Shown here piece after piece: positions 1 to 64,000 of a stretch of DNA of 64,000 bases (its first letter is position 1; each line of letters starts with the position of its first letter). Position numbers and translations under genes: made by a program. The DNA is taken from IMG/VR virus record IMGVR_UViG_2061766007_000275; one strand, 5' to 3'. The stretch comes from an uncultured virus (IMG/VR IMGVR_UViG_2061766007_000275). Its lineage: Duplodnaviria > Heunggongvirae > Uroviricota > Caudoviricetes. The notes beneath the pieces were generated by a model that saw nothing but the letters and a program-made list of their open reading frames with translations, was not told where the DNA came from and did not search any database.

Positions 1-1
1 C

Positions 2-121
2 TGGGCAAACAAGAATGAAGTTAAGTACGAGGAAGTCGAGGACGGCTATCTGGTCACTGTTCCGGCAAACCTTTCAGACGAGGACTTTGAAAAGGTCATT
101 AACATGGTACTGGGCGAGTAA
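2..121 (+). CDS. 3' end of a hypothetical protein (partial)
   Basis: Open frame WANKNEVKYEEVEDGYLVTVPANLSDEDFEKVINMVLGE*, followed by a terminator hairpin. Confidence 0.7.
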   Translation, partial: WANKNEVKYEEVEDGYLVTVPANLSDEDFEKVINMVLGE

Positions 122-310
122 TCGCCCAGTTTTTTACTTTTGGCTCCACGCGCGCGCCCGCCGCGTGGAGTTTTCAGAATAGTGTGAATTGTCAGACAAT
201 TTTACAATGATCTTGGAGTTGTCAGACAATAGACTTGAAATTCCTAAAAAGTTCAACTATAATTATGCTATTTTGTGCTTGACATTTCCGTCAATCCATG
301 ATATAATGTA
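111..310 (+). repeat. Intergenic module copy 1 (terminator, 27-nt hairpin 144-170, TCWGACAAT repeats, promoter)
   Basis: CTCCACGCG/CGCGTGGAG stem; TTGTCAGACAAT twice; TTGACA...TGATATAAT. Confidence 0.9.
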
Positions 311-359
311 TTCACAAGGTAAGGGAAAGAACCTTACAAGAGAGAGAGAGGTAGACAGT

Positions 360-668
360 ATGATAAACATTAGGTCACTTAAAAAGCTTGGTAACAATGA
401 CGGATTGACATTAAAGAAGGGTAGCAAAGTTTATTATAAGACTGGCTATCAGGTAGCAACAGAAGGTATAGAAACTACCGACATAAAGGTTGCTATGAAG
501 TCAATCAAGGCATACAATGGTGATTGTGGTATCTGGTTTGCAGATGGTGTTTGGTACATAGACAAGAGCCACAGAGTAAACACCAAAAAAGAAGCCCTTG
601 CGGTAGGTAGGGCTTGCAATCAGATTTCAGTTCTGAAGTGGTCGGATATGAGCTTGGTGTACTGTTAA
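360..668 (+). CDS. hypothetical protein
   Basis: ATG at 360 after GAGAGG SD and a promoter; the track start at 189 runs through the repeat module. Confidence 0.8.
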   Translation: MINIRSLKKLGNNDGLTLKKGSKVYYKTGYQVATEGIETTDIKVAMKSIKAYNGDCGIWFADGVWYIDKSHRVNTKKEALAVGRACNQISVLKWSDMSLVYC

Positions 669-695
669 TCAGTACACCAAAGAAAGGGGTAATAT

Positions 696-845
696 ATGTA
701 TAATGTGCAAATGTTTTATGACAAAGAGCGTGGAGCATGGGAATTGGTTGTTGATGGAGAATGATACTTCGAGGGCAACTATGAATAAGTAGAAAAAATG
801 GCTGAAAGTTTTTGGTTTAGTGATGAGGAGTGGGATAGCATATGA
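696..845 (+). pseudogene. small acidic protein with two in-frame stops
   Basis: MYNVQMFYDKERGAWELVVDGE*YFEGNYE*VEKMAESFWFSDEEWDSI*; SD upstream; ATGA overlap with next gene. Confidence 0.6.
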
Positions 846-1105
846 AGAAGAAAATAATCGGTTTAATTTTAACAGCAATTTTTACAATAATCTTACTTGC
901 GGGATGCGGTAACAAACAATATTTTGATTTTAACTATACTTTTAATTATGCTTACATCGAATTGCCAAATGGTGATGTAGTAGACGGCTTGGTTGAAAGT
1001 TGGAAAGACTACGAAGGCGAACAGTTGCAAATCAAGATTGATGGTATTGTGTACCTCACAAACTCTTTTAACTGTGTGTTAATTTACAATCCAGAATTTG
1101 ACTAA
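842..1105 (+). CDS. phage lipoprotein (paralog of 18527-18814)
   Basis: Signal peptide with lipobox LAGC; shared FDFxYxFNYAY...WxDYEGEQLQ motif. Confidence 0.8.
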   Translation: MKKKIIGLILTAIFTIILLAGCGNKQYFDFNYTFNYAYIELPNGDVVDGLVESWKDYEGEQLQIKIDGIVYLTNSFNCVLIYNPEFD

Positions 1106-1280
1106 AAGTGCGGAAACGCACTTTTTTGTTTTTGGCTCAGCGCGGCCGGGCGTTGCGCTGAGTTTTTGGCATTATGGATATTGTCTGACAATTTCAACAT
1201 GGATCACGAGTTGTCTGACAATTAGGTTAAAATTCCTAAAAAGTTAGACTTGACTTTTCAGTTATTCTGTGTTATACTTT
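1105..1280 (+). repeat. Intergenic module copy 2 (27-nt hairpin 1136-1162)
   Basis: Terminator AAAGTGCG/CGCACTTT; CTCAGCGC/GCGCTGAG; TTGTCTGACAAT twice; TTGACT...TATACT. Confidence 0.9.
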
Positions 1281-1310
1281 AGTTACAGTAAAGGAAGAGA
1301 GGTGAACAAC

Positions 1311-1460
1311 ATGAAGAAGGGCATGGGTTTTGCAAGCAAGGAATGCGGTGTTTATCGTGGTTGGCAATGGTGGGTAACTAATAAGGAAGGTCGCAGAATA
1401 AGCCACAAAATAATTCGTCAAAAAATGAAAATAAAGCTTGACAAAATTGAAAATCTATGA
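1311..1460 (+). CDS. small basic hypothetical protein
   Basis: ATG after GAGAGG SD. Confidence 0.6.
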   Translation: MKKGMGFASKECGVYRGWQWWVTNKEGRRISHKIIRQKMKIKLDKIENL

Positions 1461-1498
1461 TATAATATATTTACAATAAAGAAAGAGAGGAAAACAAT

Positions 1499-1636
1499 AT
1501 GAAGCTTTCAACACTCATTGACTACTATCAGTCAAAACAGAAGGACACAAAGTCCAAGAACACTACTGGCATTATCCTTGATGTTTGCTATGCAAACAAG
1601 GATAAAAACACAAACACAAGAAAGAGAGGTAAATAA
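1499..1636 (+). CDS. small hypothetical protein (not in ORF track)
   Basis: Promoter at ~1438-1466, GAGAGG SD, 45-codon ORF. Confidence 0.55.
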   Translation: MKLSTLIDYYQSKQKDTKSKNTTGIILDVCYANKDKNTNTRKRGK

Positions 1637-1637
1637 T

Positions 1638-1847
1638 ATGGGTATGACAGCATTATGTTACACAATAGGTAGCAAAGGAACTACAAGCTATTCAGAAGCT
1701 TTAAGGTTGAGTGAGGAACTTCATCAGCCAATCGTAAGACACTATGTACCAGTTCCCGAACAAAGAGAACTGACCGCAGAAGATAAGCGGTTGAGAGATT
1801 TAAGATGTGCCAAGAGGTATGCAAACAAGACTACTAACAAGGTTTGA
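1638..1847 (+). CDS. hypothetical protein
   Basis: SD GAGAGG before ATG 1638. Confidence 0.7.
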   Translation: MGMTALCYTIGSKGTTSYSEALRLSEELHQPIVRHYVPVPEQRELTAEDKRLRDLRCAKRYANKTTNKV

Positions 1848-1862
1848 TAAACCTCTCTTCTT

Positions 1863-2065
1863 GAGAATGGCGGAAACGCCATTCTCTTTTTTGCTTTTGG
1901 CTCGGCGGGCGCAGCCGGTTCGCCGAGTTTTCAGACAATTCAGACAACTCCGACAATTTCAAAGTCCACTTGGAATTGTCAGACAATTCAGCTAAAATTC
2001 CCAAATAGTCGCAACAGAATTGACCTAAAAAGTGCTTGACATTCTCATTATTTGGGTGTATAATA
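1863..2065 (+). repeat. Intergenic module copy 3 (27-nt hairpin 1901-1927)
   Basis: CTCGGCG/CGCCGAG; TCAGACAAT repeats; AATTGTCAGACAATT palindrome; promoter. Confidence 0.9.
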
Positions 2066-2097
2066 AAGACACAAAGAGAGAAAGAGAGGTACACGGT

Positions 2098-2565
2098 ATG
2101 ATTAAGTATTTAGTGTTTGACATGGATGGCACGATAGCCGACCTGTACGGTGTCAAGAATTGGTTACCAATGCTACGTCAAGAGAATGTAAAGCCTTATG
2201 AGATAGCAAAACCGCTATATGATATGGACACCTTAAATGCCTTGCTTACAGAATTAAAGGTTTTCGGCTATCGAGTAGTAGTAACCACTTGGTTAGCAAA
2301 AGACAGTTCAAAAGCATATAGCAGAGAAGTTGAAAAAGCTAAAAAAGAATGGTTGAACAAATGGGGTTTTCCATATGATAGATTTTATGGTGTTCCATAT
2401 GGTACACCTAAACAAGAAGTAACAAGAGGAAAAGCAGAATATCAAATACTTTTTGATGATAATGATGATGTTCGAGCAAGCTGGGATTTAGGTTATGCGG
2501 TAGACGCTAAAGAAAATATCTTAAAAGTTTTAGCAGACTTGCTGATAGATTTAATAGAGAAATGA
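2098..2565 (+). CDS. HAD-superfamily phosphatase/nucleotidase
   Basis: Motif I VFDMDGTIAD and motif IV LFDD. Confidence 0.85.
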   Translation: MIKYLVFDMDGTIADLYGVKNWLPMLRQENVKPYEIAKPLYDMDTLNALLTELKVFGYRVVVTTWLAKDSSKAYSREVEKAKKEWLNKWGFPYDRFYGVPYGTPKQEVTRGKAEYQILFDDNDDVRASWDLGYAVDAKENILKVLADLLIDLIEK

Positions 2566-2575
2566 GGTGGATTAT

Positions 2576-2821
2576 ATGAAGAAAGAAACAATCATTAACC
2601 AGTTAGAAGAATACTTAACAGACGAGGTATTCTTAATGGCTTGTAGCTTATCGGTAAAGGGTAAAAAGGTAGCTGATGATAAGTTAGCAGAGAAAGCAAT
2701 AGACCGAATGAATGGAGCAGTTCTCTTTGCTAAAAAGTTAGGCATACCGTATGAGGAAATAGATAGCTTACTTACTCATAACAGATTACAGATTTACAAA
2801 ATGACAAAGCCTACCCCTTAA
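2576..2821 (+). CDS. hypothetical protein
   Basis: ORF with GAGGTG SD. Confidence 0.7.
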   Translation: MKKETIINQLEEYLTDEVFLMACSLSVKGKKVADDKLAEKAIDRMNGAVLFAKKLGIPYEEIDSLLTHNRLQIYKMTKPTP

Positions 2822-2857
2822 AGGGGTAGGGATACCAAAAGAAAAGGAGATAAAATT

Positions 2858-3346
2858 ATGAAAAATAAAGTAGATAAAAAGCCTTTAATAATTGACGCAA
2901 TGGATTGCTTCAAATATGTTCTTGAGCATATAGACAATGATATCTGGGATTTAATAGTAGACAATGTATCTGCATATTTTGATGAAGTATTCAAAGACGA
3001 ATTACCAATTACTGATGATGAGCAAGATATCTTACAAGAACAGTTAGTAGATTATTGCTTTGACAAGATTTATAGTCTTAAAGAAGAAAAAAATGAGGAC
3101 GAAAATGTCTATACACTCACTAATGAGGACGGACAGGAACTCAAAATCAAGATTGACGAAGTACTCGATTACCTTACAGAAAAATTGTATGGTTGGAGAA
3201 ACTATGATTGGACAGATGTAAATAGAGCCGTTGAGATGTACCTTTATGAGCGTCCAAAAATGACCGCAGAGAACTTTACCTATTTAGTTAAATCAGGTCA
3301 AGTTGCGAAACTGACAGATAGGTTTTACACCATCTGTGATAAATAG
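2858..3346 (+). CDS. acidic hypothetical protein
   Basis: 162-aa ORF, AAGGAG SD. Confidence 0.75.
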   Translation: MKNKVDKKPLIIDAMDCFKYVLEHIDNDIWDLIVDNVSAYFDEVFKDELPITDDEQDILQEQLVDYCFDKIYSLKEEKNEDENVYTLTNEDGQELKIKIDEVLDYLTEKLYGWRNYDWTDVNRAVEMYLYERPKMTAENFTYLVKSGQVAKLTDRFYTICDK

Positions 3347-3356
3347 CCACTCAAAG

Positions 3357-3530
3357 CGAGCCGAGAGGTAAAAACCTTTTGGCTCGTGGCGTGCGGGCGC
3401 CGCCACGAGTTATCAGACAATTCAGACTAGTTCAGCAATTCCGCACTCAACTTGGAATTGTCTGACAATTTGATCAAAAATCCCGAAAAGTTAGACTTGA
3501 CAATTCAGCTATTGTGTGATATACTATGTT
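3357..3530 (+). repeat. Intergenic module copy 4 (27-nt hairpin 3383-3409)
   Basis: CTCGTGGCG/CGCCACGAG; AATTGTCTGACAATT; promoter. Confidence 0.9.
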
Positions 3531-3560
3531 TACAAGGTAAGGAAAGAGAGGTAAACGCCA

Positions 3561-3791
3561 ATGGACAAATATAAAATATTCGAAAGATTGCAATATCTCG
3601 TATTTGTTCTGTTGATTGCAGGACAGATAACAATAGGCAAGAATTATTTATTCGGACAGTTCCTTTATTTATGCGCTAACTTTATTTCGGTATCAAGATG
3701 CTTTGTATTACAAAGACCGAAAGCAGACAAGGTAAAAGATATTGGCTGTTCATGTATAACAATCGGTTGCCTAGCAAGTACATTTATTTAA
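3561..3791 (+). CDS. small membrane protein
   Basis: Three hydrophobic segments; SD. Confidence 0.7.
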   Translation: MDKYKIFERLQYLVFVLLIAGQITIGKNYLFGQFLYLCANFISVSRCFVLQRPKADKVKDIGCSCITIGCLASTFI

Positions 3792-3804
3792 GGGGGTAGA
3801 AAAT

Positions 3805-4095
3805 ATGTTAACACTTGATTTAGTTCCTATAAATGGTATTGCTATATATAGCAATATTGAAACCAAAGAAACTTATATAGAATTGTGGGGAGCAAGCACA
3901 AAACATCCCGATGTAAGTTATTGCTTCTCTAAATATCAAGAGAAATATAATCATTGTAGCTGGTTAGAAAATGTTTCTTTAATATATCAATGGATATTAG
4001 AATGTGCAAGCTTATTATCTATACCATATCATAGTTATGAATTGGCTAGTTTAGCCAATGAAATATATGCAACTTACAGGGGGTGGATAAAATGA
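3805..4095 (+). CDS. hypothetical protein
   Basis: ORF with GGGGT SD. Confidence 0.65.
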   Translation: MLTLDLVPINGIAIYSNIETKETYIELWGASTKHPDVSYCFSKYQEKYNHCSWLENVSLIYQWILECASLLSIPYHSYELASLANEIYATYRGWIK

Positions 4096-4265
4096 ATATT
4101 AGATATTATTCTTATTGTAGTGGCGGTATCTGTACCGCCACTGTACCAGAAGATTTAGAACAAGAGTTGTTAGAAAAATGGAATAACAACCAAAAGAAAC
4201 TAAAGAAAATGGGTATTAAAAGTTTTGAAGAATATGTTATCACAGTTTACAGTATGAATTATTAA
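4092..4265 (+). CDS. hypothetical protein
   Basis: Short ORF in operon with SD. Confidence 0.6.
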   Translation: MNIRYYSYCSGGICTATVPEDLEQELLEKWNNNQKKLKKMGIKSFEEYVITVYSMNY

Positions 4266-4277
4266 GGGGGTAGAAAA

Positions 4278-4457
4278 ATGGCAAGAACAAAAGGTAGATT
4301 AACAGAAAAAGGCGCTATGGAAATCATGGACAAAATAGCTTTACTTATTTATTGTAGTGGTTCGGTTGAAGATGAGGACTTAACTAAAGAGACACGAAGA
4401 ATTTTTCTTCAACTATGTGATTACTATGGAATAACAGAAATAGAAGAAAACAACTAA
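4278..4457 (+). CDS. hypothetical protein (not in track)
   Basis: MARTKGRLTEKGAME... after GGGGGT SD. Confidence 0.6.
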   Translation: MARTKGRLTEKGAMEIMDKIALLIYCSGSVEDEDLTKETRRIFLQLCDYYGITEIEENN

Positions 4458-4473
4458 AAACTTTCTCTCTCTT

Positions 4474-4670
4474 GGGGTTCTCGTGCGCGGGAACCCCCTT
4501 TTTGACTGCTCGCAACGGGCCGCCGCGAGCAGATTTTTAGAATATTCAGACAATTCAGACATTTTCAAGATCCGCTTGGAATTATCAGACAACTTAACTA
4601 AAAATCCCGAAAAGTCTAACACAAAGAATGTAAAAAACGCTTGACTTTCCCATCTTTTGGGTGTATAATT
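4474..4670 (+). repeat. Intergenic module copy 5 (27-nt hairpin 4506-4532)
   Basis: CTGCTCGC/GCGAGCAG; TTCAGAC repeats; promoter. Confidence 0.9.
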
Positions 4671-4984
4671 AGCTTGTAAGGATGAGAGAGATAGTCCTTG
4701 AGAGGTCAAGCAAAAAAAACTTAAAAAAAGTTAAAAAAGTGCTTGACAAACTCAAAAAGATGTGATATAATAAGGATGTAAGGAAAAGAGATAAGCGACT
4801 AAAGAGGTCTGCAAAACTTCCTCTGAAATGAAACCCTTGCAAGGTCATGAAGATACAAAAAGCAGATTAGTCAATGAACCAACCTTACAAAAACATTTTT
4901 CTCAAAGTAACAAACCGCACATTGACAACTTAATAGGGTATCAACCCACAAACAAAAAACAAAAATCAGAAAGAGGTGTATATT

Positions 4985-5380
4985 ATGAAGAACACTATTA
5001 CTAAGTCTACTATTTATACTACTATTAAGTCTTATGTTTCAGAGCACAGTGCCGATTTCTCCGAGGAGATGTATGAAGCTATCATCGACCGCATGGGCAA
5101 GGATATCGAGCTTGCTTCCAAGAAGTCCTCTGGCACTAGCAAGGCACAGCAGGAGAAGGATGCTTTCAACAAGGATATTCAGACTGCTATCCTTAACACT
5201 CTTGCAGACAAGGGAACTATGATTTATGCCGACCTTATCAAGGCGGTACAGGGTACTTTCTCTGACGTAGAACTCTCACCGCAGAAGATTACTGCAAACG
5301 TAACCAAGCTTAAGGGCGAGGTTGAGAAGTTCGAGGACGGCAAGGGCAAGTCCAAGAAGCTTTACATCAAGCTTGCGTGA
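4985..5380 (+). CDS. putative winged-helix DNA-binding protein (paralog of 7195-7584)
   Basis: ILNTL...YADLIKAV...SPQKITANVTKL...LYIKLA pattern; strongly biased codons. Confidence 0.6.
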   Translation: MKNTITKSTIYTTIKSYVSEHSADFSEEMYEAIIDRMGKDIELASKKSSGTSKAQQEKDAFNKDIQTAILNTLADKGTMIYADLIKAVQGTFSDVELSPQKITANVTKLKGEVEKFEDGKGKSKKLYIKLA

Positions 5381-5404
5381 GAACCGCTCACGCTTCACCT
5401 TTAC

Positions 5405-5605
5405 AGAGGGGCTAAATGCCCCTCTTTTTTGTTGCTTTTGGCTCGTTGCAGCCGGCCGCTGCAACGAGTTTTCAGACTATTCAAAATATTCAGACAATTT
5501 TGCCGCCAAAATCTAATTGTCAGACAATTTAACCGCAATCCCGCAATAGTTCTACAATAAAAACGCAAATTGTTCTTGACTTTCACAAATAGATGTGATA
5601 TAATT
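5405..5605 (+). repeat. Intergenic module copy 6 (27-nt hairpin 5442-5468)
   Basis: CTCGTTGCAGC/GCTGCAACGAG; AATTGTCAGACAATT. Confidence 0.9.
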
Positions 5606-5730
5606 CAATTACAAGGTGAGGAAAGCAAATGGCAAACAAAAAAAGTAGTAAAAAAAAATAAAAAAAATGCTTGACAAGCCGAAAAAAATGTGATATAATT
5701 AAATCACAAAAGAAAGAGAGAGGTGGTTAG

Positions 5731-6240
5731 ATGAAACAAAAGCTAAAAGGTGTTCATGCACTAGAGCGAATATTTACTGATATGTTTGCAGAGTTCGGTA
5801 TTCGCAAGGTTAGCATGGGCAAGGATTATGCTTATTGGTATAATCTTGAAGAAATCACATTTTGTCCTTATGAGAAAATAGAGGATAAGTGGTTTAATGA
5901 ATTTGTAACTAATAGGTTCCCCGATATAACGCTAGGCAGTTCTTTAATTATAGGGTTCTTGCATGAAGTCGGTCATCACGAAACAATGGACGATATATCA
6001 GAAGTAGTACAATCTATGTGTGATGAAGAAAAAGAGCGCATAGAAACAGAGATAGAGAACTCCAAGAGTGAAGAAAGAATAAAGGAACTTGAATGGGAAT
6101 ACTTCAATCTGCCAGACGAGATAATGGCTACATATTGGGCGGTTGAGTATATCCGCCAAAACCTAGAGCAAGTAAACCGCATGAATAACCTTGCGGAACT
6201 CGCTATCAAAAAGTTTTACGCTATCAACAATATAAATTGA
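5731..6240 (+). CDS. putative zinc metallopeptidase-like protein
   Basis: HEXXH motif FLHEVGH with a downstream E..A. Confidence 0.6.
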   Translation: MKQKLKGVHALERIFTDMFAEFGIRKVSMGKDYAYWYNLEEITFCPYEKIEDKWFNEFVTNRFPDITLGSSLIIGFLHEVGHHETMDDISEVVQSMCDEEKERIETEIENSKSEERIKELEWEYFNLPDEIMATYWAVEYIRQNLEQVNRMNNLAELAIKKFYAINNIN

Positions 6241-6292
6241 GGTTGGGGCGAAAGCCCCTAACCTCTCTCAAATAAGAAGGGAGAATATAAAA

Positions 6293-6529
6293 ATGGCAAC
6301 AGTACAATCAAAAACAACAGTAACACTTACAAAAGAAGATTTAGCAGATTTAGGAACAGCTCTTGATGTTCTTGAAAAAATAAGTGACGGACTAGACACT
6401 TACGGAAGAGATTGGACTTCTCTTGATGTTCTTTGGAATGGTATTCAAAACCCAAATGTGGGAGAAGATTTAGGTAATGCTTTTGAAAGTTTATCATGTG
6501 TACTTACTTTTTTTAAGGGGGTGAAATAA
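6293..6529 (+). CDS. hypothetical protein
   Basis: SD; resembles 6533 and 9251 ORFs. Confidence 0.7.
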   Translation: MATVQSKTTVTLTKEDLADLGTALDVLEKISDGLDTYGRDWTSLDVLWNGIQNPNVGEDLGNAFESLSCVLTFFKGVK

Positions 6530-6532
6530 ATT

Positions 6533-6772
6533 ATGGCAGGCATTGAAGTTATAAAACAGGTTGTAGTTACTCTTTCAGAACAAGAGTTAAATAAGCTAAT
6601 TGAAGCTAGGCAAGTATTAAAGGACATTGATGATCGTCTTAATGACATGAATTTAGAACTTGACAGTGAAGATGTAGTTTTTGCAGATTATGACAATGAC
6701 TATCCAGCCGGGGATAAGCTTTGGGATATTTATTCTTTGCTTGATGAAGTAATTTGTTGTTACCAAGCATGA
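6533..6772 (+). CDS. hypothetical protein
   Basis: SD; resembles 6293 and 9251 ORFs. Confidence 0.7.
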   Translation: MAGIEVIKQVVVTLSEQELNKLIEARQVLKDIDDRLNDMNLELDSEDVVFADYDNDYPAGDKLWDIYSLLDEVICCYQA

Positions 6773-6779
6773 GTGCGGA

Positions 6780-6960
6780 AGGTCGCTCTTCGGAGCGACC
6801 TCTCTTTTTTTTGGCTCAGCGTGCGGGGTCGGCACGCTGAGTTTTCTGAATATTCTGAATTGTCTGACAATTTTGCTTCCGCTTGCGAATTGTCTGACAA
6901 TAAAATCAAAAATCCTAAAAAGTCTAACTTGACAAATTGAAAAAATTTTGATATAATGTA
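6780..6960 (+). repeat. Intergenic module copy 7 (27-nt hairpin 6815-6841)
   Basis: CTCAGCGTGC/GCACGCTGAG; AATTGTCTGACAAT twice; TTGACA-17-TATAAT. Confidence 0.9.
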
Positions 6961-7137
6961 TTTACAAGATAAGAGAACGGCACAAACAAAGAAATAAAAA
7001 AAATAAAAAAAGTGCTTGACAAATCTTAAAAAGTATGATATAATAAATACACAAGATGAGGAAAGCACAAAGCACTGAAAAAAATAAATAAAAAAAATAA
7101 AAAAGTGCTTGACAAATTAAAAAAAATGTGTTATAAT
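6929..7137 (+). promoter_or_regulatory. three tandem sigma-A promoters
   Basis: TTGACA-N17-TATAAT with TG extension at 6929, 7016 and 7109; upstream A-tracts. Confidence 0.9.
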
Positions 7138-7194
7138 TATCTTGTAAGAAACAAAGAAAACAAAATAAAAAAATCAAAGAAAGAGGTGCTTGAA

Positions 7195-7584
7195 ATGAGC
7201 GAGAAGAAAATCACAAAGAAAGAAGTTTATGGAGTAGTAGTTGATGTGTTTAATGGCAAGGTATCAGTTGACGAAGTATCGGCTGATATGGTATCAGCAA
7301 TCCTTGACCGCATGAGCAAGGATATTGAACTTGCAAGCAAGTCTGGTGTTAAAAAGGAAACTGATAATGACCGTCTGAATAAGGATATTCAGAACACTAT
7401 TCTTTCTACTCTTGAGGGGCAGGGTACAATGGTATATGCTGACCTTGTAAAAGAGGTACAGGCAGTATACGAGGGTGTTTCTGCACAGAAAGTTACAGCC
7501 AATGTAACAAAAATTAAAGACCTTGTCGAGAAGTTTGAGGACGGAAAAGGCAAGGCAAAGAAGCTCTATATCAAGTTGGCGTGA
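7195..7584 (+). CDS. putative winged-helix DNA-binding protein (paralog of 4985-5380)
   Basis: Near-identical C-terminus EKFEDGKGKAKKLYIKLA. Confidence 0.6.
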   Translation: MSEKKITKKEVYGVVVDVFNGKVSVDEVSADMVSAILDRMSKDIELASKSGVKKETDNDRLNKDIQNTILSTLEGQGTMVYADLVKEVQAVYEGVSAQKVTANVTKIKDLVEKFEDGKGKAKKLYIKLA

Positions 7585-7599
7585 GCCAACTTGACTTCC

Positions 7600-7658
7600 G
7601 GGGCGTGGATTGGTCGGAGCCAAACAGAGACAAATGGGTTCAACTCCCATACGCTCCA
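7600..7658 (+). ncRNA. tRNA-Ala/tmRNA-like mini RNA 1
   Basis: Acceptor GGGGCGT/ACGCTCC-A (G3:U70), T arm ATGGG-TTCAACT-CCCAT, no D or anticodon arm. Confidence 0.6.
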
Positions 7659-7751
7659 TAGAGGTTTCTTCAATGGTGGTAATTCTTTCCTAGCATAAAA
7701 TAAGAATATTCATTGATAACTCGATAACTATGAATACCACCAAATTTTTAA

Positions 7752-7860
7752 GGGGCGTAAATGTCACATCAGGGCAGTGACCAAAGTAAACCGAAAGGTG
7801 ATTATGAAATAGGCATTTTACAAAAGTTGGCTTATTGGGGTTCAATTCCCCTACGCTCCA
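7752..7860 (+). ncRNA. tRNA-Ala/tmRNA-like RNA 2
   Basis: Same acceptor GGGGCGT/ACGCTCC-A, T arm GGGG-TTCAATT-CCCC, three internal hairpins. Confidence 0.6.
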
Positions 7861-8069
7861 GAGGTGACTGGGTTCCACCAATTCAAATGTGCCCAATGTA
7901 CGCGTATGTGACAAATAGGGTTTCTATTCTTCTATTACCCAAAGCAAGAAGAAAGGGGAGAGTATTTTCGTTGTGGTGAAAAACGAGGCTCACTTTGAAC
8001 TCCCCGAGGTTTTCTCGACAGTTTACCTCAAGAAAATCAAAGGTCGGAACCTCTCCGAAACTGTCACAA

Positions 8070-8245
8070 CCCCACAGGTAACTGTGGGGTATTTTTTTAA
8101 CTGGGCGGCGAGGGTCGTGCCGCCCAGCTTGTCGAATTGTCGGAATATTCTGACAATTTCAAAATAGATCAGCAATTTTCAGACTATTTAACCAAAAATC
8201 CCAAAAAGTTAGACTTGACTTTTGGTTACTCTTGTGCTATACTAT
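8070..8245 (+). repeat. Intergenic module copy 8 (27-nt hairpin 8101-8127)
   Basis: CTGGGCGGC/GCCGCCCAG; TCTGACAAT; AAAAATCCCAAAAAGTT; promoter. Confidence 0.9.
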
Positions 8246-8375
8246 ATTTACAAGGTAAGGAGAGAGCAGTAAGCGGTCACCACACAAGAAAAAAAATAAA
8301 AAAAGTGCTTGACAAAACTTTCCACCTATGATATAATAAGTATGTAAGATAAAGAAAGAGAGGTAATCAAAAAAA

Positions 8376-9074
8376 TTGAAGATTGACAGACGGAAACGGT
8401 ATCTAGTAGTCCTAGATACAGAAACTTGCAACACGCCCAAAGATGAGAAAGGGGGTTTAGATGTATCAAGCGGTTTAGTCTATGATATAGGTTGGGCTAT
8501 TATAGACAAATGGGGTACAGTATATCTCACAAGAAGCTTTATTATAAGTGAGATATTCAAAGATGATGTGCTTATGAGTTCTGCTTATTATGCTAAAAAA
8601 ATCCCAAAGTATGAAGAGGATATAAAAGCAGGAACTAGGCAAGTAGTTAACTGGTATCAAGCAATAAATTGCTTGAAAGAAGATATGGCACTGTTCAATA
8701 CAAATATAGTGATAGCACATAATGCGCCTTTTGATTATCGGGTGATGAACAGTACAGAAAGATATCTCACAAAAAGTAAATATCGTTACGCTTTACCTTA
8801 TGGAACAGAAATATGGGATAGCGTGAAGATGGCAACTGATACAATAGGTAAACAGAAAATGTACCGCAAGTTTTGTAAAGAAAATGGTTTTATGACAAAA
8901 CATAAACCGCCTAGAGTAAAAATGACAGCGGAAGTGCTCACAAAATTCTTTAATGATGATGTAGATTATTCGGAAGAGCATACCGCACTCGAAGATGTAC
9001 TAATCGAGAAAGAAATAGTCGCAAGATGTTACAGAACACATAAAGCTATGAGGAAGAAAGCGTGGGGAGATTGA
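8376..9074 (+). CDS. DEDDh 3'-5' exonuclease
   Basis: ExoI VLDTET, ExoII AHNAPFD, ExoIII HTALED. Confidence 0.9.
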   Translation: MKIDRRKRYLVVLDTETCNTPKDEKGGLDVSSGLVYDIGWAIIDKWGTVYLTRSFIISEIFKDDVLMSSAYYAKKIPKYEEDIKAGTRQVVNWYQAINCLKEDMALFNTNIVIAHNAPFDYRVMNSTERYLTKSKYRYALPYGTEIWDSVKMATDTIGKQKMYRKFCKENGFMTKHKPPRVKMTAEVLTKFFNDDVDYSEEHTALEDVLIEKEIVARCYRTHKAMRKKAWGD

Positions 9075-9250
9075 TATCTCCCCAGAAAGGAGCAAAAAAT
9101 GAACGAATATTGGGTAGATTTTAGAGGTAGTCTCCGCATTAAGGCGGAAACCGCACAAGAAGCCGGAGAAAAAGCTAGTTTATTACTAGACAAAAAAGGA
9201 ATAGAGTATACAGAAATTGAATACGTTGATTATATAGGAGAGTGTGAAGA

Positions 9251-9496
9251 ATGAAGAATGTAATTTTATTAGACAAAGAACAGACTTTAGCATTAACAAA
9301 GGCACAAAACATATTAGAAAATATCCTAGACATGGAAGATAAATTATCCAATATCATGGATGAAAATGACACTATTGAGGTTGAAAGCTATGATGGTATG
9401 CCTTATGTTAATGGCAATATCGAGAAGGCTTGGAGAGCCTTGTATAAGTTGAATTTTGAAACTTCAGAGGAATATGAAGATGAGGTGGTTGGATAA
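9251..9496 (+). CDS. hypothetical protein
   Basis: SD AGGAG; resembles 6293/6533. Confidence 0.7.
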   Translation: MKNVILLDKEQTLALTKAQNILENILDMEDKLSNIMDENDTIEVESYDGMPYVNGNIEKAWRALYKLNFETSEEYEDEVVG

Positions 9497-9700
9497 CCAC
9501 CTCTCTTTTTTGGCTGCGGGCGCACGGCCCTCGCCCGCAGTTTTCAGAATATTCAGAATATTCACACATTTTTGATCCAAAAATTCAAATTTTCAGACAA
9601 TTTATTAAAAATCCCGGAATTTTCAGACAATTTAGCAATATTTTAATTAAAAAACATCAATTTTCCTATTGACAAATTAAAAAAAATATGATATACTGTA
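9482..9700 (+). repeat. Intergenic module copy 9 (27-nt hairpin 9514-9540)
   Basis: CTGCGGGCG/CGCCCGCAG; TTCAGAATA and TTCAGACAAT repeats; promoter. Confidence 0.9.
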
Positions 9701-9824
9701 TTTACAAGATGAGGAACGGAACAAAGTCAAGAAAAAAACTTAAAAAAAAGTTAAAAAAAAACTTGACAATCCCGAAAAAGTATGATATAATTCACTTGTA
9801 AGGTAAAGAAAGAGAGGTGGTTAG

Positions 9825-10211
9825 ATGAAAAGCATTAACAAGCAAGAAGTACAGAACCTAATGAAAACTTTAGGGCTGACAGAAGAAGAAGCTATTGAGT
9901 TATGGAAATGTGATAATGATATGGCTGAAAATGAGGAACAAAAAGAACTTGACAAGAAAGCAAGCAAGGTCAAGATTAAAGTAGCTGACGGAAATGTCAC
10001 TAAAGGGGTAAAAAAGCCTAGAACTTATATCTCATGTGACGAGAAGGTGGCGTTATTCAACCTCATAAAGACAACACTTGAAAGTGCTTGTGAGAATGTA
10101 GAAGTCACTAAAGATAATAAACTTCTTACAGTTAACTTTAATGGAGTACAGTTCAAGGTTGACCTCATAAAGACCAACACCGCACTTGCAGAAAGGAAAG
10201 GTAAAAAATGA
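9825..10211 (+). CDS. hypothetical protein
   Basis: Tandem promoters and SD. Confidence 0.8.
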   Translation: MKSINKQEVQNLMKTLGLTEEEAIELWKCDNDMAENEEQKELDKKASKVKIKVADGNVTKGVKKPRTYISCDEKVALFNLIKTTLESACENVEVTKDNKLLTVNFNGVQFKVDLIKTNTALAERKGKK

Positions 10212-11269
10212 TACTATTATTTGATAACACCTGCTCAGAAGAGCAGGTGAGCAATCCTCAATGGGTATGGAATAATTGGGGTGATGGAATACCTTGTTTA
10301 TCATACAGTGAAGCAAATAAACTTAATAATTTTTACTTTGGCGGGAATGGGCATATCGGAATAATGGTTGGGTATGAAACCGCAAAACTTAGGGGGTGGA
10401 CATAATGTGTCAGTGTTTTATTTGTAATAAGGCAGTCAATGAAGATAACTCAATCGGTAGAGATTGCTTGTTAATGTGTAATGAATGTGAAACCAAAATT
10501 GGTAAAAAACTTAATATGCAAAACCATGTAATATTTAGCGTAGTTTTAGCAATGGGTTTCTTAAAAGAAAAATATATGGAAGAAGAAGCTATAAAAGCAG
10601 AAGAAAGAAAATGGAAAGATTACCTTGCTCTGGATGAATTAGCCGCAAAATCAAGGGGGTTGATATAATGAAACAAATTATAAAACAAGGATATGTTAAA
10701 CCGCAATATATCACTGAATGTAATAACTGCCACACATTATTTAGTTTTACTGATGATGATACAGAATATGCAAATGCATCGTATAGTACAGAACAATATG
10801 TTAGATGTCCTTATTGTGGCTATGAAGTATTAGACAGACATTGGGAAAAAGCTAACGAGGCTGAAGGAGGTATGCAAAATGAATGATGATTATGATTTCT
10901 GGGGACAAGCTTGGTCAGAGGACGATGTTGAAATTAAAATAGGTGATAAAACATTTTGGTTAACTAAAAAAGGATTGATTGAATTAATAAATTTTTTAGT
11001 CCAGTTATTAGGACAGACCTAATGAATGAAGAAGAGGGTGATGAATAATGAATGATATTTTTGATAATCAGAACTTAAAAGTTAATGATTTTCAGACACG
11101 ATGCGTGTTAAAAAACAATTTTGGTAGAGATGAAATTATTGATGTATATGCTTACTCTGATACTCTTATCGAGGTTTGTTTAGATGATAAAATTTTAATA
11201 TCATTTGCTAACAAAGATAATTTAATTCTATTTATAAATGCTTTAACCACTGCTTTAGGACTTGTGTAA
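10208..11269 (+). other. operon of small hypothetical genes (10208-10405, ~10405-10668, 10668-10886 zinc-ribbon, 11048-11269)
   Basis: Coupled ORFs with SDs; CxxC pairs in two of them. Confidence 0.65.
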
Positions 11270-11410
11270 ACAAGTCCTTTTTTATTGTATGCTTTTGGCT
11301 GGGCGCAAGCTGGCGCAGCGCCCAGTTTCCAGCCTCTCTCACCCCTCCCTAGCTTTTATATGCGCGATTTTTGCTGGATTTAGCTTGCCCCTAAAATCCC
11401 GAAATTCAAT
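11256..11410 (+). repeat. Intergenic module copy 10, degenerate downstream (27-nt hairpin 11299-11325)
   Basis: Terminator AGGACTTGT/ACAAGTCCT; CTGGGCGC/GCGCCCAG; AAAATCCCGAAA. Confidence 0.75.
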
Positions 11411-11799
11411 AGCCAACCATAACGCCCTACTTTTCAAGCTTTTATGCTCCAGGAACCGGGTTCCCGCCAATAGCAACTAGTATAAGGGGGGTTTAAAGGG
11501 GAGGGGTATGCGGCCTTTGACAAATTATAAAAATTATGTTATAATACGGAGGGGTGTTCTTCACCACCCTATAAATCAATAGCAAATCAATCATGCGGGC
11601 CGGGGGTGTTGGCGCATAGTTGACAAATTAAAAAAATTTTGTTATAATATTAAAAAAAGACTATTTTTTCTCCCAATAGCCAAAGAATAAAAGAGTGCGG
11701 CGGGCGGGTATACAGCGTTATACGAGTGCTTTTAAAAAATTGCATAGGGTGTTGTAAAATGAACCTAGGTTAGGGGCACCCCACCTCCTCAATGATATA

Positions 11800-12340
11800 G
11801 CAATTTTTCAGAATTTTCTGAATTTTTTATAAATTTTCTAACTTGTCTGAATTTTCTGACAATTCTCTTTCACAGTATGGGGGCGCAAAGGAGGCCCCGA
11901 AGGGGCCATATAACTGACAGGAGCGAAGCGACTGTCAGTTACTGTCTGACTGACGCCTGTCAGTGTCAGTCAGATATTATAATTGTTTTTCTGACTGATG
12001 ACAAGTGCTCACATCCGCCGATCAGTCAGAAAATCAGAAAATGGCGCCGAAATTTAAACTTAACGAAAGTCAAATTTATATATCATCCGCCACCCAGTCA
12101 GAAAATTAAGCAAATTTTGACTTTCATTTTCTGACAGCACGCGCCTGTCAGTTATCGTCAGTCAGAAAATTAAAAGAAAATCATAAATAATTTTCTGACA
12201 CCCTCGCTCCATTTTCTGACATTTTCTGACAGGGTAGCGCCATTTTGGCGACCTTCGGTCGCTAATTTTCTGACAATTTTCTGACACCCTCGCGCCTACC
12301 TATCAGCTGTCATTTAATTAATTTTCTGACAACTGACACC
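11800..12340. repeat. iteron-like TTTTCTGAC/GTCAGAAAA array in a non-coding convergence zone (candidate origin or terminus)
   Basis: About 12 copies in both orientations; 10-bp inverted repeat 11911-11941; duplicated TTTTCTGACACCCTCGC. Confidence 0.75.
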
Positions 12341-12413
12341 GAGTGCGGTAACCCTTGCTCTATGGCGCGATCAACCTCCATTTCCGCATAAAAAAAGAGC
12401 CACATAACGGCTC

Positions 12414-12821
12414 TTAAAAAATGTACTGCGGGGTAGGGGGTTTAACTTCCTGACTTTTAGTCCAGATTTCTCTTCCTTCTTTATATCCCCTGTTACTATA
12501 TATACCTCTTGAGAATGGAATACCCAACTTCTCACATATAGCTCTTAAATCTAAACCTTGACTAGCAAGCTCTCTTATAGCATCCGCATCATATTTTTCT
12601 TTCCTACCAGTACCAGCTATTGGATGCTTCTTAGTTATCTTATCTACCTGTGTTAAATATGACAGAACAGTTGCTTTCAAGCTATCTTTTACTTCAATCC
12701 TCTTGTCATACAAACTATATTGAACGATAGCATAAATAACATCTTTAGCATCTTCTTCACTCAGTGAACTATTAATATCATTCACCCAATCATTCAATAA
12801 GATAACCTTACTTTCTGCCAT
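12414..12821 (-). CDS. DUF6291-like (replication-initiator N-terminal) domain plus C-terminal HTH
   Basis: VILLNDW...LSEEDAKDVIYAIVQY pattern; IRELASQGLDLRAICEKLGI HTH. Confidence 0.5.
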   Translation of the reverse strand: MAESKVILLNDWVNDINSSLSEEDAKDVIYAIVQYSLYDKRIEVKDSLKATVLSYLTQVDKITKKHPIAGTGRKEKYDADAIRELASQGLDLRAICEKLGIPFSRGIYSNRGYKEGREIWTKSQEVKPPTPQYIF

Positions 12822-13011
12822 TGTGAACCTCCTTCTTTAATCTAAGGAAGTCCTCTGCAAAATTACCTTCATTCTTAAAAACCCATACAGTTAACTTAGG
12901 GTTATTAGGATTAGGGAAAGTTCCAGTTACTTTATACCCCATACCAGCTAGCATAACAACTAACTTCTTAGTATAAACTGCAACAAAATCCTTTGCTTTA
13001 TCCATCTGCAT
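12808..13011 (-). CDS. DUF5659-like small protein
   Basis: VYTKKL...GY...PNPNNPKLTVWVF pattern. Confidence 0.55.
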   Translation of the reverse strand: MQMDKAKDFVAVYTKKLVVMLAGMGYKVTGTFPNPNNPKLTVWVFKNEGNFAEDFLRLKKEVHNGRK

Positions 13012-13100
13012 TTCTGTCCTCCTTTCTGCGGAAGCCTGCTATATGGCGCTCGATACCTTGCTTCCCGCTGAATATTTGAGCTATTTCGTCTTTTTCTTAT

Positions 13101-13361
13101 TTACTGTCCGTAATTTTTCCAATCTTTACGGGCTTTTGAATAATCTTTAGCTGCTTTAATTGTATCTTTTATCGCAACAATAAACAAAATTGTATATACA
13201 ATTCCAATAATTGTAAATATAATTGCCCATACAGGTCTATCTTGATTATAATGAGTATACGCGATCCATAGACCTATCACCGCAAGTAAGAATTTCTCAA
13301 TTCCTAACAACACGCAATCTGCAATTCTATCTTTATACATTCCCAATCCTAAATTTGCCAT
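13101..13361 (-). CDS. membrane protein
   Basis: Two hydrophobic helices. Confidence 0.7.
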   Translation of the reverse strand: MANLGLGMYKDRIADCVLLGIEKFLLAVIGLWIAYTHYNQDRPVWAIIFTIIGIVYTILFIVAIKDTIKAAKDYSKARKDWKNYGQ

Positions 13362-13373
13362 TTTGTATCTCCT

Positions 13374-13895
13374 TTAATCTATAACAAGTTTCGTGTTTAA
13401 ATACTTTACTACTAAACAGGGGTCTATCCAAGTAAATACTCCGGTTTCTACATTTACCGCATTTATTTTAACCCACGTTTTTTCGTTGTTTATCTTGCAT
13501 ATTCTTATTATTTCTTCCTCATCGGTTTTCATATAAATTCGTCCAGTATGTGTAAAGCAATCACCGGGTTCAAGATCTGCAAAACAATCTTTCTTCTCAA
13601 TTGGTCTGTTATCTTCGATTTTCATTTTGTATCTCCTTTTTATTATCCTTCTACTATAAATGCACCTTTTACTTTTGCTACTCTTGTCATACTAGAAAAG
13701 TAAGCCCAATCTCCAGTTTCTAGGTTTATTGCATTTATTGTTAGTACTGGTCCATAAGCTCTTGGTCCTTCGGTTTCTTGAAAATCGCCTTCCGTTATTT
13801 TTATATAGTAACTATTATCAACACGAAAAATTTCACCATTTTCTACAACATCAATATCTACTTTATTTTGTGTTATTGGTCTTATGATTTCCATA
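13374..13895 (-). other. two paralogous small genes (13374-13625; 13643-~13895), related to 19477-19704
   Basis: Shared GD/E.F...Y.K...INA.N.ETG pattern. Confidence 0.65.
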
Positions 13896-13983
13896 ATTAT
13901 ACTCCTTTTGATTATTATTCTTTTCTCATTTTCTATATATATTATAACAAAATTTTTTTGAAAAATCAAATAAGGGGCTTTAC

Positions 13984-14568
13984 CTAGCCCCTTTCTTTTG
14001 CTTTTATCTCAGCTATAATATCATCAAGAGCAACTGGTGTACAATTATGTGCATCCACCTCAACATGATATATTAAACCCTTATCCCAATCAGCCCATGG
14101 GTCAGTCACATGGCGGTGACCGCATAGGTTAATAACTTTGCGGGAAAGCGGTTTCCCCTCATTAAAGTTATCACATATAGTAGGATAATGTGATAAATAA
14201 AAAGTTAATTTATCATATTTCAAAATTATAACACAATCGTTATCATCTCTTGAAATAACATTATATGATTTCATATATTCTTGCCATCTATTATCGCTAT
14301 CGTGATTTCCTCTAATAGGTAAGATATTTCCTTTTAACTGACGAAGATAATTCATACCTTTTTCATCATCCATTAGCATAAGATCACCAAGTACAAAAAC
14401 AATATCTGCGGGATTGACTACTCGGTTCCAATTATCTACAATAGCTCTATTCATTTCTTCAACACTATTAAAACCGCGGGGACCCCAGATAAATTCTCTA
14501 TCATGACATAAGTGCAAGTCAGAAGTAACCCAGATCTTCTTGCCGCAATTTTCTTTATCTATTTTCAT
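13984..14568 (-). CDS. calcineurin-like metallophosphoesterase
   Basis: SDLH, GD, GNHD, H, GHRH motifs. Confidence 0.9.
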   Translation of the reverse strand: MKIDKENCGKKIWVTSDLHLCHDREFIWGPRGFNSVEEMNRAIVDNWNRVVNPADIVFVLGDLMLMDDEKGMNYLRQLKGNILPIRGNHDSDNRWQEYMKSYNVISRDDNDCVIILKYDKLTFYLSHYPTICDNFNEGKPLSRKVINLCGHRHVTDPWADWDKGLIYHVEVDAHNCTPVALDDIIAEIKAKERG

Positions 14569-15114
14569 TCATTTCCTCCTAAATGTTGTTTTACAAACCA
14601 AAGAGATTGACTATCATCTAATTCTTCTGCCATTTTCTCTAATGTATATGTAATAAAATAATTAACATCTTCTACATCAGAAAAATCTTCATTTGTAAAT
14701 ACAATGCCTTTAGCCCAAATTAAATCCGAAGTCTTAAAAGTAACTTTTATACCTACTTTTTCATTGCCAATAGTCCAATAAAAGTTATAATCTGCGGCGA
14801 CCCTTGCCGCTTCCTGTGCTATATATCCTATTAAATTAAGCTCAGTCATTCTCTTCCTCCTTATCTGCTTCGATTACTTTCAAAGTAGCATTAGATATAC
14901 CGACTTCACTAATCCAGTTTTGACAACTAAAACTAAAAGATGTAAAATATTTCTTAGCTTTTGCTTCATCAAGAATAAATAATCTTCCGTATTCTTTAGG
15001 AAGTGGTATACCATTCTTAATCCAAGCTACAAGTCTATACGCATTTTGTATAGGAAACTTGCCACTATTGAGTTCCTCATAACATCCATCCGGCATATTA
15101 ATTATTATATTCAT
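14565..15114 (-). other. two hypothetical genes (14565-14849, 14842-15114)
   Basis: Overlapping ORFs with SDs. Confidence 0.65.
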
Positions 15115-15613
15115 TTATTTTTAACTCCTCTGTTATACTAAAATTATCCATAAGACTAGCGCGGGAAACCTTCCAAATATGATTATATCCTTCTGAAAAT
15201 CTTGGCGGCTGATAAGTTTTCGCCATCGACTGGATAACCTCTTCCGGCACATAGGCTCGCCCGCTCCTCTTCCTATTCTGTCTTAATGCTAAATCAAGAG
15301 AAATATCAAAGTAAATTGCATTTATTTCTGCGGCGTCCGCTATGCAGTTTAATACCTTAGCTCTTGATGCGGGAGTGAGGTGTGTGGCGTCAGCATACAC
15401 ATCTTGTCCTGCCGCAAGTCCTTTTTCAATTTTAGATACAAAATATTTCCACACTTGTTTTTCTTTTGAAAAGTACTCATCATCTTTTTCAAGTAATGCA
15501 AATCTTATTCTATCTCTTGAAACATAAACATGGTTACCTTTTATATTATGTTCACAAAAATATGATTTTCCAGAACCGGGGATACCGCATAATAAAAACA
15601 ATCTACCTTTCAT
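15098..15613 (-). CDS. polynucleotide-kinase-like P-loop kinase (AAA_33)
   Basis: GIPGSGKS Walker A, SRDRIR, DATH, R..R lid, VPEEVI. Confidence 0.85.
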   Translation of the reverse strand: MKGRLFLLCGIPGSGKSYFCEHNIKGNHVYVSRDRIRFALLEKDDEYFSKEKQVWKYFVSKIEKGLAAGQDVYADATHLTPASRAKVLNCIADAAEINAIYFDISLDLALRQNRKRSGRAYVPEEVIQSMAKTYQPPRFSEGYNHIWKVSRASLMDNFSITEELKINEYNN

Positions 15614-15625
15614 TTTTTCCTCCTA

Positions 15626-17245
15626 TTAGTGGATACCATATTCCATATCTTCATAAGCATCATCTGCATTGTCATAGTAACTTGTATGACTAGCATATAT
15701 ATGCTGCGAATAGTAGGTATCTAAAAAAACAGTTAGTTCTTCTTCAAAATCATCTAAAGTAAATATTTTCAGTAAATCATCAAATGTTTCTGCCTTTTGT
15801 ACATCTTCATCATTAGGCTCAATTCTTTTTAAGAACTTTAAAAATTCTTTCTTATCTAATTCAAATTTATATACTTTTCGCTCTGTTCTATAAAGTTTCA
15901 TTTTTTTTACCTCTTTTCTTATTTTCTATATATATTATAACAAAAATTTTATAAAAAATCAAAAAGAGTGCATTACTCTGCACTCTTTCTTGAACCCTTA
16001 AACCATCGAACTAAATCTTCTTTACATTCTAAACACAAATCCAAAGTAATGCTTTCAGGATACGGATGACAATATTTTGTTAAGTCATACCGCCATGCTT
16101 CATTGTTAGCTTTTTGTAAAATTTCATGCCAAGTAAAAGTCTTACCGCATCTATCACAAATTTTTGCATTCATTTGTTTTCCTCTCTTTTCACCTTTTCG
16201 CCCTTTGAGCAATAGTCCCAATCACAAACAGCGTGATTTGCATTTAATCCATAGATATGACCACAAATTGATCTAACATTAGGCAGCATGTCGTCATTTT
16301 TATTCTCATAATACAGATCTAATCTATGAATACAATCTTTACATGTTACTACTTCAGTTTTCATTTTTACACCCCCATAATCCTTTAATATTTAATCGTT
16401 TAGCAATATCTTGCTTATCCTTATCTCTTAAACAATAACTAACATTCCATCTTGCATTACAATATAGACAATTTATAACAAAATCTAGATACGGTAACGT
16501 ATATCCAACATCTTCATACTTTACATCTTCATTTTCATATGAAAATTGACATTTACAATAGTCACATTCATACATATGTACATCGGGATTTTTTAATATT
16601 TTTATCATAATTATTCTCCTACCAATCCAAAATCACAATGTCCAGTTTCATCTTTATGATAATCTGCGGCAGCCGCCTTCTCTTCAGCAATCTTTTTCAT
16701 CCATTCTGCATCAAAATCCCATGTCTGACCTTCAGAGTCAACAGCATAACTCTCAATCCAAGCATTACATACTCTTGGATCCTTCTCAGCTTCCTTCATA
16801 ACTGCTTTAGCTTCATCGAGAGACTCATATTCAACTCCGTCCCACTCATGGTCCCAGAGGTCATGCGGAACCTCTATCTCTACCCATACCTTATGATAAC
16901 TTCTTATTATTGTAGGAAATTTATCCATTATTTTTACCTCTTTTCTTATTTTCTATGTATATTATAACAAAAATATTATAAAAAATCAAAAAGAACGTAT
17001 TATTCTATGTTTTTTTTATTTATACAATTAGCAAACCATTTATAAAATTTTGTTAACCCTTTTCCTATACCCATGCCAATACCTATTAATAATATGGCGG
17101 GCCACCCTACAATAGCTATTGCACAAATAGTTTCATCTCCATCTTGCCAATTTCCCCATTTTATATCTATACAAGCCATAAGCATACCAATTAAAAAACC
17201 AATTATAATATAAATTAAAATAAAAATTTTCATATTATTTCTCAC
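15626..17245 (-). other. cluster of small hypothetical genes, several zinc-ribbon (15626-15901, ~15973-16173, 16170-16364, 16354-16608, 16611-16928, 17000-17245)
   Basis: ORFs with SDs and their own promoters; CxxC motifs. Confidence 0.65.
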
Positions 17246-17676
17246 TTTATATAGACTGTAATATCAACATTAGTATCTTCAAAAACATTAAAAATCAATT
17301 TTTTAACATCTTCCCATTTTAATCTATCAAGTCCACATCCAATTTTAGGCATAACTAATTTAGCATTATTAGATATTTGAAGCTTCATATTTTCAAGAGC
17401 AGACTTCATAGTAAAGATAGTGGGTTTATCATTATAGCTTTCTTTTGTTACAAGATTTATAACTTTTCTTTGGTCATTCATGTATGCGGGAAGGGCATAT
17501 CCGACGCCATCCCACTGTAATATATCATAATGTCCAAGCAAACATTGCTTTACTCCTAGCTTTGTAAATTCTGCGGCAATCCCTTTTCCCATGCGGAAAT
17601 CTGAACTTATACAATGAACATAAATAGGCTCCATTCCCGCAGTAAACAAATCACCTTTAATCTCTTTATAAGTCAT
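17242..17676 (-). CDS. macrodomain ADP-ribosylhydrolase (TARG1/DarG-like subgroup)
   Basis: GDLF, HCIS.D..MGKGIA, NLVTK, MPKIGCGLDRLKW. Confidence 0.9.
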   Translation of the reverse strand: MTYKEIKGDLFTAGMEPIYVHCISSDFRMGKGIAAEFTKLGVKQCLLGHYDILQWDGVGYALPAYMNDQRKVINLVTKESYNDKPTIFTMKSALENMKLQISNNAKLVMPKIGCGLDRLKWEDVKKLIFNVFEDTNVDITVYIK

Positions 17677-17693
17677 TTTTTCTCCTTAACTTT

Positions 17694-17894
17694 TCACATT
17701 TCGCTTTTGCAAATATCTATTAGCCACTCTTCAATAAGATTAAGAGTGTTGTCTTCTTCATCAAAGAAAATATCTCTACCAGTATCATTTACATAATTTG
17801 ATATAAACTGACCAAATCGCCAATCTGGAACATATAGTTTGTGTAATTCACATAACTTTGCGTAAAAAGTATCAAGTCTATCAGGATTTCTCAT
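17694..17894 (-). CDS. conserved phage protein
   Basis: MRNPDR...PDWRFGQ motif typical of small phage proteins. Confidence 0.7.
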   Translation of the reverse strand: MRNPDRLDTFYAKLCELHKLYVPDWRFGQFISNYVNDTGRDIFFDEEDNTLNLIEEWLIDICKSEM

Positions 17895-17969
17895 TTTATT
17901 TTTTCCTTTCTCATTTTCTATAATAATTATAACAAAAATTTTATAAAAAATCAATCAGAGAGATTGAAG

Positions 17970-18530
17970 CTAAGGTTTATACTTTAATCTCTCTGATGCC
18001 TTTTTTAATTTATTAATTATTTTTTGAAATGCTTGTCTGTAATATTCTTTCTTATAAGTTATAATTTTTATATCTTGCCCTTCATCTTTATGTCCTTTTT
18101 CAGTAGCAAAGTATTCAGATTTTGGTTTATTTTTAATTGTTTTCCACACTATTCCTAAATTAGATTGCATACTTTGATATACAACATAATTAGGAACATT
18201 TGTTCCATATGTTAATATTTCTTCAGCTAAATCAATTACATATTGTGGAGTATCGCATTTTCTTATTCTGCGGATAGTGTCATAAGCATATTGACCTCTT
18301 GCATAAATAACATCATGAAGAGTGCTTCCACCCCATCCACCAGCTTTAGCCCGATTAACCGGAACAGCTCCAGTTAAAATAAGACATTGTATATTGTCTT
18401 CTTCTGTTATTCCAGTTGATCCATTCTCTAGCCACATAACATCCGCCAATAAGCGGGTGTCCGCTTCAGTGTGTTCAAAGAATGGAATTGTTAATTTAAG
18501 AGCTAAAAACAATCCAATTAATAACTTCAT
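17970..18530 (-). CDS. SleB-like cell wall hydrolase
   Basis: LLADVMWLE...VPVNR...TLHDVIYARGQY. Confidence 0.7.
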   Translation of the reverse strand: MKLLIGLFLALKLTIPFFEHTEADTRLLADVMWLENGSTGITEEDNIQCLILTGAVPVNRAKAGGWGGSTLHDVIYARGQYAYDTIRRIRKCDTPQYVIDLAEEILTYGTNVPNYVVYQSMQSNLGIVWKTIKNKPKSEYFATEKGHKDEGQDIKIITYKKEYYRQAFQKIINKLKKASERLKYKP

Positions 18531-18814
18531 TTAGTTGGATCAAATACCAAAGTACAGTTAAATGTACTTGTTAAATATATAATATTATCAATTTTAACCT
18601 GAAGCTGTTCTCCCTCATAATCGTTCCACTCTTGAAGTTTTCCTTCTACTATTTCACCAGTAGGCAACTTAACATATGCGTAATTAAATATGTACTGAAA
18701 ATCAAAGAATGTCTTATTTCCACATCCTACACACGTTCCGCTACATCCAACAGAAAACAAAATAAATACAAAACATATTACTAACGCTATAAATCCACAA
18801 ATTTTTTTCTTCAT
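18527..18814 (-). CDS. phage lipoprotein (paralog of 842-1105)
   Basis: Signal peptide with Cys; shared conserved body. Confidence 0.8.
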   Translation of the reverse strand: MKKKICGFIALVICFVFILFSVGCSGTCVGCGNKTFFDFQYIFNYAYVKLPTGEIVEGKLQEWNDYEGEQLQVKIDNIIYLTSTFNCTLVFDPTK

Positions 18815-19014
18815 AATTCCTCCTTAATATTGAATTTCTAATGCTTTATCAATAATATCACCGATTTTATCTAGTTGTTGTAAACACTTTTGTTTGTCTT
18901 CTTCTTTTATCTCCATATGAGTTAAATCACCATATAGCTCTCCAATTATATCTTCTATGTTATGGAGAGCTTCTTTTCTATCAAAAGCTACCCCCATCCA
19001 ACCATAATCGTTAT

Positions 19015-19467
19015 TCATACTATCTCTCCTACAAATATATGAAACTTCTTTGCTATCTTATCTATTTCTTCTGCGGGCTTCGGTACAAAGCCGATACAGG
19101 TCAGAGTTCTTCCAACCCCATTCTCGTCTATTTCTTCCGGCTCTAATTCCGTTCTACAATTATCCTTGATTAAAAAGTAATCAACACCTTCCTTCCAACC
19201 AAGCTCTTCTGCCATTTCAACAGCCTTCATTAACTGATTATGATTTTTAGCCTGAAGAACTATTTTAGTAAAGCTACCATTTATCCATTGTTCAAATAAA
19301 TCTTTATTAATGTAAAAAGTTGTATCATAGATATCATCAAATAATAAACAACTATTCTCTTTTATTTCATTAGTTAAGAAAGCCATTGAAGCATGACTTA
19401 CTTGCGCGGCAAGCTTTCCCGCACTCATCCCCAAATCTTTTCTTGCTATAATTATTTGTTTATACAT
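19015..19467 (-). CDS. pth2: peptidyl-tRNA hydrolase type 2
   Basis: KQIII.RKDL.MS.GKLAAQVSHA, KIVL, D..RTE, TCIG. Confidence 0.9.
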   Translation of the reverse strand: MYKQIIIARKDLGMSAGKLAAQVSHASMAFLTNEIKENSCLLFDDIYDTTFYINKDLFEQWINGSFTKIVLQAKNHNQLMKAVEMAEELGWKEGVDYFLIKDNCRTELEPEEIDENGVGRTLTCIGFVPKPAEEIDKIAKKFHIFVGEIV

Positions 19468-19476
19468 AATATCTCC

Positions 19477-20906
19477 TTATTCTATTATAGGCTGTACTTG
19501 TGCATCTAAATCTAATTTGCAAAGCATCCCGTCTTTCATATATACACAGTTAGCATCACATTGAATAAATTTAGGTTCACCGAGTTTCATTAAAGTACAA
19601 ATACGTATCTCATTTTCACCATAAGGAATTACAGTTTTAAAAATAGTACCAGCTTCAAGATATTTAAATTTAGTAACTTTAATTATCTTATCATCAACCT
19701 TCATATTTTTTCTCCTTTTTTATTTTCTATATATATTATAACAAAAATTTTTCAAAAAATAAAGAGCCGCAAGATATACCTGCGGCTTTTATAATTAAAA
19801 GTGGATTTCAATTTTTCCATCTTTATCAAATAACTTTATAATACCAGTTAGAATTAATTTGATAATCATTCTAACAATAGTAAAAATTAATAGTATACCA
19901 AATATTTGAAAAAATTCTAACTGCGGAAGGTCATAAATGGGTACTACAAAAGTATTCCAAATCCATAAATCAACGCCTGTGCTAATAACTATTAAAACAA
20001 GAATAAGTAAAATACTAAGCAACATAATTTTTCTCCTTATGTTTGAATTGGAGGCTCAGGAAATTCAGCCCAATAAGTCGCGCTTTCTCCATGATATTCA
20101 AATTTCTTGCTTAATGCATTCCATACATCACTAGTTGTAACAAAGTTTTTCTGGCTAGTATCATAATAAACTACTAATAAATATTTATTATGATAATAAT
20201 CTGAAGGAGCATGATACTTTACTTCTTGCCAATCAAGATTATAAAGGCTTTGAACTTTAGTATTACTATAACCAGCTTCCGCCATAAGCTTCTTCCCGCC
20301 AGCTATAATTGTTTCTGCCATTTCATATGACGATAATGAATTCCATTCTTCGGTATCTTCAGGCTGAACTTTTGTAGATACTTCTACAAAATCATCATCA
20401 TCATAATATCTATCTTCATCTTTAGTTCCATAATTAAAAGTTAAAGTAAGTTCACCATATTTACTCATCTTTTATTCTCCTTAATAACTATCATAAAATT
20501 CAATTTCTATATCATCATCAGTAATACCTACATTGTTAATATCCTCAATAAGTTCAGTAACAAGGTAAATTATTTTTGCAGTATTACTTAAACTCTGCTC
20601 CCAACTCCAGATACTTCCACCATTTTCATTCCATTTTCTTTTGCTAAGGAAAGAAATCATTATCTGTTTAATAGTATAAAGATCTGCAATATTTAAAATT
20701 CCGCCATTGCCATCTTCAATTTGCTCAAAAGCATTCATAAATACATTTCTTACATTTGAACACTTTCGCCAATAAGCAAGTTCATAACCACTATCATAAG
20801 TATCAAATTCAAAATTCTGATACTTACTTGCAAAATCTTCAAGAAACTTATCACCCTTATAGCTTTTTGCTCTTACAACTAAACCATTTTCAAGTCCCAT
20901 AATCAT
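19477..20906 (-). other. hypothetical genes (19477-19704, 19795-20025 membrane, 20037-20468, 20481-20906)
   Basis: ORFs with SDs; the last has the common phage MGL...YWRK...FYDSY motif. Confidence 0.65.
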
Positions 20907-21003
20907 TATCCCCTTTCTTATTTTCTATAAATATTATAACAAAAATTTTTAAGAAAATCAATTAAGCAATATTCCGCTAGAGAATTGAATTCTTGGAACT
21001 GCA

Positions 21004-21088
21004 CGCCGCAGGAGAGATTTGAACTCTCAGAGCCTTTCAGCCCAACGCTTTTCAGGAGCGCGCCTCCTCCCCACTAAGGTACCGCGGC
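21004..21088 (-). tRNA. tRNA-Ser(TGA)
   Basis: GCCGCGG/CTGCGGC acceptor, long variable arm, loop CCTGAAA (atypical C33), G73. Confidence 0.75.
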
Positions 21089-21179
21089 TTAAATAAGACA
21101 GGCTAATGCGGGTTGCACACCTTATGTGAGTTGGTCCTCAAGTGTCCCGCATTTAGCAATATTCTCTTCTCTGTCTTAG

Positions 21180-21253
21180 TACTGGCGACTGGATTTGAAC
21201 CAATGACCCCGGCTTTATCAGAGCCGTGCTCTAACCTACTGAGCTACGCCAGT
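21180..21253 (-). tRNA. tRNA-Ile(GAT)
   Basis: Cloverleaf, CGGCT-CTGATAA-AGCCG. Confidence 0.95.
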
Positions 21254-21408
21254 ATGAGGCTTTTTGGGAACTTTCCTATCGTTCTTATACCTTTACGATG
21301 CTCTACGCCAAAGCATCAAGCGGTGTCCCTTTTGCGTATGCTAGATAAAAGCCTTAAAATCCTAGGTTGTAATTATAATAAAAATTATGATGTTTCGCTT
21401 ACAATTTA

Positions 21409-22098
21409 TTATTTGTAATACCTTGTTTTTCTTTCTGAATTTATAAAATCAGCTGCAATATCCTGTTTAGTTTTAAGAGTTTTCTTACTTTCTTCTTTTT
21501 TAATAGCTTCTGCGGCTTCTCCACTCAACCATTTTATAAATTCATCTATTTGTTGATACTGAGTTTTCTTTTTCTCAGAAGGTTCAGGCTCTTCATTGAA
21601 ATTTTTAGCATTAACTTCCTTTAAATCAACATCAGTAGGAAATGCTTTGTAATAAAGTGTATCAAGAGCATCAAATTCTTCATCAAGAATTTTTGTAACT
21701 ATTTTATTAATAGCTACTATTAAAGCTAAAGACTCTTCGGTATTCTTTCTCATTCCATTATTAGGAAGCTGTAAAAAATCATCTAATAATATGGAGTTAT
21801 CACCAATTATATCATATTCATAAACTTCTATACATTGATCAATTTCAAGAAAAGCTGCTTTGTTTATTGCTCTTGCAAATCTTACAAATTCTTTAATAAC
21901 AAAAGCTCCATATCTCTGTTCTGGTGTATATTTCTTTATTTTTGTTATACTTTTTGCAGCATCTATCCAAGTTTCTTGCTGCTGTTCAGTATACTTTGAC
22001 CAAGCATTATAGCCTGCTTTTGAAAAAAGTCCTTTCTTCACTTCATCAACTGTTATTGTATTCAATATTTTATTTACATCTACATTAGAAAACTTCAT
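21409..22098 (-). CDS. hypothetical protein
   Basis: 229-aa ORF with SD and promoter. Confidence 0.8.
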   Translation of the reverse strand: MKFSNVDVNKILNTITVDEVKKGLFSKAGYNAWSKYTEQQQETWIDAAKSITKIKKYTPEQRYGAFVIKEFVRFARAINKAAFLEIDQCIEVYEYDIIGDNSILLDDFLQLPNNGMRKNTEESLALIVAINKIVTKILDEEFDALDTLYYKAFPTDVDLKEVNAKNFNEEPEPSEKKKTQYQQIDEFIKWLSGEAAEAIKKEESKKTLKTKQDIAADFINSERKTRYYK

Positions 22099-22163
22099 TT
22101 TTATTTCTCCTTTTTATTCTTTTTTATTTTCTAAATATATTATACCAAAAATTTTTTATAAAA

Positions 22164-22418
22164 TCAATTATCTTTCATTACTTCAGCTTCTGGTTCATGA
22201 AAATCTGGAGTTTCTATAATCAAATCTATTTTTTTCTGCCTTAAACTATATTCATTCTGGCGGACAAGCCCTTTTTCTCCAGCTAGTTGTGATACAAAAC
22301 ATTCACAAACTGGTATAAGACTCTGAGGGCTTCCCGCAGATCTTATAGATAGCTTTTCTTTTGCGCAAAAGCCTTCATTATAAAATGGGCATTCTTGAAA
22401 CACGCACGTTACTATCAT
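22164..22418 (-). CDS. Cys-rich hypothetical protein
   Basis: C...CPFY..G.C motif. Confidence 0.6.
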   Translation of the reverse strand: MIVTCVFQECPFYNEGFCAKEKLSIRSAGSPQSLIPVCECFVSQLAGEKGLVRQNEYSLRQKKIDLIIETPDFHEPEAEVMKDN

Positions 22419-22647
22419 TTTTCTTCTCCTTCTTACTCCACATAATAAATCCCATTATATTTAATAGAAAATAAACAACATACATAAATATCATAGACCA
22501 ATTTGGAATTTCTAAAATTACAAAATTATAAATAATCCAAGTAATGTTAGATACACACCAAATAATAAAACCAATTCTTAATTTAAAATTTACCAACAGG
22601 TTGCCCAATAGAGCAAACACTGTTGATACTATTGATATTATGTCCAA
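22378..22647 (-). CDS. PnuC-like (nicotinamide riboside transporter-like) membrane protein
   Basis: Hydrophobic; GF..W..SN..W...Y....GF..W pattern. Confidence 0.65.
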   Translation of the reverse strand: MDIISIVSTVFALLGNLLVNFKLRIGFIIWCVSNITWIIYNFVILEIPNWSMIFMYVVYFLLNIMGFIMWSKKEKKNDSNVRVSRMPIL

Positions 22648-23438
22648 ATCTTTTCATAGTCCTCTGCTGTAGACTTACCACTTATCATCTCACATTTATT
22701 ATAAATGCAAGTTGCGGGAAGACCATGCGATGCCAGAGATTTATCTCTATGATAGTGTCCAAAATAATGATGTTGATATTTAACATTATTACATACTTTT
22801 GTTAAAAAGGTAGTTAGTTGATCACCTTCAACGAACCCCATCATTGCAAGTTCAATGTTACTTGCACAATGTGTAATAATATAATCAACTTCAAAATTAT
22901 TGGCTTCAAGGTTCTTCCAAGCTTCCGCATATTCCTCAGCAGATGGCATTTCCTCCTTCCACCATGTTAAATGATTAATACGGAAAGCTTTGCCTTCTTT
23001 CCACCATTCTTTTATTTTCTGGTTTTCATCAGGCTCAAGAATTCCGTCCCAGATATCATGACTTGCAGCCCCGCCCATTGTAAAAAACTTCTTGCCTTCA
23101 ATAGTAAATACCTGTCCCCGCATTAAATGGATAGCTTTACCAATCCGATGAATTTTGCCACCATTCCATTCCTCAACTGGAAAATCGTTCAGCAATTCGT
23201 GATTTTCATGGTTTCCATCTACAAAAAGGACAGTAAAAGGACACTTTTCTAACCATCTTAACTGTTTTTCATATGTTCTAACCTTTTGATTTTTATACCA
23301 AACTAGTCCAAAGTCGCCACAAATGATTAAATAATCATTCTTGCTACAACCCTTCATTGGACCATCTTTAATTGCGTTTAATTTGTTCCACTCTACTTCT
23401 CCATGAATATCCCCTGTAACGAAAATCATCTTAATCAC
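22638..23438 (-). CDS. calcineurin-like metallophosphoesterase
   Basis: GDIHG, GDFG, DGNHEN, TH, FGHYH. Confidence 0.9.
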   Translation of the reverse strand: MIKMIFVTGDIHGEVEWNKLNAIKDGPMKGCSKNDYLIICGDFGLVWYKNQKVRTYEKQLRWLEKCPFTVLFVDGNHENHELLNDFPVEEWNGGKIHRIGKAIHLMRGQVFTIEGKKFFTMGGAASHDIWDGILEPDENQKIKEWWKEGKAFRINHLTWWKEEMPSAEEYAEAWKNLEANNFEVDYIITHCASNIELAMMGFVEGDQLTTFLTKVCNNVKYQHHYFGHYHRDKSLASHGLPATCIYNKCEMISGKSTAEDYEKIWT

Positions 23439-23465
23439 CTTCCTTTTCTCATTTTCTATAATAAT

Positions 23466-23640
23466 TTTATCAAAAATTTTTTAAGGTGTCAAGCGGTTTT
23501 TCTTTTTAGAATAAATCCTTCTTAAAACTGGCTTTGGGCGGACCGCTCACATAGATAATCTCACGTAATTTTAAAATCAAAATAGGCTCCTTAGATTTTT
23601 TTGTCCAAAATTGATTTTTTAAAAAATTTTTGATAAAATT
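23466..23640. promoter_or_regulatory. divergent promoter pair
   Basis: Minus-strand TTGACA...TAAAAT (23492-23466) and plus-strand TTGATT...TAAAAT (23611-23639) at the strand switch. Confidence 0.8.
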
Positions 23641-23668
23641 ATTATAGAAAATGAAAAGGAGAAAAACT

Positions 23669-24442
23669 ATGAAATTATTTTTAGATAAGCAAGCTGAAGG
23701 ATGGGAACCCGCTGGTGATATCTTTAATGATAATAATAGATTTTATAAACCAATGCGAAAAGGCTCTGAAACCAAAAGCTTTAGAGTATTTACTGAAATA
23801 GAGAAAAAAGCTTATGATAAAGCAGATTTGATCCTTACAAACGAGAAAGATAAGTTCTTAAATTATCAGGATAATGAAACAAATCAAGAGATAACTAAAT
23901 GGTGTCTTAATAATGGTTTCAATAGCCAAAGAATAACATTTTGCATCATTGGCAATACTTACTCAATTAAAGATTTACTGAAAGAGGCGGGATGCCGCTT
24001 TCATGAAAAATTAGGCTGGCATTGTTATGAACCATTGAGCTTATCTTCAGCTTATGCTATTGAACCAATATCATTTGATGATGCTTTCGTTTGGGATAAA
24101 GATAAGTCAAAGGCAATACCACGGGAAGCTGTCAAGCGCCTTGAAGCTGTGGTTCCCGCAATTGAATGGGCTGGAGACATTGGAGATACTATTGAAAATC
24201 TCGAAGTAACTTTAGTTAGAAGAACTTCATTTCAAAGTAAATATGGAACAAGTTATATTTATACTTTTTGTACTGATAAAAATGTATTAGTTTGGACAAC
24301 TAAAACATCACTTGATATTGAAGAAGGTCGCAATTTAATTTTATTAAAAGCTAAAATTAAAAATCTTGAAACTTATAAAGATTTAAAACAAACTGTAATT
24401 AAAAATGCATCATTCTCTTTGGCTATACCTATGAAAGTCTAA
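23669..24442 (+). CDS. hypothetical protein, possible C-terminal OB-fold
   Basis: Long ORF; GNTYSIKDLLKEAG.RF motif; beta-rich C-terminus. Confidence 0.7.
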   Translation: MKLFLDKQAEGWEPAGDIFNDNNRFYKPMRKGSETKSFRVFTEIEKKAYDKADLILTNEKDKFLNYQDNETNQEITKWCLNNGFNSQRITFCIIGNTYSIKDLLKEAGCRFHEKLGWHCYEPLSLSSAYAIEPISFDDAFVWDKDKSKAIPREAVKRLEAVVPAIEWAGDIGDTIENLEVTLVRRTSFQSKYGTSYIYTFCTDKNVLVWTTKTSLDIEEGRNLILLKAKIKNLETYKDLKQTVIKNASFSLAIPMKV

Positions 24443-24457
24443 AGATCCGCAATCCTT

Positions 24458-24510
24458 TTGATTTTTTAAAAAATTTTTGTTATAATATTTATAGAAAATG
24501 AGAAAGGGAG
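24458..24510 (+). promoter_or_regulatory. representative of a highly conserved phage promoter TTGATTTT..AAAAATTTTTGTTATAATATTTATAGAAAAT
   Basis: Near-identical copies at 23611, 27792, 29511, 30858, 31258, 33750, 33845, 35391, 37466 (+) and ~13941, 15934, 16961, 17926, 20933, 22140 (-). Confidence 0.9.
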
Positions 24511-24519
24511 TAAAAATTT

Positions 24520-25278
24520 ATGAATTATAATGAACGTCAGGTTCTTGATGCTTTAAACAATCTTGATAAGGTAATAAACGAAGATGAATTATGTGATGAT
24601 TGTTTATGCTGTATTAGCGATGATATATATGATTGTACTAATTATAATGAAGATAATTGCGATATTTGTAGTGGAGCAAGCAAAGTTTGTATCATTCCTA
24701 AAGATGCAGATTATGTTATAAAAATTCCTTATTACTATCTATCAGACGACTCAAGCTCTGGGTTCTATAACTCATATGGTTATTGGGAGCCTAACGAGGA
24801 TGGAGGTAGATGTGAATTGTTTTATAATTATTGCAATCGTGAAGCAAACTTTTATAAAAAAGCTGAAACCGAATATAAAGGTGCTGAATTATTCCTTGCA
24901 AAAACTCAGAGAATTTTTAGAGGTAATGTAATTGAAGGATATGTTCAGGAAAAAGTAACTTGTTATTATGATTATCCTAAGGATAATGATTATGATTATG
25001 ATAAAGATTATGTTTATGATACAATAGAAGAAGATTATCGTAAAACTTCAAAGAATTCTTTAATCGGAGAAGTGCTTGATGATGATTTGTTTTGTGGTAT
25101 TCCTAGTTTTTGGTATAAGAAATTATTAGAATATGCAGTAAAAAATAACGCATTATCAGCAGTTGAAAACTTCTTTAAGTTTTTACTTGATAGTCGTATC
25201 AATGACTTAAATCCTAAAAATATTGGTTTCATCAATGATAAGCCTGTATTAATGGATTATGCTGGTTGGGAATGTTAA
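24520..25278 (+). CDS. protein-kinase-like (PKL) fold enzyme
   Basis: GASK, VIKIP, helix-C E, DLNPKNIG catalytic loop, LMDYAG. Confidence 0.7.
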   Translation: MNYNERQVLDALNNLDKVINEDELCDDCLCCISDDIYDCTNYNEDNCDICSGASKVCIIPKDADYVIKIPYYYLSDDSSSGFYNSYGYWEPNEDGGRCELFYNYCNREANFYKKAETEYKGAELFLAKTQRIFRGNVIEGYVQEKVTCYYDYPKDNDYDYDKDYVYDTIEEDYRKTSKNSLIGEVLDDDLFCGIPSFWYKKLLEYAVKNNALSAVENFFKFLLDSRINDLNPKNIGFINDKPVLMDYAGWEC

Positions 25279-25293
25279 GAAAGGAGAGTAAAG

Positions 25294-25748
25294 ATGGCTA
25301 AAGACAGGGCTATTTTATGTAGATTTTATATTTGTCGTGGGAAGTGTGAAAAAGGTAGAGATGCTAATTATAATGGCTTGTGTCAGCGTTGCCAGCTTTA
25401 TGAAAAAGCTCCGCATAGGAAGCCTTCCCGCACAAATGGCAAAAGAAACAAAGAAAAAGACAAATATATCGAATAAGGAGAATTAATATGGCTTTAATAT
25501 TTAAACAAAAAGGTTTTGGTGAGGTTCCCGCAAATATATTAAAAAATTTTGGTAATGGCTCCTCAATAATTACTATTGTAGAAAAAGGACCTAAGTTTTA
25601 TAGGTTTTATGGTCAAACAGGTGAAATATATTGGAGTTTTGTATATCCACCTAGTCAATATTGTTTAGATATGACTTGTAAAATGTTAAGGTATCCTAAT
25701 TGTATGGAAATTACAGAAGATGAATATAAGAAAGGAAGTGTAGACTAA
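25294..25748 (+). other. two small hypothetical genes (25294-25476 Cys-rich, 25488-25748)
   Basis: ORFs with SDs. Confidence 0.65.
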
Positions 25749-25750
25749 CA

Positions 25751-26962
25751 ATGTTAAATGCAAAAGGAGAGCGTGAATTAGCTTATGCTGTTGGTATTGA
25801 TGCTATTGAACCTATTGTTGGTTCTGACAACTGTGAGTGTGCGGTTGTTAATGGATGGAATATTCTTGTAAAGAAGAATGAATTTAAGCCCGGCGACATT
25901 GCAGTATATTTTGAAATAGATGCTAAAGTAGATCCGGAAAATCCTGCATTTGCTTTTCTTGAGAAGAAGCATTATGCAATAAAGACCCAGAAGTATACCT
26001 TCGGTGGGCGGGGTAATTTTATCTCACAGGGATTAATTATGCGGTTTGCTGACCTTGGTATTGAACCTGTAACTGAAGGAACTTTTTTAACTGAACAGTT
26101 AAAAGTTACTTATTATGTTCCAGAAGATAACAAGCGTAAGGCTGCTAACCCTGAGGATAAGTATAAGAAGATGGCTCAGCGTCATCCAACTATCTTCCGC
26201 AAGGGTTTTGTTAAGTGGCTTATGAAGAGAAATTGGGGTAAGAAATTACTATTCTTAATCTTCGGCAAGAAGAGAGTACCAGATACTGCTTTTCCTACTT
26301 GCTTCCCTTATATTAAGAAAACTGATCAGGAACGTTGCGAAAATATGACTTGGGTTCTTCAGGATAAAACTCCATTTATAGTAACTCAGAAATGTGATGG
26401 AAGTTCAGGTACTTATATTCTTGCAAGAAAGAAAAAGAGAAAGAATAAGTTTGAATTTTATGTATGTAGCCGTAATGTAAGACAGCTTACTCCAGACCAG
26501 AAATCTTTCTATGATGATAATTACTACTGGGAATGTGCTATTAAGTATGATATTGAAGCAAAACTTAAAGATTATCTTGAAAAGCATCCAGAGTTAGATT
26601 ATATTTGCTGGCAAGGTGAAGTATGTTCACCTAGCATTCAAAAAAATCCACACGGGTTAACTGAAACTCATCTATTCTGTTTCCATATGATAGATAGTCA
26701 GCGTGGAAAATATGATATGCGTGATGCTATCAAAATTTGGAAAGAATATGGAATGGAAACTGTCCCTATTGTTAATGAAAATTATATTCTTCCAGATGAT
26801 TTTGAAGCTTTTAAAGATAGTGCAACTGGATTTTATGATGCTAGTGTTTGTGAAGGTAAAACTCAGCAGGCTCGTGAAGGATATGTATATTATAAGACTA
26901 CTGATCCAGCATTTAGTTTTAAAAATGTAAGCCGTGAATATTTATTAGCTCATAATGGATAA
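25751..26962 (+). CDS. RNA ligase (Rnl2/DRB0094-like)
   Basis: Nucleotidyltransferase motifs KCDGSS, SRN, QGE, FCF, EGYV, FKNVS; N-terminal OB-like domain. Confidence 0.9.
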   Translation: MLNAKGERELAYAVGIDAIEPIVGSDNCECAVVNGWNILVKKNEFKPGDIAVYFEIDAKVDPENPAFAFLEKKHYAIKTQKYTFGGRGNFISQGLIMRFADLGIEPVTEGTFLTEQLKVTYYVPEDNKRKAANPEDKYKKMAQRHPTIFRKGFVKWLMKRNWGKKLLFLIFGKKRVPDTAFPTCFPYIKKTDQERCENMTWVLQDKTPFIVTQKCDGSSGTYILARKKKRKNKFEFYVCSRNVRQLTPDQKSFYDDNYYWECAIKYDIEAKLKDYLEKHPELDYICWQGEVCSPSIQKNPHGLTETHLFCFHMIDSQRGKYDMRDAIKIWKEYGMETVPIVNENYILPDDFEAFKDSATGFYDASVCEGKTQQAREGYVYYKTTDPAFSFKNVSREYLLAHNG

Positions 26963-27053
26963 TTTTTTTTGGACAAAATTCTTTCATTTAAGATTTGTAC
27001 TTTTTATATTTAGTAGTAAAATAAAGTACCAATCTAGAATGGAGGAATTTTTA

Positions 27054-27794
27054 ATGGGAAGTTTTATTGATTTAACTGGTAAAAAATTTGGACGATTATT
27101 AGTTCTAAGGAAGGCAGAAGAAAAGAGAGGTAAAGAAATTGTTTGGGTTTGTCAATGTGATTGTGGTAAAGAACATCATGTTGCTGGGTCAGATTTACGA
27201 TCGGGGAAAACAAAATCTTGTGGTTGCTATAAAACTGATTATAATAAATCAAAACAAGGTCCTTGGTTTATTGATTTAACAGGATTAAAGTTTGGACATT
27301 GGACTGTTTTACAAAGAGTAGAAAATAATTTGCATGGAGAAACACAATGGTTATGTGAATGTGATTGTGTTGCTCATACTAAACGAATTGTTACAGGCAG
27401 TTCTTTAAGAAAAGGATTATCGCTGTCTTGTGGATGTGAAAGACGATCGCATGGAGAATTAAAAATAGCAGAAATTTTATTTAATAATAATATTTCTTTT
27501 GAACAAGAATATAGACCTTTTAAATTTTCTAATGGATATTATGCTTCTTTTGATTTTTATGTTAATAACCAATATTTTATTGAATTTGATGGGATACAGC
27601 ATTTTAAGTCAAGAAAAAATAATAGTGGTTGGAATACAGAAAAAAGTCTTCAGCAAACGCAAGAACGAGATGCTATTAAAAATCAATGGTGTAAGGATAA
27701 TAACATCCCCTTAATCCGTATACCATATACACATTTAGAAAAATTAACTTTAGCTGATCTTCAATTAGAAACCAGTCAATTTATTGTTAGTTGA
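27054..27794 (+). mobile_element. freestanding homing endonuclease (two DLTGxKFG/CxCDC repeats plus PD-(D/E)xK-type domain)
   Basis: IDLTGKKFGRL, WVCQCDCG, SCGC repeats; FDFYV...IEFDGIQH...K..WC...I.LIRIPY. Confidence 0.8.
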
Positions 27795-27851
27795 TTTTTT
27801 AAAAAAATTAGTTTATAATATATATAGAAAATAAAGAAAGGGGAGAAAAAA

Positions 27852-28073
27852 TTGAAAGCAACACTTACTATGAATAATTTAACAGATATAGCTGAATTTT
27901 GTCGATTAGCTGTAAATGTTGAAGGTGGCGTCACAGTTTCAAGAGGAAAATTTGTAGTTGATGGTTCATCATATCTTGGAGTTCTTAGTATCAATCCTGT
28001 TGAACCAGTAACTGTCACTTGGGACGACTCGGAAGCTAATCTAGCTTTCACAAATTATGTTCTAGATAAATAA
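27852..28073 (+). CDS. HPr-like protein lacking His15
   Basis: VTVSRGKFVVDGSSYLGVLSI resembles the HPr Ser46 region. Confidence 0.65.
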   Translation: MKATLTMNNLTDIAEFCRLAVNVEGGVTVSRGKFVVDGSSYLGVLSINPVEPVTVTWDDSEANLAFTNYVLDK

Positions 28074-28172
28074 AATAGAACTTGAAAAATTAAAAAAATT
28101 TTGTTATAATATTTATGTATTATAATTCTTGCAAAAAACTAAAAACAAAAAAATTAAAGGAGAAAAATTAAA

Positions 28173-28538
28173 ATGGCAGAGAAGAAAATTACAATCGCTG
28201 AAAGAATTAGTGCAATTAAGGATGTTTTGGTAGCTAACGGTGCAGATGAAGAGCTTATTGCTTTCTGTGATGAAAGACTTGACAAGCTTGCAGAAAAGGC
28301 AGATAAGGCTAAAGCTAAGGCAGCTGAGAAGAAGGCAGAGTCTGATGGACTTGTTGATGCAATTCTTGGTGTACTTACAACTGAGCTTCAGACACCTGAT
28401 GAGATTGCTGATGCAATTGAAGGTTTTGAAGATGTTACAAGAGCAAAGGTTATCGCTCGTATGAAGGGACTTATTGAAGCTGGTAAGGCTGTTAAGGAAC
28501 AGAATAGCGATAAGAAGATGTGCTACAAGCTGGCTTAA
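28173..28538 (+). CDS. putative winged-helix DNA-binding protein, distant paralog of 4985/7195
   Basis: ILGVL...TPDEIADAI...TRAKVIARMKGL...YKLA. Confidence 0.55.
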   Translation: MAEKKITIAERISAIKDVLVANGADEELIAFCDERLDKLAEKADKAKAKAAEKKAESDGLVDAILGVLTTELQTPDEIADAIEGFEDVTRAKVIARMKGLIEAGKAVKEQNSDKKMCYKLA

Positions 28539-28601
28539 TCTAATTAAGTCTAAAAAATTTAGGGAGCCAATTCTGGCTCCCTTATTTTCGTAGGAGGTTT
28601 T

Positions 28602-29510
28602 ATGTATTTTTATTCAACAGAAGTAACTAAATATAATCATGATAAGCCAGAACAGTTAGAATGGTTCCCAGAACTTATTATCATAGAACGAAATGATGGT
28701 ACTGTTTTTGACTTTATGAAAAAATATGCGGAAGTGCGGTATTTCTACCCTTATGGCGGAGAGCGGCATTTTTATTCAGAAAAATTAGAACCACGTAGAT
28801 TTGTTATCAAACTTGATAATATTCAACAATTTTTGGATAACAACACCATTGATAGTTATGTTAAATTTCACAAAGAGAACCCCGAAATTTGGTTTGTTTT
28901 TTGCTTTTATAGAATGAGTGATTATGGGCCGCAGCTAGTTCAACTTATGCGAGATAATGATATGAAATTCTTCTATGCTGATTATGTGCGAACTTGGGAT
29001 ACACTTAATGGCTTTGTGAATGAAGGTGTTACAGATGTATATATTGTAGAAGAATTAGGTTTTAGTTTACAGACAATAGTAAACAAAGTAACAAGCAAAA
29101 AGAAAGTTAATATTAGAGTTATACCACATATTGCTCAAAGTTCTTTCCCTGGAACTCCAGCTATGCAGAAATTCTTTATCCGCCCTGATGATGTGGATAA
29201 ATATTATAATTATATAGATGTATTAGAATTCTTAAATATTCAAAATCCAAATGCATCTATTACTCTAGCTAAAATATACATTGGTGAAGGTTGGGCTGGT
29301 AATCTTTCTGAAATTATTAGTGATTTTAATGAGCCAATAGATAACAGAGATATTATATTGCCGGATTTTGCTAAAATAAGATCTGATTGCGGGCACCGCT
29401 GTATGAAGGGTAATGGCTGTAACTTATGTGTGCAGTGTGGCGAGACCGCAAAAAAGATAAAAGAAAAAGGTCTACTTAATGACAAATATCACGAGTTTAC
29501 TGATGCTTAA
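28602..29510 (+). CDS. hypothetical protein with C-terminal Cys cluster (possibly U32-peptidase-like)
   Basis: FIRPDD, CGHRC...CNLC. Confidence 0.5.
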   Translation: MYFYSTEVTKYNHDKPEQLEWFPELIIIERNDGTVFDFMKKYAEVRYFYPYGGERHFYSEKLEPRRFVIKLDNIQQFLDNNTIDSYVKFHKENPEIWFVFCFYRMSDYGPQLVQLMRDNDMKFFYADYVRTWDTLNGFVNEGVTDVYIVEELGFSLQTIVNKVTSKKKVNIRVIPHIAQSSFPGTPAMQKFFIRPDDVDKYYNYIDVLEFLNIQNPNASITLAKIYIGEGWAGNLSEIISDFNEPIDNRDIILPDFAKIRSDCGHRCMKGNGCNLCVQCGETAKKIKEKGLLNDKYHEFTDA

Positions 29511-29594
29511 TTGATTTTTTATAAAATTTTTATTATAATATATATAGAAAATGAAAGAGAAATAAAAATCAAAAAATAAAAAGGAGTGAAGATT

Positions 29595-31250
29595 ATGTTT
29601 AGAGTAGGTTCAGCACAGCATTTGTATATGATGGAGAGTGAAGGAATGGAAAATCAAGTTACAACTAGAAGAGCCGCAATACTGGCAGCCGCAAATGAGG
29701 TAAAAGCAAAAAGACCTGACTATTTTAATGATATTTATGCTATTGTAGCAAATCATGGATTAGATCTAAATAGCTTCACTCCAGCAGAACTTGTTGAATT
29801 TGAAAGAAGGGCTGGATTAAAATGATTGAATATGATGTAACAGTAGCAGTTAAAGTTAGAGTTCAAAAAGATAGTGGAGAAGAAGCTGAGAAGTTTACAG
29901 AGCAAAGAATTTATGATGATTTAAAAATTTGCTTTGATGACTGCGATGATATTCAGCTTCTTGATGTAGATTGTACAGACTGGCGTCTTTGGACTCATTC
30001 AGATGACGCTGAATTAGATTGGATGGAGGAATATTAATGGCTAGTTATATAGTAAGAACAATAGTACTTACACAAATAATAACCGATAGTTCTAAATCTG
30101 CTACTAAATATGCTATTGAACATATAAGCAATGATTTAGAAACTTGTTTTGATGATACAGATATACAAATTCTTGATGTATATGCAGATGATTGTAAATT
30201 AGTTCCAGATTTAGAAGAAGAAAATGAAGAAGAAGAAAGATATGGAGATTAAGAGGAGGATGAAGAATAATGGCTAAGGGAGCTACCAGTAAGGATAAAG
30301 TAAAAGAAAAAATTCTTGAAGTATTTGAAGGTGCTTTTGTAAATGATAAGGAAATCCGTATCCCATTTGTTGAGAATGGAGAACAGATAGAAATTAAAGT
30401 GGCGCTCACATGTGCTAAAGAGATAATTGGCGGCGGAACTGCCCCAGTAAGTGTAAATATTGCACCCAGTGCATTCCCAACACCTGCGGCGCCCGCAGTA
30501 AAAATTGAAGCAACTGACGAAGAAAAGCAAAGATTAAAGGAACTTGTAGCTAAAATGTTCTAAGGAGGGCATTATGCAATTATATGTAGCAGAAGAGTGG
30601 CAAGGTGGATCTGAAGTATATTATGTAAGTTGTCTAAAAGATCTCGGAAATAACTCAGGTAATTGGGCGCATTTACTAAAAATTTTTAATGTAAATGTGG
30701 ACAATTTAGTTAAAATACTTACAGATGATTTTCATGTAGATTATCTTAATTATTATATTGAAACTGATGTTTTGATATTCTATTGGAAGTCACTTTCTGC
30801 TGCCCGCAAATTTAAGAATGAGGTTAATAAAAAAGCAAGGCAGTTAAAATATATGATTTGATTTTTTGAAAAATTTTTGTTATAATATTTATAGAAAATA
30901 AAAAAAGGAGTGAAAATCAAATGAGCCGTTCATATAAACGACACCCAGTTGTCAAAGATAATGCAGGTGGTTCAAAATTTGCCAAAAGGCGAAATAATAA
31001 AATGGTTCGTAAGGTTCCTATTGATGAAGAGCTACCTACAAGAGCAAGAAAATTTTTCACTAAACCTTTTGTAGACCAGTATGATATACATGATTTTGTA
31101 TGTCGTTGGGATTGGGATGCTGCCCTTGCTTGGTTTTTAAGAATTTGTAAAGAAGGTCATCCTCAATGGTATTTTAGTCGAGGAGAAAGAAAAATTGAGA
31201 CAGTTGAAGATTTTTATAACTGGTGGGTTCAACATTATCTAGGTAAATAA
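29595..31250 (+). other. small hypothetical genes (29595-29825, 29822-30037, 30037-30252, 30270-30563, 30574-30861, 30921-31250)
   Basis: ORFs with SDs; 29822 and 30037 look like tandem paralogs (DL..CFDD). Confidence 0.7.
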
Positions 31251-31294
31251 TTTATAGTTGATTTTTTAAAAAATTTTTGTTATAATATTTATAG

Positions 31295-31730
31295 AAAATA
31301 AAAAAGAAATAAATCACTGAAACGGATCTGGTCCTAGTCGTCTGATTAGGTGTGTGAGGGAGAATAGGCTAGAGAGACCTCCGCACTTAAAGTGTTGGTG
31401 AAACATACAACCGCCTAATCTATTGTGGTTTATATATAAAAAATGGATGGTTTGTTATAAGGTGACATATAATGGAAATAAGAACAGTTTTTCCGCCATC
31501 GAGCTAGAGATAATGACTGAATTATCCGCTCATATGCACTGAGCGCAAAAGTGCATCCCGCGTTACAAGGGAAGGTAACTACCTTGAGCATAAGTATAGG
31601 AAAAATGCTTGGCTGACAGATCCATAGTTAATGAGGTTATACCATTAATCCAAAAAATGGTTGTAAGCTAAAACAGATTAAGCTATAGGAATTCTAGATA
31701 CCCTATAAACTGTACAGTTATTATTTTATT
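31295..31730 (+). ncRNA. candidate large structured ncRNA
   Basis: ORF-free, directly after promoter 31258; GGATCTG/CAGATCC closing stem and several inner helices. Confidence 0.5.
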
Positions 31731-31791
31731 TTTGGATCGGATGATTTTATTCATCAATTTATTATTTTATTATTTTATTTTTAATTAATGT

Positions 31792-31874
31792 AAAGCACAT
31801 ACAGCAACCAAAAATTTTTTTCAAGCCTACAATAAATAATGGATTTATTACATTTTGAGAAAAAACAGTGCTTT
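31792..31874 (+). ncRNA. ANRCAGCAA-bulge RNA, copy a
   Basis: AAAGCAC-ATACAGCAA...GTGCTTT. Confidence 0.7.
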
Positions 31875-32034
31875 GAGTAAATAAGAGATAGATTAAGCTA
31901 TCAGTTATTGGGTGCAAGTCCCAACTTATTTATCCGATGAAGAAACCCCCTTTACTTTTATTACCCAAAGTTTGATTGATTGGTTTGTTTGTGAGTTTTA
32001 TGTACCAATGGTAAAAAACAGAAAACTCACTTTT

Positions 32035-32107
32035 TGCCCCTTCGTCTAGAGGGCTAGGATGCCAGATTCTCAGTCTGGAGACATGGGTTCAAATCCCATA
32101 GGGGTGA
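32035..32107 (+). tRNA. tRNA-Glu(CTC)
   Basis: CCAGA-TTCTCAG-TCTGG; T arm. Confidence 0.9.
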
Positions 32108-32163
32108 TTTAGATATTAACAACAATAGTAAAAAATATATCTAGGAAAAAGGAGATAAAAGGA

Positions 32164-33738
32164 ATGAGTTACAATTTATTTGTAGATAAGTTAGAAAATG
32201 AAATAGGTAATGTATCTGTTACTGAAAATGGTGCGCTTGGTTACGCTACTTCAGGCAAGGCTATTCTTGATATGAATTTTAAAATTTCTAGTTATCGCAA
32301 CCGTACTGCGACAGAAATTATAAAAGATTTTAACCGTGCCCTTAATGAAACTCCCAATGTAGCATTAAAGTGGTTATTCTTTGCGCGGGATGTGCGTGGT
32401 GGCGCCGGAGAGCGTAGATTATTCAGAATTTGTATGCACTGGCTTGCAGAGCAGTATCCTGACCTCGTAAGAGAATTTATCCCTATCATAGCAGATTATG
32501 GTCGTTATGATGATGTTCTTGAATTAGTTAGCGTAGCCGAACTTCGTGATTATGTTGCTAAGTATGTTTGGGAAACTTTAACTAGCGATATGGATAATTA
32601 TGAGCAGAAGAAGAGTATTTCCTTACTTGCTAAGTGGATGCCTTCAGAAAATGCAAGCTCACCGGCTACTAGAGCCGCAGCCCGCAACTGGATGAAGAGA
32701 TTAGGTTTAGCCCCTCGTGTATATCGTAAGTTACTTTCAAAGCTTCGTGCTTATATAGATGTAACTGAAGTTAAGATGTCAAATAACGAGTGGAGTAAAA
32801 TCGACTATGAAGCAGTTCCTTCAAAGGCTAATCTTAATTATAAAGAAGCTTTTATGCGTCATGATGCAGACCGCAGACAGGCTTATTTAAATGCTCTTCA
32901 GAAAGGTGAAGCTAAGATTAATGCGGCAACCCTCTTCCCGCACGAGATCTTTAGTAAAGTAGACCGTCTTGTAGGTAATTGGCGTCCAATTCCCGCAGAT
33001 GTAGTTGCTCTTGAAGCTATGTGGAAGGCACTACCTGACTATGTAAAAGGAGAAGGTTCTACTATCTGTGTTAGAGATGGTTCAGGTTCTATGATGTCTA
33101 CTCTTGATGGAAGTTATGATAGTTCAAAGCCTTCTTGTCTTGATGTTGCATCTGCACTTTCTGTGTACTTTGCAGAGAGATGTTCTGGTGCTTTTAAGGA
33201 TAAGTTTATTACCTTCAGTGCTCGTCCTCAGTTTGTAGATATGTCTGAATGCAAGACTCTTGCAGAAAAGGCTAAGCTACTTCGCAAATACAACGAGTGC
33301 GATAACACCAATATTGAAGCTGTATTTAATCTTATTCTTGATTTAGCTGTAAAAAATAGAATGTCTCAGAAGGATCTCCCTAAGAACATCCTTATTTTAT
33401 CAGATATGGAATTTGATTCTTGTACACAGAGTAGCTATTGGAGCAGTAGAAGTTTTAATAATCCATCAGCGAAGTTATTTGACGAGATTAAGAGAAGATA
33501 CGAAAGAGCAGGCTACAAGCTTCCTCGTTTAGTATTCTGGAACATCAACTCTCGTACAAATACAGTACCTCTTATGCAGAATGACCTCGGTGTTGCTCTT
33601 GTAAGTGGTTTCTCAACTGCTATTGTTAAGATGGTTCTTTCAGGCAAACTCGATCCATTCGAGTGTCTAGTAGAAACTCTTAATGATAAGAGATATGATG
33701 CAGTTGATGCAGCAATTAAGAGATATGTCACTAAGTGA
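32164..33738 (+). CDS. DUF2828-family protein (TROVE/Ro60-like helical domain plus vWA)
   Basis: TENGA, RDVRGGAGER, AKWMPSE, YEAVPSKA; vWA MIDAS DGSGSM, NTN, SDMEFD, VFWN, VSGFS. Confidence 0.85.
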   Translation: MSYNLFVDKLENEIGNVSVTENGALGYATSGKAILDMNFKISSYRNRTATEIIKDFNRALNETPNVALKWLFFARDVRGGAGERRLFRICMHWLAEQYPDLVREFIPIIADYGRYDDVLELVSVAELRDYVAKYVWETLTSDMDNYEQKKSISLLAKWMPSENASSPATRAAARNWMKRLGLAPRVYRKLLSKLRAYIDVTEVKMSNNEWSKIDYEAVPSKANLNYKEAFMRHDADRRQAYLNALQKGEAKINAATLFPHEIFSKVDRLVGNWRPIPADVVALEAMWKALPDYVKGEGSTICVRDGSGSMMSTLDGSYDSSKPSCLDVASALSVYFAERCSGAFKDKFITFSARPQFVDMSECKTLAEKAKLLRKYNECDNTNIEAVFNLILDLAVKNRMSQKDLPKNILILSDMEFDSCTQSSYWSSRSFNNPSAKLFDEIKRRYERAGYKLPRLVFWNINSRTNTVPLMQNDLGVALVSGFSTAIVKMVLSGKLDPFECLVETLNDKRYDAVDAAIKRYVTK

Positions 33739-34027
33739 CTTTCTCTTAATTGATTTTCTAAAAAATTTTTGTTATAATATTTATAGAAAATGAAAGAGAG
33801 GAAAAAATCAAAAAGATTTTTCCTCTCTGGAATAAAAAAGAAAGTTGATTTTCTAAAAAATTTTTGTTATAATATTTATAGAAAATGAAAACAAAATCTT
33901 TTCTTATAGCATAACAAGGGTTATAAGATAAAAGTAAAGTAAGCTCCCGTCACCTTGTTTGAATAAGGGGGCTGAAATACCGGCTAAGTTCGATGCGAAA
34001 TGCAGGAGTTGCTTAGCTTATTATTAA

Positions 34028-34114
34028 CGGCAGGTGGTACAGCGGCGACTACACTGGACTGTAAATTCAGCACCCACGTGGTAAACACCGTAGGTTCGAG
34101 TCCTACCCTGCCGA
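34028..34114 (+). tRNA. tRNA-Tyr(GTA)
   Basis: CTGGA-CTGTAAA-TTCAG, long variable arm. Confidence 0.9.
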
Positions 34115-34116
34115 CT

Positions 34117-34233
34117 GAGGGAAGTAGCTTAATGGATAAAGCACGTATAAAGTGTCTAGTTATTTTTGACGCAAACAGCAATTTATATGGACTTGCGGAT
34201 CCCGTGATAGAGGTTCAAATCCTCTCTTCCCTC
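34117..34233 (+). ncRNA. tRNA-like RNA (His-like G-1:C73) interrupted by a permuted ANRCAGCAA module
   Basis: AGGGAAG/CTTCCCT acceptor, intact D and T arms, 43-nt hairpin inserted in the anticodon stem. Confidence 0.75.
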
Positions 34234-34490
34234 CTTAGTGCTTAGAAGAACACTCGAGGTTTGTCTAAGGACGACATCTTCGTAAGGGTTTCTTAAGATG
34301 TAAAACTTCAGACCCCTTGACTAGTGGTGATATTTGTAATTGTTCGCATCACACCTTATCAAAACGAAATCAAAAAAGATCGGACGAACAATAAGCGAGA
34401 TTTTATAGACTTTCCTGCTTGGAGTTGGAAAACTAAGTTTGCAAACGAGTCGTTTTGGTAGTTTTTTTCCTTTAATGAAAACTACCGTAT

Positions 34491-34562
34491 GCTCTCCTAG
34501 TATAATGGAGAGAACACTTAGCTACGGACTAAGAGATGTAGGTTCGATTCCTACGGAGAGTA
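34491..34562 (+). tRNA. tRNA-Arg(ACG)
   Basis: CTTAG-CTACGGA-CTAAG. Confidence 0.9.
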
Positions 34563-34569
34563 TTTATTT

Positions 34570-34643
34570 GGACGGTTAGTTCAGTTGGTTAGAACGCCAG
34601 ACTGTCACTTTGGAGGTCACGGGTTCGAGTCCCGTACCGCCCG
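34570..34643 (+). tRNA. tRNA-Asp(GTC)
   Basis: CCAGA-CTGTCAC-TTTGG. Confidence 0.92.
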
Positions 34644-34864
34644 TTTTATTGGGTAAGACACCCAATATTACATTTAGGAATGTAGGATTAAAAGTGTCCA
34701 TCATCTAAGGAGTAGGATACTACGTGAGTAAAGCACAAACCTATAAGGGAATGGCACCAAATCATAGACCTTAAGCTATTGAGGATTAATATGTGGAGGT
34801 TAAATCGTAATAGCAAGTTAAATCCTTTTGGTATAAAAACACACCTAAATGTTTCAACTAATAT

Positions 34865-34940
34865 TGCGGGATCGACTGGAGGAGGTTCCAGCCCAGCCTC
34901 ATAAGCTGTGTAACGTGGGTTCGACTCCCACTCTCCGCAA
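34865..34940 (+). tRNA. tRNA-Met(CAT)
   Basis: CAGC-CTCATAA-GCTG; T arm GTGGG-TTCGACT-CCCAC. Confidence 0.8.
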
Positions 34941-35139
34941 CTTCAGGACAAGGGGTAGGGGTCCATAGCAGGGTGCATTACACCTCCTTGATGAAAGATA
35001 CAAATGACTTTGAGTAATCAAGAGAACAGATTTAAGAAATCTCGTGGCTGACTATCGTCCTGTTTGTATATATTTTCTCATCGGGGAAATTCCCCAAAAC
35101 CTCTTTTCTGCGGGAGTTGGTTTTATAATTCCCGCATCT

Positions 35140-35212
35140 GAGTGAGTAACCGAATGGCATAGGTGTCAGTCTTAGAAACTGGATTTTGCGGGTTCGACTC
35201 CCGCCTCGCTCA
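35140..35212 (+). tRNA. tRNA-Leu(TAG), short variable arm
   Basis: TCAGT-CTTAGAA-ACTGG. Confidence 0.85.
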
Positions 35213-35498
35213 TTAAAGGTTGGATACCTTTAACCAAAATCTCTCGTGGGTTCGTCATACGATAAAGGATGTACGCTCCATATAAAGCGGATATATGGCG
35301 GTAGGTTGGTATATCGTGATTGTTACCATCCAGTGATGAACTGATCAGCATCCGGATTGACTCAACCGTTAGCGAGTGGTTCTCGCAGAGTTGATTTTTT
35401 AAAAAATTTTTGTTATAATATATATAGAAAATGAGAAAGGAAGTATAAAGATTATGTTTAAGCGAAAACAGAATTTTACATTTAAGAAAAAAATGTAT

Positions 35499-35570
35499 GC
35501 GTCCGTAGCCTAATGGTTAGGCACAGAACTTTTAATTCTGGGTATGCGGGTTCGAGTCCCGTCGGGCGTA
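35499..35570 (+). tRNA. tRNA-Lys(TTT)
   Basis: CAGAA-CTTTTAA-TTCTG. Confidence 0.92.
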
Positions 35571-35638
35571 TCAAAGAGAGGAGCTGGTACGAATCCAGCG
35601 ATAAAGTTGAGTAGTAAGGAGACGCCTCTCTTTCATAA

Positions 35639-35712
35639 GCCTGCGTAACTCAATCGGCTAGAGTAGCAGACTCTTAATCTGAAGGTTCCGGGTTCAAATC
35701 CCGGTGCAGGCA
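35639..35712 (+). tRNA. tRNA-Lys(CTT)
   Basis: CAGA-CTCTTAA-TCTG. Confidence 0.92.
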
Positions 35713-35717
35713 CTTCC

Positions 35718-35789
35718 GTCCTCTTAGCCAATCGGTATAGGCACCAGACTGAAAATCTGGTAGACTTGGTTCGACTCCAAGACTGGACA
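35718..35789 (+). tRNA. tRNA-Phe(GAA)
   Basis: CCAGA-CTGAAAA-TCTGG; two acceptor mismatches. Confidence 0.8.
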
Positions 35790-35797
35790 TTTCTTAT

Positions 35798-35860
35798 AAG
35801 ACTCATACAGCAATTTTACTTTGCATTAGACTTTTAACCTAACACGCAGAAATGAGTCTT
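35798..35860 (+). ncRNA. ANRCAGCAA-bulge RNA, copy b (Lys anticodon-like loop)
   Basis: AAGACTC-ATACAGCAA...GAGTCTT enclosing TTAGA-CTTTTAA-CCTAA. Confidence 0.75.
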
Positions 35861-35866
35861 GATTAT

Positions 35867-35941
35867 TCCTCCGTCGCCAAGTGGTAAGGCGCGTGACTGT
35901 TAATCACGTATTTTTCGCTGGTTCGATCCCAGCCGGAGGAG
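35867..35941 (+). tRNA. tRNA-Asn(GTT)
   Basis: CGTGA-CTGTTAA-TCACG. Confidence 0.93.
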
Positions 35942-35944
35942 CTA

Positions 35945-36022
35945 TAAGCTCAAACAGCAACTTTTAAAATTATCTTACCAAATTATTAAAAATAGCTTAG
36001 GGATAAGGCGAAAACGAGCTTA
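35945..36022 (+). ncRNA. ANRCAGCAA-bulge RNA, copy c
   Basis: TAAGCTC-AAACAGCAA...GAGCTTA. Confidence 0.7.
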
Positions 36023-36027
36023 GCAAT

Positions 36028-36098
36028 GTCTCCATCGTACAACGGTAGTACTCTTGACTTGTAATCAAGGTATGGCGGTTCAAATCCGTCTGGAGGCT
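36028..36098 (+). tRNA. tRNA-Thr(TGT)
   Basis: CTTGA-CTTGTAA-TCAAG. Confidence 0.9.
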
Positions 36099-36664
36099 GG
36101 TTCCTTTCGAGGACATCGTCAAAACAGGATTTCTACCTTTCTGATGGCAGAGACGATATAAAAATAAACAGGCAGAGAAAGGTAGATAAAATTAATATAA
36201 GACGCTGTGAATATAGGCGGGGTTAGTTATAAACATCATTCAAGGTGACCTAAAATCCTCGTTAGGGTAATACATGAGAGCTGCTCCTATGGCTGAAGGC
36301 TCTTGTCTTATATCATATAAGATTAAGGAGTGGAGAACCTACCAATAGGTGAAATGATATATCCTATGGTCGTGCTAATACGTATTAGATAATCTTATAT
36401 GCGTTACGCACCTACCTATACGATAAATAGGGGAAGTGTGATAGGGTGTATATTATTATTAAATGTATATTATTATTAAAAGTAAGAAAATTTAATAATT
36501 TAGTCACACCTAAATTGTTTTATGATTTTACTTTTATAGAAAAGTTTTGTTTAACGAAAGTACTGATTTTGAGGAGTTGGATGTGGAGGGCTATGCAGAT
36601 CCATTTAATATCTGGCATAGAGTAAAATAGGTAGCAAGTAGAATAAATAAAACTTTTTGAATTT

Positions 36665-36738
36665 GGGGCTGTAGCTCTAATTGGGAGAGCGCCTGCCTTG
36701 CAAGCAGGAGGTTGTGGGTTCGAAGCCCATCAGTTCCA
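36665..36738 (+). tRNA. tRNA-Ala(TGC)
   Basis: CCTGC-CTTGCAA-GCAGG; G3:U70. Confidence 0.93.
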
Positions 36739-36744
36739 TTACAT

Positions 36745-36822
36745 TAGGCTCATGCAGCAATCTTACATTATTCTTAAAACATCAAATTTGGGATTTGAAC
36801 AGCGTTGAAGATAATGAGCCTA
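36745..36822 (+). ncRNA. ANRCAGCAA-bulge RNA, copy d (Pro anticodon-like loop)
   Basis: TAGGCTC-ATGCAGCAA...GAGCCTA enclosing TCAAA-TTTGGGA-TTTGA. Confidence 0.75.
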
Positions 36823-36827
36823 GATAA

Positions 36828-36900
36828 CTCCCGTTAGTCTAAAGGAAGTGACGCCAGCCTTTCAAGCTGGAGATGCTGGGTTCGATTCCCGCACGGGGGA
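36828..36900 (+). tRNA. tRNA-Glu(TTC)
   Basis: CCAGC-CTTTCAA-GCTGG. Confidence 0.88.
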
Positions 36901-37043
36901 CTGTAAATAATTAAAAAGGAGTAAATTATGCAATACTTTTTATATGGATTTTTAGTAATATTAGGCTTTATTGGTGGATTATTTACATATCCTTTTATTA
37001 AAGAATTGCGTGAAGATGAATTTTTAGATTAAGGAGGAAAATC

Positions 37044-37469
37044 ATGCAAAACTATGTAAGTCCAATTATATATGATAATGACGAACTTGCGGAAGGCGTA
37101 TATGCTTCAGGTAGTGGAAGTGATGCTGATTGTTGGACTATTGATTATACAGTCCCGCAGAATTGGAATGGTCAAGCAAAAGTAATAGAAGTTAAATGTT
37201 CTCATAAGAAAACTGTATATCACACTTCTACCGGTTTAGTTGCTACTCTTGTGTTTGACAAGGCTCCATCTAGCGTCACCGCAGAAAACAATAGTGATTA
37301 TCAAATTGTAACATCTGGAAACACAGTAGAAGTTACAAGAAGTTTGAATGGAAATGCTTTTTATTCAGGCGATGAAGTTACTTTTAAGCTTTTTGTTACT
37401 TGTTTAACTCAAGCAGAAACAGAAGCTATTAATGTATTACAAAAGTCAATAAGATGTATTCATAATTGA
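37044..37469 (+). CDS. hypothetical protein with RiPP-leader-like N-terminus
   Basis: MQNYVSP...ELAEGVYASGS. Confidence 0.65.
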   Translation: MQNYVSPIIYDNDELAEGVYASGSGSDADCWTIDYTVPQNWNGQAKVIEVKCSHKKTVYHTSTGLVATLVFDKAPSSVTAENNSDYQIVTSGNTVEVTRSLNGNAFYSGDEVTFKLFVTCLTQAETEAINVLQKSIRCIHN

Positions 37470-37532
37470 TTTTTTGAAAAATTTTTGTTATAATATATAT
37501 AGAAAATGAAAAAGAGATAAAAGGAGAAAATT

Positions 37533-37724
37533 ATGAAAAGTACACGCAGACAGGACTATGTAAGTAAGAGAAATATTTTTAATGAGTTTATTAATCGTGC
37601 GGCAGCCCGCAAGACAAAAATTCAGCTGGCTAAAGAATTTAAAATCCAGCGTGAAGTTCTTGCAAAGCGCAAAGCCGAGGAAGCTGATAAAGCAGAACCT
37701 ATTACTGGAGAGGTAATAGAGTAA
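37533..37724 (+). CDS. small basic hypothetical protein
   Basis: Promoter 37466 and SD. Confidence 0.7.
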   Translation: MKSTRRQDYVSKRNIFNEFINRAAARKTKIQLAKEFKIQREVLAKRKAEEADKAEPITGEVIE

Positions 37725-37728
37725 TATT

Positions 37729-37844
37729 TGGGCACAGACAGCAAATTGTTTTGTTACAAGACTTGATGCACATTTAAGGAGGGGAAGGGCTTTTAAGCAT
37801 TCTCATTTATTGAGCCTACGGGTTGGGGTATTCGTTCGTGCCCA
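37729..37844 (+). ncRNA. ANRCAGCAA-bulge RNA, copy e
   Basis: TGGGCAC-AGACAGCAA...GTGCCCA. Confidence 0.7.
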
Positions 37845-37897
37845 GTATAGAACATATGAATACCCAACTTGTTTGCTTTCTTTTAAAGGAGTAAAAT

Positions 37898-38299
37898 ATG
37901 TTTGATTTTTTAAGTAATGTTAACATAGTTCCAATATTATTTTTGTTTATGATATTTTTACATATAATAGCTGATTATTTAGTGCAAAATGATTTTATGG
38001 CTAAATATAAACAAAAAAAGAATTGGGAGCCATATATTAAAGATGGTCATTATAAAAATGATTTTTGGGCTGTTTTAGCAGTACATGCTTTTAGTTGGGC
38101 ATTTATAACATTTTTACCATTGTTATTTTATACGCACAATACATTATTTTTTACTTCAATTTTATTTGTAAATACTATTGTTCATATATTTGTAGACCAT
38201 TTGAAATGTAACTTGTTCAAAATCAATTTAATTGTTGATCAATTACTTCATTTGGCACAAATTTTAATAACTCTGGCGTTTGCTTATTATGCCAGATAA
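37898..38299 (+). CDS. DUF3307-family membrane protein
   Basis: HIIADY..Q, H, H...D..K, DQLLH. Confidence 0.85.
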   Translation: MFDFLSNVNIVPILFLFMIFLHIIADYLVQNDFMAKYKQKKNWEPYIKDGHYKNDFWAVLAVHAFSWAFITFLPLLFYTHNTLFFTSILFVNTIVHIFVDHLKCNLFKINLIVDQLLHLAQILITLAFAYYAR

Positions 38300-38308
38300 A
38301 TATTAAAA

Positions 38309-38391
38309 GGCTCTGTGGCTAAATCGGTAGAAGCACGGGACTTAAAATCCCGAGACCTAGAGTCGTGTGGGTTCAAGTCCCACCAGAGTCA
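38309..38391 (+). tRNA. tRNA-Leu(TAA)
   Basis: CGGGA-CTTAAAA-TCCCG, long variable arm. Confidence 0.92.
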
Positions 38392-38395
38392 TTAA

Positions 38396-38470
38396 CGAGG
38401 TGTAATTCAGTTTGGCTAGAATGCTAGATTTGGGATCTAGATGTCGTCGGTTCAAGTCCGGCTACCTCGA
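38396..38470 (+). tRNA. tRNA-Pro(TGG)
   Basis: CTAGA-TTTGGGA-TCTAG. Confidence 0.92.
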
Positions 38471-38597
38471 TTAAAACCATTATTATTAGTAAGTCTAATA
38501 CAGCTGGTAGAAAGAAAGTAATAAAAAATTGATAGGGACGATGTCATATCAATAAGATTAAGTTTCACCGATGAGGTGTGGTTGTCTTAATCAAAAT

Positions 38598-38669
38598 GTG
38601 GGTATGGTTCAAAGGTTAGAATTCTGGCTTGCCAAGCCGGAGATACGGGTTCAAGTCCCGTTACTCACT
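38598..38669 (+). tRNA. tRNA-Gly(GCC)
   Basis: CTGGC-TTGCCAA-GCCGG. Confidence 0.92.
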
Positions 38670-38822
38670 CTTTTATCCTCTTCTGGGGAGAGTGGTAGAA
38701 ATCCACAATGTTGTTAAGAAGTCTGAAGCGCAATCAGAAACCTTGCAACGGACCAGCGGGAAGCCGGCATACGTCCCACTCCCACCAGAAGAGGATAAGA
38801 AAAGCCCATCACGAACTTATTT

Positions 38823-38895
38823 TGGGGTATCGCCAAGCGGCTAAGGCAACGGACTTTGACTCCGTCATTCGCTGGTTCGAATCCAGCTACCCCAG
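38823..38895 (+). tRNA. tRNA-Gln(TTG)
   Basis: ACGGA-CTTTGAC-TCCGT. Confidence 0.95.
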
Positions 38896-38898
38896 TTT

Positions 38899-39020
38899 TA
38901 GGCTCAGACAGCAACTTATCGCACAAGATAGCTAGAATAGTCAAACGGTTAAGACATTTTCCCTAAAAGAAGATAATTCCGGTTCAAATCCGGATTCGAG
39001 CACTATGTATAATGAGCCTA
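38899..39020 (+). ncRNA. ANRCAGCAA-bulge RNA, copy f, enclosing a degenerate tRNA (38931-39002)
   Basis: TAGGCTC-AGACAGCAA...GAGCCTA; inner cloverleaf with TCCGG-TTCAAAT-CCGGA. Confidence 0.75.
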
Positions 39021-39061
39021 GTATATTGTAAATAATTAACTTAATATAAAGGAGAAAATAT

Positions 39062-39483
39062 ATGAAAACAAGAATGCCTAAAGGATGGAAGTTATTTGGA
39101 ACAAATGCACAGGATGCGTTGACTGCGGAAGAGCGCAGAAATTATGACCGCAAGTGTTTAAAGATTTTTCAACATATGAAAAAGCTTTCCGCTGATGAAT
39201 GGATGAAGCAGTATTGTCCTTCTACTTATGTAGATAAAAAGGTTAAGAAAAACGAGCCTTGATTGGCTAGGTGATGTTCTTCAGAAAAAAAGGGATGCAA
39301 ATAATGGAATTTAAAACATTGCCAAGTATAGATAAATGGGCAGATGAGCATTATAAAGAATGTAAAACCCGAGATGTTGCAGGAGCGCAATTTGAATTCA
39401 GTTTTCTCCCAACAGGAATATGTGAAATTCAAACTGTTAAATGTTTGGTTTGCGGTAAAGAACATACCGAATATGATGATTAA
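39062..39483 (+). other. two small hypothetical genes (39062-39262, ~39304-39483)
   Basis: ORFs with SDs. Confidence 0.6.
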
Positions 39484-39490
39484 AAATAGA

Positions 39491-39530
39491 AAAAGGCGTA
39501 GAGTATTAAACTCTACGCCTTCTTTTTTTT
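39491..39530. terminator. bidirectional intrinsic terminator at the strand convergence
   Basis: AAGGCGTAGAGT/ACTCTACGCCTT flanked by A- and T-tracts. Confidence 0.85.
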
Positions 39531-39610
39531 ATGCTTGTTTAATGTTATTTATAGCTGTTGACTTAGCGGAGCCGACCGCAATCTGAAATCAATTTTAGCC
39601 TTTAGATTTT

Positions 39611-40555
39611 TTAAATCGAAAAACTGTCTGGCAATAATCTTACTTGAGTATTATAAGTTTGATTATAAAATAATCCAGTACTTACTTCAGTCCAAGTAAG
39701 ACCTCCTACTCCATACAGGTTCCCGCACGTACTTGAATAATTCAATAGTGCATTTGCTATTGCATAATTTTCATATACATATATATTCAATAGGTTATCA
39801 TAATTTCTCCCATAAAACATATTTGTCATATTCACTTTATCAGCTTGTTTAAAACTATTTAAACACCAATAAAAATCTCCATAAAGGTTTGCGCATCCAT
39901 AATAAGTATTTATAGTAATAAAAGCGTTGTTACAATTTGCGGGATTGCCGCTAAGCCCCTGACAGTTATAAAAAGTTTCATATAAACTATAAGCTCCAAC
40001 ATCTGCAGGACAACTTCCTGTAAGATTATAACAATTATAATAAGTATCTGTCATTGAAATAACATTAGGAGTATCATATAATGTCCCAGATAAATTCACA
40101 CAATTATAGTAGGTACCAATTAAATTATTAGTATTAGCTCCTATCTTTGGTCGACCAGTTAAATTACAACAATTATAATATGTTCCATAAAGACTGGTTA
40201 CTCCACTAGGACCAACTGGGTGTCCTAGTAGAGACTGGCAGTCCGCAAATGAAGTGTGCATATTCCGCACATATTTATAATTAAAACATTGTGTATTAAA
40301 AAAATCTGTTTTAGTTAATTTAGTTAATCCTTTTGCTAATCCTATACAATTTTGATTTAAATAAATAGGTTCTGTACTATATATTAAATAATTACTAAAA
40401 CCATGTGGAGTAATATATATAGGATTATCGCTCTCCGCAGAAGAGAAATCATCTAATACATAATTAGAAGATATGGTTTCTATCTCCGAAGGGAAATATG
40501 TAATATTGATAGCTGATTTGAAATTACTTAAATTAAAATTAGCTGCTAATCTCAT
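39611..40555 (-). CDS. LRR/BspA-like repeat protein (tail-associated)
   Basis: xxxTYYNCxNLxG repeats. Confidence 0.75.
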   Translation of the reverse strand: MRLAANFNLSNFKSAINITYFPSEIETISSNYVLDDFSSAESDNPIYITPHGFSNYLIYSTEPIYLNQNCIGLAKGLTKLTKTDFFNTQCFNYKYVRNMHTSFADCQSLLGHPVGPSGVTSLYGTYYNCCNLTGRPKIGANTNNLIGTYYNCVNLSGTLYDTPNVISMTDTYYNCYNLTGSCPADVGAYSLYETFYNCQGLSGNPANCNNAFITINTYYGCANLYGDFYWCLNSFKQADKVNMTNMFYGRNYDNLLNIYVYENYAIANALLNYSSTCGNLYGVGGLTWTEVSTGLFYNQTYNTQVRLLPDSFSI

Positions 40556-40556
40556 A

Positions 40557-43500
40557 TCATACCCCCTCTCTATCTGTTACTACATTTAACAGAACAGATA
40601 CATTTGAACTACTATTGTAATAATTTATTTTATATGTTGAACTTGTAATGTAAGTATTAGTAATACTATCCCAAGTTAAATCTCCAAACATTTTACCGTT
40701 AGATGTAAAAGTATTATCATATAAATAAAAAACTCCAATAGGCTGTAATAATCCATTAGTCTTAGAATAGCATGCGGTCTTTGAAAAATCTAATGTTATA
40801 TTATGGAAGTTATATCCAAAGAAATTAGATAAGTTAATATTCTTCCAGCTTCCCGCCAAGTTTTCAAAGCTATTATATAAATAATTATCTAAAAACGCAT
40901 TTGATATATCTTGATTTAAAAGTAATCTACCATTAGAACTATTAGCAGCTAGTTGATTATACCATAGGTCACCTGCCATATAAGAAAATACTGATACATC
41001 ACTGTTTGCAACATTCTGTAACATATTATTTGTTTTAGCTGTTGTAAAATCATTATAAAAGCGTGGTATATGGTCTTGATTAAATTTAATAGTTGCATTT
41101 TGACTATTGACAGTTTTAAACAGAGCTTTCCATAAACAATCTGGTATACATTCAATACTTGAAGCAGATCCTCTACTTCTATATTCAAGAGTATAATTTT
41201 TAATGTTATTAAATCCTTTATAAGTAGAATTCTTTAAATCTGGTATAAAACTAAAGAAATCATCTTCTGGAACATGGCTTGTTTGATTAAAATTATAATA
41301 ATAACAAGAAGTTCCTAAAAAAGTATTTATTGATTGAAAATCTGAATTAGTACCTAATATATATTTAAGACTATTAAAGTTGTTAATAGAACTAATTAAA
41401 TAACCATTAGTATATGACGCTACATTTTGGAATAGATTAAAGCTATTTAAAACAGATTGAGTTGTAATATGTTTTGTTCCAAACATAATTGGGTTATCAT
41501 CTACTAATCCAGTATTTGTTAATGCAGACTGCATATTAATAGTTATATCAGTTAAATTAGGTAATGCAAAAGATGAACTTCTAACTTCAAATAAATAATT
41601 AGGACACTGTGTTAATATTCCCATATCTAAGATTAATTTTGTTAAATAATTATCTTGTTGACTATCAAAAATAGAATACATGTTAGAAGCTTTTCGATTA
41701 TACCATAGAATACTACCAGAAGTATCCCTGAACCAATAATGATATTGTTGAGCTGCTATATGGAAAATATAATTCATATTTATAAAGCTATCTGAATAAC
41801 GAAATCTTATATTATTAGCAGTAAAGTTTTCATATATATTAAGATTTAAATAAATATTAGCTAACATATCAGATTTATCTCCAATAACATCAAATACATA
41901 TGGACGACTTGATTTGCCCCAGTTTAAATTATTTATGTATCCATATATATTAAGATAAACATTTGGATCATCACTAAAACCACTCATTGTGGTAGCATCA
42001 TATTGAGTAAAATCTATAATAAAATTCTCATTAAAATTAGCATCACAGTTTCGACTAACTTCAAAATTAAAATGAAGATTTCTAAATCTTGAATAAAAAT
42101 CTTGTCCACCTTGTTGTTCTCCAATAGTCTTAAAGAAAAATGTATCAACACTAGTAGCTTTATTTCCCCAACAATATTTATTATAATAACTATTTATAGA
42201 ATTAAAATAAAAATTATTAGTGCAATTAATTTGATTTACACCTTCTAATAAATCAAAAGAATTAGAACCTATTGTATTAAAATAAATATTACAAAATTCT
42301 CCAATATAACTATCACTAAATAAAGAAGTACAATTTGCTTCCCAAACATGATTATGTGAAATAATAAATGGAACATTTGAAATTATTTTATTAAAATGGC
42401 AAATACGCATCCAATTACCAAAAAAAGAAGAACCAGTATTATCCCAATAGTAATCATTATGTAAAACATTAGTTCCACCATTAAAATAAAAGTTATCTGC
42501 AGTAACCCCATAGAAAAATTCAGTTATAGGATACGTTCCCATTAAAGGAGTTATTCTTATATTAGCTGATGTATTTAAATTAGTTAAAAAAGTTTCTAAA
42601 GTAACTTTTTTATTAAATGTAAAATTTAAATCAAAATCAAGTTCAGTAGATCTTATTCCAGTAAAGCAATAATTAGCATAATAACAATTAAATACTAAAT
42701 CATTTTGTTTAGCAAAATTTTCCCAATTTAGATTAGTACATCCATAAAACATATCAGATACTTCATAATCTATATTAGAGATTTCTCCAATATTAGATAA
42801 ATTATAGCAATCCCTATACATACCTTTAGTTGAGTTAACATGATAACCTCTTAAATCTATAGGTTCTGTAATATATCTTAAAAGTCTAAAGCAATAATCC
42901 ATATTATATACATTATGTGTCATTGTAAAATTACTTATATCAGTAATATTTGAAGTGATATCAAAACATCCTTCTAAATAATTTAAATGAGTTGGTACAA
43001 TTAATGCGGGCAGAGGTTTTGGATCGCCCTTACAATTACTATATAAATGTCTAGCATATGCTAAATTTGGAGTAAAGATTATATTATCAATATTAATTCT
43101 TGTATTATTATAAGCATAATCTGCATTTTGTACATTTGAGTTTATATTAATAGTTATTTCTTGCGAAACTCCATCTATCATACATCTATATGAGTCATAT
43201 GCAGAAGCAAAACGTATTACATTTTCTCCACATTTGGTTATATTATCTTTTGTAGTAGCTTGCTTATAAGCACTATCCATTGAGGTAACATTATTTCCAC
43301 AGTATATATTACCATTGATAATTGAATTATAATAAGCATAATCCATATATTTAACATTACTACCACAGGCCGCATTACCATTTATATTACTATTATAATA
43401 AGCATATCGCATATCAACAACATTCTCTCCGCACTTAGCATCATTATATATATAACAATTATAATAAGTTGAACGTAAATTTACTACATTATCTCCACAA

Positions 43501-45239
43501 ATTGCAATATAATTAAAATATTGATAAAAAGTAGGATATCCATTATATGTAAGATAATAATTATTATCAAATAAATTTATTATTGCATTAGAAGTATAAA
43601 ATTCATTTCTATAAGTAATACTTTCTAATGCACTTTGAATATTTGGTCTGATGACATTATCTATATTTTCTGCTGAAACATATAAAGATTTAAAGCTTTT
43701 ATTAAAACTATTATACATATTTAAAGTATTTTGTTCTTCTAAAGGATAATACAATAAATTTTCTGCTAATATACCATCAAGTTTAGAATATTTTGTTTGA
43801 TGTGCTATATTAATAAATTGTAAATCACTTAATACATTATCATTATGAAATTTTGAACTTAATCCCATAATTAAATTATAATAATTTTCACCTACGAAAT
43901 ATAAATTCTTTAAGCTATATCCACTTGTGCTAATATACATATCTAACAAATAAATATTAACTGTATTTATTTTAAAGTTTGGTTCATAATAGTTCCCATC
44001 ATGATATATATTTCTTTCATAACCATCATTTAATGAGATTTGACAAGGAATAGAATTATTAAAAGTAGAAACATAATATAGATTAATGCCATATGTATCA
44101 TTTAATGATATTTTTTTATAATATTGAGATAAAGTATCATCAATAAAACCATTCCAACGAGGAATATAAATATTCATTCCATAATTACGCCTGCATTGCA
44201 TTGTATAACCATCTATATATTCTGTGGATAATAATTCTGTATCTGCTTCAAGAGCATACTCATTGAGGTCAAATGTGTTAATATTTATTTGATTATAGTC
44301 ACAATATATATTTGTTTTATATGTTTCATTTATATAATAAGGATAACCATTTACATCTGTATGTTCAGTCCAAGTTAGCGGTGTCTCATATATAGCGCCA
44401 AAAGTACTAGGATAATTTACAAGAGCATTCAGTATACATTGGTTATACCGAACATAAATATTTAAATAATTAGATGTATTTCTATTATAAAACATAGCAT
44501 ATGCATTTACTGCGGAAGCCTGGTCTATTCCATCTACGTCCCAGTAAAATGTTCCATACATATTAGGGCAATCATAATATGCCATCGAGGTTACAAGCGC
44601 ATTATTTATATTAGAAGGAGATCCCGCAAGGTTATCACAACCATAATACATTCTAGCGATTGAAACTGCGGGAACCTCTGGAGCTGGAGAGCCTATAAGA
44701 TTATCACATTGATAATATGTACCAATAGCCATTCTAACATTAGAATTCATATTAGGCTGTCCAGTAATATTCTGGCATCTATAAAAAGTGCCAATTAAAT
44801 TATTTACATTTTCATTTACTTGCGGCGCCCCGACTAAATTACTGCAATTATAGAAAGTTCCATACATAGACTGGGTATATTTTGAACTAATCGGGGCTCC
44901 CGCAAGCCTAAAACAGTTAGCAAATGAAGTATGTAAATTAGTAACTAAGTTATAGTTTACCTTTTGTTTATTTATTAAATCAGTATGCTGTAAATTAGTC
45001 AATCCCATACAGATACTTGATATATTACTATTTAAATACAGTGTATCATCATTAACATCTTCAGTGCTAATAGTATAATTATGCTGATTAGGTGCATCTT
45101 GATATAAATATATGTTATTACTATTGACTGTTGCTAAATCTGCAATATAATCAGATGGTTGATAACCAATTTGTATATTTATATTTTCAGCACCCTTAAA
45201 ATCTCTCATATTAAATTGAGAGAGATAAGCTTTTCCCAT
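40557..45239 (-). CDS. large LRR/BspA-like repeat protein, putative receptor-binding
   Basis: 1560 aa; YYNCxNL and CGxNVxxMxxAY repeats. Confidence 0.75.
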   Translation of the reverse strand: MGKAYLSQFNMRDFKGAENINIQIGYQPSDYIADLATVNSNNIYLYQDAPNQHNYTISTEDVNDDTLYLNSNISSICMGLTNLQHTDLINKQKVNYNLVTNLHTSFANCFRLAGAPISSKYTQSMYGTFYNCSNLVGAPQVNENVNNLIGTFYRCQNITGQPNMNSNVRMAIGTYYQCDNLIGSPAPEVPAVSIARMYYGCDNLAGSPSNINNALVTSMAYYDCPNMYGTFYWDVDGIDQASAVNAYAMFYNRNTSNYLNIYVRYNQCILNALVNYPSTFGAIYETPLTWTEHTDVNGYPYYINETYKTNIYCDYNQININTFDLNEYALEADTELLSTEYIDGYTMQCRRNYGMNIYIPRWNGFIDDTLSQYYKKISLNDTYGINLYYVSTFNNSIPCQISLNDGYERNIYHDGNYYEPNFKINTVNIYLLDMYISTSGYSLKNLYFVGENYYNLIMGLSSKFHNDNVLSDLQFINIAHQTKYSKLDGILAENLLYYPLEEQNTLNMYNSFNKSFKSLYVSAENIDNVIRPNIQSALESITYRNEFYTSNAIINLFDNNYYLTYNGYPTFYQYFNYIAICGDNVVNLRSTYYNCYIYNDAKCGENVVDMRYAYYNSNINGNAACGSNVKYMDYAYYNSIINGNIYCGNNVTSMDSAYKQATTKDNITKCGENVIRFASAYDSYRCMIDGVSQEITININSNVQNADYAYNNTRINIDNIIFTPNLAYARHLYSNCKGDPKPLPALIVPTHLNYLEGCFDITSNITDISNFTMTHNVYNMDYCFRLLRYITEPIDLRGYHVNSTKGMYRDCYNLSNIGEISNIDYEVSDMFYGCTNLNWENFAKQNDLVFNCYYANYCFTGIRSTELDFDLNFTFNKKVTLETFLTNLNTSANIRITPLMGTYPITEFFYGVTADNFYFNGGTNVLHNDYYWDNTGSSFFGNWMRICHFNKIISNVPFIISHNHVWEANCTSLFSDSYIGEFCNIYFNTIGSNSFDLLEGVNQINCTNNFYFNSINSYYNKYCWGNKATSVDTFFFKTIGEQQGGQDFYSRFRNLHFNFEVSRNCDANFNENFIIDFTQYDATTMSGFSDDPNVYLNIYGYINNLNWGKSSRPYVFDVIGDKSDMLANIYLNLNIYENFTANNIRFRYSDSFINMNYIFHIAAQQYHYWFRDTSGSILWYNRKASNMYSIFDSQQDNYLTKLILDMGILTQCPNYLFEVRSSSFALPNLTDITINMQSALTNTGLVDDNPIMFGTKHITTQSVLNSFNLFQNVASYTNGYLISSINNFNSLKYILGTNSDFQSINTFLGTSCYYYNFNQTSHVPEDDFFSFIPDLKNSTYKGFNNIKNYTLEYRSRGSASSIECIPDCLWKALFKTVNSQNATIKFNQDHIPRFYNDFTTAKTNNMLQNVANSDVSVFSYMAGDLWYNQLAANSSNGRLLLNQDISNAFLDNYLYNSFENLAGSWKNINLSNFFGYNFHNITLDFSKTACYSKTNGLLQPIGVFYLYDNTFTSNGKMFGDLTWDSITNTYITSSTYKINYYNSSSNVSVLLNVVTDREGV

Positions 45240-45264
45240 TCTCCTTTTATCTCCTTTCTATATT

Positions 45265-46641
45265 TTATCTACAAGGATAATAATATTCAATTTTATAAAT
45301 TTCAGTTTCTGCTCTTGAAATCCAATTATCCCATGTACCTTCAAATCTTAATTGCTGCCCTCCAAAATCTCCTTCAAGTATATATTCTCTAGTTTCTTTA
45401 TATATTTGACCTTCTGTTGGCTTAATAGCCCCATGTCCATTATCATATTGTCCATTCATAAATTGTTCAGAGCAAGTAACACCATTAAAACCAAATTTCC
45501 AATAACCATTTCCATAAGCACCTATTTGAGCTTCAATATACATTGTAATTTTTAATTTAGTTGTACCAACTGGTATTGGTAGACCTCCTAATTCTATATA
45601 GCCATTTCTTACACCGGCATATTGATTTTCGAGCCTATACAAAGCTTGAAAACGATATCTATTATTTGCAAAATCATAATCACAATTATGCACCATACTG
45701 TTGTAATAATATTTTGATCCATCTGGTGTAAAAGTACCATTAATATATTCAGTAGCTGCACCATCAAAAGCTGTCATCCAATCAGATTCTGCGGGCCGCA
45801 AGAAAGTTATGCGGGCAAACCCATTTCCGCTTTTAGGCTTGTTAGCTTCTGCTATACTAGATACTACTTGAACAGACTCAGTTTTAGTTGCTTCTGCATC
45901 TGAAGTGGGTACATTATATCCTACCATCTTTTTATTATGTAATTTAGCATTAGCTATCCATCCTGAACCTGCACCACCACCATCGACTTCAGTTCCTTTA
46001 TATCCACCATATAATCCAGCACCACCACCAGATACACCGCTACCACTTTCACCTTGTCCAAATGTATAACCAGCTGACTGGTCTGCTGAATTGTTACCAT
46101 TACCAGATATACCACCTGCATCAGCACCATTATAAACATCTTCACCAATTATCAAGCCTCCTCCACCACCACCAGACACTATCAGAATATCTGACAGATT
46201 GGATGATAAGTCTTTGAGTTGCCCTGTAACTTTGGCTATGTGCGTAGCACCACCACCATTTACAATGATTGAAATAATTGGAGGAACATAAGGTTCACCC
46301 CTAATTATTTTAGTAGCATCATATGATAATCCTTGAGCGTACTTCTTTGCTTCACTTTCATCGTTAAAACATGGAACATTGTACCAAACATATCTTCCAG
46401 ACGTATCATACGCTAAGGATTCAGGACCGTAGTTATACGGATAAGGGTCTGCCCACTCTCCATTTCTATTAAGACGTTTAGTTCGTTGAGCATACCAATA
46501 AGTATTATTACCACCGCCAATACTTACCGCAACAGGATAATGACAAATAAGCCCATCCCATGTATAATCAGCAAGCAACACATAAAAATGGTCATTATAA
46601 AAAGAATCATCCCAATATAGTTCTAACCACTCTTCAGCCAT
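45265..46641 (-). CDS. glycine-rich tail-associated protein
   Basis: GGGATHI...VSGGGGG...GGGAGLYGG...GSGW...GNGFARIT. Confidence 0.7.
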   Translation of the reverse strand: MAEEWLELYWDDSFYNDHFYVLLADYTWDGLICHYPVAVSIGGGNNTYWYAQRTKRLNRNGEWADPYPYNYGPESLAYDTSGRYVWYNVPCFNDESEAKKYAQGLSYDATKIIRGEPYVPPIISIIVNGGGATHIAKVTGQLKDLSSNLSDILIVSGGGGGGLIIGEDVYNGADAGGISGNGNNSADQSAGYTFGQGESGSGVSGGGAGLYGGYKGTEVDGGGAGSGWIANAKLHNKKMVGYNVPTSDAEATKTESVQVVSSIAEANKPKSGNGFARITFLRPAESDWMTAFDGAATEYINGTFTPDGSKYYYNSMVHNCDYDFANNRYRFQALYRLENQYAGVRNGYIELGGLPIPVGTTKLKITMYIEAQIGAYGNGYWKFGFNGVTCSEQFMNGQYDNGHGAIKPTEGQIYKETREYILEGDFGGQQLRFEGTWDNWISRAETEIYKIEYYYPCR

Positions 46642-46706
46642 CCTTATTTCCTCTTTTCTCTTATAAGCTATACCAAATAATTATCTTCTAACTAATATTT
46701 TTCATA

Positions 46707-47876
46707 TTAGTTACCACCGCCGCCATATCCATTCTGACCACCAACATCAATATATAGTACTTCTCCAGCAGTCAATAGCATCTCACCTTTAGAATAACTA
46801 CCATATCCGCCGCGAGCTATGGTGCTTCCTTCTGTGGCGGACCCGCCTTGAGCGCCCCAAGTTTCAAGTAGATACCATCCAGTCTCAGGTACTACGAAAG
46901 TCTGAATTCTACCAACGCAATCAAAATCAATAGGCTTCGATAAATCTTCTACTAAGCATATATTAGTATTAGTAGTAGCATTATTATAATATTCTTTACC
47001 ACCACTATCAGTCATTATTGTCCAATCAAGCGGAGTTCCGTATAAATTGCCATACGTATCTGGATAATTTACAAGAGCATTAAGAATACTAGCTTGATTA
47101 GTCACATATATATTTAATTTATTACTATAATTACGATGATAAAACATATTAGTCATATTGACTATACCAGCTTGAGTGCCCTTATTATATAGCCAATAGA
47201 AATCTCCATAAATATTATTACAGTTATAATATGCGTTTGTTGTAATAAAAGCATTATTACAATTTGCGGGATTGCCTGTTAGTGAAATGCAGTTATAGTA
47301 TGCACCAGATAATGACTGGGCATAATCTGCATCAATCGGGAATCCCGCAATGTTAACACAATTATAAAAAGTATTTATCATCATAGTTGCATTTGTACTA
47401 TATCCATCTATTGAAGTTAATTTTCCACAGTTAAAATAAGTTCCAATTAGATTAGTTGTATACTCACCTATCTTTGCGGCTCCTGTTAGATTACAATCAT
47501 TATAATAAGAGCCATACATGCTTGTTACACTATCTCCCACTTTAGGGCTTCCCGCAAGTAAAAAGCAATTAGAATAACTGGTGTGCATATTTATAACTTC
47601 ACTATAATTACAAGTACTAGATAAAAAATCTGTATGTGTAAGTCCTGTCAACTCCCTAGCAAGACTTTTTAAATTTGAATTCATATATATATTTGTATAA
47701 CTAGTATCAGGAGTTAAATAGTAATTCAGCTCTTGATTAGTCAAATATATATTACTACTATCGGCAGATAATTCATCAATATAAGACGCCGGCGGGCTTC
47801 CCGCACTTGTTAGGTTTATATTAGTTGCACCTAAAAAGTGAGCAAAATTATATTCTCTTAAGTATAGTTCTGCCAT
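46707..47876 (-). CDS. LRR-like module plus N-terminal half of a glycine-rich domain
   Basis: Paralog of 39611; ends ETWGAQGG...GGYGSYSKG...VGGQ. Confidence 0.7.
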   Translation of the reverse strand: MAELYLREYNFAHFLGATNINLTSAGSPPASYIDELSADSSNIYLTNQELNYYLTPDTSYTNIYMNSNLKSLARELTGLTHTDFLSSTCNYSEVINMHTSYSNCFLLAGSPKVGDSVTSMYGSYYNDCNLTGAAKIGEYTTNLIGTYFNCGKLTSIDGYSTNATMMINTFYNCVNIAGFPIDADYAQSLSGAYYNCISLTGNPANCNNAFITTNAYYNCNNIYGDFYWLYNKGTQAGIVNMTNMFYHRNYSNKLNIYVTNQASILNALVNYPDTYGNLYGTPLDWTIMTDSGGKEYYNNATTNTNICLVEDLSKPIDFDCVGRIQTFVVPETGWYLLETWGAQGGSATEGSTIARGGYGSYSKGEMLLTAGEVLYIDVGGQNGYGGGGN

Positions 47877-47989
47877 AAACTCCTCCTTTTATATCCTTTT
47901 TCTATATAAGATATAAAAAATAATGTTTAAAAGTTATATATATTTGACCAAAAAAAAATATGCCATGCTATAAAAGCATGGCATATAAA

Positions 47990-48970
47990 TTAAATATTAA
48001 AAATTAATAAACTATGACTTAGATATCTATCCCAATTATTCCCCTCTCCAGTATTATAAAAATATCCAGTAAAACATAAATTTGTTTTATTAGAAGTTGA
48101 AGGTTTATATGGTTTAATAAAATTGTAACCATATTTCCAATTATTATCTGGTTCTATATAAGTCCCATAATCTAACATATGTTGTTTAAAGAATTCTAAA
48201 CATTCTTCATCTTTATAATCCATATAATTTATCCTACAAGGAATAATTGTTCTATACTCATTTCTATTTGCATCAAATAAACTGCTAACTCTTAATGCTA
48301 ATATACTTAATAAATCACTAGCATTATAATACTCAATTAAAGCATTATAAGTATCATTGTCAGTTACATTAGCCGCATTCCAAGCATAACTACCTTCATC
48401 CCATCTTATTTGATTAAAATCATAATCATTATAAGGAGAAGGATTGCCTATTGATTTTAATAATTCTAAATTAGTGTCTTTAGAACTATTATAATAATAT
48501 CCTTTAGCTTGTAATCCTATTGTAAAAGCAGCTTTTGTAACACTAGAGTCTTGTATCTCTGCTGGAATTTTATCTTTATCTAATATAGTTAAAATTATTC
48601 TATTACAATGTACAAGTCCCCATAAATCAGCGTTAACATTAATTATTTTTTGATCTCCAACCTTCCAGGGGATATCATCTAAAGTGATATCCCCATTATA
48701 GTAAGAAGTTAAAGTGCTACTAATTTGTGCGGGTGTAGCTTCCGCCCAACTTGGTATATTACTATATCGTTTCTCTTCAAGACTAGATATTCTGTCTTGA
48801 AGAGAAGCAATAATTTCTAAAAGCTGTTTATTTTGTTCTTTTACCTTCCCTAAATCATTTAAGGCATCTGAAAGAATTGTTTTTTGATTAGGAAGATAAA
48901 TTTGTTTAGCATTTAAATATATTCTTTTATTCTTATGAATAAAATTATCTAATAGTAATTGCTGTTCCAT
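47990..48970 (-). CDS. tail-associated hypothetical protein
   Basis: Coiled coil followed by SWAEAT...WKVGD.K motif. Confidence 0.6.
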   Translation of the reverse strand: MEQQLLLDNFIHKNKRIYLNAKQIYLPNQKTILSDALNDLGKVKEQNKQLLEIIASLQDRISSLEEKRYSNIPSWAEATPAQISSTLTSYYNGDITLDDIPWKVGDQKIINVNADLWGLVHCNRIILTILDKDKIPAEIQDSSVTKAAFTIGLQAKGYYYNSSKDTNLELLKSIGNPSPYNDYDFNQIRWDEGSYAWNAANVTDNDTYNALIEYYNASDLLSILALRVSSLFDANRNEYRTIIPCRINYMDYKDEECLEFFKQHMLDYGTYIEPDNNWKYGYNFIKPYKPSTSNKTNLCFTGYFYNTGEGNNWDRYLSHSLLIFNI

Positions 48971-48981
48971 ATCTTACCTCC

Positions 48982-51900
48982 TTAATCTTCTATATATAGA
49001 TATACATTCATATCTGTATTATAATAATTATAATCTGCACCTTCTGGTGCTGCTGTCCATACAAAGTTTTCTGGATCTTCGCTAGTATATAGAGTTTGAA
49101 TATTTAAATCTACTACATTAGATATATGTAAATTACATCTATGTTCATTATTATAGTAGCTTAGAGGGAAACTATAAGCTGTAGTAGCATATAAATAAAT
49201 ATTATTATCATCTATTGGAGTATTGGTAAATGTGCCATCAAATACTTTACCATACATTGGTTCTTCATTTAATGTAGTTAAATTACTACACTCTGCAAAT
49301 GTTGATTGGAATAATACATTATTGGTATCAGCATTTAAACCATATATTCTTCTTATATTAGTACAATTATAATAAGTTTGTGTATAATCAATAGTATCTG
49401 TATTATTATATGGTGTAGCAATATAAGCATAAGGTAGATTATAACAATCTTTAAATGTAAATACTAAATTATTACAGTTATTACCAATTTGTGTCACTAA
49501 TAGATTAGTACAATTTGAATAAATATTATACATATTTTGTGTGCGGGGGCCGCAATAGCTCTCTAACATAAAACTGCTACCAGCAAACATTAAACCATTA
49601 TATCCATTACTTCTTATTGGATAAGCTAATTTACTATTAGTTAATTTTGTACCGGTAACATCTTGTAGTTCTCCATTAAATACAACATTTTCTAATTGTG
49701 GAGTACCAGTAAAGCAATTTCTTAATTCCACTAAATTATCATTTAAATAAATCTTTTTTATGTTAAAACAACTCCAAAAACTATTTCCAATTCCACCATC
49801 TTGTTTAGATAAATCTAATATAACTAAATTACTACAACCAGTTCCTACTCCATTTATATAATTATTCATGCTAAGTACAAAAGTACTTAAAGGAAAACTA
49901 ATTGCAGGAAGATTAGTACATCCTGTTAACATCATATTTCCATTAAAAGTGTTATATAATTTATTCATTATTATAAGATTAGGACAACTATAATATAAAT
50001 ATTGTGAACTCCATGCATATGGAGGGAAAAATCCATATAATAAATTATTACAACCCATATACATTTGAGATAAAGATACAGAAAAATAATTATTATTTGT
50101 TTGAGCTTCAGGTACAGCTGCCATAATTAAATTAGTATATCCAGAATAGTTTAATCCAGCTGCCATATTAGCATATTTACCAATAGTAGCTATTGCTAGA
50201 TTTGGTAATGAATAACTACTATATCCTCGAGAACTAGAAAAGTTAGCATTAGGAAAATCAGCACAGTCTGCGGCAACCGCATTAGAGAAATTACCTCCAT
50301 CACTTATAGATGACACATACCCGTAATAAGTATTCATTAAACCAACATTTTTACAGCTAGGAACGTATACTAATTTATTGAAATTACAACCATAAAAATA
50401 TATGTTACAATAACCAGAGCTACTATAATTTAAAATAGTATTATTTTTACCATTAGAAGTAAATCTCATATATTCTAAATTGGGTAATCCACTACCCATA
50501 TATCCACCGCCATAGAAATTTTCTCTATATTCAATTTCTAATCTTTGTAAATTGTAGCATCCTGAAAACATAGAACTACAATCATTAAAATATTTTGATA
50601 ATTTAAAATTAGATAATTTTGTACTAACAAAAGCAGATTGTGCATAAATATCTAATTGTATATTATTAGAACAAATAAGATTAAGATTAAAATTAGTCAA
50701 ATTAGTACAACCAGCTGCTATAGTATTTAAATAAATATATTTATATCCATCATTAGTATTAGATAAATCAATATTAATATTTAAATTTGTTAATTTAGCA
50801 TCTCCACTAGCTACATCACTTAAAGTTACACTAGAATAACTACCAGATAAATCATATAATATATTAATATTTGCATCTGTTAAATTTGAGCACCCAGCAA
50901 AAATACTTGGAGCATTCCAAAATGGAACATCTAAATTTGCAGTAGTAATATAAGCTCCTGCACATATACCTGCTATTGAACCTTGTCCATTAGTATTATA
51001 TAATTCTGGACCAGCACTTATTGTAAGATGATTTATAGTTTTTCCTCCTAATAGTCCGCCAAGAGATGCTGTCTGAAATACTTTATCATTGAACTCTAGT
51101 ATCATATTATTAATATTGCTAAAAGTAGTACCATCAAATCTAAAATTAAATTGATTTAAATAAGATAAATCTAAAGTATCATCACCTTCAACACCATAAA
51201 TATAAGCACCAGAGAATATTGCACTAGTATTATTGGCAACTATATTTTGTTTTACTTCAGTTAATGAATTAAAGCCTAACATTTGAACATAAGCATTAAA
51301 ACTGCTTTGTATACCACTAGGTGTAAAATAAGAACCGCCATATAATGTTGGAATTGATTTTTTATCGAAAGCTATATCCCATTCAGCATTTAATTGATTA
51401 TTTGTAATACCAAATATATAATTATCATTAGCATCCCAAAGACTATATACTTCATCAATGTATGTAGTTTTATTATAATTTTCATCATCTAAATTAAAAT
51501 AAATAACATTAGCTTGTATATCTCTTACAGGATTTGCGGCAGTACCTAGCATACTAAAAAACCTAGTAGTAGTAATATAAACCTTATGCCTTTTATGATT
51601 GGTTAATCCATTTAATAAATAACAGTTTAAATTAGAACAATACCATCCACGATTATTTGCTAATTCTTCATAACTATTAGAACTACCCCTAAAGAATTTA
51701 TTTGGATTATCTAGCGGACTTCCCTTTGTAACATATACATAAGTTTCATATATATTATTTTTAATATTAAAGTATGATACATTTGTAGGATAATCTGTAT
51801 TAAAATCAAAATATGAAACGCCTTCACGTTCATTGTTATATCCTAATTGGATATTAAATTGTTTAATTTTGTCTATATAATTTGTAGGTAAATAATTAAT

Positions 51901-54114
51901 CTGTTTTATATAATTTAAATCCACATAATTAATATTTGTACTTCTAATTTCAACAAAATTTGATTTTGCGATATTTAATACATTTGTTTCTACAAAATTA
52001 TTAATAAAATAATTAAAAAACTCCCCATATAAATTCAACCCCATTAAATTTAAATTATTGCAATAGAAATTAATAGGGTTAGTAATATTGTCACTATTAT
52101 AATTGCTAATATAGAAATTTAAATAGTTGGTAAAAGTAGTATCTATATTAGATAAATAATAATTACTACTAAGATTATTGGATTGTTCTAAATCAAATAT
52201 AATATCTAAACTATTGAAAATTGTATTGTTATAAATTTGAATTTTATTAAACAATACATTATCAAAACAATTTAAATTAAAATGGTTAGCAACAACATTA
52301 TTAGATAACATTACACTCATATATAAATTATTACTAATAACATTATCAAATATATAACGATAAGCATTAATTTCATTTAAATAATTACTTTGAATATAAG
52401 TTAAATTAGGAGAATAAATGTTGTTAAAATATACGTATGTTATTTTAGAAGCATTTATATTAAAATTAAAAAAATCATTTGGTAAAATATTATTAAAATA
52501 TATTTGACTAATACCTTCATTGATTGGAGTATACTGTATTTTTATTTCACGATTATACCAATTTTCTCCCGTACCAAAAATTACTCTAGTAGCACTATTA
52601 AAGTTACTACTATCTAAATATAAATTATCACTAAAAAGATTTAAATTAATAATGGTACTCCATCCATATCCACCATAATTAACACCATCTTTTACTTGAT
52701 AATTATAATATACTGCATCTGAACTACCCTTAAAGAAATAATTATCTAATAATAAAATATTATTATTAATAGGCATTATATCTTTTAATTTGATTGTTCT
52801 AGCATTAACAGTTAAATTAATATTATTTATTATTGGTAACATTGAAAAATTAGTATAATTTGGTTGTTGTAATACTACAATATAGTTATAATATTGTCCA
52901 TTAGCTATATTATTGTGATTTAATAATTGGAAATCATTACTAAATAAATCATTTAATACTAATTGATATTGATTTTGACCATTATAAGACATAGAAGGTG
53001 GATCAATCCAATCAGATAACTCTAAAACTTTTTGTCCATTAACAATAAAAGATTTAAAATTATTTGGACCACTATAAATGTTCATATTATTAAATATATT
53101 ATCAAAATTTTGAACATTCATTAAATCAAAAATAAATTCATTACTATTAATATTTAATTCACTATGTATAATAAACTTACAATTATTGAATAAATTAGTT
53201 CCATTTATGATATTTGAAAAATTAATTAAATGTTCATAAATATATCTATAATCAATAATGCCATCCTTAAATAAATTACTACTATTTTCAGGACATTCAA
53301 ACATAACATTATCATAACCATAAATTATGTTTAAATCATTTTGACTAGTAGTGTATAAATTATAATCTTCAATTTGATTATTATTAGAATAAACAGAACT
53401 AGTATAATAAGTTCCATAAGGACTTAATGTATTATATCCATTTAATAAAGCTCTTCTCTCTGCATTTAATAAAATATAACCGCTAATATCTTGTGTTAAA
53501 TTTAAATCTGTATATAAATACCCAGTATCAAAATCATTGTTGAAGTTTTCGGCATCAGCAAAATGAATTAGATTATTAATGCTTAAATCTTCATCTTCTA
53601 CATTAAAGTCTTGATTATTAATACTATAAAAAGGCTTATTTTGTATTGAAGCCCAATCTACATCAAAATAAGTTGGAATGTTACTAATTAAATCCCAAGA
53701 TGTAGGATAAGCATCTGGTTTATTTCCAATTAAATTCCAGTCTGAATTATATACTGAAGGCTTATTATTTAATACACTCCAATCACTTGGATATATACTT
53801 GGTTTACCAGATATTCGTCCCCAACTACTATTAAAAATAGTTGGTTTATTTTCTATGTCTTCCCACTCCATTGAGAAACTACCATTTAATTGTAATCGAC
53901 CATCAGTTACTTTAAAGTCAGTTCCAAGAGTGTTAAATGGTTTGTTCTTAACGTCACTCCAATCACTAGCTGCATTATTTTTTAAATCAGCTAAAGCTTG
54001 TGTTAGATTATATCCATTTGACTTATTAACCCATACTGCATTACTTTCTGTATACGGATGAACTTGAATATTATTGCCATCTATTTGCATATATAGATTA
54101 TTAATTATCGCCAT
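48982..54114 (-). CDS. large tail fibre-like protein with LRR/BspA-like repeats
   Basis: N-terminal SWxxIxxKP repeats; FxGCxNL repeats. Confidence 0.75.
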   Translation of the reverse strand: MAIINNLYMQIDGNNIQVHPYTESNAVWVNKSNGYNLTQALADLKNNAASDWSDVKNKPFNTLGTDFKVTDGRLQLNGSFSMEWEDIENKPTIFNSSWGRISGKPSIYPSDWSVLNNKPSVYNSDWNLIGNKPDAYPTSWDLISNIPTYFDVDWASIQNKPFYSINNQDFNVEDEDLSINNLIHFADAENFNNDFDTGYLYTDLNLTQDISGYILLNAERRALLNGYNTLSPYGTYYTSSVYSNNNQIEDYNLYTTSQNDLNIIYGYDNVMFECPENSSNLFKDGIIDYRYIYEHLINFSNIINGTNLFNNCKFIIHSELNINSNEFIFDLMNVQNFDNIFNNMNIYSGPNNFKSFIVNGQKVLELSDWIDPPSMSYNGQNQYQLVLNDLFSNDFQLLNHNNIANGQYYNYIVVLQQPNYTNFSMLPIINNINLTVNARTIKLKDIMPINNNILLLDNYFFKGSSDAVYYNYQVKDGVNYGGYGWSTIINLNLFSDNLYLDSSNFNSATRVIFGTGENWYNREIKIQYTPINEGISQIYFNNILPNDFFNFNINASKITYVYFNNIYSPNLTYIQSNYLNEINAYRYIFDNVISNNLYMSVMLSNNVVANHFNLNCFDNVLFNKIQIYNNTIFNSLDIIFDLEQSNNLSSNYYLSNIDTTFTNYLNFYISNYNSDNITNPINFYCNNLNLMGLNLYGEFFNYFINNFVETNVLNIAKSNFVEIRSTNINYVDLNYIKQINYLPTNYIDKIKQFNIQLGYNNEREGVSYFDFNTDYPTNVSYFNIKNNIYETYVYVTKGSPLDNPNKFFRGSSNSYEELANNRGWYCSNLNCYLLNGLTNHKRHKVYITTTRFFSMLGTAANPVRDIQANVIYFNLDDENYNKTTYIDEVYSLWDANDNYIFGITNNQLNAEWDIAFDKKSIPTLYGGSYFTPSGIQSSFNAYVQMLGFNSLTEVKQNIVANNTSAIFSGAYIYGVEGDDTLDLSYLNQFNFRFDGTTFSNINNMILEFNDKVFQTASLGGLLGGKTINHLTISAGPELYNTNGQGSIAGICAGAYITTANLDVPFWNAPSIFAGCSNLTDANINILYDLSGSYSSVTLSDVASGDAKLTNLNINIDLSNTNDGYKYIYLNTIAAGCTNLTNFNLNLICSNNIQLDIYAQSAFVSTKLSNFKLSKYFNDCSSMFSGCYNLQRLEIEYRENFYGGGYMGSGLPNLEYMRFTSNGKNNTILNYSSSGYCNIYFYGCNFNKLVYVPSCKNVGLMNTYYGYVSSISDGGNFSNAVAADCADFPNANFSSSRGYSSYSLPNLAIATIGKYANMAAGLNYSGYTNLIMAAVPEAQTNNNYFSVSLSQMYMGCNNLLYGFFPPYAWSSQYLYYSCPNLIIMNKLYNTFNGNMMLTGCTNLPAISFPLSTFVLSMNNYINGVGTGCSNLVILDLSKQDGGIGNSFWSCFNIKKIYLNDNLVELRNCFTGTPQLENVVFNGELQDVTGTKLTNSKLAYPIRSNGYNGLMFAGSSFMLESYCGPRTQNMYNIYSNCTNLLVTQIGNNCNNLVFTFKDCYNLPYAYIATPYNNTDTIDYTQTYYNCTNIRRIYGLNADTNNVLFQSTFAECSNLTTLNEEPMYGKVFDGTFTNTPIDDNNIYLYATTAYSFPLSYYNNEHRCNLHISNVVDLNIQTLYTSEDPENFVWTAAPEGADYNYYNTDMNVYLYIED

Positions 54115-54138
54115 CTATTTTCTCTTACCTCCTTTTCC

Positions 54139-56313
54139 TTAAATTTTTTCTAAACAACGAGTACAAGATAAATTCATAATTCCAGATACTTCAAAAGAAC
54201 AGCTAATTGAATTAATTAAATAATCTCCATATATACCTGTCTTGCTATCTTGAATTGTTACTCTCATACCCGGTTGTAAATGATACATAGGTACAGTTGA
54301 AATAGCTACTGTTTCATTATAACTTGTATATTGATACAATAGGTCTTTGATTAAATTATATGCGGAATTGGCTGTTCCGCCAGTAACCATTGCTTCATAT
54401 ACTGCAGCATCTACTTGCGCATAATTTTGATTGCGGTCAATACATTCTTGTATTTTTGTTAATTCATCAATATCTTCTCGATTAATGATAATACAATCAT
54501 TAATATCATTTTCAAAAATACAATTAATATTTTTATCATCCACAATCATACTGCGGCGACCGATATTTGATACGGATAGCTGGCCTATTTTTGAATCAGT
54601 GTCGATAAAATCTAAATAAAACTGCATATCTTGTTTATCAACTGTCCATTGTTCTGTTTCTATATCATATTGTTTAGGAAATTCATTAAACAATTCTGAA
54701 TAATAATAATTACTATCTGTTCCATTTACTCCAGCAACTGTACCTTGTAAATAAAGAGCTAATCTCCAATCATCTGGAACAAAATTTTCTACTTTAGTAT
54801 ATAATGGTTCAGTTAGCATTTCATAGCAATCGTCTTGAGATAATCCTTCAGCATACTCTCTAATACATTTATAAGTGTTAGATCCAACTTTGTAATACCA
54901 GCCTACCACTCCGTAAGTCGGGAGTCCGCCATAATCATAAGGGTACTGAAGATAAATCATCTTCCCGCTCGTATCACTTTCTTCTAATTTTCTCTTATCC
55001 ATAGTCCAGATATAAATTTGGTGTGTATCTACATCTTCATACCAATAGCCTTCAACTCCAGTTTTAGGAGTAGGCTTACCATTAACATCAAAATATAATG
55101 GAAGTGTCATTTTTGCTCTTTTTACTCCCATTTCATCTTTATATCTATAAAAAGTATATCCCTGTCCTTCATTAACTAAAGAAGGCTTTTTATCAATAGC
55201 CAAATGAAACCTAATCGGATATTCTTTACCTGTTGCAGACTTGTGTACTCCCCACACTACATAATCATTTTTAATGTTATTATAGTGAGGATTATTAGAA
55301 AAGGTTTTAACCAAAATACTATCAGAAAAATCATATTCTGATGTTCCATTGGTTAAATCAATTACATAATCACTATTTTTAGTTTTACCTAATTCAATAG
55401 TAGACTGTGAAGTATTTAAGTTATTATTTATCTCTTGAAAAACAAAATTACCATTTATATCATAAAAATATTCAAAATTACCTAAAACACTCACAATTTT
55501 ATCTAATACTGTACAAACAGTATCTCCAGCTACTGAATTTAATTGACCAGGATAAGTAAAATCAGTATAGATAAAACCTATATCTTCTCCTTGAGTAAAA
55601 ACTTTTTCTACTGAATGGTTTAATGGTTCTGTTAAACTATAAATACAAGATTCACCATTTCTATAAAAATACAATGGTTGATTGCCATTCCACATCATAA
55701 CTTGTTTTACTCTATTGTCTAAACCACTTATAATAATTTTACCTAATTGCTCATTACCATAATGATTAACTATTTCTCGGATAAGTTGTATCATAGTTAA
55801 CTTTTGAGCAATTTCTCTACCATTTTCATCAATAGTATCATATTCAGAAAGGGTTGCGGCGGCTGGTATCGTGCCCCCGCACTCTCCATTTAATAAACAC
55901 ATCTTATCTTTTAAGTTAACAGAAATTGTAATATTCTCTTTACCTCTATTAACCTGAGCCTCTGTAATAACATATAATCCTAAAGGATACCAAATAATTG
56001 GATAATCATTATATTTGAAAGTATTATTAGTATAACCAATTTCTAAATTTACTTTTTTATTAATTGAAATTATATTATTAACATTCATTATATCGCCATC
56101 ATCTTCTGCTACCATAGAAAACTGAGCGGTTCTGCGCATAGATGACTTACCATTAAAACTAATACTACCATTTTTAGCTTTGCCTTGAAGTTCTGTTATT
56201 TTCTTTTCAGTAGCAAAATCTAAAAGAATAATTCTAACCCATTGTTCTTTTACTGGCATTTCATCCATTTCCCGCAGGAATGATTTATCTTGTAAGTAAG
56301 GATATTGTATCAT
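54139..56313 (-). CDS. putative tail/baseplate hub protein
   Basis: 724 aa in the tail module; FYDINGNFVFQ and hub-like C-terminus. Confidence 0.6.
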   Translation of the reverse strand: MIQYPYLQDKSFLREMDEMPVKEQWVRIILLDFATEKKITELQGKAKNGSISFNGKSSMRRTAQFSMVAEDDGDIMNVNNIISINKKVNLEIGYTNNTFKYNDYPIIWYPLGLYVITEAQVNRGKENITISVNLKDKMCLLNGECGGTIPAAATLSEYDTIDENGREIAQKLTMIQLIREIVNHYGNEQLGKIIISGLDNRVKQVMMWNGNQPLYFYRNGESCIYSLTEPLNHSVEKVFTQGEDIGFIYTDFTYPGQLNSVAGDTVCTVLDKIVSVLGNFEYFYDINGNFVFQEINNNLNTSQSTIELGKTKNSDYVIDLTNGTSEYDFSDSILVKTFSNNPHYNNIKNDYVVWGVHKSATGKEYPIRFHLAIDKKPSLVNEGQGYTFYRYKDEMGVKRAKMTLPLYFDVNGKPTPKTGVEGYWYEDVDTHQIYIWTMDKRKLEESDTSGKMIYLQYPYDYGGLPTYGVVGWYYKVGSNTYKCIREYAEGLSQDDCYEMLTEPLYTKVENFVPDDWRLALYLQGTVAGVNGTDSNYYYSELFNEFPKQYDIETEQWTVDKQDMQFYLDFIDTDSKIGQLSVSNIGRRSMIVDDKNINCIFENDINDCIIINREDIDELTKIQECIDRNQNYAQVDAAVYEAMVTGGTANSAYNLIKDLLYQYTSYNETVAISTVPMYHLQPGMRVTIQDSKTGIYGDYLINSISCSFEVSGIMNLSCTRCLEKI

Positions 56314-58217
56314 ACATATCCTCCAAAGTAATTAATTGGTTCAATAATTTTGAATTTTTCATAGTTTGCAACAGTACAATCTGCAATTTCTGTTGCGGTA
56401 GCTTGAAAACTATAAATCATTCTACCTAATTGTTTCTCAGGATTTAGACTAATATTGGTTAATCTAACTAATATATTTCCTTCAGGAGTAGTTTTAAATA
56501 ATTTAGGCTTGCCATCATTTAAGAAAGATATAATTTTATCTCTATACTTCTTTTCATAAACTATATCAACTTCATCAGAATATCCATTTTTCTTTAGATA
56601 GTTCTCATAATAGTTATAATTAGTTCCATAAAAAGCTTTTTTCTTTTGGGTATATAAACTTTCAGTGAATGTTTGATGTACATCATCCCAACCAACGCCC
56701 TCTTCTCTATCAATTAAAGAAGAAATCATACCAGATATATTAAACTGTCTATAATTAACATTACCATTCCTTAATACAAAAGGATATTTAGAACCTATTG
56801 TTTCATTGACATTCTCTGATACAACATATTTATAACTAGTTACATCTGCATTAAACTTAAAAATTACATTATCATCTTTTGTTACTAGATATAAATATTG
56901 AGGTGCATATATATGTGGATCTGCTTCTATCTCTTGACTTGGATCTTCTGGATCTGGTTGCATTTCAAATACAGTATTACTGCGGGATCCATCTGTTCCG
57001 CGCTTTTGGACTGCATATTTATATAATACCCCAGCCTCCGCTGTATAATCCTTGTATATATAATTCAAATCTTCATAGCTACTTAGGTATTCTGTATGAA
57101 TATCTTCCCATACTGTAAAGTTATCTGCATCAGATGCTCTTAATATGGTGATATAATCCTGAATAGTGCCGCCCGCAGTTACATTTAATTGCTGTAATTG
57201 ATTTTCATATATAGCATAAGCATCTTCTAAAGTTTCATTATAGTCTACATAAAGATGTCCATCTTGTAGTACAGAAGTTAAATGAAAAGCCATGCAAGCA
57301 TTTTCTTCATCTTCTAATACATGAATTTTAGCTACTAAAGTGACATATTCATTAAGATTTACAGCCAATGGATAATTAATTGTTTCTGTATATCCATTTT
57401 CAGTTACATATGAAAAGGTTAATGTATAAGAAGTATCATCCTCAAACTTTAATCCAATAGAATGATAAATCTGATTAGGATTTTCACTATCTGTAAATAA
57501 ATCTAACGAGTCATAAACTAAAGTATTATTTTGTGTAATTACAACTCTATAACTTTCTAATTGCTCTTGTTCATTAGTAATGTTCTGTCCAAAACCCATT
57601 TGACCTTGAACACCAATAAAAGAATAAGTAACATTATTAGAGGTATTAGGATTTAATTTCTCTAACTCTTGAACTCCTAAGCTAGGACAATAAGGAATAT
57701 ATAAATCTATAATAGGTTGCGCGATTGCCCTAATAATACATACTCTAGACCATTCTGATAATTTATCTAGATTATTATTATTCCATGCTCCTATGTATTT
57801 AGTATCTCCATTATTATAACTAGGATTTCCCCAAAAATCTTCAGCTTCAATAGATGCAAAACGAATTTGAACTTTAAAGTTTATATCTCGTTGAAAAGCA
57901 TTATTACCATTGATTTTTTCAGGATCTTCTAGATATTCAGGAGAAATCTCAAAATAATATTTATCATCTCCAACTCTTGTATTATCTATATGGATGTTAG
58001 TTTTATCTACCATAATAATTCCAGCTGGATAAGTATTTCTACTTAATATTGATAGATTAGTATTTTGTGATACACAAATAAACTGTAAATATTTTATATC
58101 ATCATAATCATTATAATCAGATATAGAAAAATAAACTCTTACTGAGTCTGTCTGTTTAAAGGCAGGCATCCAAGAGTTTGTAATAGGTGGGTATATTATA
58201 ATAGTTGCTTCAGCCAT
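56310..58217 (-). CDS. putative distal tail/baseplate protein
   Basis: ETIGSKYPFV.RNG..NYRQF.ISG.IS; KPKLFK...EGN motif. Confidence 0.6.
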   Translation of the reverse strand: MAEATIIIYPPITNSWMPAFKQTDSVRVYFSISDYNDYDDIKYLQFICVSQNTNLSILSRNTYPAGIIMVDKTNIHIDNTRVGDDKYYFEISPEYLEDPEKINGNNAFQRDINFKVQIRFASIEAEDFWGNPSYNNGDTKYIGAWNNNNLDKLSEWSRVCIIRAIAQPIIDLYIPYCPSLGVQELEKLNPNTSNNVTYSFIGVQGQMGFGQNITNEQEQLESYRVVITQNNTLVYDSLDLFTDSENPNQIYHSIGLKFEDDTSYTLTFSYVTENGYTETINYPLAVNLNEYVTLVAKIHVLEDEENACMAFHLTSVLQDGHLYVDYNETLEDAYAIYENQLQQLNVTAGGTIQDYITILRASDADNFTVWEDIHTEYLSSYEDLNYIYKDYTAEAGVLYKYAVQKRGTDGSRSNTVFEMQPDPEDPSQEIEADPHIYAPQYLYLVTKDDNVIFKFNADVTSYKYVVSENVNETIGSKYPFVLRNGNVNYRQFNISGMISSLIDREEGVGWDDVHQTFTESLYTQKKKAFYGTNYNYYENYLKKNGYSDEVDIVYEKKYRDKIISFLNDGKPKLFKTTPEGNILVRLTNISLNPEKQLGRMIYSFQATATEIADCTVANYEKFKIIEPINYFGGYV

Positions 58218-58238
58218 ACCTTTTTCTCCTTTTCTCTC

Positions 58239-58685
58239 TTATTGCGGCGAGCGAGGTAATGCCCGCAGCTGTTCCATTAAACCTTTTACATAAGAATTGC
58301 CATTTTCATCAACGTAATGTTCATATCTTCTTTCTAAACAATCCATTGATTGATCGTCAATCCATTTCATTTTATAACAAAAATAATGATGTTCTTTAAC
58401 AATATAAGCTTTAATATCATCCTTATCTGAGTCTATTAATATTTTTAGCTTACTATTAAAAGTTTCTATATAATCATTAATTCTTTTTAATGCGTCATCA
58501 TATTGCGCAAGCTTTTTATCTATTTTTTCATTACGTTCTTTATCATCTATAACTTTATTAGTAGTTTTATTAAATTTGTTTTTAAACCAATCTATAAGTT
58601 CTATTAATTGTTTTATACCAAGACTAAGAATAATTATAAAAATAATTATTTCTCCAACACTATATTTAGATAGTAAATCAAGCAT
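58239..58685 (-). CDS. putative holin-like membrane protein
   Basis: N-terminal TM, coiled coil, Y..Y....GNS. Confidence 0.55.
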   Translation of the reverse strand: MLDLLSKYSVGEIIIFIIILSLGIKQLIELIDWFKNKFNKTTNKVIDDKERNEKIDKKLAQYDDALKRINDYIETFNSKLKILIDSDKDDIKAYIVKEHHYFCYKMKWIDDQSMDCLERRYEHYVDENGNSYVKGLMEQLRALPRSPQ

Positions 58686-58804
58686 TCTTTAGCACTCCTC
58701 CTTTTCTTAAATATCTCTATTGATATATTAAAAATAGCTATATTACATGAAAGGATTTTGCCCAATAAAAAAGAAGGGAAGTGAAAAATCACTTCCCTTT
58801 CTAA

Positions 58805-59014
58805 TTATTCTTCTACTTCGCCACTTACCTGTTCTACTTTTTCAGCTTCTTTTGCTTCTTTAGCTTTTGCTTGACTATCTAGCCACTGGTCATAAGCATC
58901 TGTTATTTCACGAGCAAAGTCTTTTACTACATAAAAGATTGAACCGATTGGCACGGTCTTCCCATAATGATTAACAACTGCAATCAAATCATTTCTTAAC
59001 TGTTCTAGTTCCAT
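58805..59014 (-). CDS. small hypothetical protein
   Basis: ORF with SD after the tail protein. Confidence 0.65.
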   Translation of the reverse strand: MELEQLRNDLIAVVNHYGKTVPIGSIFYVVKDFAREITDAYDQWLDSQAKAKEAKEAEKVEQVSGEVEE

Positions 59015-62000
59015 TTCTTAATTCTCCTTTTAATTCATTTATTTGTTGTTGAAGATCTTGTACGGTTAATACTAAAGCCGCAACAAAATCATCATAATTT
59101 AATCCATACCCATAGTCTACAACTTTTCCATTCATAACTATAGGTTTCTTTTTTAAACCTCCGAAATCTTGATTTTCTAAACCGACATCTTCTAGAACAT
59201 CTTCTACCTCTTGAGCAATAAAGCCTGTTCTATATTCATTTTCTCTAGTTTTAAAATATTTATATTTCTTTGGTTTTAAATTCATAATTAAATCAACATA
59301 TCTTTTATCCATCTCTTGAATATTGTCTTTTTCTCTTCTGTCTGATACTTGAATAGTATCATAAGTAACTACATGTCTCCATGCGGCAATGCCATCACCT
59401 TCCTCATAGTAGCTACCAAGAGAAACCATATTATTAAGATAAGGTCTTAAGTTACCAAATTCAGATACATATACCGCTCCACCGAGGTCTCCGCCAGTTG
59501 CTTCTGCGGCGTTACCTGTATCTAGCACTTCGTTACCATTGATATAAACTTTATAATCTCTGCCTGGATATGGATCTAATTCCTCATCCCATAAGTTTTG
59601 ACGATCAGCCCACTTATAAGCATTAATACCTATACCTGGAGTATTTTTCTTTCCTCCAGCTTTATTAGACATATACATCCAACCATATTGGGTTTCTAAT
59701 TTCAAATATCCATAAGTATCATCTCTTACAGCATCCGGATATTTACTACTATCAGAAGGACGAGTAACATGTAAGCTTAATCCATGCCCAGCCCAAATAT
59801 TAGCATTATATGCTGATTTAATACTAACAGATGCATTAGTAACTCTATCTTCACCATCTCCGGTAGGCTCATGTCCAGACTGAATTCCGCTCTCAAGATA
59901 TAAAGCATTACCAGACTTAAAAGCTACATTCCAACCATTATCTGTTTGATCTATACCTTGTTTCATCTTTAAATAAGATGAAGTTTGTAAACATTGTAAT
60001 ATAATACCATCATCACCAAATTCTGCAATAGCATTTGTTTTTCCTGATGATACAGCAGAAGAGTCTGGATCTGTATCTGAGTCAAACAATACTAATTTTC
60101 TATGTCCAGAACTAGGTATTTGTGCATCTGGATAAGGATATGTACCAGTACTACCTACATCAATCAATAGTCCAAATTGATCTAGTTTATAATATAATGA
60201 ATTATTAGTACCTCTATGCAATTCCATTGATAGAGCTTTTAACTTACCATCTGGCCCTATCTCAAAATTACCACTACCAAATTTAATACTAGGGGTAGTT
60301 AAATCTATTAACATACCGGTTCCCGCCATTACGCTATAGTTACCGCCATAAATCAGCGCGGTTTCCTGGGTGGGATCTATAACTATCTGGCCTTTATTTG
60401 CAGAACCGAATTTCGCAAGACCTGTGTTAGCGTCAACAAAAACTGTTCTAGTTCCATGTCCATATGCTAATAGTCCAACTTCATCATTATCATTAGCCAT
60501 ATGAACTTTTCCTAGTAAAACTCCGGTAAAACTATTATCGCTTTCTTTTATACCAGCACCTATCTGTGGAGCGTAGATATATCCATCTTCTTCATCATTA
60601 ATTTGAATATGAGTGCCATCCCATGCATTTAATGCAGCAAGTCCATAACGATTAATGGTGAAAGCAATAGGACAATAGACAACAAAGTTTCCTTGACTTC
60701 CTGTTCCAGTAAATATTACTGCATTATTTACATCTAATCCTGTATAATGATCACTTGGATATATAATATTATTACTATCAAATAAACTTTCTCCAAAAAG
60801 TTCATGTGAAACTTCATATCCTTGCGGATAGTTGATATCAAAATTTTTATTCCAGGTATATTGTGGATTATCTCCATCATTATTATATAATACCTGAACA
60901 AAACCTACATAACTATCATTATATTTATTTAATGATATATCTGCACTATCTATACGAGCATCATAAGTTTTTATTACTCCAATAGGTAAAAATGCAAATA
61001 ATGTTTTACCATCTTGTGCGGCGATGCTTATAGTCGCTTTTAAGATATTATTAAATGGCTGTTCTACGGATTGAGGGAAGCCCGCATAACTAAACTGGCC
61101 TCCCGCAGTAATACTATAAAATGAATTATTAGTTTCTCCACTAATTGACCAAGCTATATTTACTTGTATAGTTTCATCTATTGTAGTACCACTTTGGTAA
61201 TTATCAAATATTCTTTCTGAATTTCTATAAACTTCTACCTTAAAAGGATATTGTATATTTTCAGGTGTAAAGTTAAATGACCAATTTCCATTACTTAATT
61301 CTTTAATAAAGACGCGGTTCTCGGTAAAAAGAGCGGTAGATCTAGGTACTATTCTACAACTATACTGAGTACCATTAGTTCCTATATCTCCTTCTTTAGT
61401 AAAGAAGAAAGCTGTATATGCTATATACGTATTACCATTATATTCAACTGTTAATTTAATCTGATTTGTTGTTAAAGTATAATCAAATTCTTGCTTAATT
61501 GAGAAAGGTAAAACATCTAACTGTTCATATATATAATAATCATCTTCTTCTGATGTAGGAGTAACTATTGTTTCCAACATAGAAATATTTGTTTTAGGAA
61601 AATACCATTTAACAACTGATGTAGATAATACTGTTTCAGTTGATATTTGTTGTCCTAAATTATCAAAAAATTCTAATTCAAGCTGTTGTAATAACTGTTT
61701 AGGCTCTTTTTCTTCTGATATAGGAGATTGACCATTGACGTCATATTTAAACATTTGGTCTCCATTTCTTATACCTAGCTGATAAGTGCCTGCCGCAGTA
61801 GTATCTTGATTATATAATATAATCTCTCCTGTGCCTATATAATCTGGACCATTATATACAGTACATATATATTTAGTGAAACGAACAATGCTTATAGCTT
61901 CTATAACATCAGAAGTTTGTCCCCAATTATATGTATTAAACACTTGAGTATTAGAATATGATGCCCAATGATAAGAAGGCGCGGACAAAGGTGGTAAAAC

Positions 62001-63314
62001 CCCAGTGTTAACTTCACATGATAGCTGGGTATCCCCGCTATCTTTGTAAAATACAGTTCCGTTTAATGACTCAATATTGATAACATAACCACTAGCTCTA
62101 TTTTCAACTGTAATTGAATTATCGAGAATTAAATCATTATAAATAGCTATACATCTATAAGTCTGTTGTCGTGCAGCTACTTGACTTACTTGAATATCTA
62201 AAATATTAGTAGCACTATTCCAAACTTTTTTACCATTATCATTATATGAACTATTTAAACATTTCCAACCTTGTGTATCTATTGAAGGTAAAGAACATAA
62301 ATCATCTTCATATAATGAGCCTCTATAAACTCTAGCATCTTGTTTAAACCAATAATATTTAATACCATCATCATTTATTATCACACCATCTAATCTAATT
62401 TTAGCTAATAAAGAAATTAAATTTGGTGTAGGTTGTCCATACTGATTGGCGAAAAATATTGAACCATTCGGCGTTTCAAATGAGAGATATCCGCCGACCA
62501 TCTGGCTTTCCGCAAGTTCTTTTTGTGCGGTAATGCTAAAATTCTTCATCCATACATCAATAGGTGGATTAGCTTTAGTAGAATAATTTTCTACAAAAGC
62601 ATCTATTGATATAATCTCACCAAAATGCTCTACATCTAGTGGTAAAATAATAGATTGTGTGATATAATTCTCATATAGATTAGGATTACCTAACATATCA
62701 GTAGATTTTAAAATATAGGTTCTAGCTTGTGTAGAATTAGGAATACTAACAACAATTCTAAAACCATATTCTCCTAATGTTTGTCGATTATCAATATTAC
62801 TTTTAACATCAACTTGTAATTTAATATGAGAATTTTGTTTTATATATTCTTCTACTTTTGTAGTATTTAATTCTAATAAATTGTATAATGGATAATATTT
62901 AGTTCCTTCCCACGTTGACATTTCTACTTCAATAGAAGGATTATCTAAAACATTATCTCCAATAGCATCATAATAATTTCTTTGTGTAATATTGCTGGCG
63001 TAATTTTCACCAAGCTTTTCTACTGTGCCAATAATAGTCTTAATAGCATCCCAATCATTCCCAGGTATCAATATATATACAAGAGTATCTTCAGTATAAG
63101 TTACATCAGGTTGCGGGCTGTACGCTAAAAATTTACTATCTTGATATTTACATTGATATTCACCTTTTGCGGAATTAGTGCAAGATATTATTGTAGCTTG
63201 AATAGTTTTATCAAATTTAGCTTTAGCTATATAGCGATCTACTATAATTTCAACAGCATCTAATACTGAATTAGCAAAATCACTTGATGAATGATTTAAC
63301 ATACTATCTTCCAT
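58989..63314 (-). CDS. tail spike/central fibre with C-terminal intramolecular chaperone (Peptidase_S74)
   Basis: SDRREKDNI...LKP..Y....GFIAQEV...LNY..F...L...Q.L; start after AGGAG SD at 63314. Confidence 0.85.
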   Translation of the reverse strand: MEDSMLNHSSSDFANSVLDAVEIIVDRYIAKAKFDKTIQATIISCTNSAKGEYQCKYQDSKFLAYSPQPDVTYTEDTLVYILIPGNDWDAIKTIIGTVEKLGENYASNITQRNYYDAIGDNVLDNPSIEVEMSTWEGTKYYPLYNLLELNTTKVEEYIKQNSHIKLQVDVKSNIDNRQTLGEYGFRIVVSIPNSTQARTYILKSTDMLGNPNLYENYITQSIILPLDVEHFGEIISIDAFVENYSTKANPPIDVWMKNFSITAQKELAESQMVGGYLSFETPNGSIFFANQYGQPTPNLISLLAKIRLDGVIINDDGIKYYWFKQDARVYRGSLYEDDLCSLPSIDTQGWKCLNSSYNDNGKKVWNSATNILDIQVSQVAARQQTYRCIAIYNDLILDNSITVENRASGYVINIESLNGTVFYKDSGDTQLSCEVNTGVLPPLSAPSYHWASYSNTQVFNTYNWGQTSDVIEAISIVRFTKYICTVYNGPDYIGTGEIILYNQDTTAAGTYQLGIRNGDQMFKYDVNGQSPISEEKEPKQLLQQLELEFFDNLGQQISTETVLSTSVVKWYFPKTNISMLETIVTPTSEEDDYYIYEQLDVLPFSIKQEFDYTLTTNQIKLTVEYNGNTYIAYTAFFFTKEGDIGTNGTQYSCRIVPRSTALFTENRVFIKELSNGNWSFNFTPENIQYPFKVEVYRNSERIFDNYQSGTTIDETIQVNIAWSISGETNNSFYSITAGGQFSYAGFPQSVEQPFNNILKATISIAAQDGKTLFAFLPIGVIKTYDARIDSADISLNKYNDSYVGFVQVLYNNDGDNPQYTWNKNFDINYPQGYEVSHELFGESLFDSNNIIYPSDHYTGLDVNNAVIFTGTGSQGNFVVYCPIAFTINRYGLAALNAWDGTHIQINDEEDGYIYAPQIGAGIKESDNSFTGVLLGKVHMANDNDEVGLLAYGHGTRTVFVDANTGLAKFGSANKGQIVIDPTQETALIYGGNYSVMAGTGMLIDLTTPSIKFGSGNFEIGPDGKLKALSMELHRGTNNSLYYKLDQFGLLIDVGSTGTYPYPDAQIPSSGHRKLVLFDSDTDPDSSAVSSGKTNAIAEFGDDGIILQCLQTSSYLKMKQGIDQTDNGWNVAFKSGNALYLESGIQSGHEPTGDGEDRVTNASVSIKSAYNANIWAGHGLSLHVTRPSDSSKYPDAVRDDTYGYLKLETQYGWMYMSNKAGGKKNTPGIGINAYKWADRQNLWDEELDPYPGRDYKVYINGNEVLDTGNAAEATGGDLGGAVYVSEFGNLRPYLNNMVSLGSYYEEGDGIAAWRHVVTYDTIQVSDRREKDNIQEMDKRYVDLIMNLKPKKYKYFKTRENEYRTGFIAQEVEDVLEDVGLENQDFGGLKKKPIVMNGKVVDYGYGLNYDDFVAALVLTVQDLQQQINELKGELRNGTRTVKK

Positions 63315-63400
63315 TATTCCTCTCCTTTTCTTTCTTTTATTATAAACTAATTTTTTTATAAAGTCAAGAAGGTGCGCGAGGCACCTTCCTGACATTTATA

Positions 63401-64000
63401 TCAATATTTTTTAGTAAAGGCTCTTTGAGATGCCATATTAACTAAGCTATCAAAGGCAGCTTTGATTTCATCACGATCGGTTGCATCAGGGAAGTCTGCA
63501 TTAATTGTGATATTTTGATTAAGTGGTGCGGCCTGACCATCTGGAGCCATACCACCATTATTTAACCTTTGTTGCATAGCGAAGAATGTATCAAACATAT
63601 TTGACTCTAATCTACCTACATCTATTTGTCTTATCATATCTACCATCTGTAACATATTCTTGGTATCATCTTTGTTTAGGACTAGTTCTTTCTCATGGAG
63701 CATAGCTAATTTTCCCTGATCGCCCCATGCGCCGGTATATCCACCTGTGTCAAAAGCTGTTTTATTCCTATAATCAGCAACTGACCAACTATCTCCCTGA
63801 ATATTTAAACTAACTATATTTTTAATATGTTTATCATTTTTTATTTCATCTAAAGAACGTTCTTTTAATTCAAAATCTATTCCTTGTTCTCTAAATGTAT
63901 CAACTTGAAAATACTTTTCTGCAACTTTTAAATCTTTTGTTGCAACAGCGTCTTCAAAAAGAGGCATACCAGATCTTCTATCTATCATAATAAAATATTT
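63401..64000 (-). CDS. C-terminus of probable tape-measure protein (partial)
   Basis: FDTGGYTG.WG...AMLHEKELVLN..DT; QNITINADFP. Confidence 0.75.
   Translation of the reverse strand, partial: KYFIMIDRRSGMPLFEDAVATKDLKVAEKYFQVDTFREQGIDFELKERSLDEIKNDKHIKNIVSLNIQGDSWSVADYRNKTAFDTGGYTGAWGDQGKLAMLHEKELVLNKDDTKNMLQMVDMIRQIDVGRLESNMFDTFFAMQQRLNNGGMAPDGQAAPLNQNITINADFPDATDRDEIKAAFDSLVNMASQRAFTKKY

Follow-up and report, generated by a model that had tools for sequence, protein, structure and literature searches.

Ten GC-rich hairpins, each exactly 27 nt long, lie between small early genes of an uncultured cattle-gut phage. What function is served by an element whose length is kept while its sequence varies? 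We analyzed a 64,000-nt stretch of this phage (IMG/VR IMGVR_UViG_2061766007_000275, hereafter the window). All ten hairpins were recovered with the coordinates and stem sequences of the original prediction, and each has CT at its 5' end and AG at its 3' end:

144..170, + strand, module hairpin 1 (hairpin scan, covariance model)
1136..1162, + strand, module hairpin 2 (hairpin scan, covariance model)
1901..1927, + strand, module hairpin 3 (27-mer 27/27 in relative L152, in another gene context, and 26/27 in L141)
3383..3409, + strand, module hairpin 4 (27-mer 27/27 in L152 and L165)
4506..4532, + strand, module hairpin 5 (hairpin scan, covariance model)
5442..5468, + strand, module hairpin 6 (hairpin scan, covariance model)
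6815..6841, + strand, module hairpin 7 (hairpin scan, covariance model)
8101..8127, + strand, module hairpin 8 (followed by CTTG, without a T-run)
9514..9540, + strand, module hairpin 9 (hairpin scan, covariance model)
11299..11325, + strand, module hairpin 10, last of the series (downstream sequence differs, without operators)

The hairpins have a GC content of 0.70-0.85, compared with 32% for the window, perfect stems of 7-11 bp and RNA minimum free energies (MFE) of -14.6 to -19.5 kcal/mol. Stem and loop lengths trade off as predicted, with loops of 5, 7, 9, 11, or 13 nt and, over window and relatives, stems of 7-13 bp. When the entire 64 kb were scanned without a preset length (18-45 nt, at least 7 perfect pairs, GC at least 0.65), 14 hairpins were returned, namely these ten and four of 19, 21, 21, and 24 nt; the remaining 52 kb contained no 27-nt hairpin. 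In 100 mononucleotide shuffles of positions 1-12000, the mean was 0.03 qualifying hairpins (maximum 1) against 12 observed. Shuffling inside the ten 27-mers only left a mean of 2.4, two of them being the untouched 19- and 24-nt hairpins. As most hairpins were lost in this way, the pairing is not given by GC richness alone.

Each hairpin is the 5' part of a composite module of ~190 nt. The order is a gene-specific terminator, a T-run, the hairpin, TTTT, two TTGTCWGACAA operators, an ATCCCRAAA box, and a sigma-70 promoter. The components are as follows:

109..136, + strand, canonical terminator (stem, tetraloop, T-run) upstream of hairpin 1
1104, 1863, 4474, 5405, 6780, 8069, 9482, 11257, starts of the equivalent terminators of other modules
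171..229, + strand, AT-rich platform after hairpin 1, with TTTT, TTCWGAMAAT repeats and two palindromic operators
189-199 and 219-229, TTGTCWGACAA operators of module 1
237..252, + strand, AAAWTYCCNAAAAGT box (ATCCCRAAA type), upstream of the -35
279..307, + strand, first sigma-70-type promoter of module 1 (TTGACA-17-TATAAT with TG; promoter scan)
1250, 2036, 3497, 4641, 5576, 6929, 8215, 9669, first promoters of other modules
1438, 4743, 5671, 7016, 7109, 8309, 9763, 11517, 11620, additional tandem or internal consensus promoters

The hairpins had been described as lying just after a normal terminator and T-tract, which holds for nine of the ten modules but not for the one at 3383, where the 27-mer shares 4 nt with a 30-nt hairpin (3357-3386) that lacks a T-run. 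No stem-loop behind gene 2858-3346 other than hairpin 4 has a T-containing tail. Modules 1-9 each have an equivalent of the platform, with operator 2 beginning 47-49 nt past the hairpin; this offset is 48 in 18 of 22 operator-bearing modules. TTGTCWGACAA has 18 matches (1.27 expected), all inside 189-12713. The offset of the ATCCCRAAA-type box from the hairpin was 65-67 in 23 of 25 cases and 68-70 in 15 of 15 found, and the box is placed 68-70 nt downstream of the hairpin in every clade. The promoter scan gave 12 sites with 12/12 matches in 12.5 kb, and the consensus sigma-70 promoter of each cassette lies ~85-130 nt downstream of the hairpin. Orthologues of hairpin 10 likewise end the early region in L148, L152, and L130.

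Near relatives from metagenomes, together with the window, provided 41 hairpins, 37 of them distinct. A covariance model, which the original prediction had proposed, was built from the 37 distinct copies and gave exactly ten strong matches in the window (42-54 bits, all on the + strand) and none in 12-64 kb. The 27-nt core was kept in all 41 window-clade copies, including 31 of 31 outside the window, and in 8 of 8 distinct hairpins of a more distant clade, with a tail-protein identity of only 37-44% and a hairpin-promoter interval that can no longer be aligned. The claim of a fixed length stands for these two clades but is not absolute: hairpins of 26, 28, 36, 38, 38, and 39 nt occur among three other, more distant lineages. 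Over all lineages 51 of 57 distinct hairpins measure 27 nt, which is a strong mode and not an absolute rule.

Pairing was indeed kept in every copy: the seven outer pairs are paired in 37/37 distinct copies, with compensatory changes. Positions 3, 4, and 5 vary, yet are always complementary to positions 25, 24, and 23 (37/37, with several pair types each). The covariation score was 0.591 compared with 0.184 in shuffles (reached in 0 of 500) and 0.06-0.13 in slid registers. These data support selection on the hairpin pairing. Some bases are fixed across clades, with C1, G7, C21, and G27 invariant in all 51 27-mers and C6 and G22 kept in 47. C12, C16, and G17 are conserved in 30, 26, and 36 of the 37 window-clade copies and, in the same orientation, in 9, 12, and 10 of 14 from distant clades. 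The apex is thus strand-asymmetric with a conserved orientation, unlike a symmetric double-stranded site.

The modules are also where genomes differ. Cassette maps drawn for four phages show reassortment of gene cassettes and hairpin types at the modules, where cassette order and content differ between relatives. Identical 27-mers (27/27) occur in different flanks and gene contexts of different phages, and two chimeric modules change parent right at the 3' edge of the hairpin. That gene content changes at module boundaries was borne out, but at least one breakpoint lies elsewhere, at the junction of genes 2576-2821 and 2858-3346.

By analogy with the PeSL (promoter-early stem-loop) cassettes of T4-type phages, we propose that an RNA hairpin is the built-in terminator or insulator of each cassette, and we consider this proposal about equally likely to be right or wrong. 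Portable terminator, operator, and promoter cassettes would punctuate the early region of ~11 kb, of host-takeover type, in a large phage. A polymerase that has run past the terminator of the preceding gene would produce sense-strand RNA in which the hairpin folds. Hairpin and following TTTT would then halt or release this polymerase before it runs into the next cassette's regulator platform and very strong sigma-70 promoter, and the hairpin may in addition form a cap at the 3' end of such RNA. Recombination inside the modules could swap, add, and delete cassettes, because the same module recurs about every kilobase.

We infer the RNA level and the termination function from several features. 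In the five lineages examined, the order of gene, terminator, hairpin, T-run, platform, and promoter runs along early transcription. T occupies positions +28 to +31 in 29, 37, 31, and 28 of the 37 distinct copies. Among intrinsic-terminator features, orientation and adjacency are present in all clades and the TTTT is conserved, but against this stand a short tail, long loops, and the missing T-run of hairpin 8. A d'Aubenton-Carafa-type score was at least 0 in six of the ten window hairpins and below 0 in four. A simple terminator scan called none of the ten, whose tails have four T only and whose loops reach 13 nt. The AT-rich loops of 16-20 nt in the hairpins of relative G001 are poor for termination. 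The upstream canonical terminator, present in every clade as in most window modules, also speaks against termination: a second terminator looks redundant, yet it is universally kept. Moreover, we know of no reason for a terminator to hold 27 nt, which counts against this function.

Strand asymmetry in the copies from the window and its near relatives favours a fold of the sense strand. G.T/T.G outnumbered A.C/C.A at mirror positions by 40 to 16 (41 copies), and the sense strand had a mean MFE of -18.1, compared with -16.5 on the antisense side (Wilcoxon p 0.002). Positions -1/+28 form G.U in 19, A-U in 10, and G-C in 2 of 37 copies. One subfamily of the relatives' hairpins supplies most of this bias; within the window by itself, four hairpins favour the + strand, four the - strand, and two tie. 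One copy, L152:696, is flipped in place and folds worse on the sense strand (-13.6 compared with -21.6).

The PeSL analogy drawn in the original prediction proved apt. PeSL stem-loops have been described as effective terminators, and PeSLs as points of recombination (Arbiol et al. 2010, PMC2839356; Comeau et al. 2014, PMC4122927). As in our phage, they form a composite module of stem-loop, AT-rich stretch, and near-consensus sigma-70 promoter, repeated between small non-essential early genes, with insertions, deletions, and exchanges between related phages falling at the modules. The PeSL stem motif is conserved (GGGG...CCCC type), whereas here the 27 nt are fixed and the stem sequence varies and covaries. 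In our phage the hairpin also comes after a distinct, gene-specific terminator, and the module has paired palindromic operators as well as the conserved ATCCCRAAA box, the latter at a fixed 68-70-nt offset. The phage group is unrelated and from cattle gut, with Firmicute-type expression signals. A phage database search for homology to T4-type PeSLs or phages gave only one 62-nt promoter-like match, so the resemblance is one of design and not of descent. In layout, the region also resembles one of SPO1: each is a stretch of ~11-13 kb whose dozens of very small genes are divided over many short operons, in a phage of roughly 130 kb with tRNA genes. Every such operon has a sigma-A promoter of great strength, a terminator, and a strong ribosome-binding site; SPO1 is not known to have a recurring hairpin module of constant length.

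The length of the hairpin may instead be set by a conserved phage or host protein that measures 27 nt and reads the fixed bases of a structure-specific site in RNA, single-stranded DNA, or a cruciform. We regard this as unlikely, although it fits the strong length mode in both clades, and the same low probability attaches to C1, C6-G7, C21-G22, G27, and the apex being the bases read. Cassette exchange, promoter insulation, and topology control are possible roles. On its 5' side the hairpin is free, standing 10-25 nt from the upstream terminator, and its length is therefore not accounted for by module geometry. The identical 27-mers in differing gene contexts, the two parent switches at the 3' edge, the flipped copy, and the retention of the hairpin despite a canonical terminator also favour such a site. 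It is likewise doubtful that the hairpin is a ruler-type element, a folded nucleic acid of constant height with four or five fixed bases, 68-70 nt from the box, at which a complex with a conserved phage or host protein and not ordinary termination insulates cassettes and drives exchange. No candidate protein was identified, and the 66 nt downstream of the hairpin are nearly as indel-free, with a 1-nt shift in 4 of 23 modules. At this downstream-flank rate ~2.6 hairpin indels are expected, and the probability of observing none is ~0.07. A protein that measures the hairpin, as originally suggested, is not supported. The exceptions of 26, 28, and 36-39 nt also weigh against a structure-specific site, as do the recombinase counts (tyrosine type in 0/5 relatives, serine type in 1/5), and the strand asymmetry speaks against a two-stranded cruciform.

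Compared with a built-in terminator, an element of RNA processing or stability is improbable. As such, the hairpin would be cut by a double-strand-specific RNase, or would block a 3'-exonuclease, in early RNA of the read-through or polycistronic kind. The same sense-strand evidence for an RNA fold applies to it, and the location between every early cassette fits; the early RNA of T7 and SP82 has intergenic RNase III sites, conserved hairpins between the early genes of a virulent phage. However, no terminators or promoters interrupt the polycistronic RNA that holds those sites, and the hairpins there are irregular and of greater length. Here, stems measure 7-12 bp, a short substrate for RNase III, and an efficient-looking terminator lies upstream, so most transcripts should lack the hairpin.

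A double-stranded palindromic operator, with half-sites 1-7 and 21-27 (centres 20 bp apart) bound by a dimeric protein, is very unlikely. It would account for the conserved ends (C1, T/G2, C6, G7, and their mirror bases), for the fixed spacing, and for the position of the 27-bp block next to a platform that is clearly protein-binding DNA. However, a dimer reading double-stranded DNA does not require the complementarity of the variable positions 3-5 with 25-23, and the apex is asymmetric with its orientation conserved across clades.

That the hairpins are N4-type single-stranded DNA promoters for a virion-carried RNA polymerase, another of the suggested analogies, is the least credible reading: the sole resemblance is the recurrence of GC-rich, DNA-encoded hairpins where transcription of a large phage first takes place, whereas every cassette has its own host-type consensus sigma-70 promoter, the hairpins measure 27 nt with loops of 5-13 nt, and the G.T bias is on the sense and not the template strand. 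N4 hairpins have 5-7-bp stems and 3-nt loops and are used on the template strand by the virion RNA polymerase. The single-subunit RNA polymerase family PF00940 matched in 0/5 relatives, a weak result as the control matched nowhere either. The giant proteins of the window had no polymerase match.

Integron-type recombination, the remaining analogy, is not supported. attC sites are likewise strand-asymmetric, found at cassette boundaries, and recognised by fold and not by sequence, which here is only possible. They vary widely in length, with R/L boxes, extrahelical bases, and a need for IntI, whereas the present hairpins keep a fixed length and have perfect stems; integron cassettes are promoterless and the present ones carry their own promoters. 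The tyrosine recombinase family PF00589 was found in none of five related genomes, three of them at least 90% complete (control 14/14).

The cassette design of promoter plus stem-loop, known from T4-like phages of Gram-negative hosts, is thus extended to unrelated, uncultured phages of 100-175 kb from gut and rumen metagenomes. New with respect to PeSLs are the cross-clade retention of the hairpin's length and of a few of its bases despite sequence turnover through compensatory change, the fixed offset to a promoter-proximal box, and clade-specific operators. If a binding protein sets the length, the hairpin would be a new structure-specific element organising early-gene cassettes, and a ruler-type element would imply a structure-specific cassette system without a classical integrase. 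If there is no such protein, the modules would be compact natural insulator/operator/promoter units, with clean compensatory evolution among paralogous copies.

As with PeSLs, the modules lie between small accessory or ORFan genes of the early region: functional annotation of the 26 early ORFs gave no match above the Pfam cut-off, and PHROGs returned only weak matches or matches of unknown function. Two of the early proteins are paralogues:

4985..5380, + strand, P1, 131-aa early protein
7195-7584, P2, paralogue of P1

P1 has a predicted C-terminal winged helix, which makes it a candidate binder of the operators.

Ten GC-rich hairpins, each perfectly paired and exactly 27 nt long, lie between the early-gene cassettes of the phage, where the original prediction had placed them. 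We call them module hairpins and name each by its first nucleotide:

144-170, module hairpin 144
1136-1162, module hairpin 1136
1901-1927, module hairpin 1901
3383-3409, module hairpin 3383
4506-4532, module hairpin 4506
5442-5468, module hairpin 5442
6815-6841, module hairpin 6815
8101-8127, module hairpin 8101
9514-9540, module hairpin 9514
11299-11325, module hairpin 11299

Scanned without a length constraint, the 64 kb contain just four further GC-rich hairpins (19-24 nt). Shuffled sequences contained 0.03 such hairpins per 12 kb, compared with 12 observed, and shuffling inside the ten 27-mers destroyed the pairing. A covariance model, the check proposed with the prediction, gave exactly ten strong matches in the window, and all its matches in near relatives were gap-free. 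A further 30-nt hairpin without a T-run (3357-3386), conserved in the near relatives L141 and L152, shares 4 nt with the 5' arm of hairpin 3383; the folds are in part mutually exclusive.

Each hairpin is part of a composite module, which runs 5' to 3' from a canonical terminator through TTTTGG or TTTTGA, the 27-mer, TTTT, TTCWGAMAAT repeats spaced ~10 nt and a pair of palindromic TTGTCWGACAA operators at a 30-nt spacing to a box (AAAAATCCCGAAAAGT) and a promoter. A simple scan called a gene-specific canonical terminator in nine of the ten modules and none of the ten 27-mers. The operator motif has 18 matches versus 1.27 expected, all within 189-12713. Twelve sigma-70-type promoters match the consensus at 12/12 positions within 12.5 kb, most of them with an extended -10 TG. 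Two paralogous early proteins of ~130 aa, P1 (4985-5380) and P2 (7195-7584), are encoded downstream of double or triple consensus promoters and have relatives in four of five distant genomes, often in two copies. Both have a predicted PadR/LmrR-like C-terminal winged helix (pLDDT 84; Foldseek E 3e-3, TM 0.48/0.58), and a profile search against PDB sequences returned only helical-repeat noise. Going by the structure model, P1 and P2 are candidate binders of the operators.

We scanned metagenomes with a pattern anchored on the hairpin flanks, leaving the gap free at 13-43 nt, and obtained 55 loci. All ten GC-rich folded matches (seven distinct hairpins) had a 27-nt insert, while chance matches had random lengths and were unfolded. 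The near-relative contigs share 65-84% identity with the window (blastn pieces), and a length-agnostic palindrome scan (16-50 nt) located a module hairpin in every mapped gap between their cassettes. Together with the window they provide 41 hairpins (37 distinct). Of the 41, 29 have a maximal perfect palindrome of 27 nt, 10 of 29 nt, one of 31 nt and one of 37 nt; in the longer ones, bases flanking the common 27-nt core supply the surplus pairs. The distinct copies align without gaps. Their seven outer pairs are paired in 37/37 and show as many as four pair types apiece, followed by pair 8 (35/37) and pair 9 (32/37). The covariation score was 0.591; none of 500 shuffles reached this value (0.184 ± 0.019), and slid registers scored 0.06-0.13. 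No copy departs from C1, G7, C21 and G27; C6 and G22 are found in 33/37, C12 in 30/37, C16 in 26/37 and G17 in 36/37.

Other database scans brought up no relatives. A free-gap pattern scan of IMG/VR gave 63 loci, all rejected as chance matches, none being GC-rich or folded, and an IMG/VR protein search with the 131-aa P1 found no relatives. Megablast of 1-12000 against a phage database returned a single 62-nt promoter-like match, and the 34 pattern loci in bacterial and archaeal species genomes included no true copy, which gives no indication that cellular genomes carry the element. Full-text literature searches outside subscription journals turned up no fixed-length hairpin module of this kind.

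Distant relatives were found with a 724-aa tail protein (IMG/VR contigs of 55-175 kb, 31-44% identity). Their DNA resembles the window only in promoters. Their early regions keep the architecture of gene terminator, GC-rich hairpin, T-run, clade-specific repeat (TTGTGCAA in G003/G004, TTTACATAA in G002), WTCCCRAAA box and sigma-70 promoter. We counted only hairpins with a C start, a G end, an A/T-run after them and a module downstream, dropping five in G003, four in G004 and three in G005.

Module hairpins in the distant relatives
G003: 6/6 of 27 nt
G004: 8/8 of 27 nt (8 distinct sequences over G003 and G004)
G005: 26, 27, 27, 28 and 39 nt
G002: three perfect 27-mers and four irregular GC islands
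G001: 27, 36, 38 and 38 nt

Over all lineages there are 57 distinct perfect hairpins, of which 51 have the 27-nt length. C1, C6, G7, C21, G22 and G27 are each present in 14/14 distant 27-mers, C16 in 12/14 and G17 in 10/14. The box starts 68-70 nt past the hairpin in 15/15 distant modules with a pattern match (26 scanned), and the equivalent offset in the window clade (65-67, to the box A-run) holds in 23/25. On the minus strand of the G003 contig, 74002-74433 matches the resolvase family (E 4.5e-31) and contains four in-frame TAG codons, which could reflect stop-codon recoding or a broken gene.

The length had been proposed to be fixed at 27 nt. This is borne out by all 41 near-clade cores and by G003 and G004, but G005 and G001 also have hairpins of 26, 28 and 36-39 nt. 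Rigidity in the window clade extends almost undiminished to the 66 nt 3' of the hairpin, with operator 2 starting at +48 in 18/22 modules and the box at +66 in 19/25. The -35 element takes one of three positions spaced ~21 nt: +83 to +87, +107 to +109, and +128 to +129. About 2.6 hairpin indels were expected (arithmetic from four ±1 shifts) versus zero observed (P ~0.07), so with a similarly rigid downstream stretch their absence is not significant alone. The 5' side is free (10-25 nt to the upstream terminator), and the length persists in a clade with an entirely different platform sequence. We therefore consider the 27-nt preference real, though not absolute.

Cassette content and order change at the modules, as anticipated, and cassette maps place two P-family genes and their neighbours in varying order.

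Cassette order in the window and near relatives
Window: P, Q, P, X, Y
L141/L148: P, N, P, Q, X, Y
L152: P, Q-like, N, X, P, Y
L165/L130: P, N, Q-like, X-like, P, Y

Gene N is a 413-420-aa ORF without a homologue in the window. Further upstream, B and D of the maps share one cassette in L141 and L152 and are split in the window by module 1901 and two genes. Hairpin types reassort relative to both flanks: the 1901 27-mer (27/27 in L152, 26/27 in L141) occurs in three different gene contexts, and the 3383 27-mer (27/27 in L165) in another. Breakpoints were predicted to coincide with modules. Two chimeric modules, which switch parent at the hairpin 3' edge, agree with this, but at least one breakpoint is off-module, between genes 2576-2821 and 2858-3346. 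Among five relatives, none had a tyrosine recombinase and one had a serine recombinase. Inter-module joints all had sides of 20-36 nt within the repeated promoter sequences and were not counted as evidence of deletions or circles; the four sequencing runs examined consist of contigs, not reads. The module design matches that of the promoter-early stem-loop (PeSL) cassettes of T4-type phages (PMC2839356, PMC4122927).

Mismatches capable of wobble pairing (G.T/T.G) outnumber A.C/C.A (40 vs 16), which favours a sense-strand fold, and the fold energy is -18.1 kcal/mol for the sense versus -16.5 for the antisense strand (p 0.002). Two further features point the same way: the base pair flanking the core is of the G.U, A-U or G-C type in 31/37 copies, and the asymmetric apex has a constant orientation relative to transcription across clades. 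Two results call for restraint: the sense-strand bias is mainly due to one subfamily, the ten hairpins of the window dividing 4:4:2, and one module hairpin (L152:696-726) is an in-place flip of a 27-nt palindrome, its inner 13 nt matching the L165 copy at 12/13 positions as reverse complement and 6/13 directly. Our preferred reading, at about even odds, is an RNA hairpin acting as the terminator or insulator of its own cassette. Three points speak against it: a canonical terminator co-occurs universally, T tails are weak, and there is the 27-nt preference; because of these, a structure recognised by a protein stays a rival, if a rather unlikely one. DNA contigs cross the hairpins and no RNA-run contig does, a result from contigs of one study that says nothing on transcript ends; these RNA-run contigs cover 1349-1838, 4770-5386, 5745-5910, 7130-8077 and 9825-10198. 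Searching with PF00940 for a phage RNA polymerase gave no match, and the control was likewise blank, so this result is weak. A CRISPR-repeat mimic was dropped because hairpin sequences differ between copies, and Chi-like sites, restriction decoys, gyrase sites and a supercoil-driven cruciform were set aside as ideas only. The module design also resembles that of the SPO1 host-takeover module.

The window comes from a large phage and carries 20 tRNA genes, RNA-repair genes and, at 40-64 kb, genes of the tail and tail fibre. Near-identical DNA is present in contigs of cattle-gut metagenome runs, and runs of three other studies (X5, X6, X12) gave contigs 90-99% identical. The first 11.4 kb contain ~40 small plus-strand ORFs in ten blocks, none with a Pfam family above cut-off, and the window's giant proteins gave nothing informative against Pfam and PHROGs. 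Next to the tRNA block is an RNA-repair-type cluster (13984-33738; RNA ligase, polynucleotide kinase, phosphoesterases and a 524-aa phrog_850 protein), accompanied by an HNH homing-endonuclease gene (26955-27794). Early gene 2098-2565 has weak HAD/5'-3' deoxyribonucleotidase-type PHROG matches (E ~1e-5 to 1e-4) and is reminiscent of the T5 pre-early dmp gene.

A gene-poor zone of ~1 kb (11326-12400) separates the plus-strand early region from minus-strand genes. It carries two further 12/12 consensus promoters (11517, 11620), three additional operator-like sites, C-rich and G-rich runs, and nested CTGACAG palindromes at 11900-11980, and the sequence 3' of hairpin 11299 is conserved in three relatives. 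The zone possibly marks a genome end or a boundary in regulation. Non-coding 7585-8060, 3' of the P2 gene, contains a pair of direct repeats (GGTTCAAYTCCC..ACGCTCCA, near 7637 and 7840) that look like the 3' halves of a tRNA or tmRNA. They are the only Rfam matches in 1-13000 (tmRNA, 19.3 and 12.9 bits, below gathering score) and are unrelated to the hairpins. A 256-nt piece (7661-7916) is missing from contigs of one RNA run and one DNA run of related strains and, being absent from both alike, is a DNA-level variant and not splicing.

Follow-up and report, generated by a model that had tools for sequence, protein, structure and literature searches.

An alanine-type acceptor and T-arm cassette carried by two tRNA-like elements of different design behind an early phage ORF

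tmRNAs without a coding sequence are known from the mitochondria of jakobids and from some plastids, with forms of ~65 bp in the plastids of Mallomonadaceae, according to the accessible text of PMC11915505 (Nawrocki et al. 2025). A molecule consisting only of the tRNA-like domain (TLD) is a strong inhibitor of tmRNA in E. coli and may act by titrating SmpB, as reported with reference to Mao et al. 2009 in the accessible portions of PMC4131195 (Hudson et al. 2014) and PMC11915505. The same portions of these two papers name a single tag-less tmRNA-like RNA of a phage, that of Mycobacterium phage DS6A, and a literature search for a survey of such RNAs in phages found none. tRNA-like structures also occur as t-elements in plant mitochondria, where they are RNase P/Z signals at the ends of mRNAs, as described in the accessible part of PMC1920247.

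The locus described here lies in a stretch of 64,000 nucleotides of DNA from an uncultured virus (hereafter, the window), which represents a large phage without a close relative in the phage collection or in IMG/VR. From the sequence alone, two modules with a shared acceptor stem, discriminator A73 and T arm had been proposed at 7600-7658 and 7752-7860, and both are seen there. Element 1 is composed of GGGGCGT, an interior of 27 nt, a T arm ATGGG/TTCAACT/CCCAT, ACGCTCC and A. Element 2 is composed of GGGGCGT, an interior of 77 nt, a T arm (T)GGGG/TTCAATT/CCCC(T) made up of four Watson-Crick pairs and a U.U, ACGCTCC and A. The two have in common a 7-bp acceptor stem with G3:U70 and the discriminator A73, which together form the alanine identity set, and a 26-nt direct repeat (D7, 88% identity) covers the T arm and the 3' acceptor strand of both. 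An anticodon loop and a tag frame are absent from both, and on reading the sequence no frame from either interior was found to reach a stop; the alanine-type acceptor and T arm without anticodon or tag frame are thus confirmed. CCA is encoded by neither element, which is unremarkable since the 17 window tRNAs listed in the acceptor/T-arm scan lack it as well. The elements are two different designs built on one acceptor/T-arm cassette. The idea of a tandem pair of one design had to be given up, as element 2 is a separate cloverleaf-like long form within a strain-specific insertion of 256 nt. Coordinates of the features are given in Table 1.

Table 1. Features of the locus and its wider surroundings (positions in the window)
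Feature	Position	Strand	Description
Three tandem sigma-70-type promoters	6929-6957, 7016-7044, 7109-7137	+	TTGACA-17-TATAAT with TG, A-rich repeat units
Early ORF, 129 aa	7195-7584	+	ATG 7195 behind AAAGAGGTG
9-bp hairpin	7572-7593	+	CAAGTTGGC / GCCAACTTG, GTGA loop contains ORF stop codon
Element 1	7600-7658	+	59-nt short-form tRNA top-half mimic; 27-nt weakly structured interior
Strain-specific 256-nt segment	7661-7916	+	spacer hairpin, element 2, 56-nt trailer
Element 2	7752-7860	+	109-nt long-form cloverleaf-like RNA; 77-nt interior
Conserved non-coding RNA stretch	7917-8068	+	between tRNA-like modules and terminator
Intrinsic terminator	8069-8098	+	9-bp stem, 6 GC pairs, T run
Two metallophosphoesterases	13984-14568 and 22638-23438 (-)		
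AAA_33 kinase	15098-15613	-	
Macro domain protein	17242-17676	-	
PTH2 peptidyl-tRNA hydrolase	19015-19467	-	
RNA ligase	25751-26962		
DUF2828/DUF7788 'RNA-binding protein'	32164-33738		adjoins tRNA-Glu

The combined pattern of both elements is expected 0.00 times (100 shuffles of the window), and a script scan of the window for any 7-bp acceptor with a T arm outside real tRNA genes retrieved elements 1 and 2 only. The loose acceptor and T-arm criterion alone gives 0-6 matches per mononucleotide shuffle (30 shuffles); the departure from chance thus lies in the shared Ala-type stem. ARAGORN predicted 20 tRNAs and 0 tmRNA in the window and made no call at 7600-7860, while Rfam at gathering score called tRNAs elsewhere only and neither of the elements. 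A canonical tRNA, with a 7-nt anticodon loop and an ARAGORN or Rfam tRNA call, was thus found at neither. The acceptor with G3:U70, the discriminator A and the T arm of a tmRNA are present in both; an mRNA-like domain comprising a resume codon, a tag frame and a stop was found in neither, by sequence or by ARAGORN. A normal, permuted or two-piece tmRNA was rejected, each element having both acceptor strands, with no tag frame and no Rfam or ARAGORN call; the original prediction had likewise seen no tag ORF. An attP site or a tmRNA 3' fragment was ruled out by the presence of the 5' acceptor strands, and a recent copy of the phage's own tRNA-Ala by the stem (GGGGCTG/CAGTTCC) and T arm of that gene, which differ from those of elements 1 and 2.

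A resemblance to the tRNA-like domain of tmRNA had been proposed for both elements; it is supported for element 1 and fails for element 2. With a permissive threshold, the Rfam tmRNA family RF00023 aligned to 7600-7661 with 19.3 bits, the gathering score being 47 (E 1.2e-5 in a 901-nt search), with its interior of 326 positions wholly deleted, and was the best clan match for element 1. Element 2 gave a fragment only, at 12.9 bits against the same gathering score. A narrower comparison was made with mini-TLDs from viral metagenomes. A pattern of acceptor, GGATT, T arm, CTCCA and a short interior retrieved 72 IMG/VR loci of 61-80 nt, and ARAGORN called the mini-TLD itself in three of the 38 IMG/VR loci submitted. 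A covariance model, R1, was constructed from 23 IMG/VR mini-TLD loci, with no window sequence included. Covariation is strong in its fitted alignment (score 0.53, against 0.14 in shuffles), in which 86% of cells are paired, compared with 63% after shuffling. Among 24 loci not used for training, 17 scored 40.9-60.3 bits and seven 27-33 bits, at least four of the latter looking like tRNA-Ala genes; true class members score 39-75 bits and tRNA-Ala genes selected by the pattern 27-33 bits.

Element 1 is the top R1 match in the 64 kb, with 33.9 bits (E 1.2e-5), the window tRNAs scoring 12-20.5 bits. Element 2 is matched over 7797-7860 only, at 17.1 bits, which is the tRNA background level. DS6A has a sole match in the 61,589 nt searched, at 28478-28557 with 32.3 bits, which is taken to be the published TLD-only RNA. 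Element 1 therefore matches R1 as well as DS6A does, yet no better than GGATT-containing tRNA-Ala genes, and since such genes score 27-33 bits, its score mostly reflects the acceptor, the T arm and GGAUU. As a TLD-only RNA, defined by acceptor and T arm, a length of ~60-80 nt and a class-model score like that of DS6A, element 1 qualifies and element 2 does not. Members of the mini-TLD class are marked by GGAUUCGAC or GGUUUCGAC, by a capped hairpin that covaries and by GAC ahead of the T arm. In element 1, the tmRNA-type D-loop GGAUUCGAC and a closing paired P2 stub were looked for and not found. It reads GGAUUGG, with no linker between the acceptor and GGAUU, and the GGAUU is replaced by GGUAA or GGUAG in its relatives, among which GGUCG and ACAAAU recur. 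The natural variant G7612A (among the differences listed) disrupts UUGG/CCAA, the sole predicted interior hairpin of element 1, and helix 2 of the class covaries within the class and not in element 1.

Dozens of TLD-only mini-tmRNA genes of 61-80 nt were observed in the course of these searches (L007-L078 from IMG/VR, and L089, L092, L093, L098, L101, L102, L106 and L118), often with an encoded CCA and many of them in tRNA arrays. The idea that the class of 78-80 nt represents mini-tmRNAs with only a stop codon was raised by the motif UAA followed by AGCC..., which we take to resemble the 3' side of PK1 in E. coli tmRNA; it was rejected, as DS6A and L076 read GAAAACC at this place. R1 matches in two relatives, G028 and G029, are ordinary tRNA-Ala genes.

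Element 2 is more elaborate. Its fold has a z-score of -2.81, with 0 of 200 shuffles as stable, and includes a D-like hairpin (GUCAC/GUGAC, loop AUCAGGGCA), an irregular arm at the position of the anticodon arm, capped by a GAAA tetraloop, and a third hairpin with the loop AUUUUACAAAAGUUG. The statement that both modules lack a canonical D stem and anticodon arm is accordingly to be narrowed, since element 2 has this D-like hairpin; an anticodon loop is indeed lacking in both. Homologues of element 2, belonging to two other large phages, were identified in a 100-nt module of the metagenome contig L113 and in L122, which comes from a 178-kb IMG/VR phage with an exonuclease 31% identical to that of the window. 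The three align together, with the D-like and third arms placed in different registers by MAFFT, and fold alike when the acceptor and T arm are constrained. The order of this long form is acceptor, 4 nt, D-like hairpin, GAAA-capped irregular arm, one or two further hairpins and T arm. The D-like loop of L122 is AUCGGGGUA, and the loop motif ACAAAAGU is common to the further hairpins of element 2 and L122.

In L122, both bases of the acceptor pairs 2, 6 and 7 differ from those of element 2, and position 3:70, G.U in element 2, is A.C, a pair that is isosteric with G.U. The D-like stem reads GUCAC/GUGAC in element 2 and GCAGC/GCUGU in L122, and the stem below the GAAA loop reads ACC/GGU, AUC/GAU and GGC/GCU across the long forms. 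The stems of the long form are supported by these changes, which are compensatory in the acceptor as well as in the D-like and GAAA stems. ARAGORN made no call for the long form in L122 or L113, and Rfam gave no family match to element 2 or to the L113 module. The GAAA arm, lying at the anticodon-arm position, should clash with SmpB.

The locus could also be without an RNA function, as the debris of a decayed or recombined tRNA-Ala or tmRNA, with element 2 serving as the ribosome site and start AAGGGGCGTAAATG of a 72-aa ORF (7761-7979) that begins inside it. Such a reading, which is very improbable, draws on the absence of element 2 from related strains, on the likeness of its 5' strand to the Shine-Dalgarno region before the ORF at 6533 (repeat D11) and on the poorly structured interior of element 1. 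It is at odds with the compensatory changes just described, with the persistence of element 1 in three other samples and with the different stem of the window's tRNA-Ala. The 72-aa ORF has no Pfam match, and its frame is stopped in both L122 and the L113 module; thus, element 2 is not a gene start, and the ORF was rejected as a real gene. The 3' third of this ORF lies in a stretch that is kept by strains without its start.

The surroundings of the elements form a compact unit. Each of the three promoters matches 12 of 12 hexamer positions (repeat family D1), and the 129-aa ORF behind them, which has no Pfam or PHROG match, shows 79% nucleotide identity to L113. The hairpin over its stop codon ends 6 nt upstream of element 1 and may protect the 3' end of the mRNA after RNase P cleavage. 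The strain-specific segment is flanked by TAGAGGTTTCT / TAGGGTTTCT. Folding of 7960-8100 gives a z-score of -3.36, and no Rfam family was found for 7917-8068, a stretch that may constitute an sRNA set free downstream of the tRNA-like module. The 526 nt from 7585 to 8110 are more stable than 100 of 100 shuffles (z -4.33), in agreement with the structured early stretch of the original prediction, which had also called it ORF-free; the 72-aa ORF is present there, though not conserved. Palindromic GAATATTCTGA(CAATT) motifs at 6839-6867 and 8134-8158 (D6, I4, I13) flank the unit, recur in L113 and look like operators. A 73-nt A-rich promoter cassette occurs in four copies (6906-7158 and 8286-8358); its depth of 900-1355 in one DNA run suggests that it is common to many rumen phages or copies.

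The locus was found in bovine gut runs. In the RNA-library run X5, a contig of 691 nt (depth 74.8) joins 7130-7660 directly to 7917-8077, and its ends agree with the promoter at 7109-7137 and the terminator. The RNA depth is 0 over 8088-8249, where a 1704-nt contig of the DNA run X6, carrying the same 7660 to 7917 joint, continues. A third run, X8, has 7600-7661, then 53 other letters and then 7917-8127. Differences from the window are 0 for X8 in 7600-7661 and for X5 in 7917-8077, the two stretches for which a zero count is claimed, and 20 for X5 in 7130-7660. Since X5, X6 and X8 all lack it, 7661-7916 is a genomic indel. The X5 contig supports transcription of the unit without proving it, as DNA can occur in such libraries.

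Relatives of the locus were obtained mainly from metagenomes, where a scan for the shared 3' 23-mer gave 35 loci. L113 is syntenic, with 79% identity over 6800-7575 and 71% over 8117-8591. Right after the homologous ORF, and hence syntenic with element 1, it carries a tRNA-like module (3942-4008, minus strand) with the acceptor AGAGAGA/UCUCUCU, in which A3-U70 leaves no alanine identity; its 100-nt module, 1.4 kb further, has the exact acceptor and T arm of the window and lies 9 nt past another ORF and 3 nt ahead of a terminator. In L115, L100 and L086, element 1 has a 57-nt counterpart that is 80% identical and is succeeded by an encoded CCA. The L115 copy stands at the end of a GC-richer non-coding unit of ~550 nt driven by a promoter (1920-2466, plus strand); a ROOL/GOLLD-type large RNA ahead of it was considered and rejected, with no Rfam match at E <= 0.01. 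L090 (2498-2541, minus strand) has a 41-nt minihelix of acceptor and T arm with a 9-nt linker and an encoded CCA, immediately downstream of a tRNA within a tRNA array, and L105 (448-565, minus strand) has two mini-TLDs (GGGGCGT... and GGGGCAT...) back to back, 3 nt apart, as an independent tandem pair.

Other searches added little. In IMG/VR, relatives sought via the upstream ORF gave 39 pattern matches with 0 confirmed, and no element of this kind lies upstream in two exonuclease relatives (L005 and L006, 52% identity). Searches of the phage collection gave no relative of the locus; the matches were short, none longer than 154 bases (8% of the query), and all lay outside 7600-7860. A scan of genome contigs for the shared 3' 23-mer gave three matches, in cyanobacterial, Chitinophagaceae and Oceaniferula MAGs, which offered no clue to the host, and found no host tmRNA carrying the shared stem.

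As with t-elements, a tRNA-like fold is found here at an mRNA end within a transcript, element 1 beginning 15 nt past the ORF stop codon in a unit bounded by promoter and terminator, and the L113, L115 and L122 modules have the same placement. It is possible, though rather doubtful, that the modules are processing marks acting in cis only, like the t-elements of plant mitochondria, and that the excised mini-RNAs are themselves functionless. RNase P/Z would then be recruited to place the early mRNA 3' end behind the hairpin and to release the RNA 7917-8068. The closeness of element 1 to the stop codon and to the 9-bp hairpin is in keeping with such marks, and so is the syntenic L113 module, which keeps the tRNA shape with a different acceptor and A3-U70. 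The position of the second L113 module between ORF and terminator points the same way, as do the L115 and L122 modules, which close promoter-driven non-coding units just ahead of the next promoter, with no terminator, and the interiors of such modules, which vary from 9 to 77 nt. The part played by t-elements as RNase P/Z signals at mRNA ends (accessible part of PMC1920247) provides a precedent. Cleavage would have no need, however, for the CCA encoded by relatives or for the wobble geometry at 3:70 of L122. Moreover, the 62 nt of 7600-7661 are unchanged in the X8 contig, interior included, and the GAAA arm and the ACAAAAGU motif are kept across phages whose exonucleases are 31% identical.

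A function of the RNAs themselves is tentatively preferred, at somewhat less than an even chance: both elements would be excised by RNase P/Z, provided with CCA and charged with alanine, and element 1 would be a DS6A-like decoy for SmpB and tmRNA. The two explanations are not mutually exclusive; they correspond to the SmpB, AlaRS or EF-Tu decoy and to the RNase P/Z processing tag of the original prediction and are the leading candidates. The structures, their non-random occurrence and their relatives are observed, with weak evidence of transcription, whereas processing, CCA addition, alanylation and SmpB competition are inferred, as follows. Host RNase P would cut at G7600 and G7752, and RNase Z or exonucleases would trim behind A7658 and A7860. 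The host CCA enzyme would add CCA, as it must for all tRNAs of the phage. The released RNAs could be charged by AlaRS through G3:U70 and A73 and would be unable to decode. Element 1 may compete for SmpB, possibly also for EF-Tu and AlaRS, and competition for SmpB would damp or divert host trans-translation early in infection. Excision would also set the 3' end of the upstream mRNA behind the hairpin and free the downstream RNA.

The alanylated decoy is suggested by G3:U70, A73 and a canonical T arm in both elements, by RF00023 as the best clan match for element 1 and by the R1 results, in which element 1 ranks first and DS6A scores alike. The encoded CCA after the discriminator in L115, L100, L086 and L090 argues for an acceptor RNA rather than a bare cleavage signal, and L122 retains the wobble geometry at 3:70 while both strands of acceptor pairs 2, 6 and 7 are altered. 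The agreement of the X5 contig with promoter and terminator and the inhibition of tmRNA by a TLD-only molecule in E. coli (accessible portions of PMC4131195 and PMC11915505) are consistent with it. The same reading is weakened by element 1, which lacks the hallmarks of the class, has a GGAUU that is not kept and scores near the 27-33 bits of tRNA-Ala genes, by element 2, with its arm at the anticodon position and its 17.1 bits, and by A3-U70 in the syntenic L113 module.

The cloverleaf shape of the long form, unlike a TLD, would also suit a mimic that acts in trans on a target other than SmpB. Such a mimic, which appears quite unlikely, may be a substrate or sink of AlaRS, of EF-Tu or of the CCA enzyme. 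It could also serve as a non-decoding donor of alanine, or lure away a host factor or defence toxin that binds the acceptor end of tRNAs. The alanine identity set without an anticodon is compatible with this, as are the 20 tRNAs and the phage RNA-maintenance gene set, which spans 13984-33738 of the window (Table 1). No partner gene is linked to such RNAs, and direct evidence for any of these targets was not found; PTH2 and the DUF2828 Ro-like protein, considered as candidates, occur in 1 and 2 of 28 mini-TLD records, respectively, and each in 0 of 10 complete genomes, and the link was rejected. In the window, a 116-nt stretch at 34118-34233 (plus strand), directly after tRNA-Tyr, has an Rfam tRNA match of 45.4 bits and no ARAGORN call, and resembles a tRNA into which ~45 nt have been inserted, within or close to the anticodon loop.

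A wider proposal may be made, which in its full extent is unlikely. Large phages of a group with genomes of ~180 kb, of which the present cattle-gut phage is a representative, would carry a shuffling, modular family of anticodon-less, alanine-accepting top-half RNAs that act in trans. The family would comprise minihelices of 41-59 nt and cloverleaf forms of ~100-120 nt, in which a GNRA tetraloop replaces the anticodon loop, with the DS6A type as one branch. Attached to early transcripts at their ends, then cut out and charged, these RNAs might disable or hijack host ribosome rescue or another pathway that depends on Ala-tRNA, perhaps as a general counter-measure to RNA-cleaving defences alongside the RNA-repair genes of the phages. 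A narrow pattern by itself recovers dozens of tag-less mini-tmRNA-like genes in viral metagenomes, and the present phage lineage adds to them variants, reduced or cloverleaf-like, that are built into early mRNAs. Should such RNAs be charged and act in trans, they would be a simple RNA tool with which phages tune ribosome rescue or the use of alanyl-tRNA; if they act in cis only, they would be a bacterial-virus counterpart of the tRNA punctuation of organelles.

Several known systems share some of these properties. T4 rnaC and rnaD (species 1 and 2) are, like the window elements, small stable RNAs of a phage, for which we know of no function. rnaC (4909-5047, minus strand, in L123) terminates in a perfect T arm, CCGGG/TTCGAAT/CCCGG, and a stem that imperfectly resembles an acceptor; R1 gives it 24.2 bits. 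rnaC and rnaD lie within a tRNA cluster and have no G3:U70, and no sequence homology to the window elements was seen. t-elements are, like the window elements, tRNA-like structures at mRNA ends within transcripts, but are eukaryotic and organellar, and the accessible part of PMC1920247 reports neither an amino-acid identity set nor an encoded CCA for them; RNase P/Z cleavage is putative in the window. The CDS-less organellar tmRNAs are equally reduced to the tRNA-like domain and have no tag frame. They are, however, cellular descendants of full tmRNAs that co-occur with SmpB, a descent that is at most putative for the window elements.

The mini-TLD class of IMG/VR and the metagenomes (L007-L078, L089, L092 and others) shares with the window elements the G3:U70 acceptor and the T arm, within 41-80 nt, and includes a tandem pair of its own (L105). 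Its members, at 39-75 bits, have GGAUUCGAC or GGUUUCGAC, the capped hairpin and GAC, which the window elements lack. The DS6A RNA is, like both elements, encoded by a phage, intergenic and missed by ARAGORN, with a G3:U70 acceptor, a T arm and no message domain, and its R1 score is nearly equal to that of element 1 (32.3 and 33.9 bits). Its 80 nt include a D-loop region, and its P2 stem is paired and encloses a CCGCACGCGG hairpin. P2 is missing from element 1, whose D-loop motif is not conserved, and element 2 is cloverleaf-shaped. In contrast to DS6A, the window carries two elements in a single unit linked to an mRNA.

Follow-up and report, generated by a model that had tools for sequence, protein, structure and literature searches.

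We found that a phage-like DNA window (the whole stretch analysed, 64,000 nucleotides) carries, among its tRNA genes, members of a strand-specific family of small RNAs, here called handle RNAs, in which a closing stem and a short conserved motif enclose a variable interior. Anticodon loops of real tRNAs within these handles are a selected feature of the family, with a bias towards the loop of tRNA-Lys, and a gene for a protein with Pfam DUF2828 is specifically linked to the handles. Structural modelling indicates that this protein is Ro60-like in its fold. The description 'anticodon decoy' would fit a subclass of the handles and not the whole family.

Handle RNAs in a phage tRNA array

The plus strand of the window carries an array with 18 of the 20 tRNA genes detected (32034-39003). 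Five identical promoter-like sites serve this array, which ends at a terminator-like hairpin at 39493-39521 (Table 1). Scattered among the tRNAs of the window are seven small elements that share a closing stem followed, on its 5' side, by ACAGCAA (GCAGCAA in copy d). The string CANACAGCAA occurs six times in the window, always on the plus strand, against an expectation of 0.57. The copies lie 0.3-5.3 kb from the DUF2828 reading frame, which itself sits inside the tRNA array, about 5 kb downstream of an RNA ligase gene. Copies b, c, d and f stand only 2-8 nt from adjoining tRNA genes: copy b begins 8 nt past tRNA-Phe and stops 6 nt short of tRNA-Asn, and copy d is placed between tRNA-Ala and tRNA-Glu with gaps of 5 nt. 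The tRNA-like region within copy f was called as tRNA-Leu(taa) by ARAGORN, yet it has C33 and lacks a long variable arm. A mini-handle, with its stem at 34170-34174/34193-34197 and ACAGCAA at 34175-34181, is held in the insertion of a further tRNA-like RNA.

Table 1. Positions of the handle RNAs and associated features in the window
Feature	Position	Strand	Description
RNA ligase gene	25751-26962	+	PHA02142 OB-fold and RNA_ligase, from domain matches
Handle RNA copy a	31791-31875	+	AT-rich interior; no tRNA-like payload recognised
Ro60-like protein gene	32164-33738	+	DUF2828 and DUF7788, vWA domain, from Pfam and predicted fold
tRNA-like RNA	34118-34233	+	Insertion in place of the anticodon arm; insertion holds mini-handle
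Promoter-like site	35391-35419	+	TTGATT-17-TATAAT with TG; among the five identical sites, the nearest upstream of b, c and d
tRNA-Lys(ttt)	35498-35572	+	Anticodon loop equals copy b loop
Handle RNA copy b	35797-35861	+	10-bp closing stem, ACAGCAA, Lys(UUU)-type anticodon arm
Copy b anticodon-arm mimic	35826-35842	+	Loop CTTTTAA; 4 bp plus A.C mismatch
Handle RNA copy c	35945-36022	+	No convincing payload hairpin; fold z-score -0.2
Handle RNA copy d	36744-36823	+	10-bp closing stem, GCAGCAA variant, Pro(UGG)-type anticodon arm
Copy d anticodon-arm mimic	36782-36798	+	Loop TTTGGGA; perfect 5-bp stem
Handle RNA copy e	37728-37845	+	118 nt; CTTTTAA at 37790-37796, not a stem-closed loop
tRNA-Pro(tgg)	38396-38470	+	Anticodon loop equals copy d loop
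Handle RNA copy f	38898-39021	+	Handle around a whole tRNA-like, 38931-39003

For the 1.6 kb at 35400-37000, a fraction of 0.92-0.99 of the sampled words was present in DNA runs of bovine gut metagenomes, a possible source. When GenBank phages were searched for near-identity to the region, only seven records matched; the match covered about 1% of the query in each case and lay at or next to the tRNA-Ala gene. Contigs from four RNA libraries over the same 1.6 kb cover the tRNA-Lys/tRNA-Phe stretch, 36102-36641 and the tRNA-Ala gene; handles b, c and d fall outside these contigs, which are uninformative on expression either way.

Relatives of the DUF2828 protein gave 92 IMG/VR loci, and a mechanical scan for the motif together with an uninterrupted closing stem of 7 bp or more was run over 93 sources. 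It recovered 382 elements on the strand of the gene and 66 on the other; when the conserved base of the stem was added to the pattern, the counts became 137 and 1, with at least one such handle in 59 of the 93 sources. The consensus reads U(U/A)AGRC-n-ACAGCAA ... GYCU(A/U)G, with C favoured three bases ahead of the motif and with loop sides that are poor in G. A tRNA gene lies within 30 nt of 96 of 285 handles. The inner half of the stem varies between copies while pairing is retained, and the end pair of the consensus is a U...G wobble (T...G in DNA) that pairs only as RNA; pairing therefore takes place at the RNA level. Multi-copy elements of 50-120 bp with terminal inverted repeats, lodged in tRNA arrays, could also be small mobile DNA elements that have settled between tRNA genes and make no RNA, which we regard as extremely improbable. 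The strand bias of 137 to 1 and the RNA-only pairing, kept while the inner stem half varies, lead us to reject this reading; moreover, no transposase is linked to the elements, and the gene that is linked to them is Ro60-like.

Anticodon arms as payloads

The original prediction held that copies b and d display isolated anticodon stem-loops of Lys and Pro type, and the letters of both hairpins bear it out. The loop CTTTTAA of copy b is identical to the anticodon loop of the phage's own tRNA-Lys(ttt), and TTTGGGA of copy d, on its 5-bp stem, to that of its own tRNA-Pro(tgg). Copy d has all the features of an anticodon arm (5-bp stem, 7-nt loop, U33, purine at 37 and a loop equal to that of a real tRNA), and copy b has all of these but the 31-39 pair closing the loop, which is A.C. 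Copy b is accordingly folded as 4 bp with a 9-nt loop (pair probabilities 0.69-0.85), and its arm is enclosed by an outer helix of 5 bp, with 1 nt bulged before the arm and 3 nt after it. For copy d the anticodon hairpin is not the minimum free energy fold, since a rival hairpin is better by 2.8 kcal/mol and the pair probability of the anticodon stem-loop is about 0.03 in single-sequence folding; support for copy d comes from relatives that carry TTTGGG(A/G/T) loops on other stems. Neither copy has a cloverleaf, no tRNA was called at either handle by ARAGORN or the Rfam tRNA model, and the T arm, closed acceptor stem and D arm of the YrlA tRNA-like domain are absent from both. Copy e was also said to contain CTTTTAA; the letters are there, but no stem flanks them and the loop is not displayed, and copy e is therefore not an anticodon-arm mimic.

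A tabulation of apical loops in homologues had been proposed as a check on these observations, with the caution that in AT-rich DNA a single CTTTTAA is weak evidence. Pooling the loci gave 334 strict handles, of which 285 were unique; these formed 263 clusters with 196 short representatives. The reference set comprised 56 anticodon loops, each occurring two or more times among 468 phage tRNA genes, and a stem of at least 4 bp was required of the handle hairpin. A real 7-nt anticodon loop was displayed by 38 of the 196 short non-redundant handles, against 0.93 +/- 0.97 (maximum 4) in 300 dinucleotide shuffles, which rules out chance or AT-richness as the source of these loops. Similarly, CTTTTAA is flanked by a stem in 16 of its 23 occurrences in strict handles, compared with 45 of 1096 in the remainder of these loci. 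Homologous loops are thus enriched for real anticodon loops rather than random, and their apical position stands as well, the loop centre lying at 0.53 +/- 0.04 of the interior among the 38. The stem is exactly 5 bp long in 28 of the 38, and the commonest frame around the arm (15/38) is a 1-nt bulge on the 5' side with a 3-nt bulge on the 3' side, as in copy b.

The 38 payloads comprise Lys(UUU) (15), Asn(GUU) (5), Ser(UGA) (4), Ser(GCU) (4), Pro(UGG) (3), Ile(GAU) (2) and five identities that occur once each. The Lys loop therefore makes up 39% of payloads (15/38) compared with 3.4% of tRNA genes (31/910), an excess of about elevenfold (P 7e-13). Within the Lys-type set, which consists of 22 unique handles and copy b, one unchanging loop is set on 17 different stems, whose five pairs all vary on both sides; the 97% of paired positions in this set arises by construction, because its rows were chosen for pairing, whereas the variety of stems does not. 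The pair A31-U39 is found in 20 of the 23 Lys-type handles and in 20 of 32 phage tRNA-Lys genes, a weak trend. Many payload loops (Lys, Asn, Ser(GCU), Ile) end in U36-A37, which is the t6A37 context. The anticodon of the payload was compared with the tRNA genes of the same locus and gave no signal (8/16 matched, 7.4 expected).

Other handles hold different tRNA parts or none that can be recognised. Among 129 unique strict handles, a hairpin with a Y-U-NNN-R-N loop of 7 nt was found in 49, against 11.6 +/- 3.2 in shuffles; 33 of the 129 were anticodon-like only, 8 had a T-loop only, 5 had both, 3 were built around a called tRNA, 1 overlapped one and 79 fell in none of these classes. Whole tRNAs inside handles were seen in copy f of the window and in loci L005 and L013. 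A real anticodon loop is absent from 158 of the 196 short handles, many of which are AT-rich with weak folds, and it is because roughly 80% of short handles are without a recognisable tRNA part that the anticodon arms define a subclass only. Some members surround a complete tRNA or a permuted tRNA mimic of YrlA type, which points to modular Y-RNA-like molecules with parts of tRNAs as payloads.

Such a spread of forms could also be read as decay, in which tRNA genes or YrlA-like RNAs would be the ancestors of the handles and the anticodon arms would be leftovers with no role of their own. Every intermediate that this would call for is present (whole tRNA, permuted body with anticodon arm, T arm only, anticodon arm only), as are the many members with no recognisable tRNA part. 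Yet decay would erode loops at least as much as stems, whereas it is the 7-nt loop that is invariant and the five stem pairs that vary on both sides; the preference for stems of 5 bp and the over-representation of Lys relative to tRNA genes likewise argue against it, and we consider it very unlikely that the arms are mere relics.

A linked DUF2828 gene and the relation to Y RNAs

The protein encoded beside the handles had been called Ro60-like in the original prediction. Pfam assigns it DUF7788 (E 5e-46) and DUF2828 (E 1e-40) and no TROVE, and a profile of its sequence searched against PDB sequences reached TROVE chains only at E 0.25. Because sequence methods alone fall short of TROVE, the link to Ro60 required the predicted fold. 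With an AlphaFold model (pLDDT 79) as query, the 13 best Foldseek matches in the PDB were all Ro60/TROVE chains, over about 530 aligned columns (best E 3.8e-9, TM 0.51-0.57), and include the Ro60 of phage phiLo, Rsr of D. radiodurans and human and Xenopus Ro60. The DxSxS of the metal ion-dependent adhesion site (MIDAS) in the vWA domain (D305, S307, S309) is invariant in 13 homologues. The model therefore portrays a Ro60-like protein, with a HEAT-repeat ring and a vWA domain.

The association of this gene with the handles was also tested independently of the gene. IMG/VR was scanned with a single handle pattern, giving 80 loci with flanks, 65 of them with true handles and 15 with chance-like matches. 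A DUF2828 gene was present in 49 of the 65 and in none of the 15; it lay on the strand of the handle in 49/49 cases, mostly 0-2 kb downstream. The same scan over the genomes of 185,579 species of bacteria and archaea found the gene with 13 of 26 true handles and with none of 56 chance-like matches, the 13 being contigs of metagenome-assembled genomes or draft assemblies, bar one isolate (a Thermoactinomyces strain). Several of 12 sampled loci have genes of RNA-repair type at distances of up to about 6 kb: L008 and L070 carry RtcB, L009 and L086 a PNK-like AAA_33, and L086 also RlaP and Rnl. In Listeria phage LP-124, RtcB, an RNA ligase and a phosphoesterase are found near the DUF2828 gene.

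The closest known counterparts are the YrlA RNAs that accompany Ro60 (Rsr) in bacteria. As described, these are small RNAs beside, and on the strand of, a Ro60-type gene, with a terminal stem, a conserved motif on the 5' side and a module that mimics tRNA, all of which holds for the handles too; some handles even have the same body of T arm, closed acceptor and D arm. The YrlA motif is GNCGAAN0-1G (Chen 2014, PMC4201824), whereas the handles carry (A/G)CAGCAA, a string absent from the five of six supplementary files of that paper that were searchable. No handle of the window matched the Rfam model of YrlA (RF02553) at E<=10. Among relatives, the best score with this model (L079, 2885-2990) was 49.2 bits (E 2.5e-10), against a gathering threshold of 69 bits; the alignment runs end to end, and its T arm, closed acceptor and D arm match well while the Ro-binding stem does not. 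A YrlA-type tRNA body was recognised in L079, L076, L009 (12091), L008 (11999) and L215 (11355), and these members additionally retain an anticodon arm. The systems differ further in that the YrlA partner is a TROVE protein and the protein linked to the handles a DUF2828/DUF7788 protein, in that handles come in many copies per phage, and in that some handles, unlike YrlA, carry as payload a bare anticodon arm whose loop is exactly that of a tRNA. The handle family is Y-RNA-like but lies outside YrlA, and represents a variant of the Ro60/Y-RNA kind.

A phage example has been described in Thermus phage phiLo, whose Ro60 is accompanied by Yrl1 and Yrl2 (PMC12135203; PDB 9KOP, 9L5Y). As here, a Ro60-type ring protein of a phage is found with phage-encoded Y-like RNAs upstream, and the DUF2828 model finds its closest structure in phiLo Ro60, at an identity of only about 15-16%. 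The phiLo RNAs were chosen by a CGAA motif and bind PNPase, and display of anticodon arms is not described in the available text of that report (PMC12135203). Our literature searches on Y RNAs, DUF2828, anticodon decoys, RNA repair and tRNA mimics returned no description of anticodon arms on Y-like RNAs.

Possible roles of the displayed arms

We propose that these phages may make small RNAs built like Y RNAs, in which the handle is constant and the payload varies. The former would dock the RNA on the phage's Ro60-like protein, and the latter would be part of a tRNA: an anticodon arm in copies b and d and, in others, a T arm, a permuted body of YrlA type or an entire tRNA. The RNAs are probably freed from transcripts of the tRNA array by processing of RNase P and RNase Z type. 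Anticodon-arm payloads would most likely be pseudo-substrates that occupy host proteins recognising certain anticodon loops, above all nucleases of defence systems that cleave tRNA-Lys, tRNA-Asn, tRNA-Pro and others, and they could act by simple competition or by retaining the host proteins on the Ro60-like particle, alongside the spare tRNAs and RNA-repair enzymes of the phage. Expression, protein binding and decoy action are the steps that we infer, and we put this explanation forward as a whole tentatively, with belief and doubt nearly in balance.

Several published observations make the pseudo-substrate reading reasonable. As the original prediction noted, tRNA-Lys(UUU) is a target of both PrrC and AriB of PARIS (PMC1484252, PMC12409363), and AriB cuts Lys(UUU), Thr(UGU), Asn(GUU) and, as a minor target, Pro(UGG) (PMC12409363). 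A Cas13b cleaves anticodon arms in isolation (PMC13692257), it has been suggested that YrlA inhibits an anticodon nuclease by competition (PMC7790460), and the Ro60-like gp130 of phage Bas63, encoded just upstream of tRNAs, counters a defence system, a phenotype reported with no known RNA partner (PMC11482910). On the other side, AriB also requires contacts with the D-loop (PMC12409363), and a bare anticodon arm may therefore not satisfy it. Eight of the 38 arms are of Ser(UGA) or Ser(GCU) type, for which the literature cited here names no matching anticodon nuclease; this too counts against decoy action.

Two phage systems offer a comparison. The tRNA-Lys, tRNA-Thr and tRNA-Asn of T5 are array-encoded RNAs that answer PARIS AriB (PMC11464382, PMC12409363), as the handles would answer a tRNA-cutting defence, and the same identities stand out in both cases, namely Lys(UUU), Asn(GUU) and, to a minor extent, Pro(UGG). 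The T5 tRNAs are working replacements, whereas handles b and d, which have no acceptor, D or T arms, cannot decode; if they act on a nuclease, it would be as competitors. In T4, Pnk and Rnl1 repair tRNA-Lys cut by PrrC (PMC7824862). The focus on tRNA-Lys(UUU) is common to both, and genes for ligases or kinases are found nearby here; the T4 pathway is enzymatic repair after the cut and, as described in that source, involves neither an RNA mimic nor a Ro60-like protein.

An alternative is that the arms are bait or substrates for tRNA-modifying or other tRNA-binding host proteins, such as enzymes acting at positions 34 or 37 or synthetases that read the anticodon, recruited to the Ro60-like particle, or that the handles themselves need modification. 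One enzyme would not account for Lys(UUU), Ser(UGA) and Pro(UGG) at once, and the neighbouring genes are of RNA repair and not of modification. Seryl-tRNA synthetase does not read the anticodon, and yet Ser arms account for 8 of the 38 payloads, which speaks against synthetase bait. The U36-A37 ends of many payload loops do fit modification bait, as does the modification of YrlA by tRNA enzymes and its cleavage by RNase P (Chen 2014, PMC4201824), and we rate a role of this sort as rather unlikely.

It has also to be considered that the arm is meant to be cut, so that an activated nuclease yields a cut RNA, or a freed Ro60-like protein, that triggers or guides RNA repair by the phage. This would be consistent with the RtcB, Rnl and PNK-like genes near the DUF2828 gene and with Salmonella, in which tRNA halves with a cyclic phosphate switch on the rsr-yrlBA-rtcBA repair operon (PMC7790460). 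Nonetheless, a domain search revealed no sensor or regulator domain in the DUF2828 protein, and a separate sentinel would be needed for each target; we give such signalling little credence.

Cleavage of tRNA is now viewed as a common form of phage defence, exercised by PrrC, PARIS, retron effectors and Cas13, and the phage answers named in the literature cited here are spare tRNAs and RNA repair. If the pseudo-substrate reading is true, an RNA consisting of an anticodon arm only, carried on a Ro60-like particle, would constitute a third answer, and Y RNAs of bacteria and phages would gain a concrete job. Taken further, the Ro60-like protein and its handles might form a programmable display platform, with one docking handle and interchangeable copies of just the tRNA parts, be they anticodon arms, T arms or whole bodies, that immune nucleases of the host recognise, such that the payload set would be a readable record of the tRNA-targeting defences met and a swap of payload would retarget the countermeasure; this extension is speculative and probably goes too far.

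IMG/VR contains at least 557 DUF2828 loci, and relatives of the DUF2828 protein are found in 710 GenBank records of cultured phages, including relatives of Felix O1, P100/A511 and mycobacteriophages. Seven of these phage loci were sampled by identity band, and not at random, and handle RNAs lay beside the DUF2828 gene in 7/7, from seven different hosts (E. coli, Listeria, Enterococcus, Cronobacter, Fusobacterium, Mycobacterium and Klebsiella). In the Felixounavirus heid (L215) the handles are at 10713-10779, 11268-11335 and 11355-11480, and in mycobacteriophage Jobypre (L220) they fall within 11475-11731. With so widespread a protein, and handles in every sampled locus, the idea is directly testable in laboratory systems. 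In Listeria phage cka15, the 'most transcribed non-coding region' has been placed at 26,236-26,727, and two other highly transcribed regions are mentioned with no coordinates in the text (PMC12282133). We asked if the published region was the trio of handles in this phage and rejected the match: the trio maps to 25,207-25,608, and the region corresponds to a ROOL RNA (87 bits). YrlA-like members are present in four of the seven sampled loci, and mycobacteriophage Jobypre carries an arm of Ser(GCU) type.

tRNA-like RNAs that carry or fill a handle

Handle RNAs, the phage Y-RNA-like small RNAs in which a closing stem precedes ACAGCAA on the 5' side and a variable payload, enclose a whole tRNA or tRNA-like element both in the window and at two loci of relatives (table). 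The reverse arrangement is seen in another tRNA-like RNA of the window, in which a 50-nt insertion replaces the anticodon arm and holds a mini-handle, a 5-bp stem with ACAGCAA. This RNA has the same topology as the Y RNA YrlA but differs from it in the position of its ends, which here lie at the acceptor stem.

Coordinates of RNA elements and signals in the window and in relatives
Feature	Location	Strand	Details
tRNA-like RNA	window 34118-34233		Rfam tRNA match, 45 bits
Handle around whole tRNA-like	window 38898-39021		Leu(taa)-like, with C33
Handle around whole tRNA	L005 4551-4654		Ile(gat)
Handle around whole tRNA	L013 9279-9375		Lys(ttt)
ORF-free stretch	window 36100-36660		~560 nt; flanked by tRNA-Thr and tRNA-Ala
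GC-richer spacer	window 38671-38820		between tRNA-Gly and tRNA-Gln
Five identical promoter-like sites	window 31258, 33750, 33845, 35391, 37466	+	TTGATT, 17 nt, TATAAT with TG
Terminator-like hairpin	window 39490-39524		strong, bidirectional
ROOL RNA, RF03087	L216 5018-5569 (Listeria phage LP-124)		87.4 bits, E 1e-17; slightly below gathering score

Predicted expression signals and gaps in the array

The tRNA and handle array is driven by five predicted promoter-like sites, each surrounded by a longer repeated sequence. Within it, the ORF-free stretch matched no Rfam family, and RNA-library contigs from three studies cover parts of it (36102-36641). A long inverted repeat closes off the GC-richer spacer, which has neither a handle motif nor an Rfam match and may be a further structured RNA.

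ROOL RNA and Ro60-like proteins in relatives

The ROOL RNA of LP-124 lies between a tRNA array and three handle RNAs, and maps to the region of phage CKA15 given as the most transcribed in PMC12282133. That paper also reports the Rsr-like protein CKA15_055 (Rsr being bacterial Ro60) in purified virions of this Listeria phage with 57% sequence coverage; its detection there raises the possibility that it is injected together with the DNA. CKA15_055 may be the DUF2828 homolog; in sister phages the handle trio maps adjacent to a DUF2828-type gene. Near the DUF2828 gene of two relatives are TerD, TerC and vWA-TerF-like genes (L003 5485-6889; L009 14581-16069).
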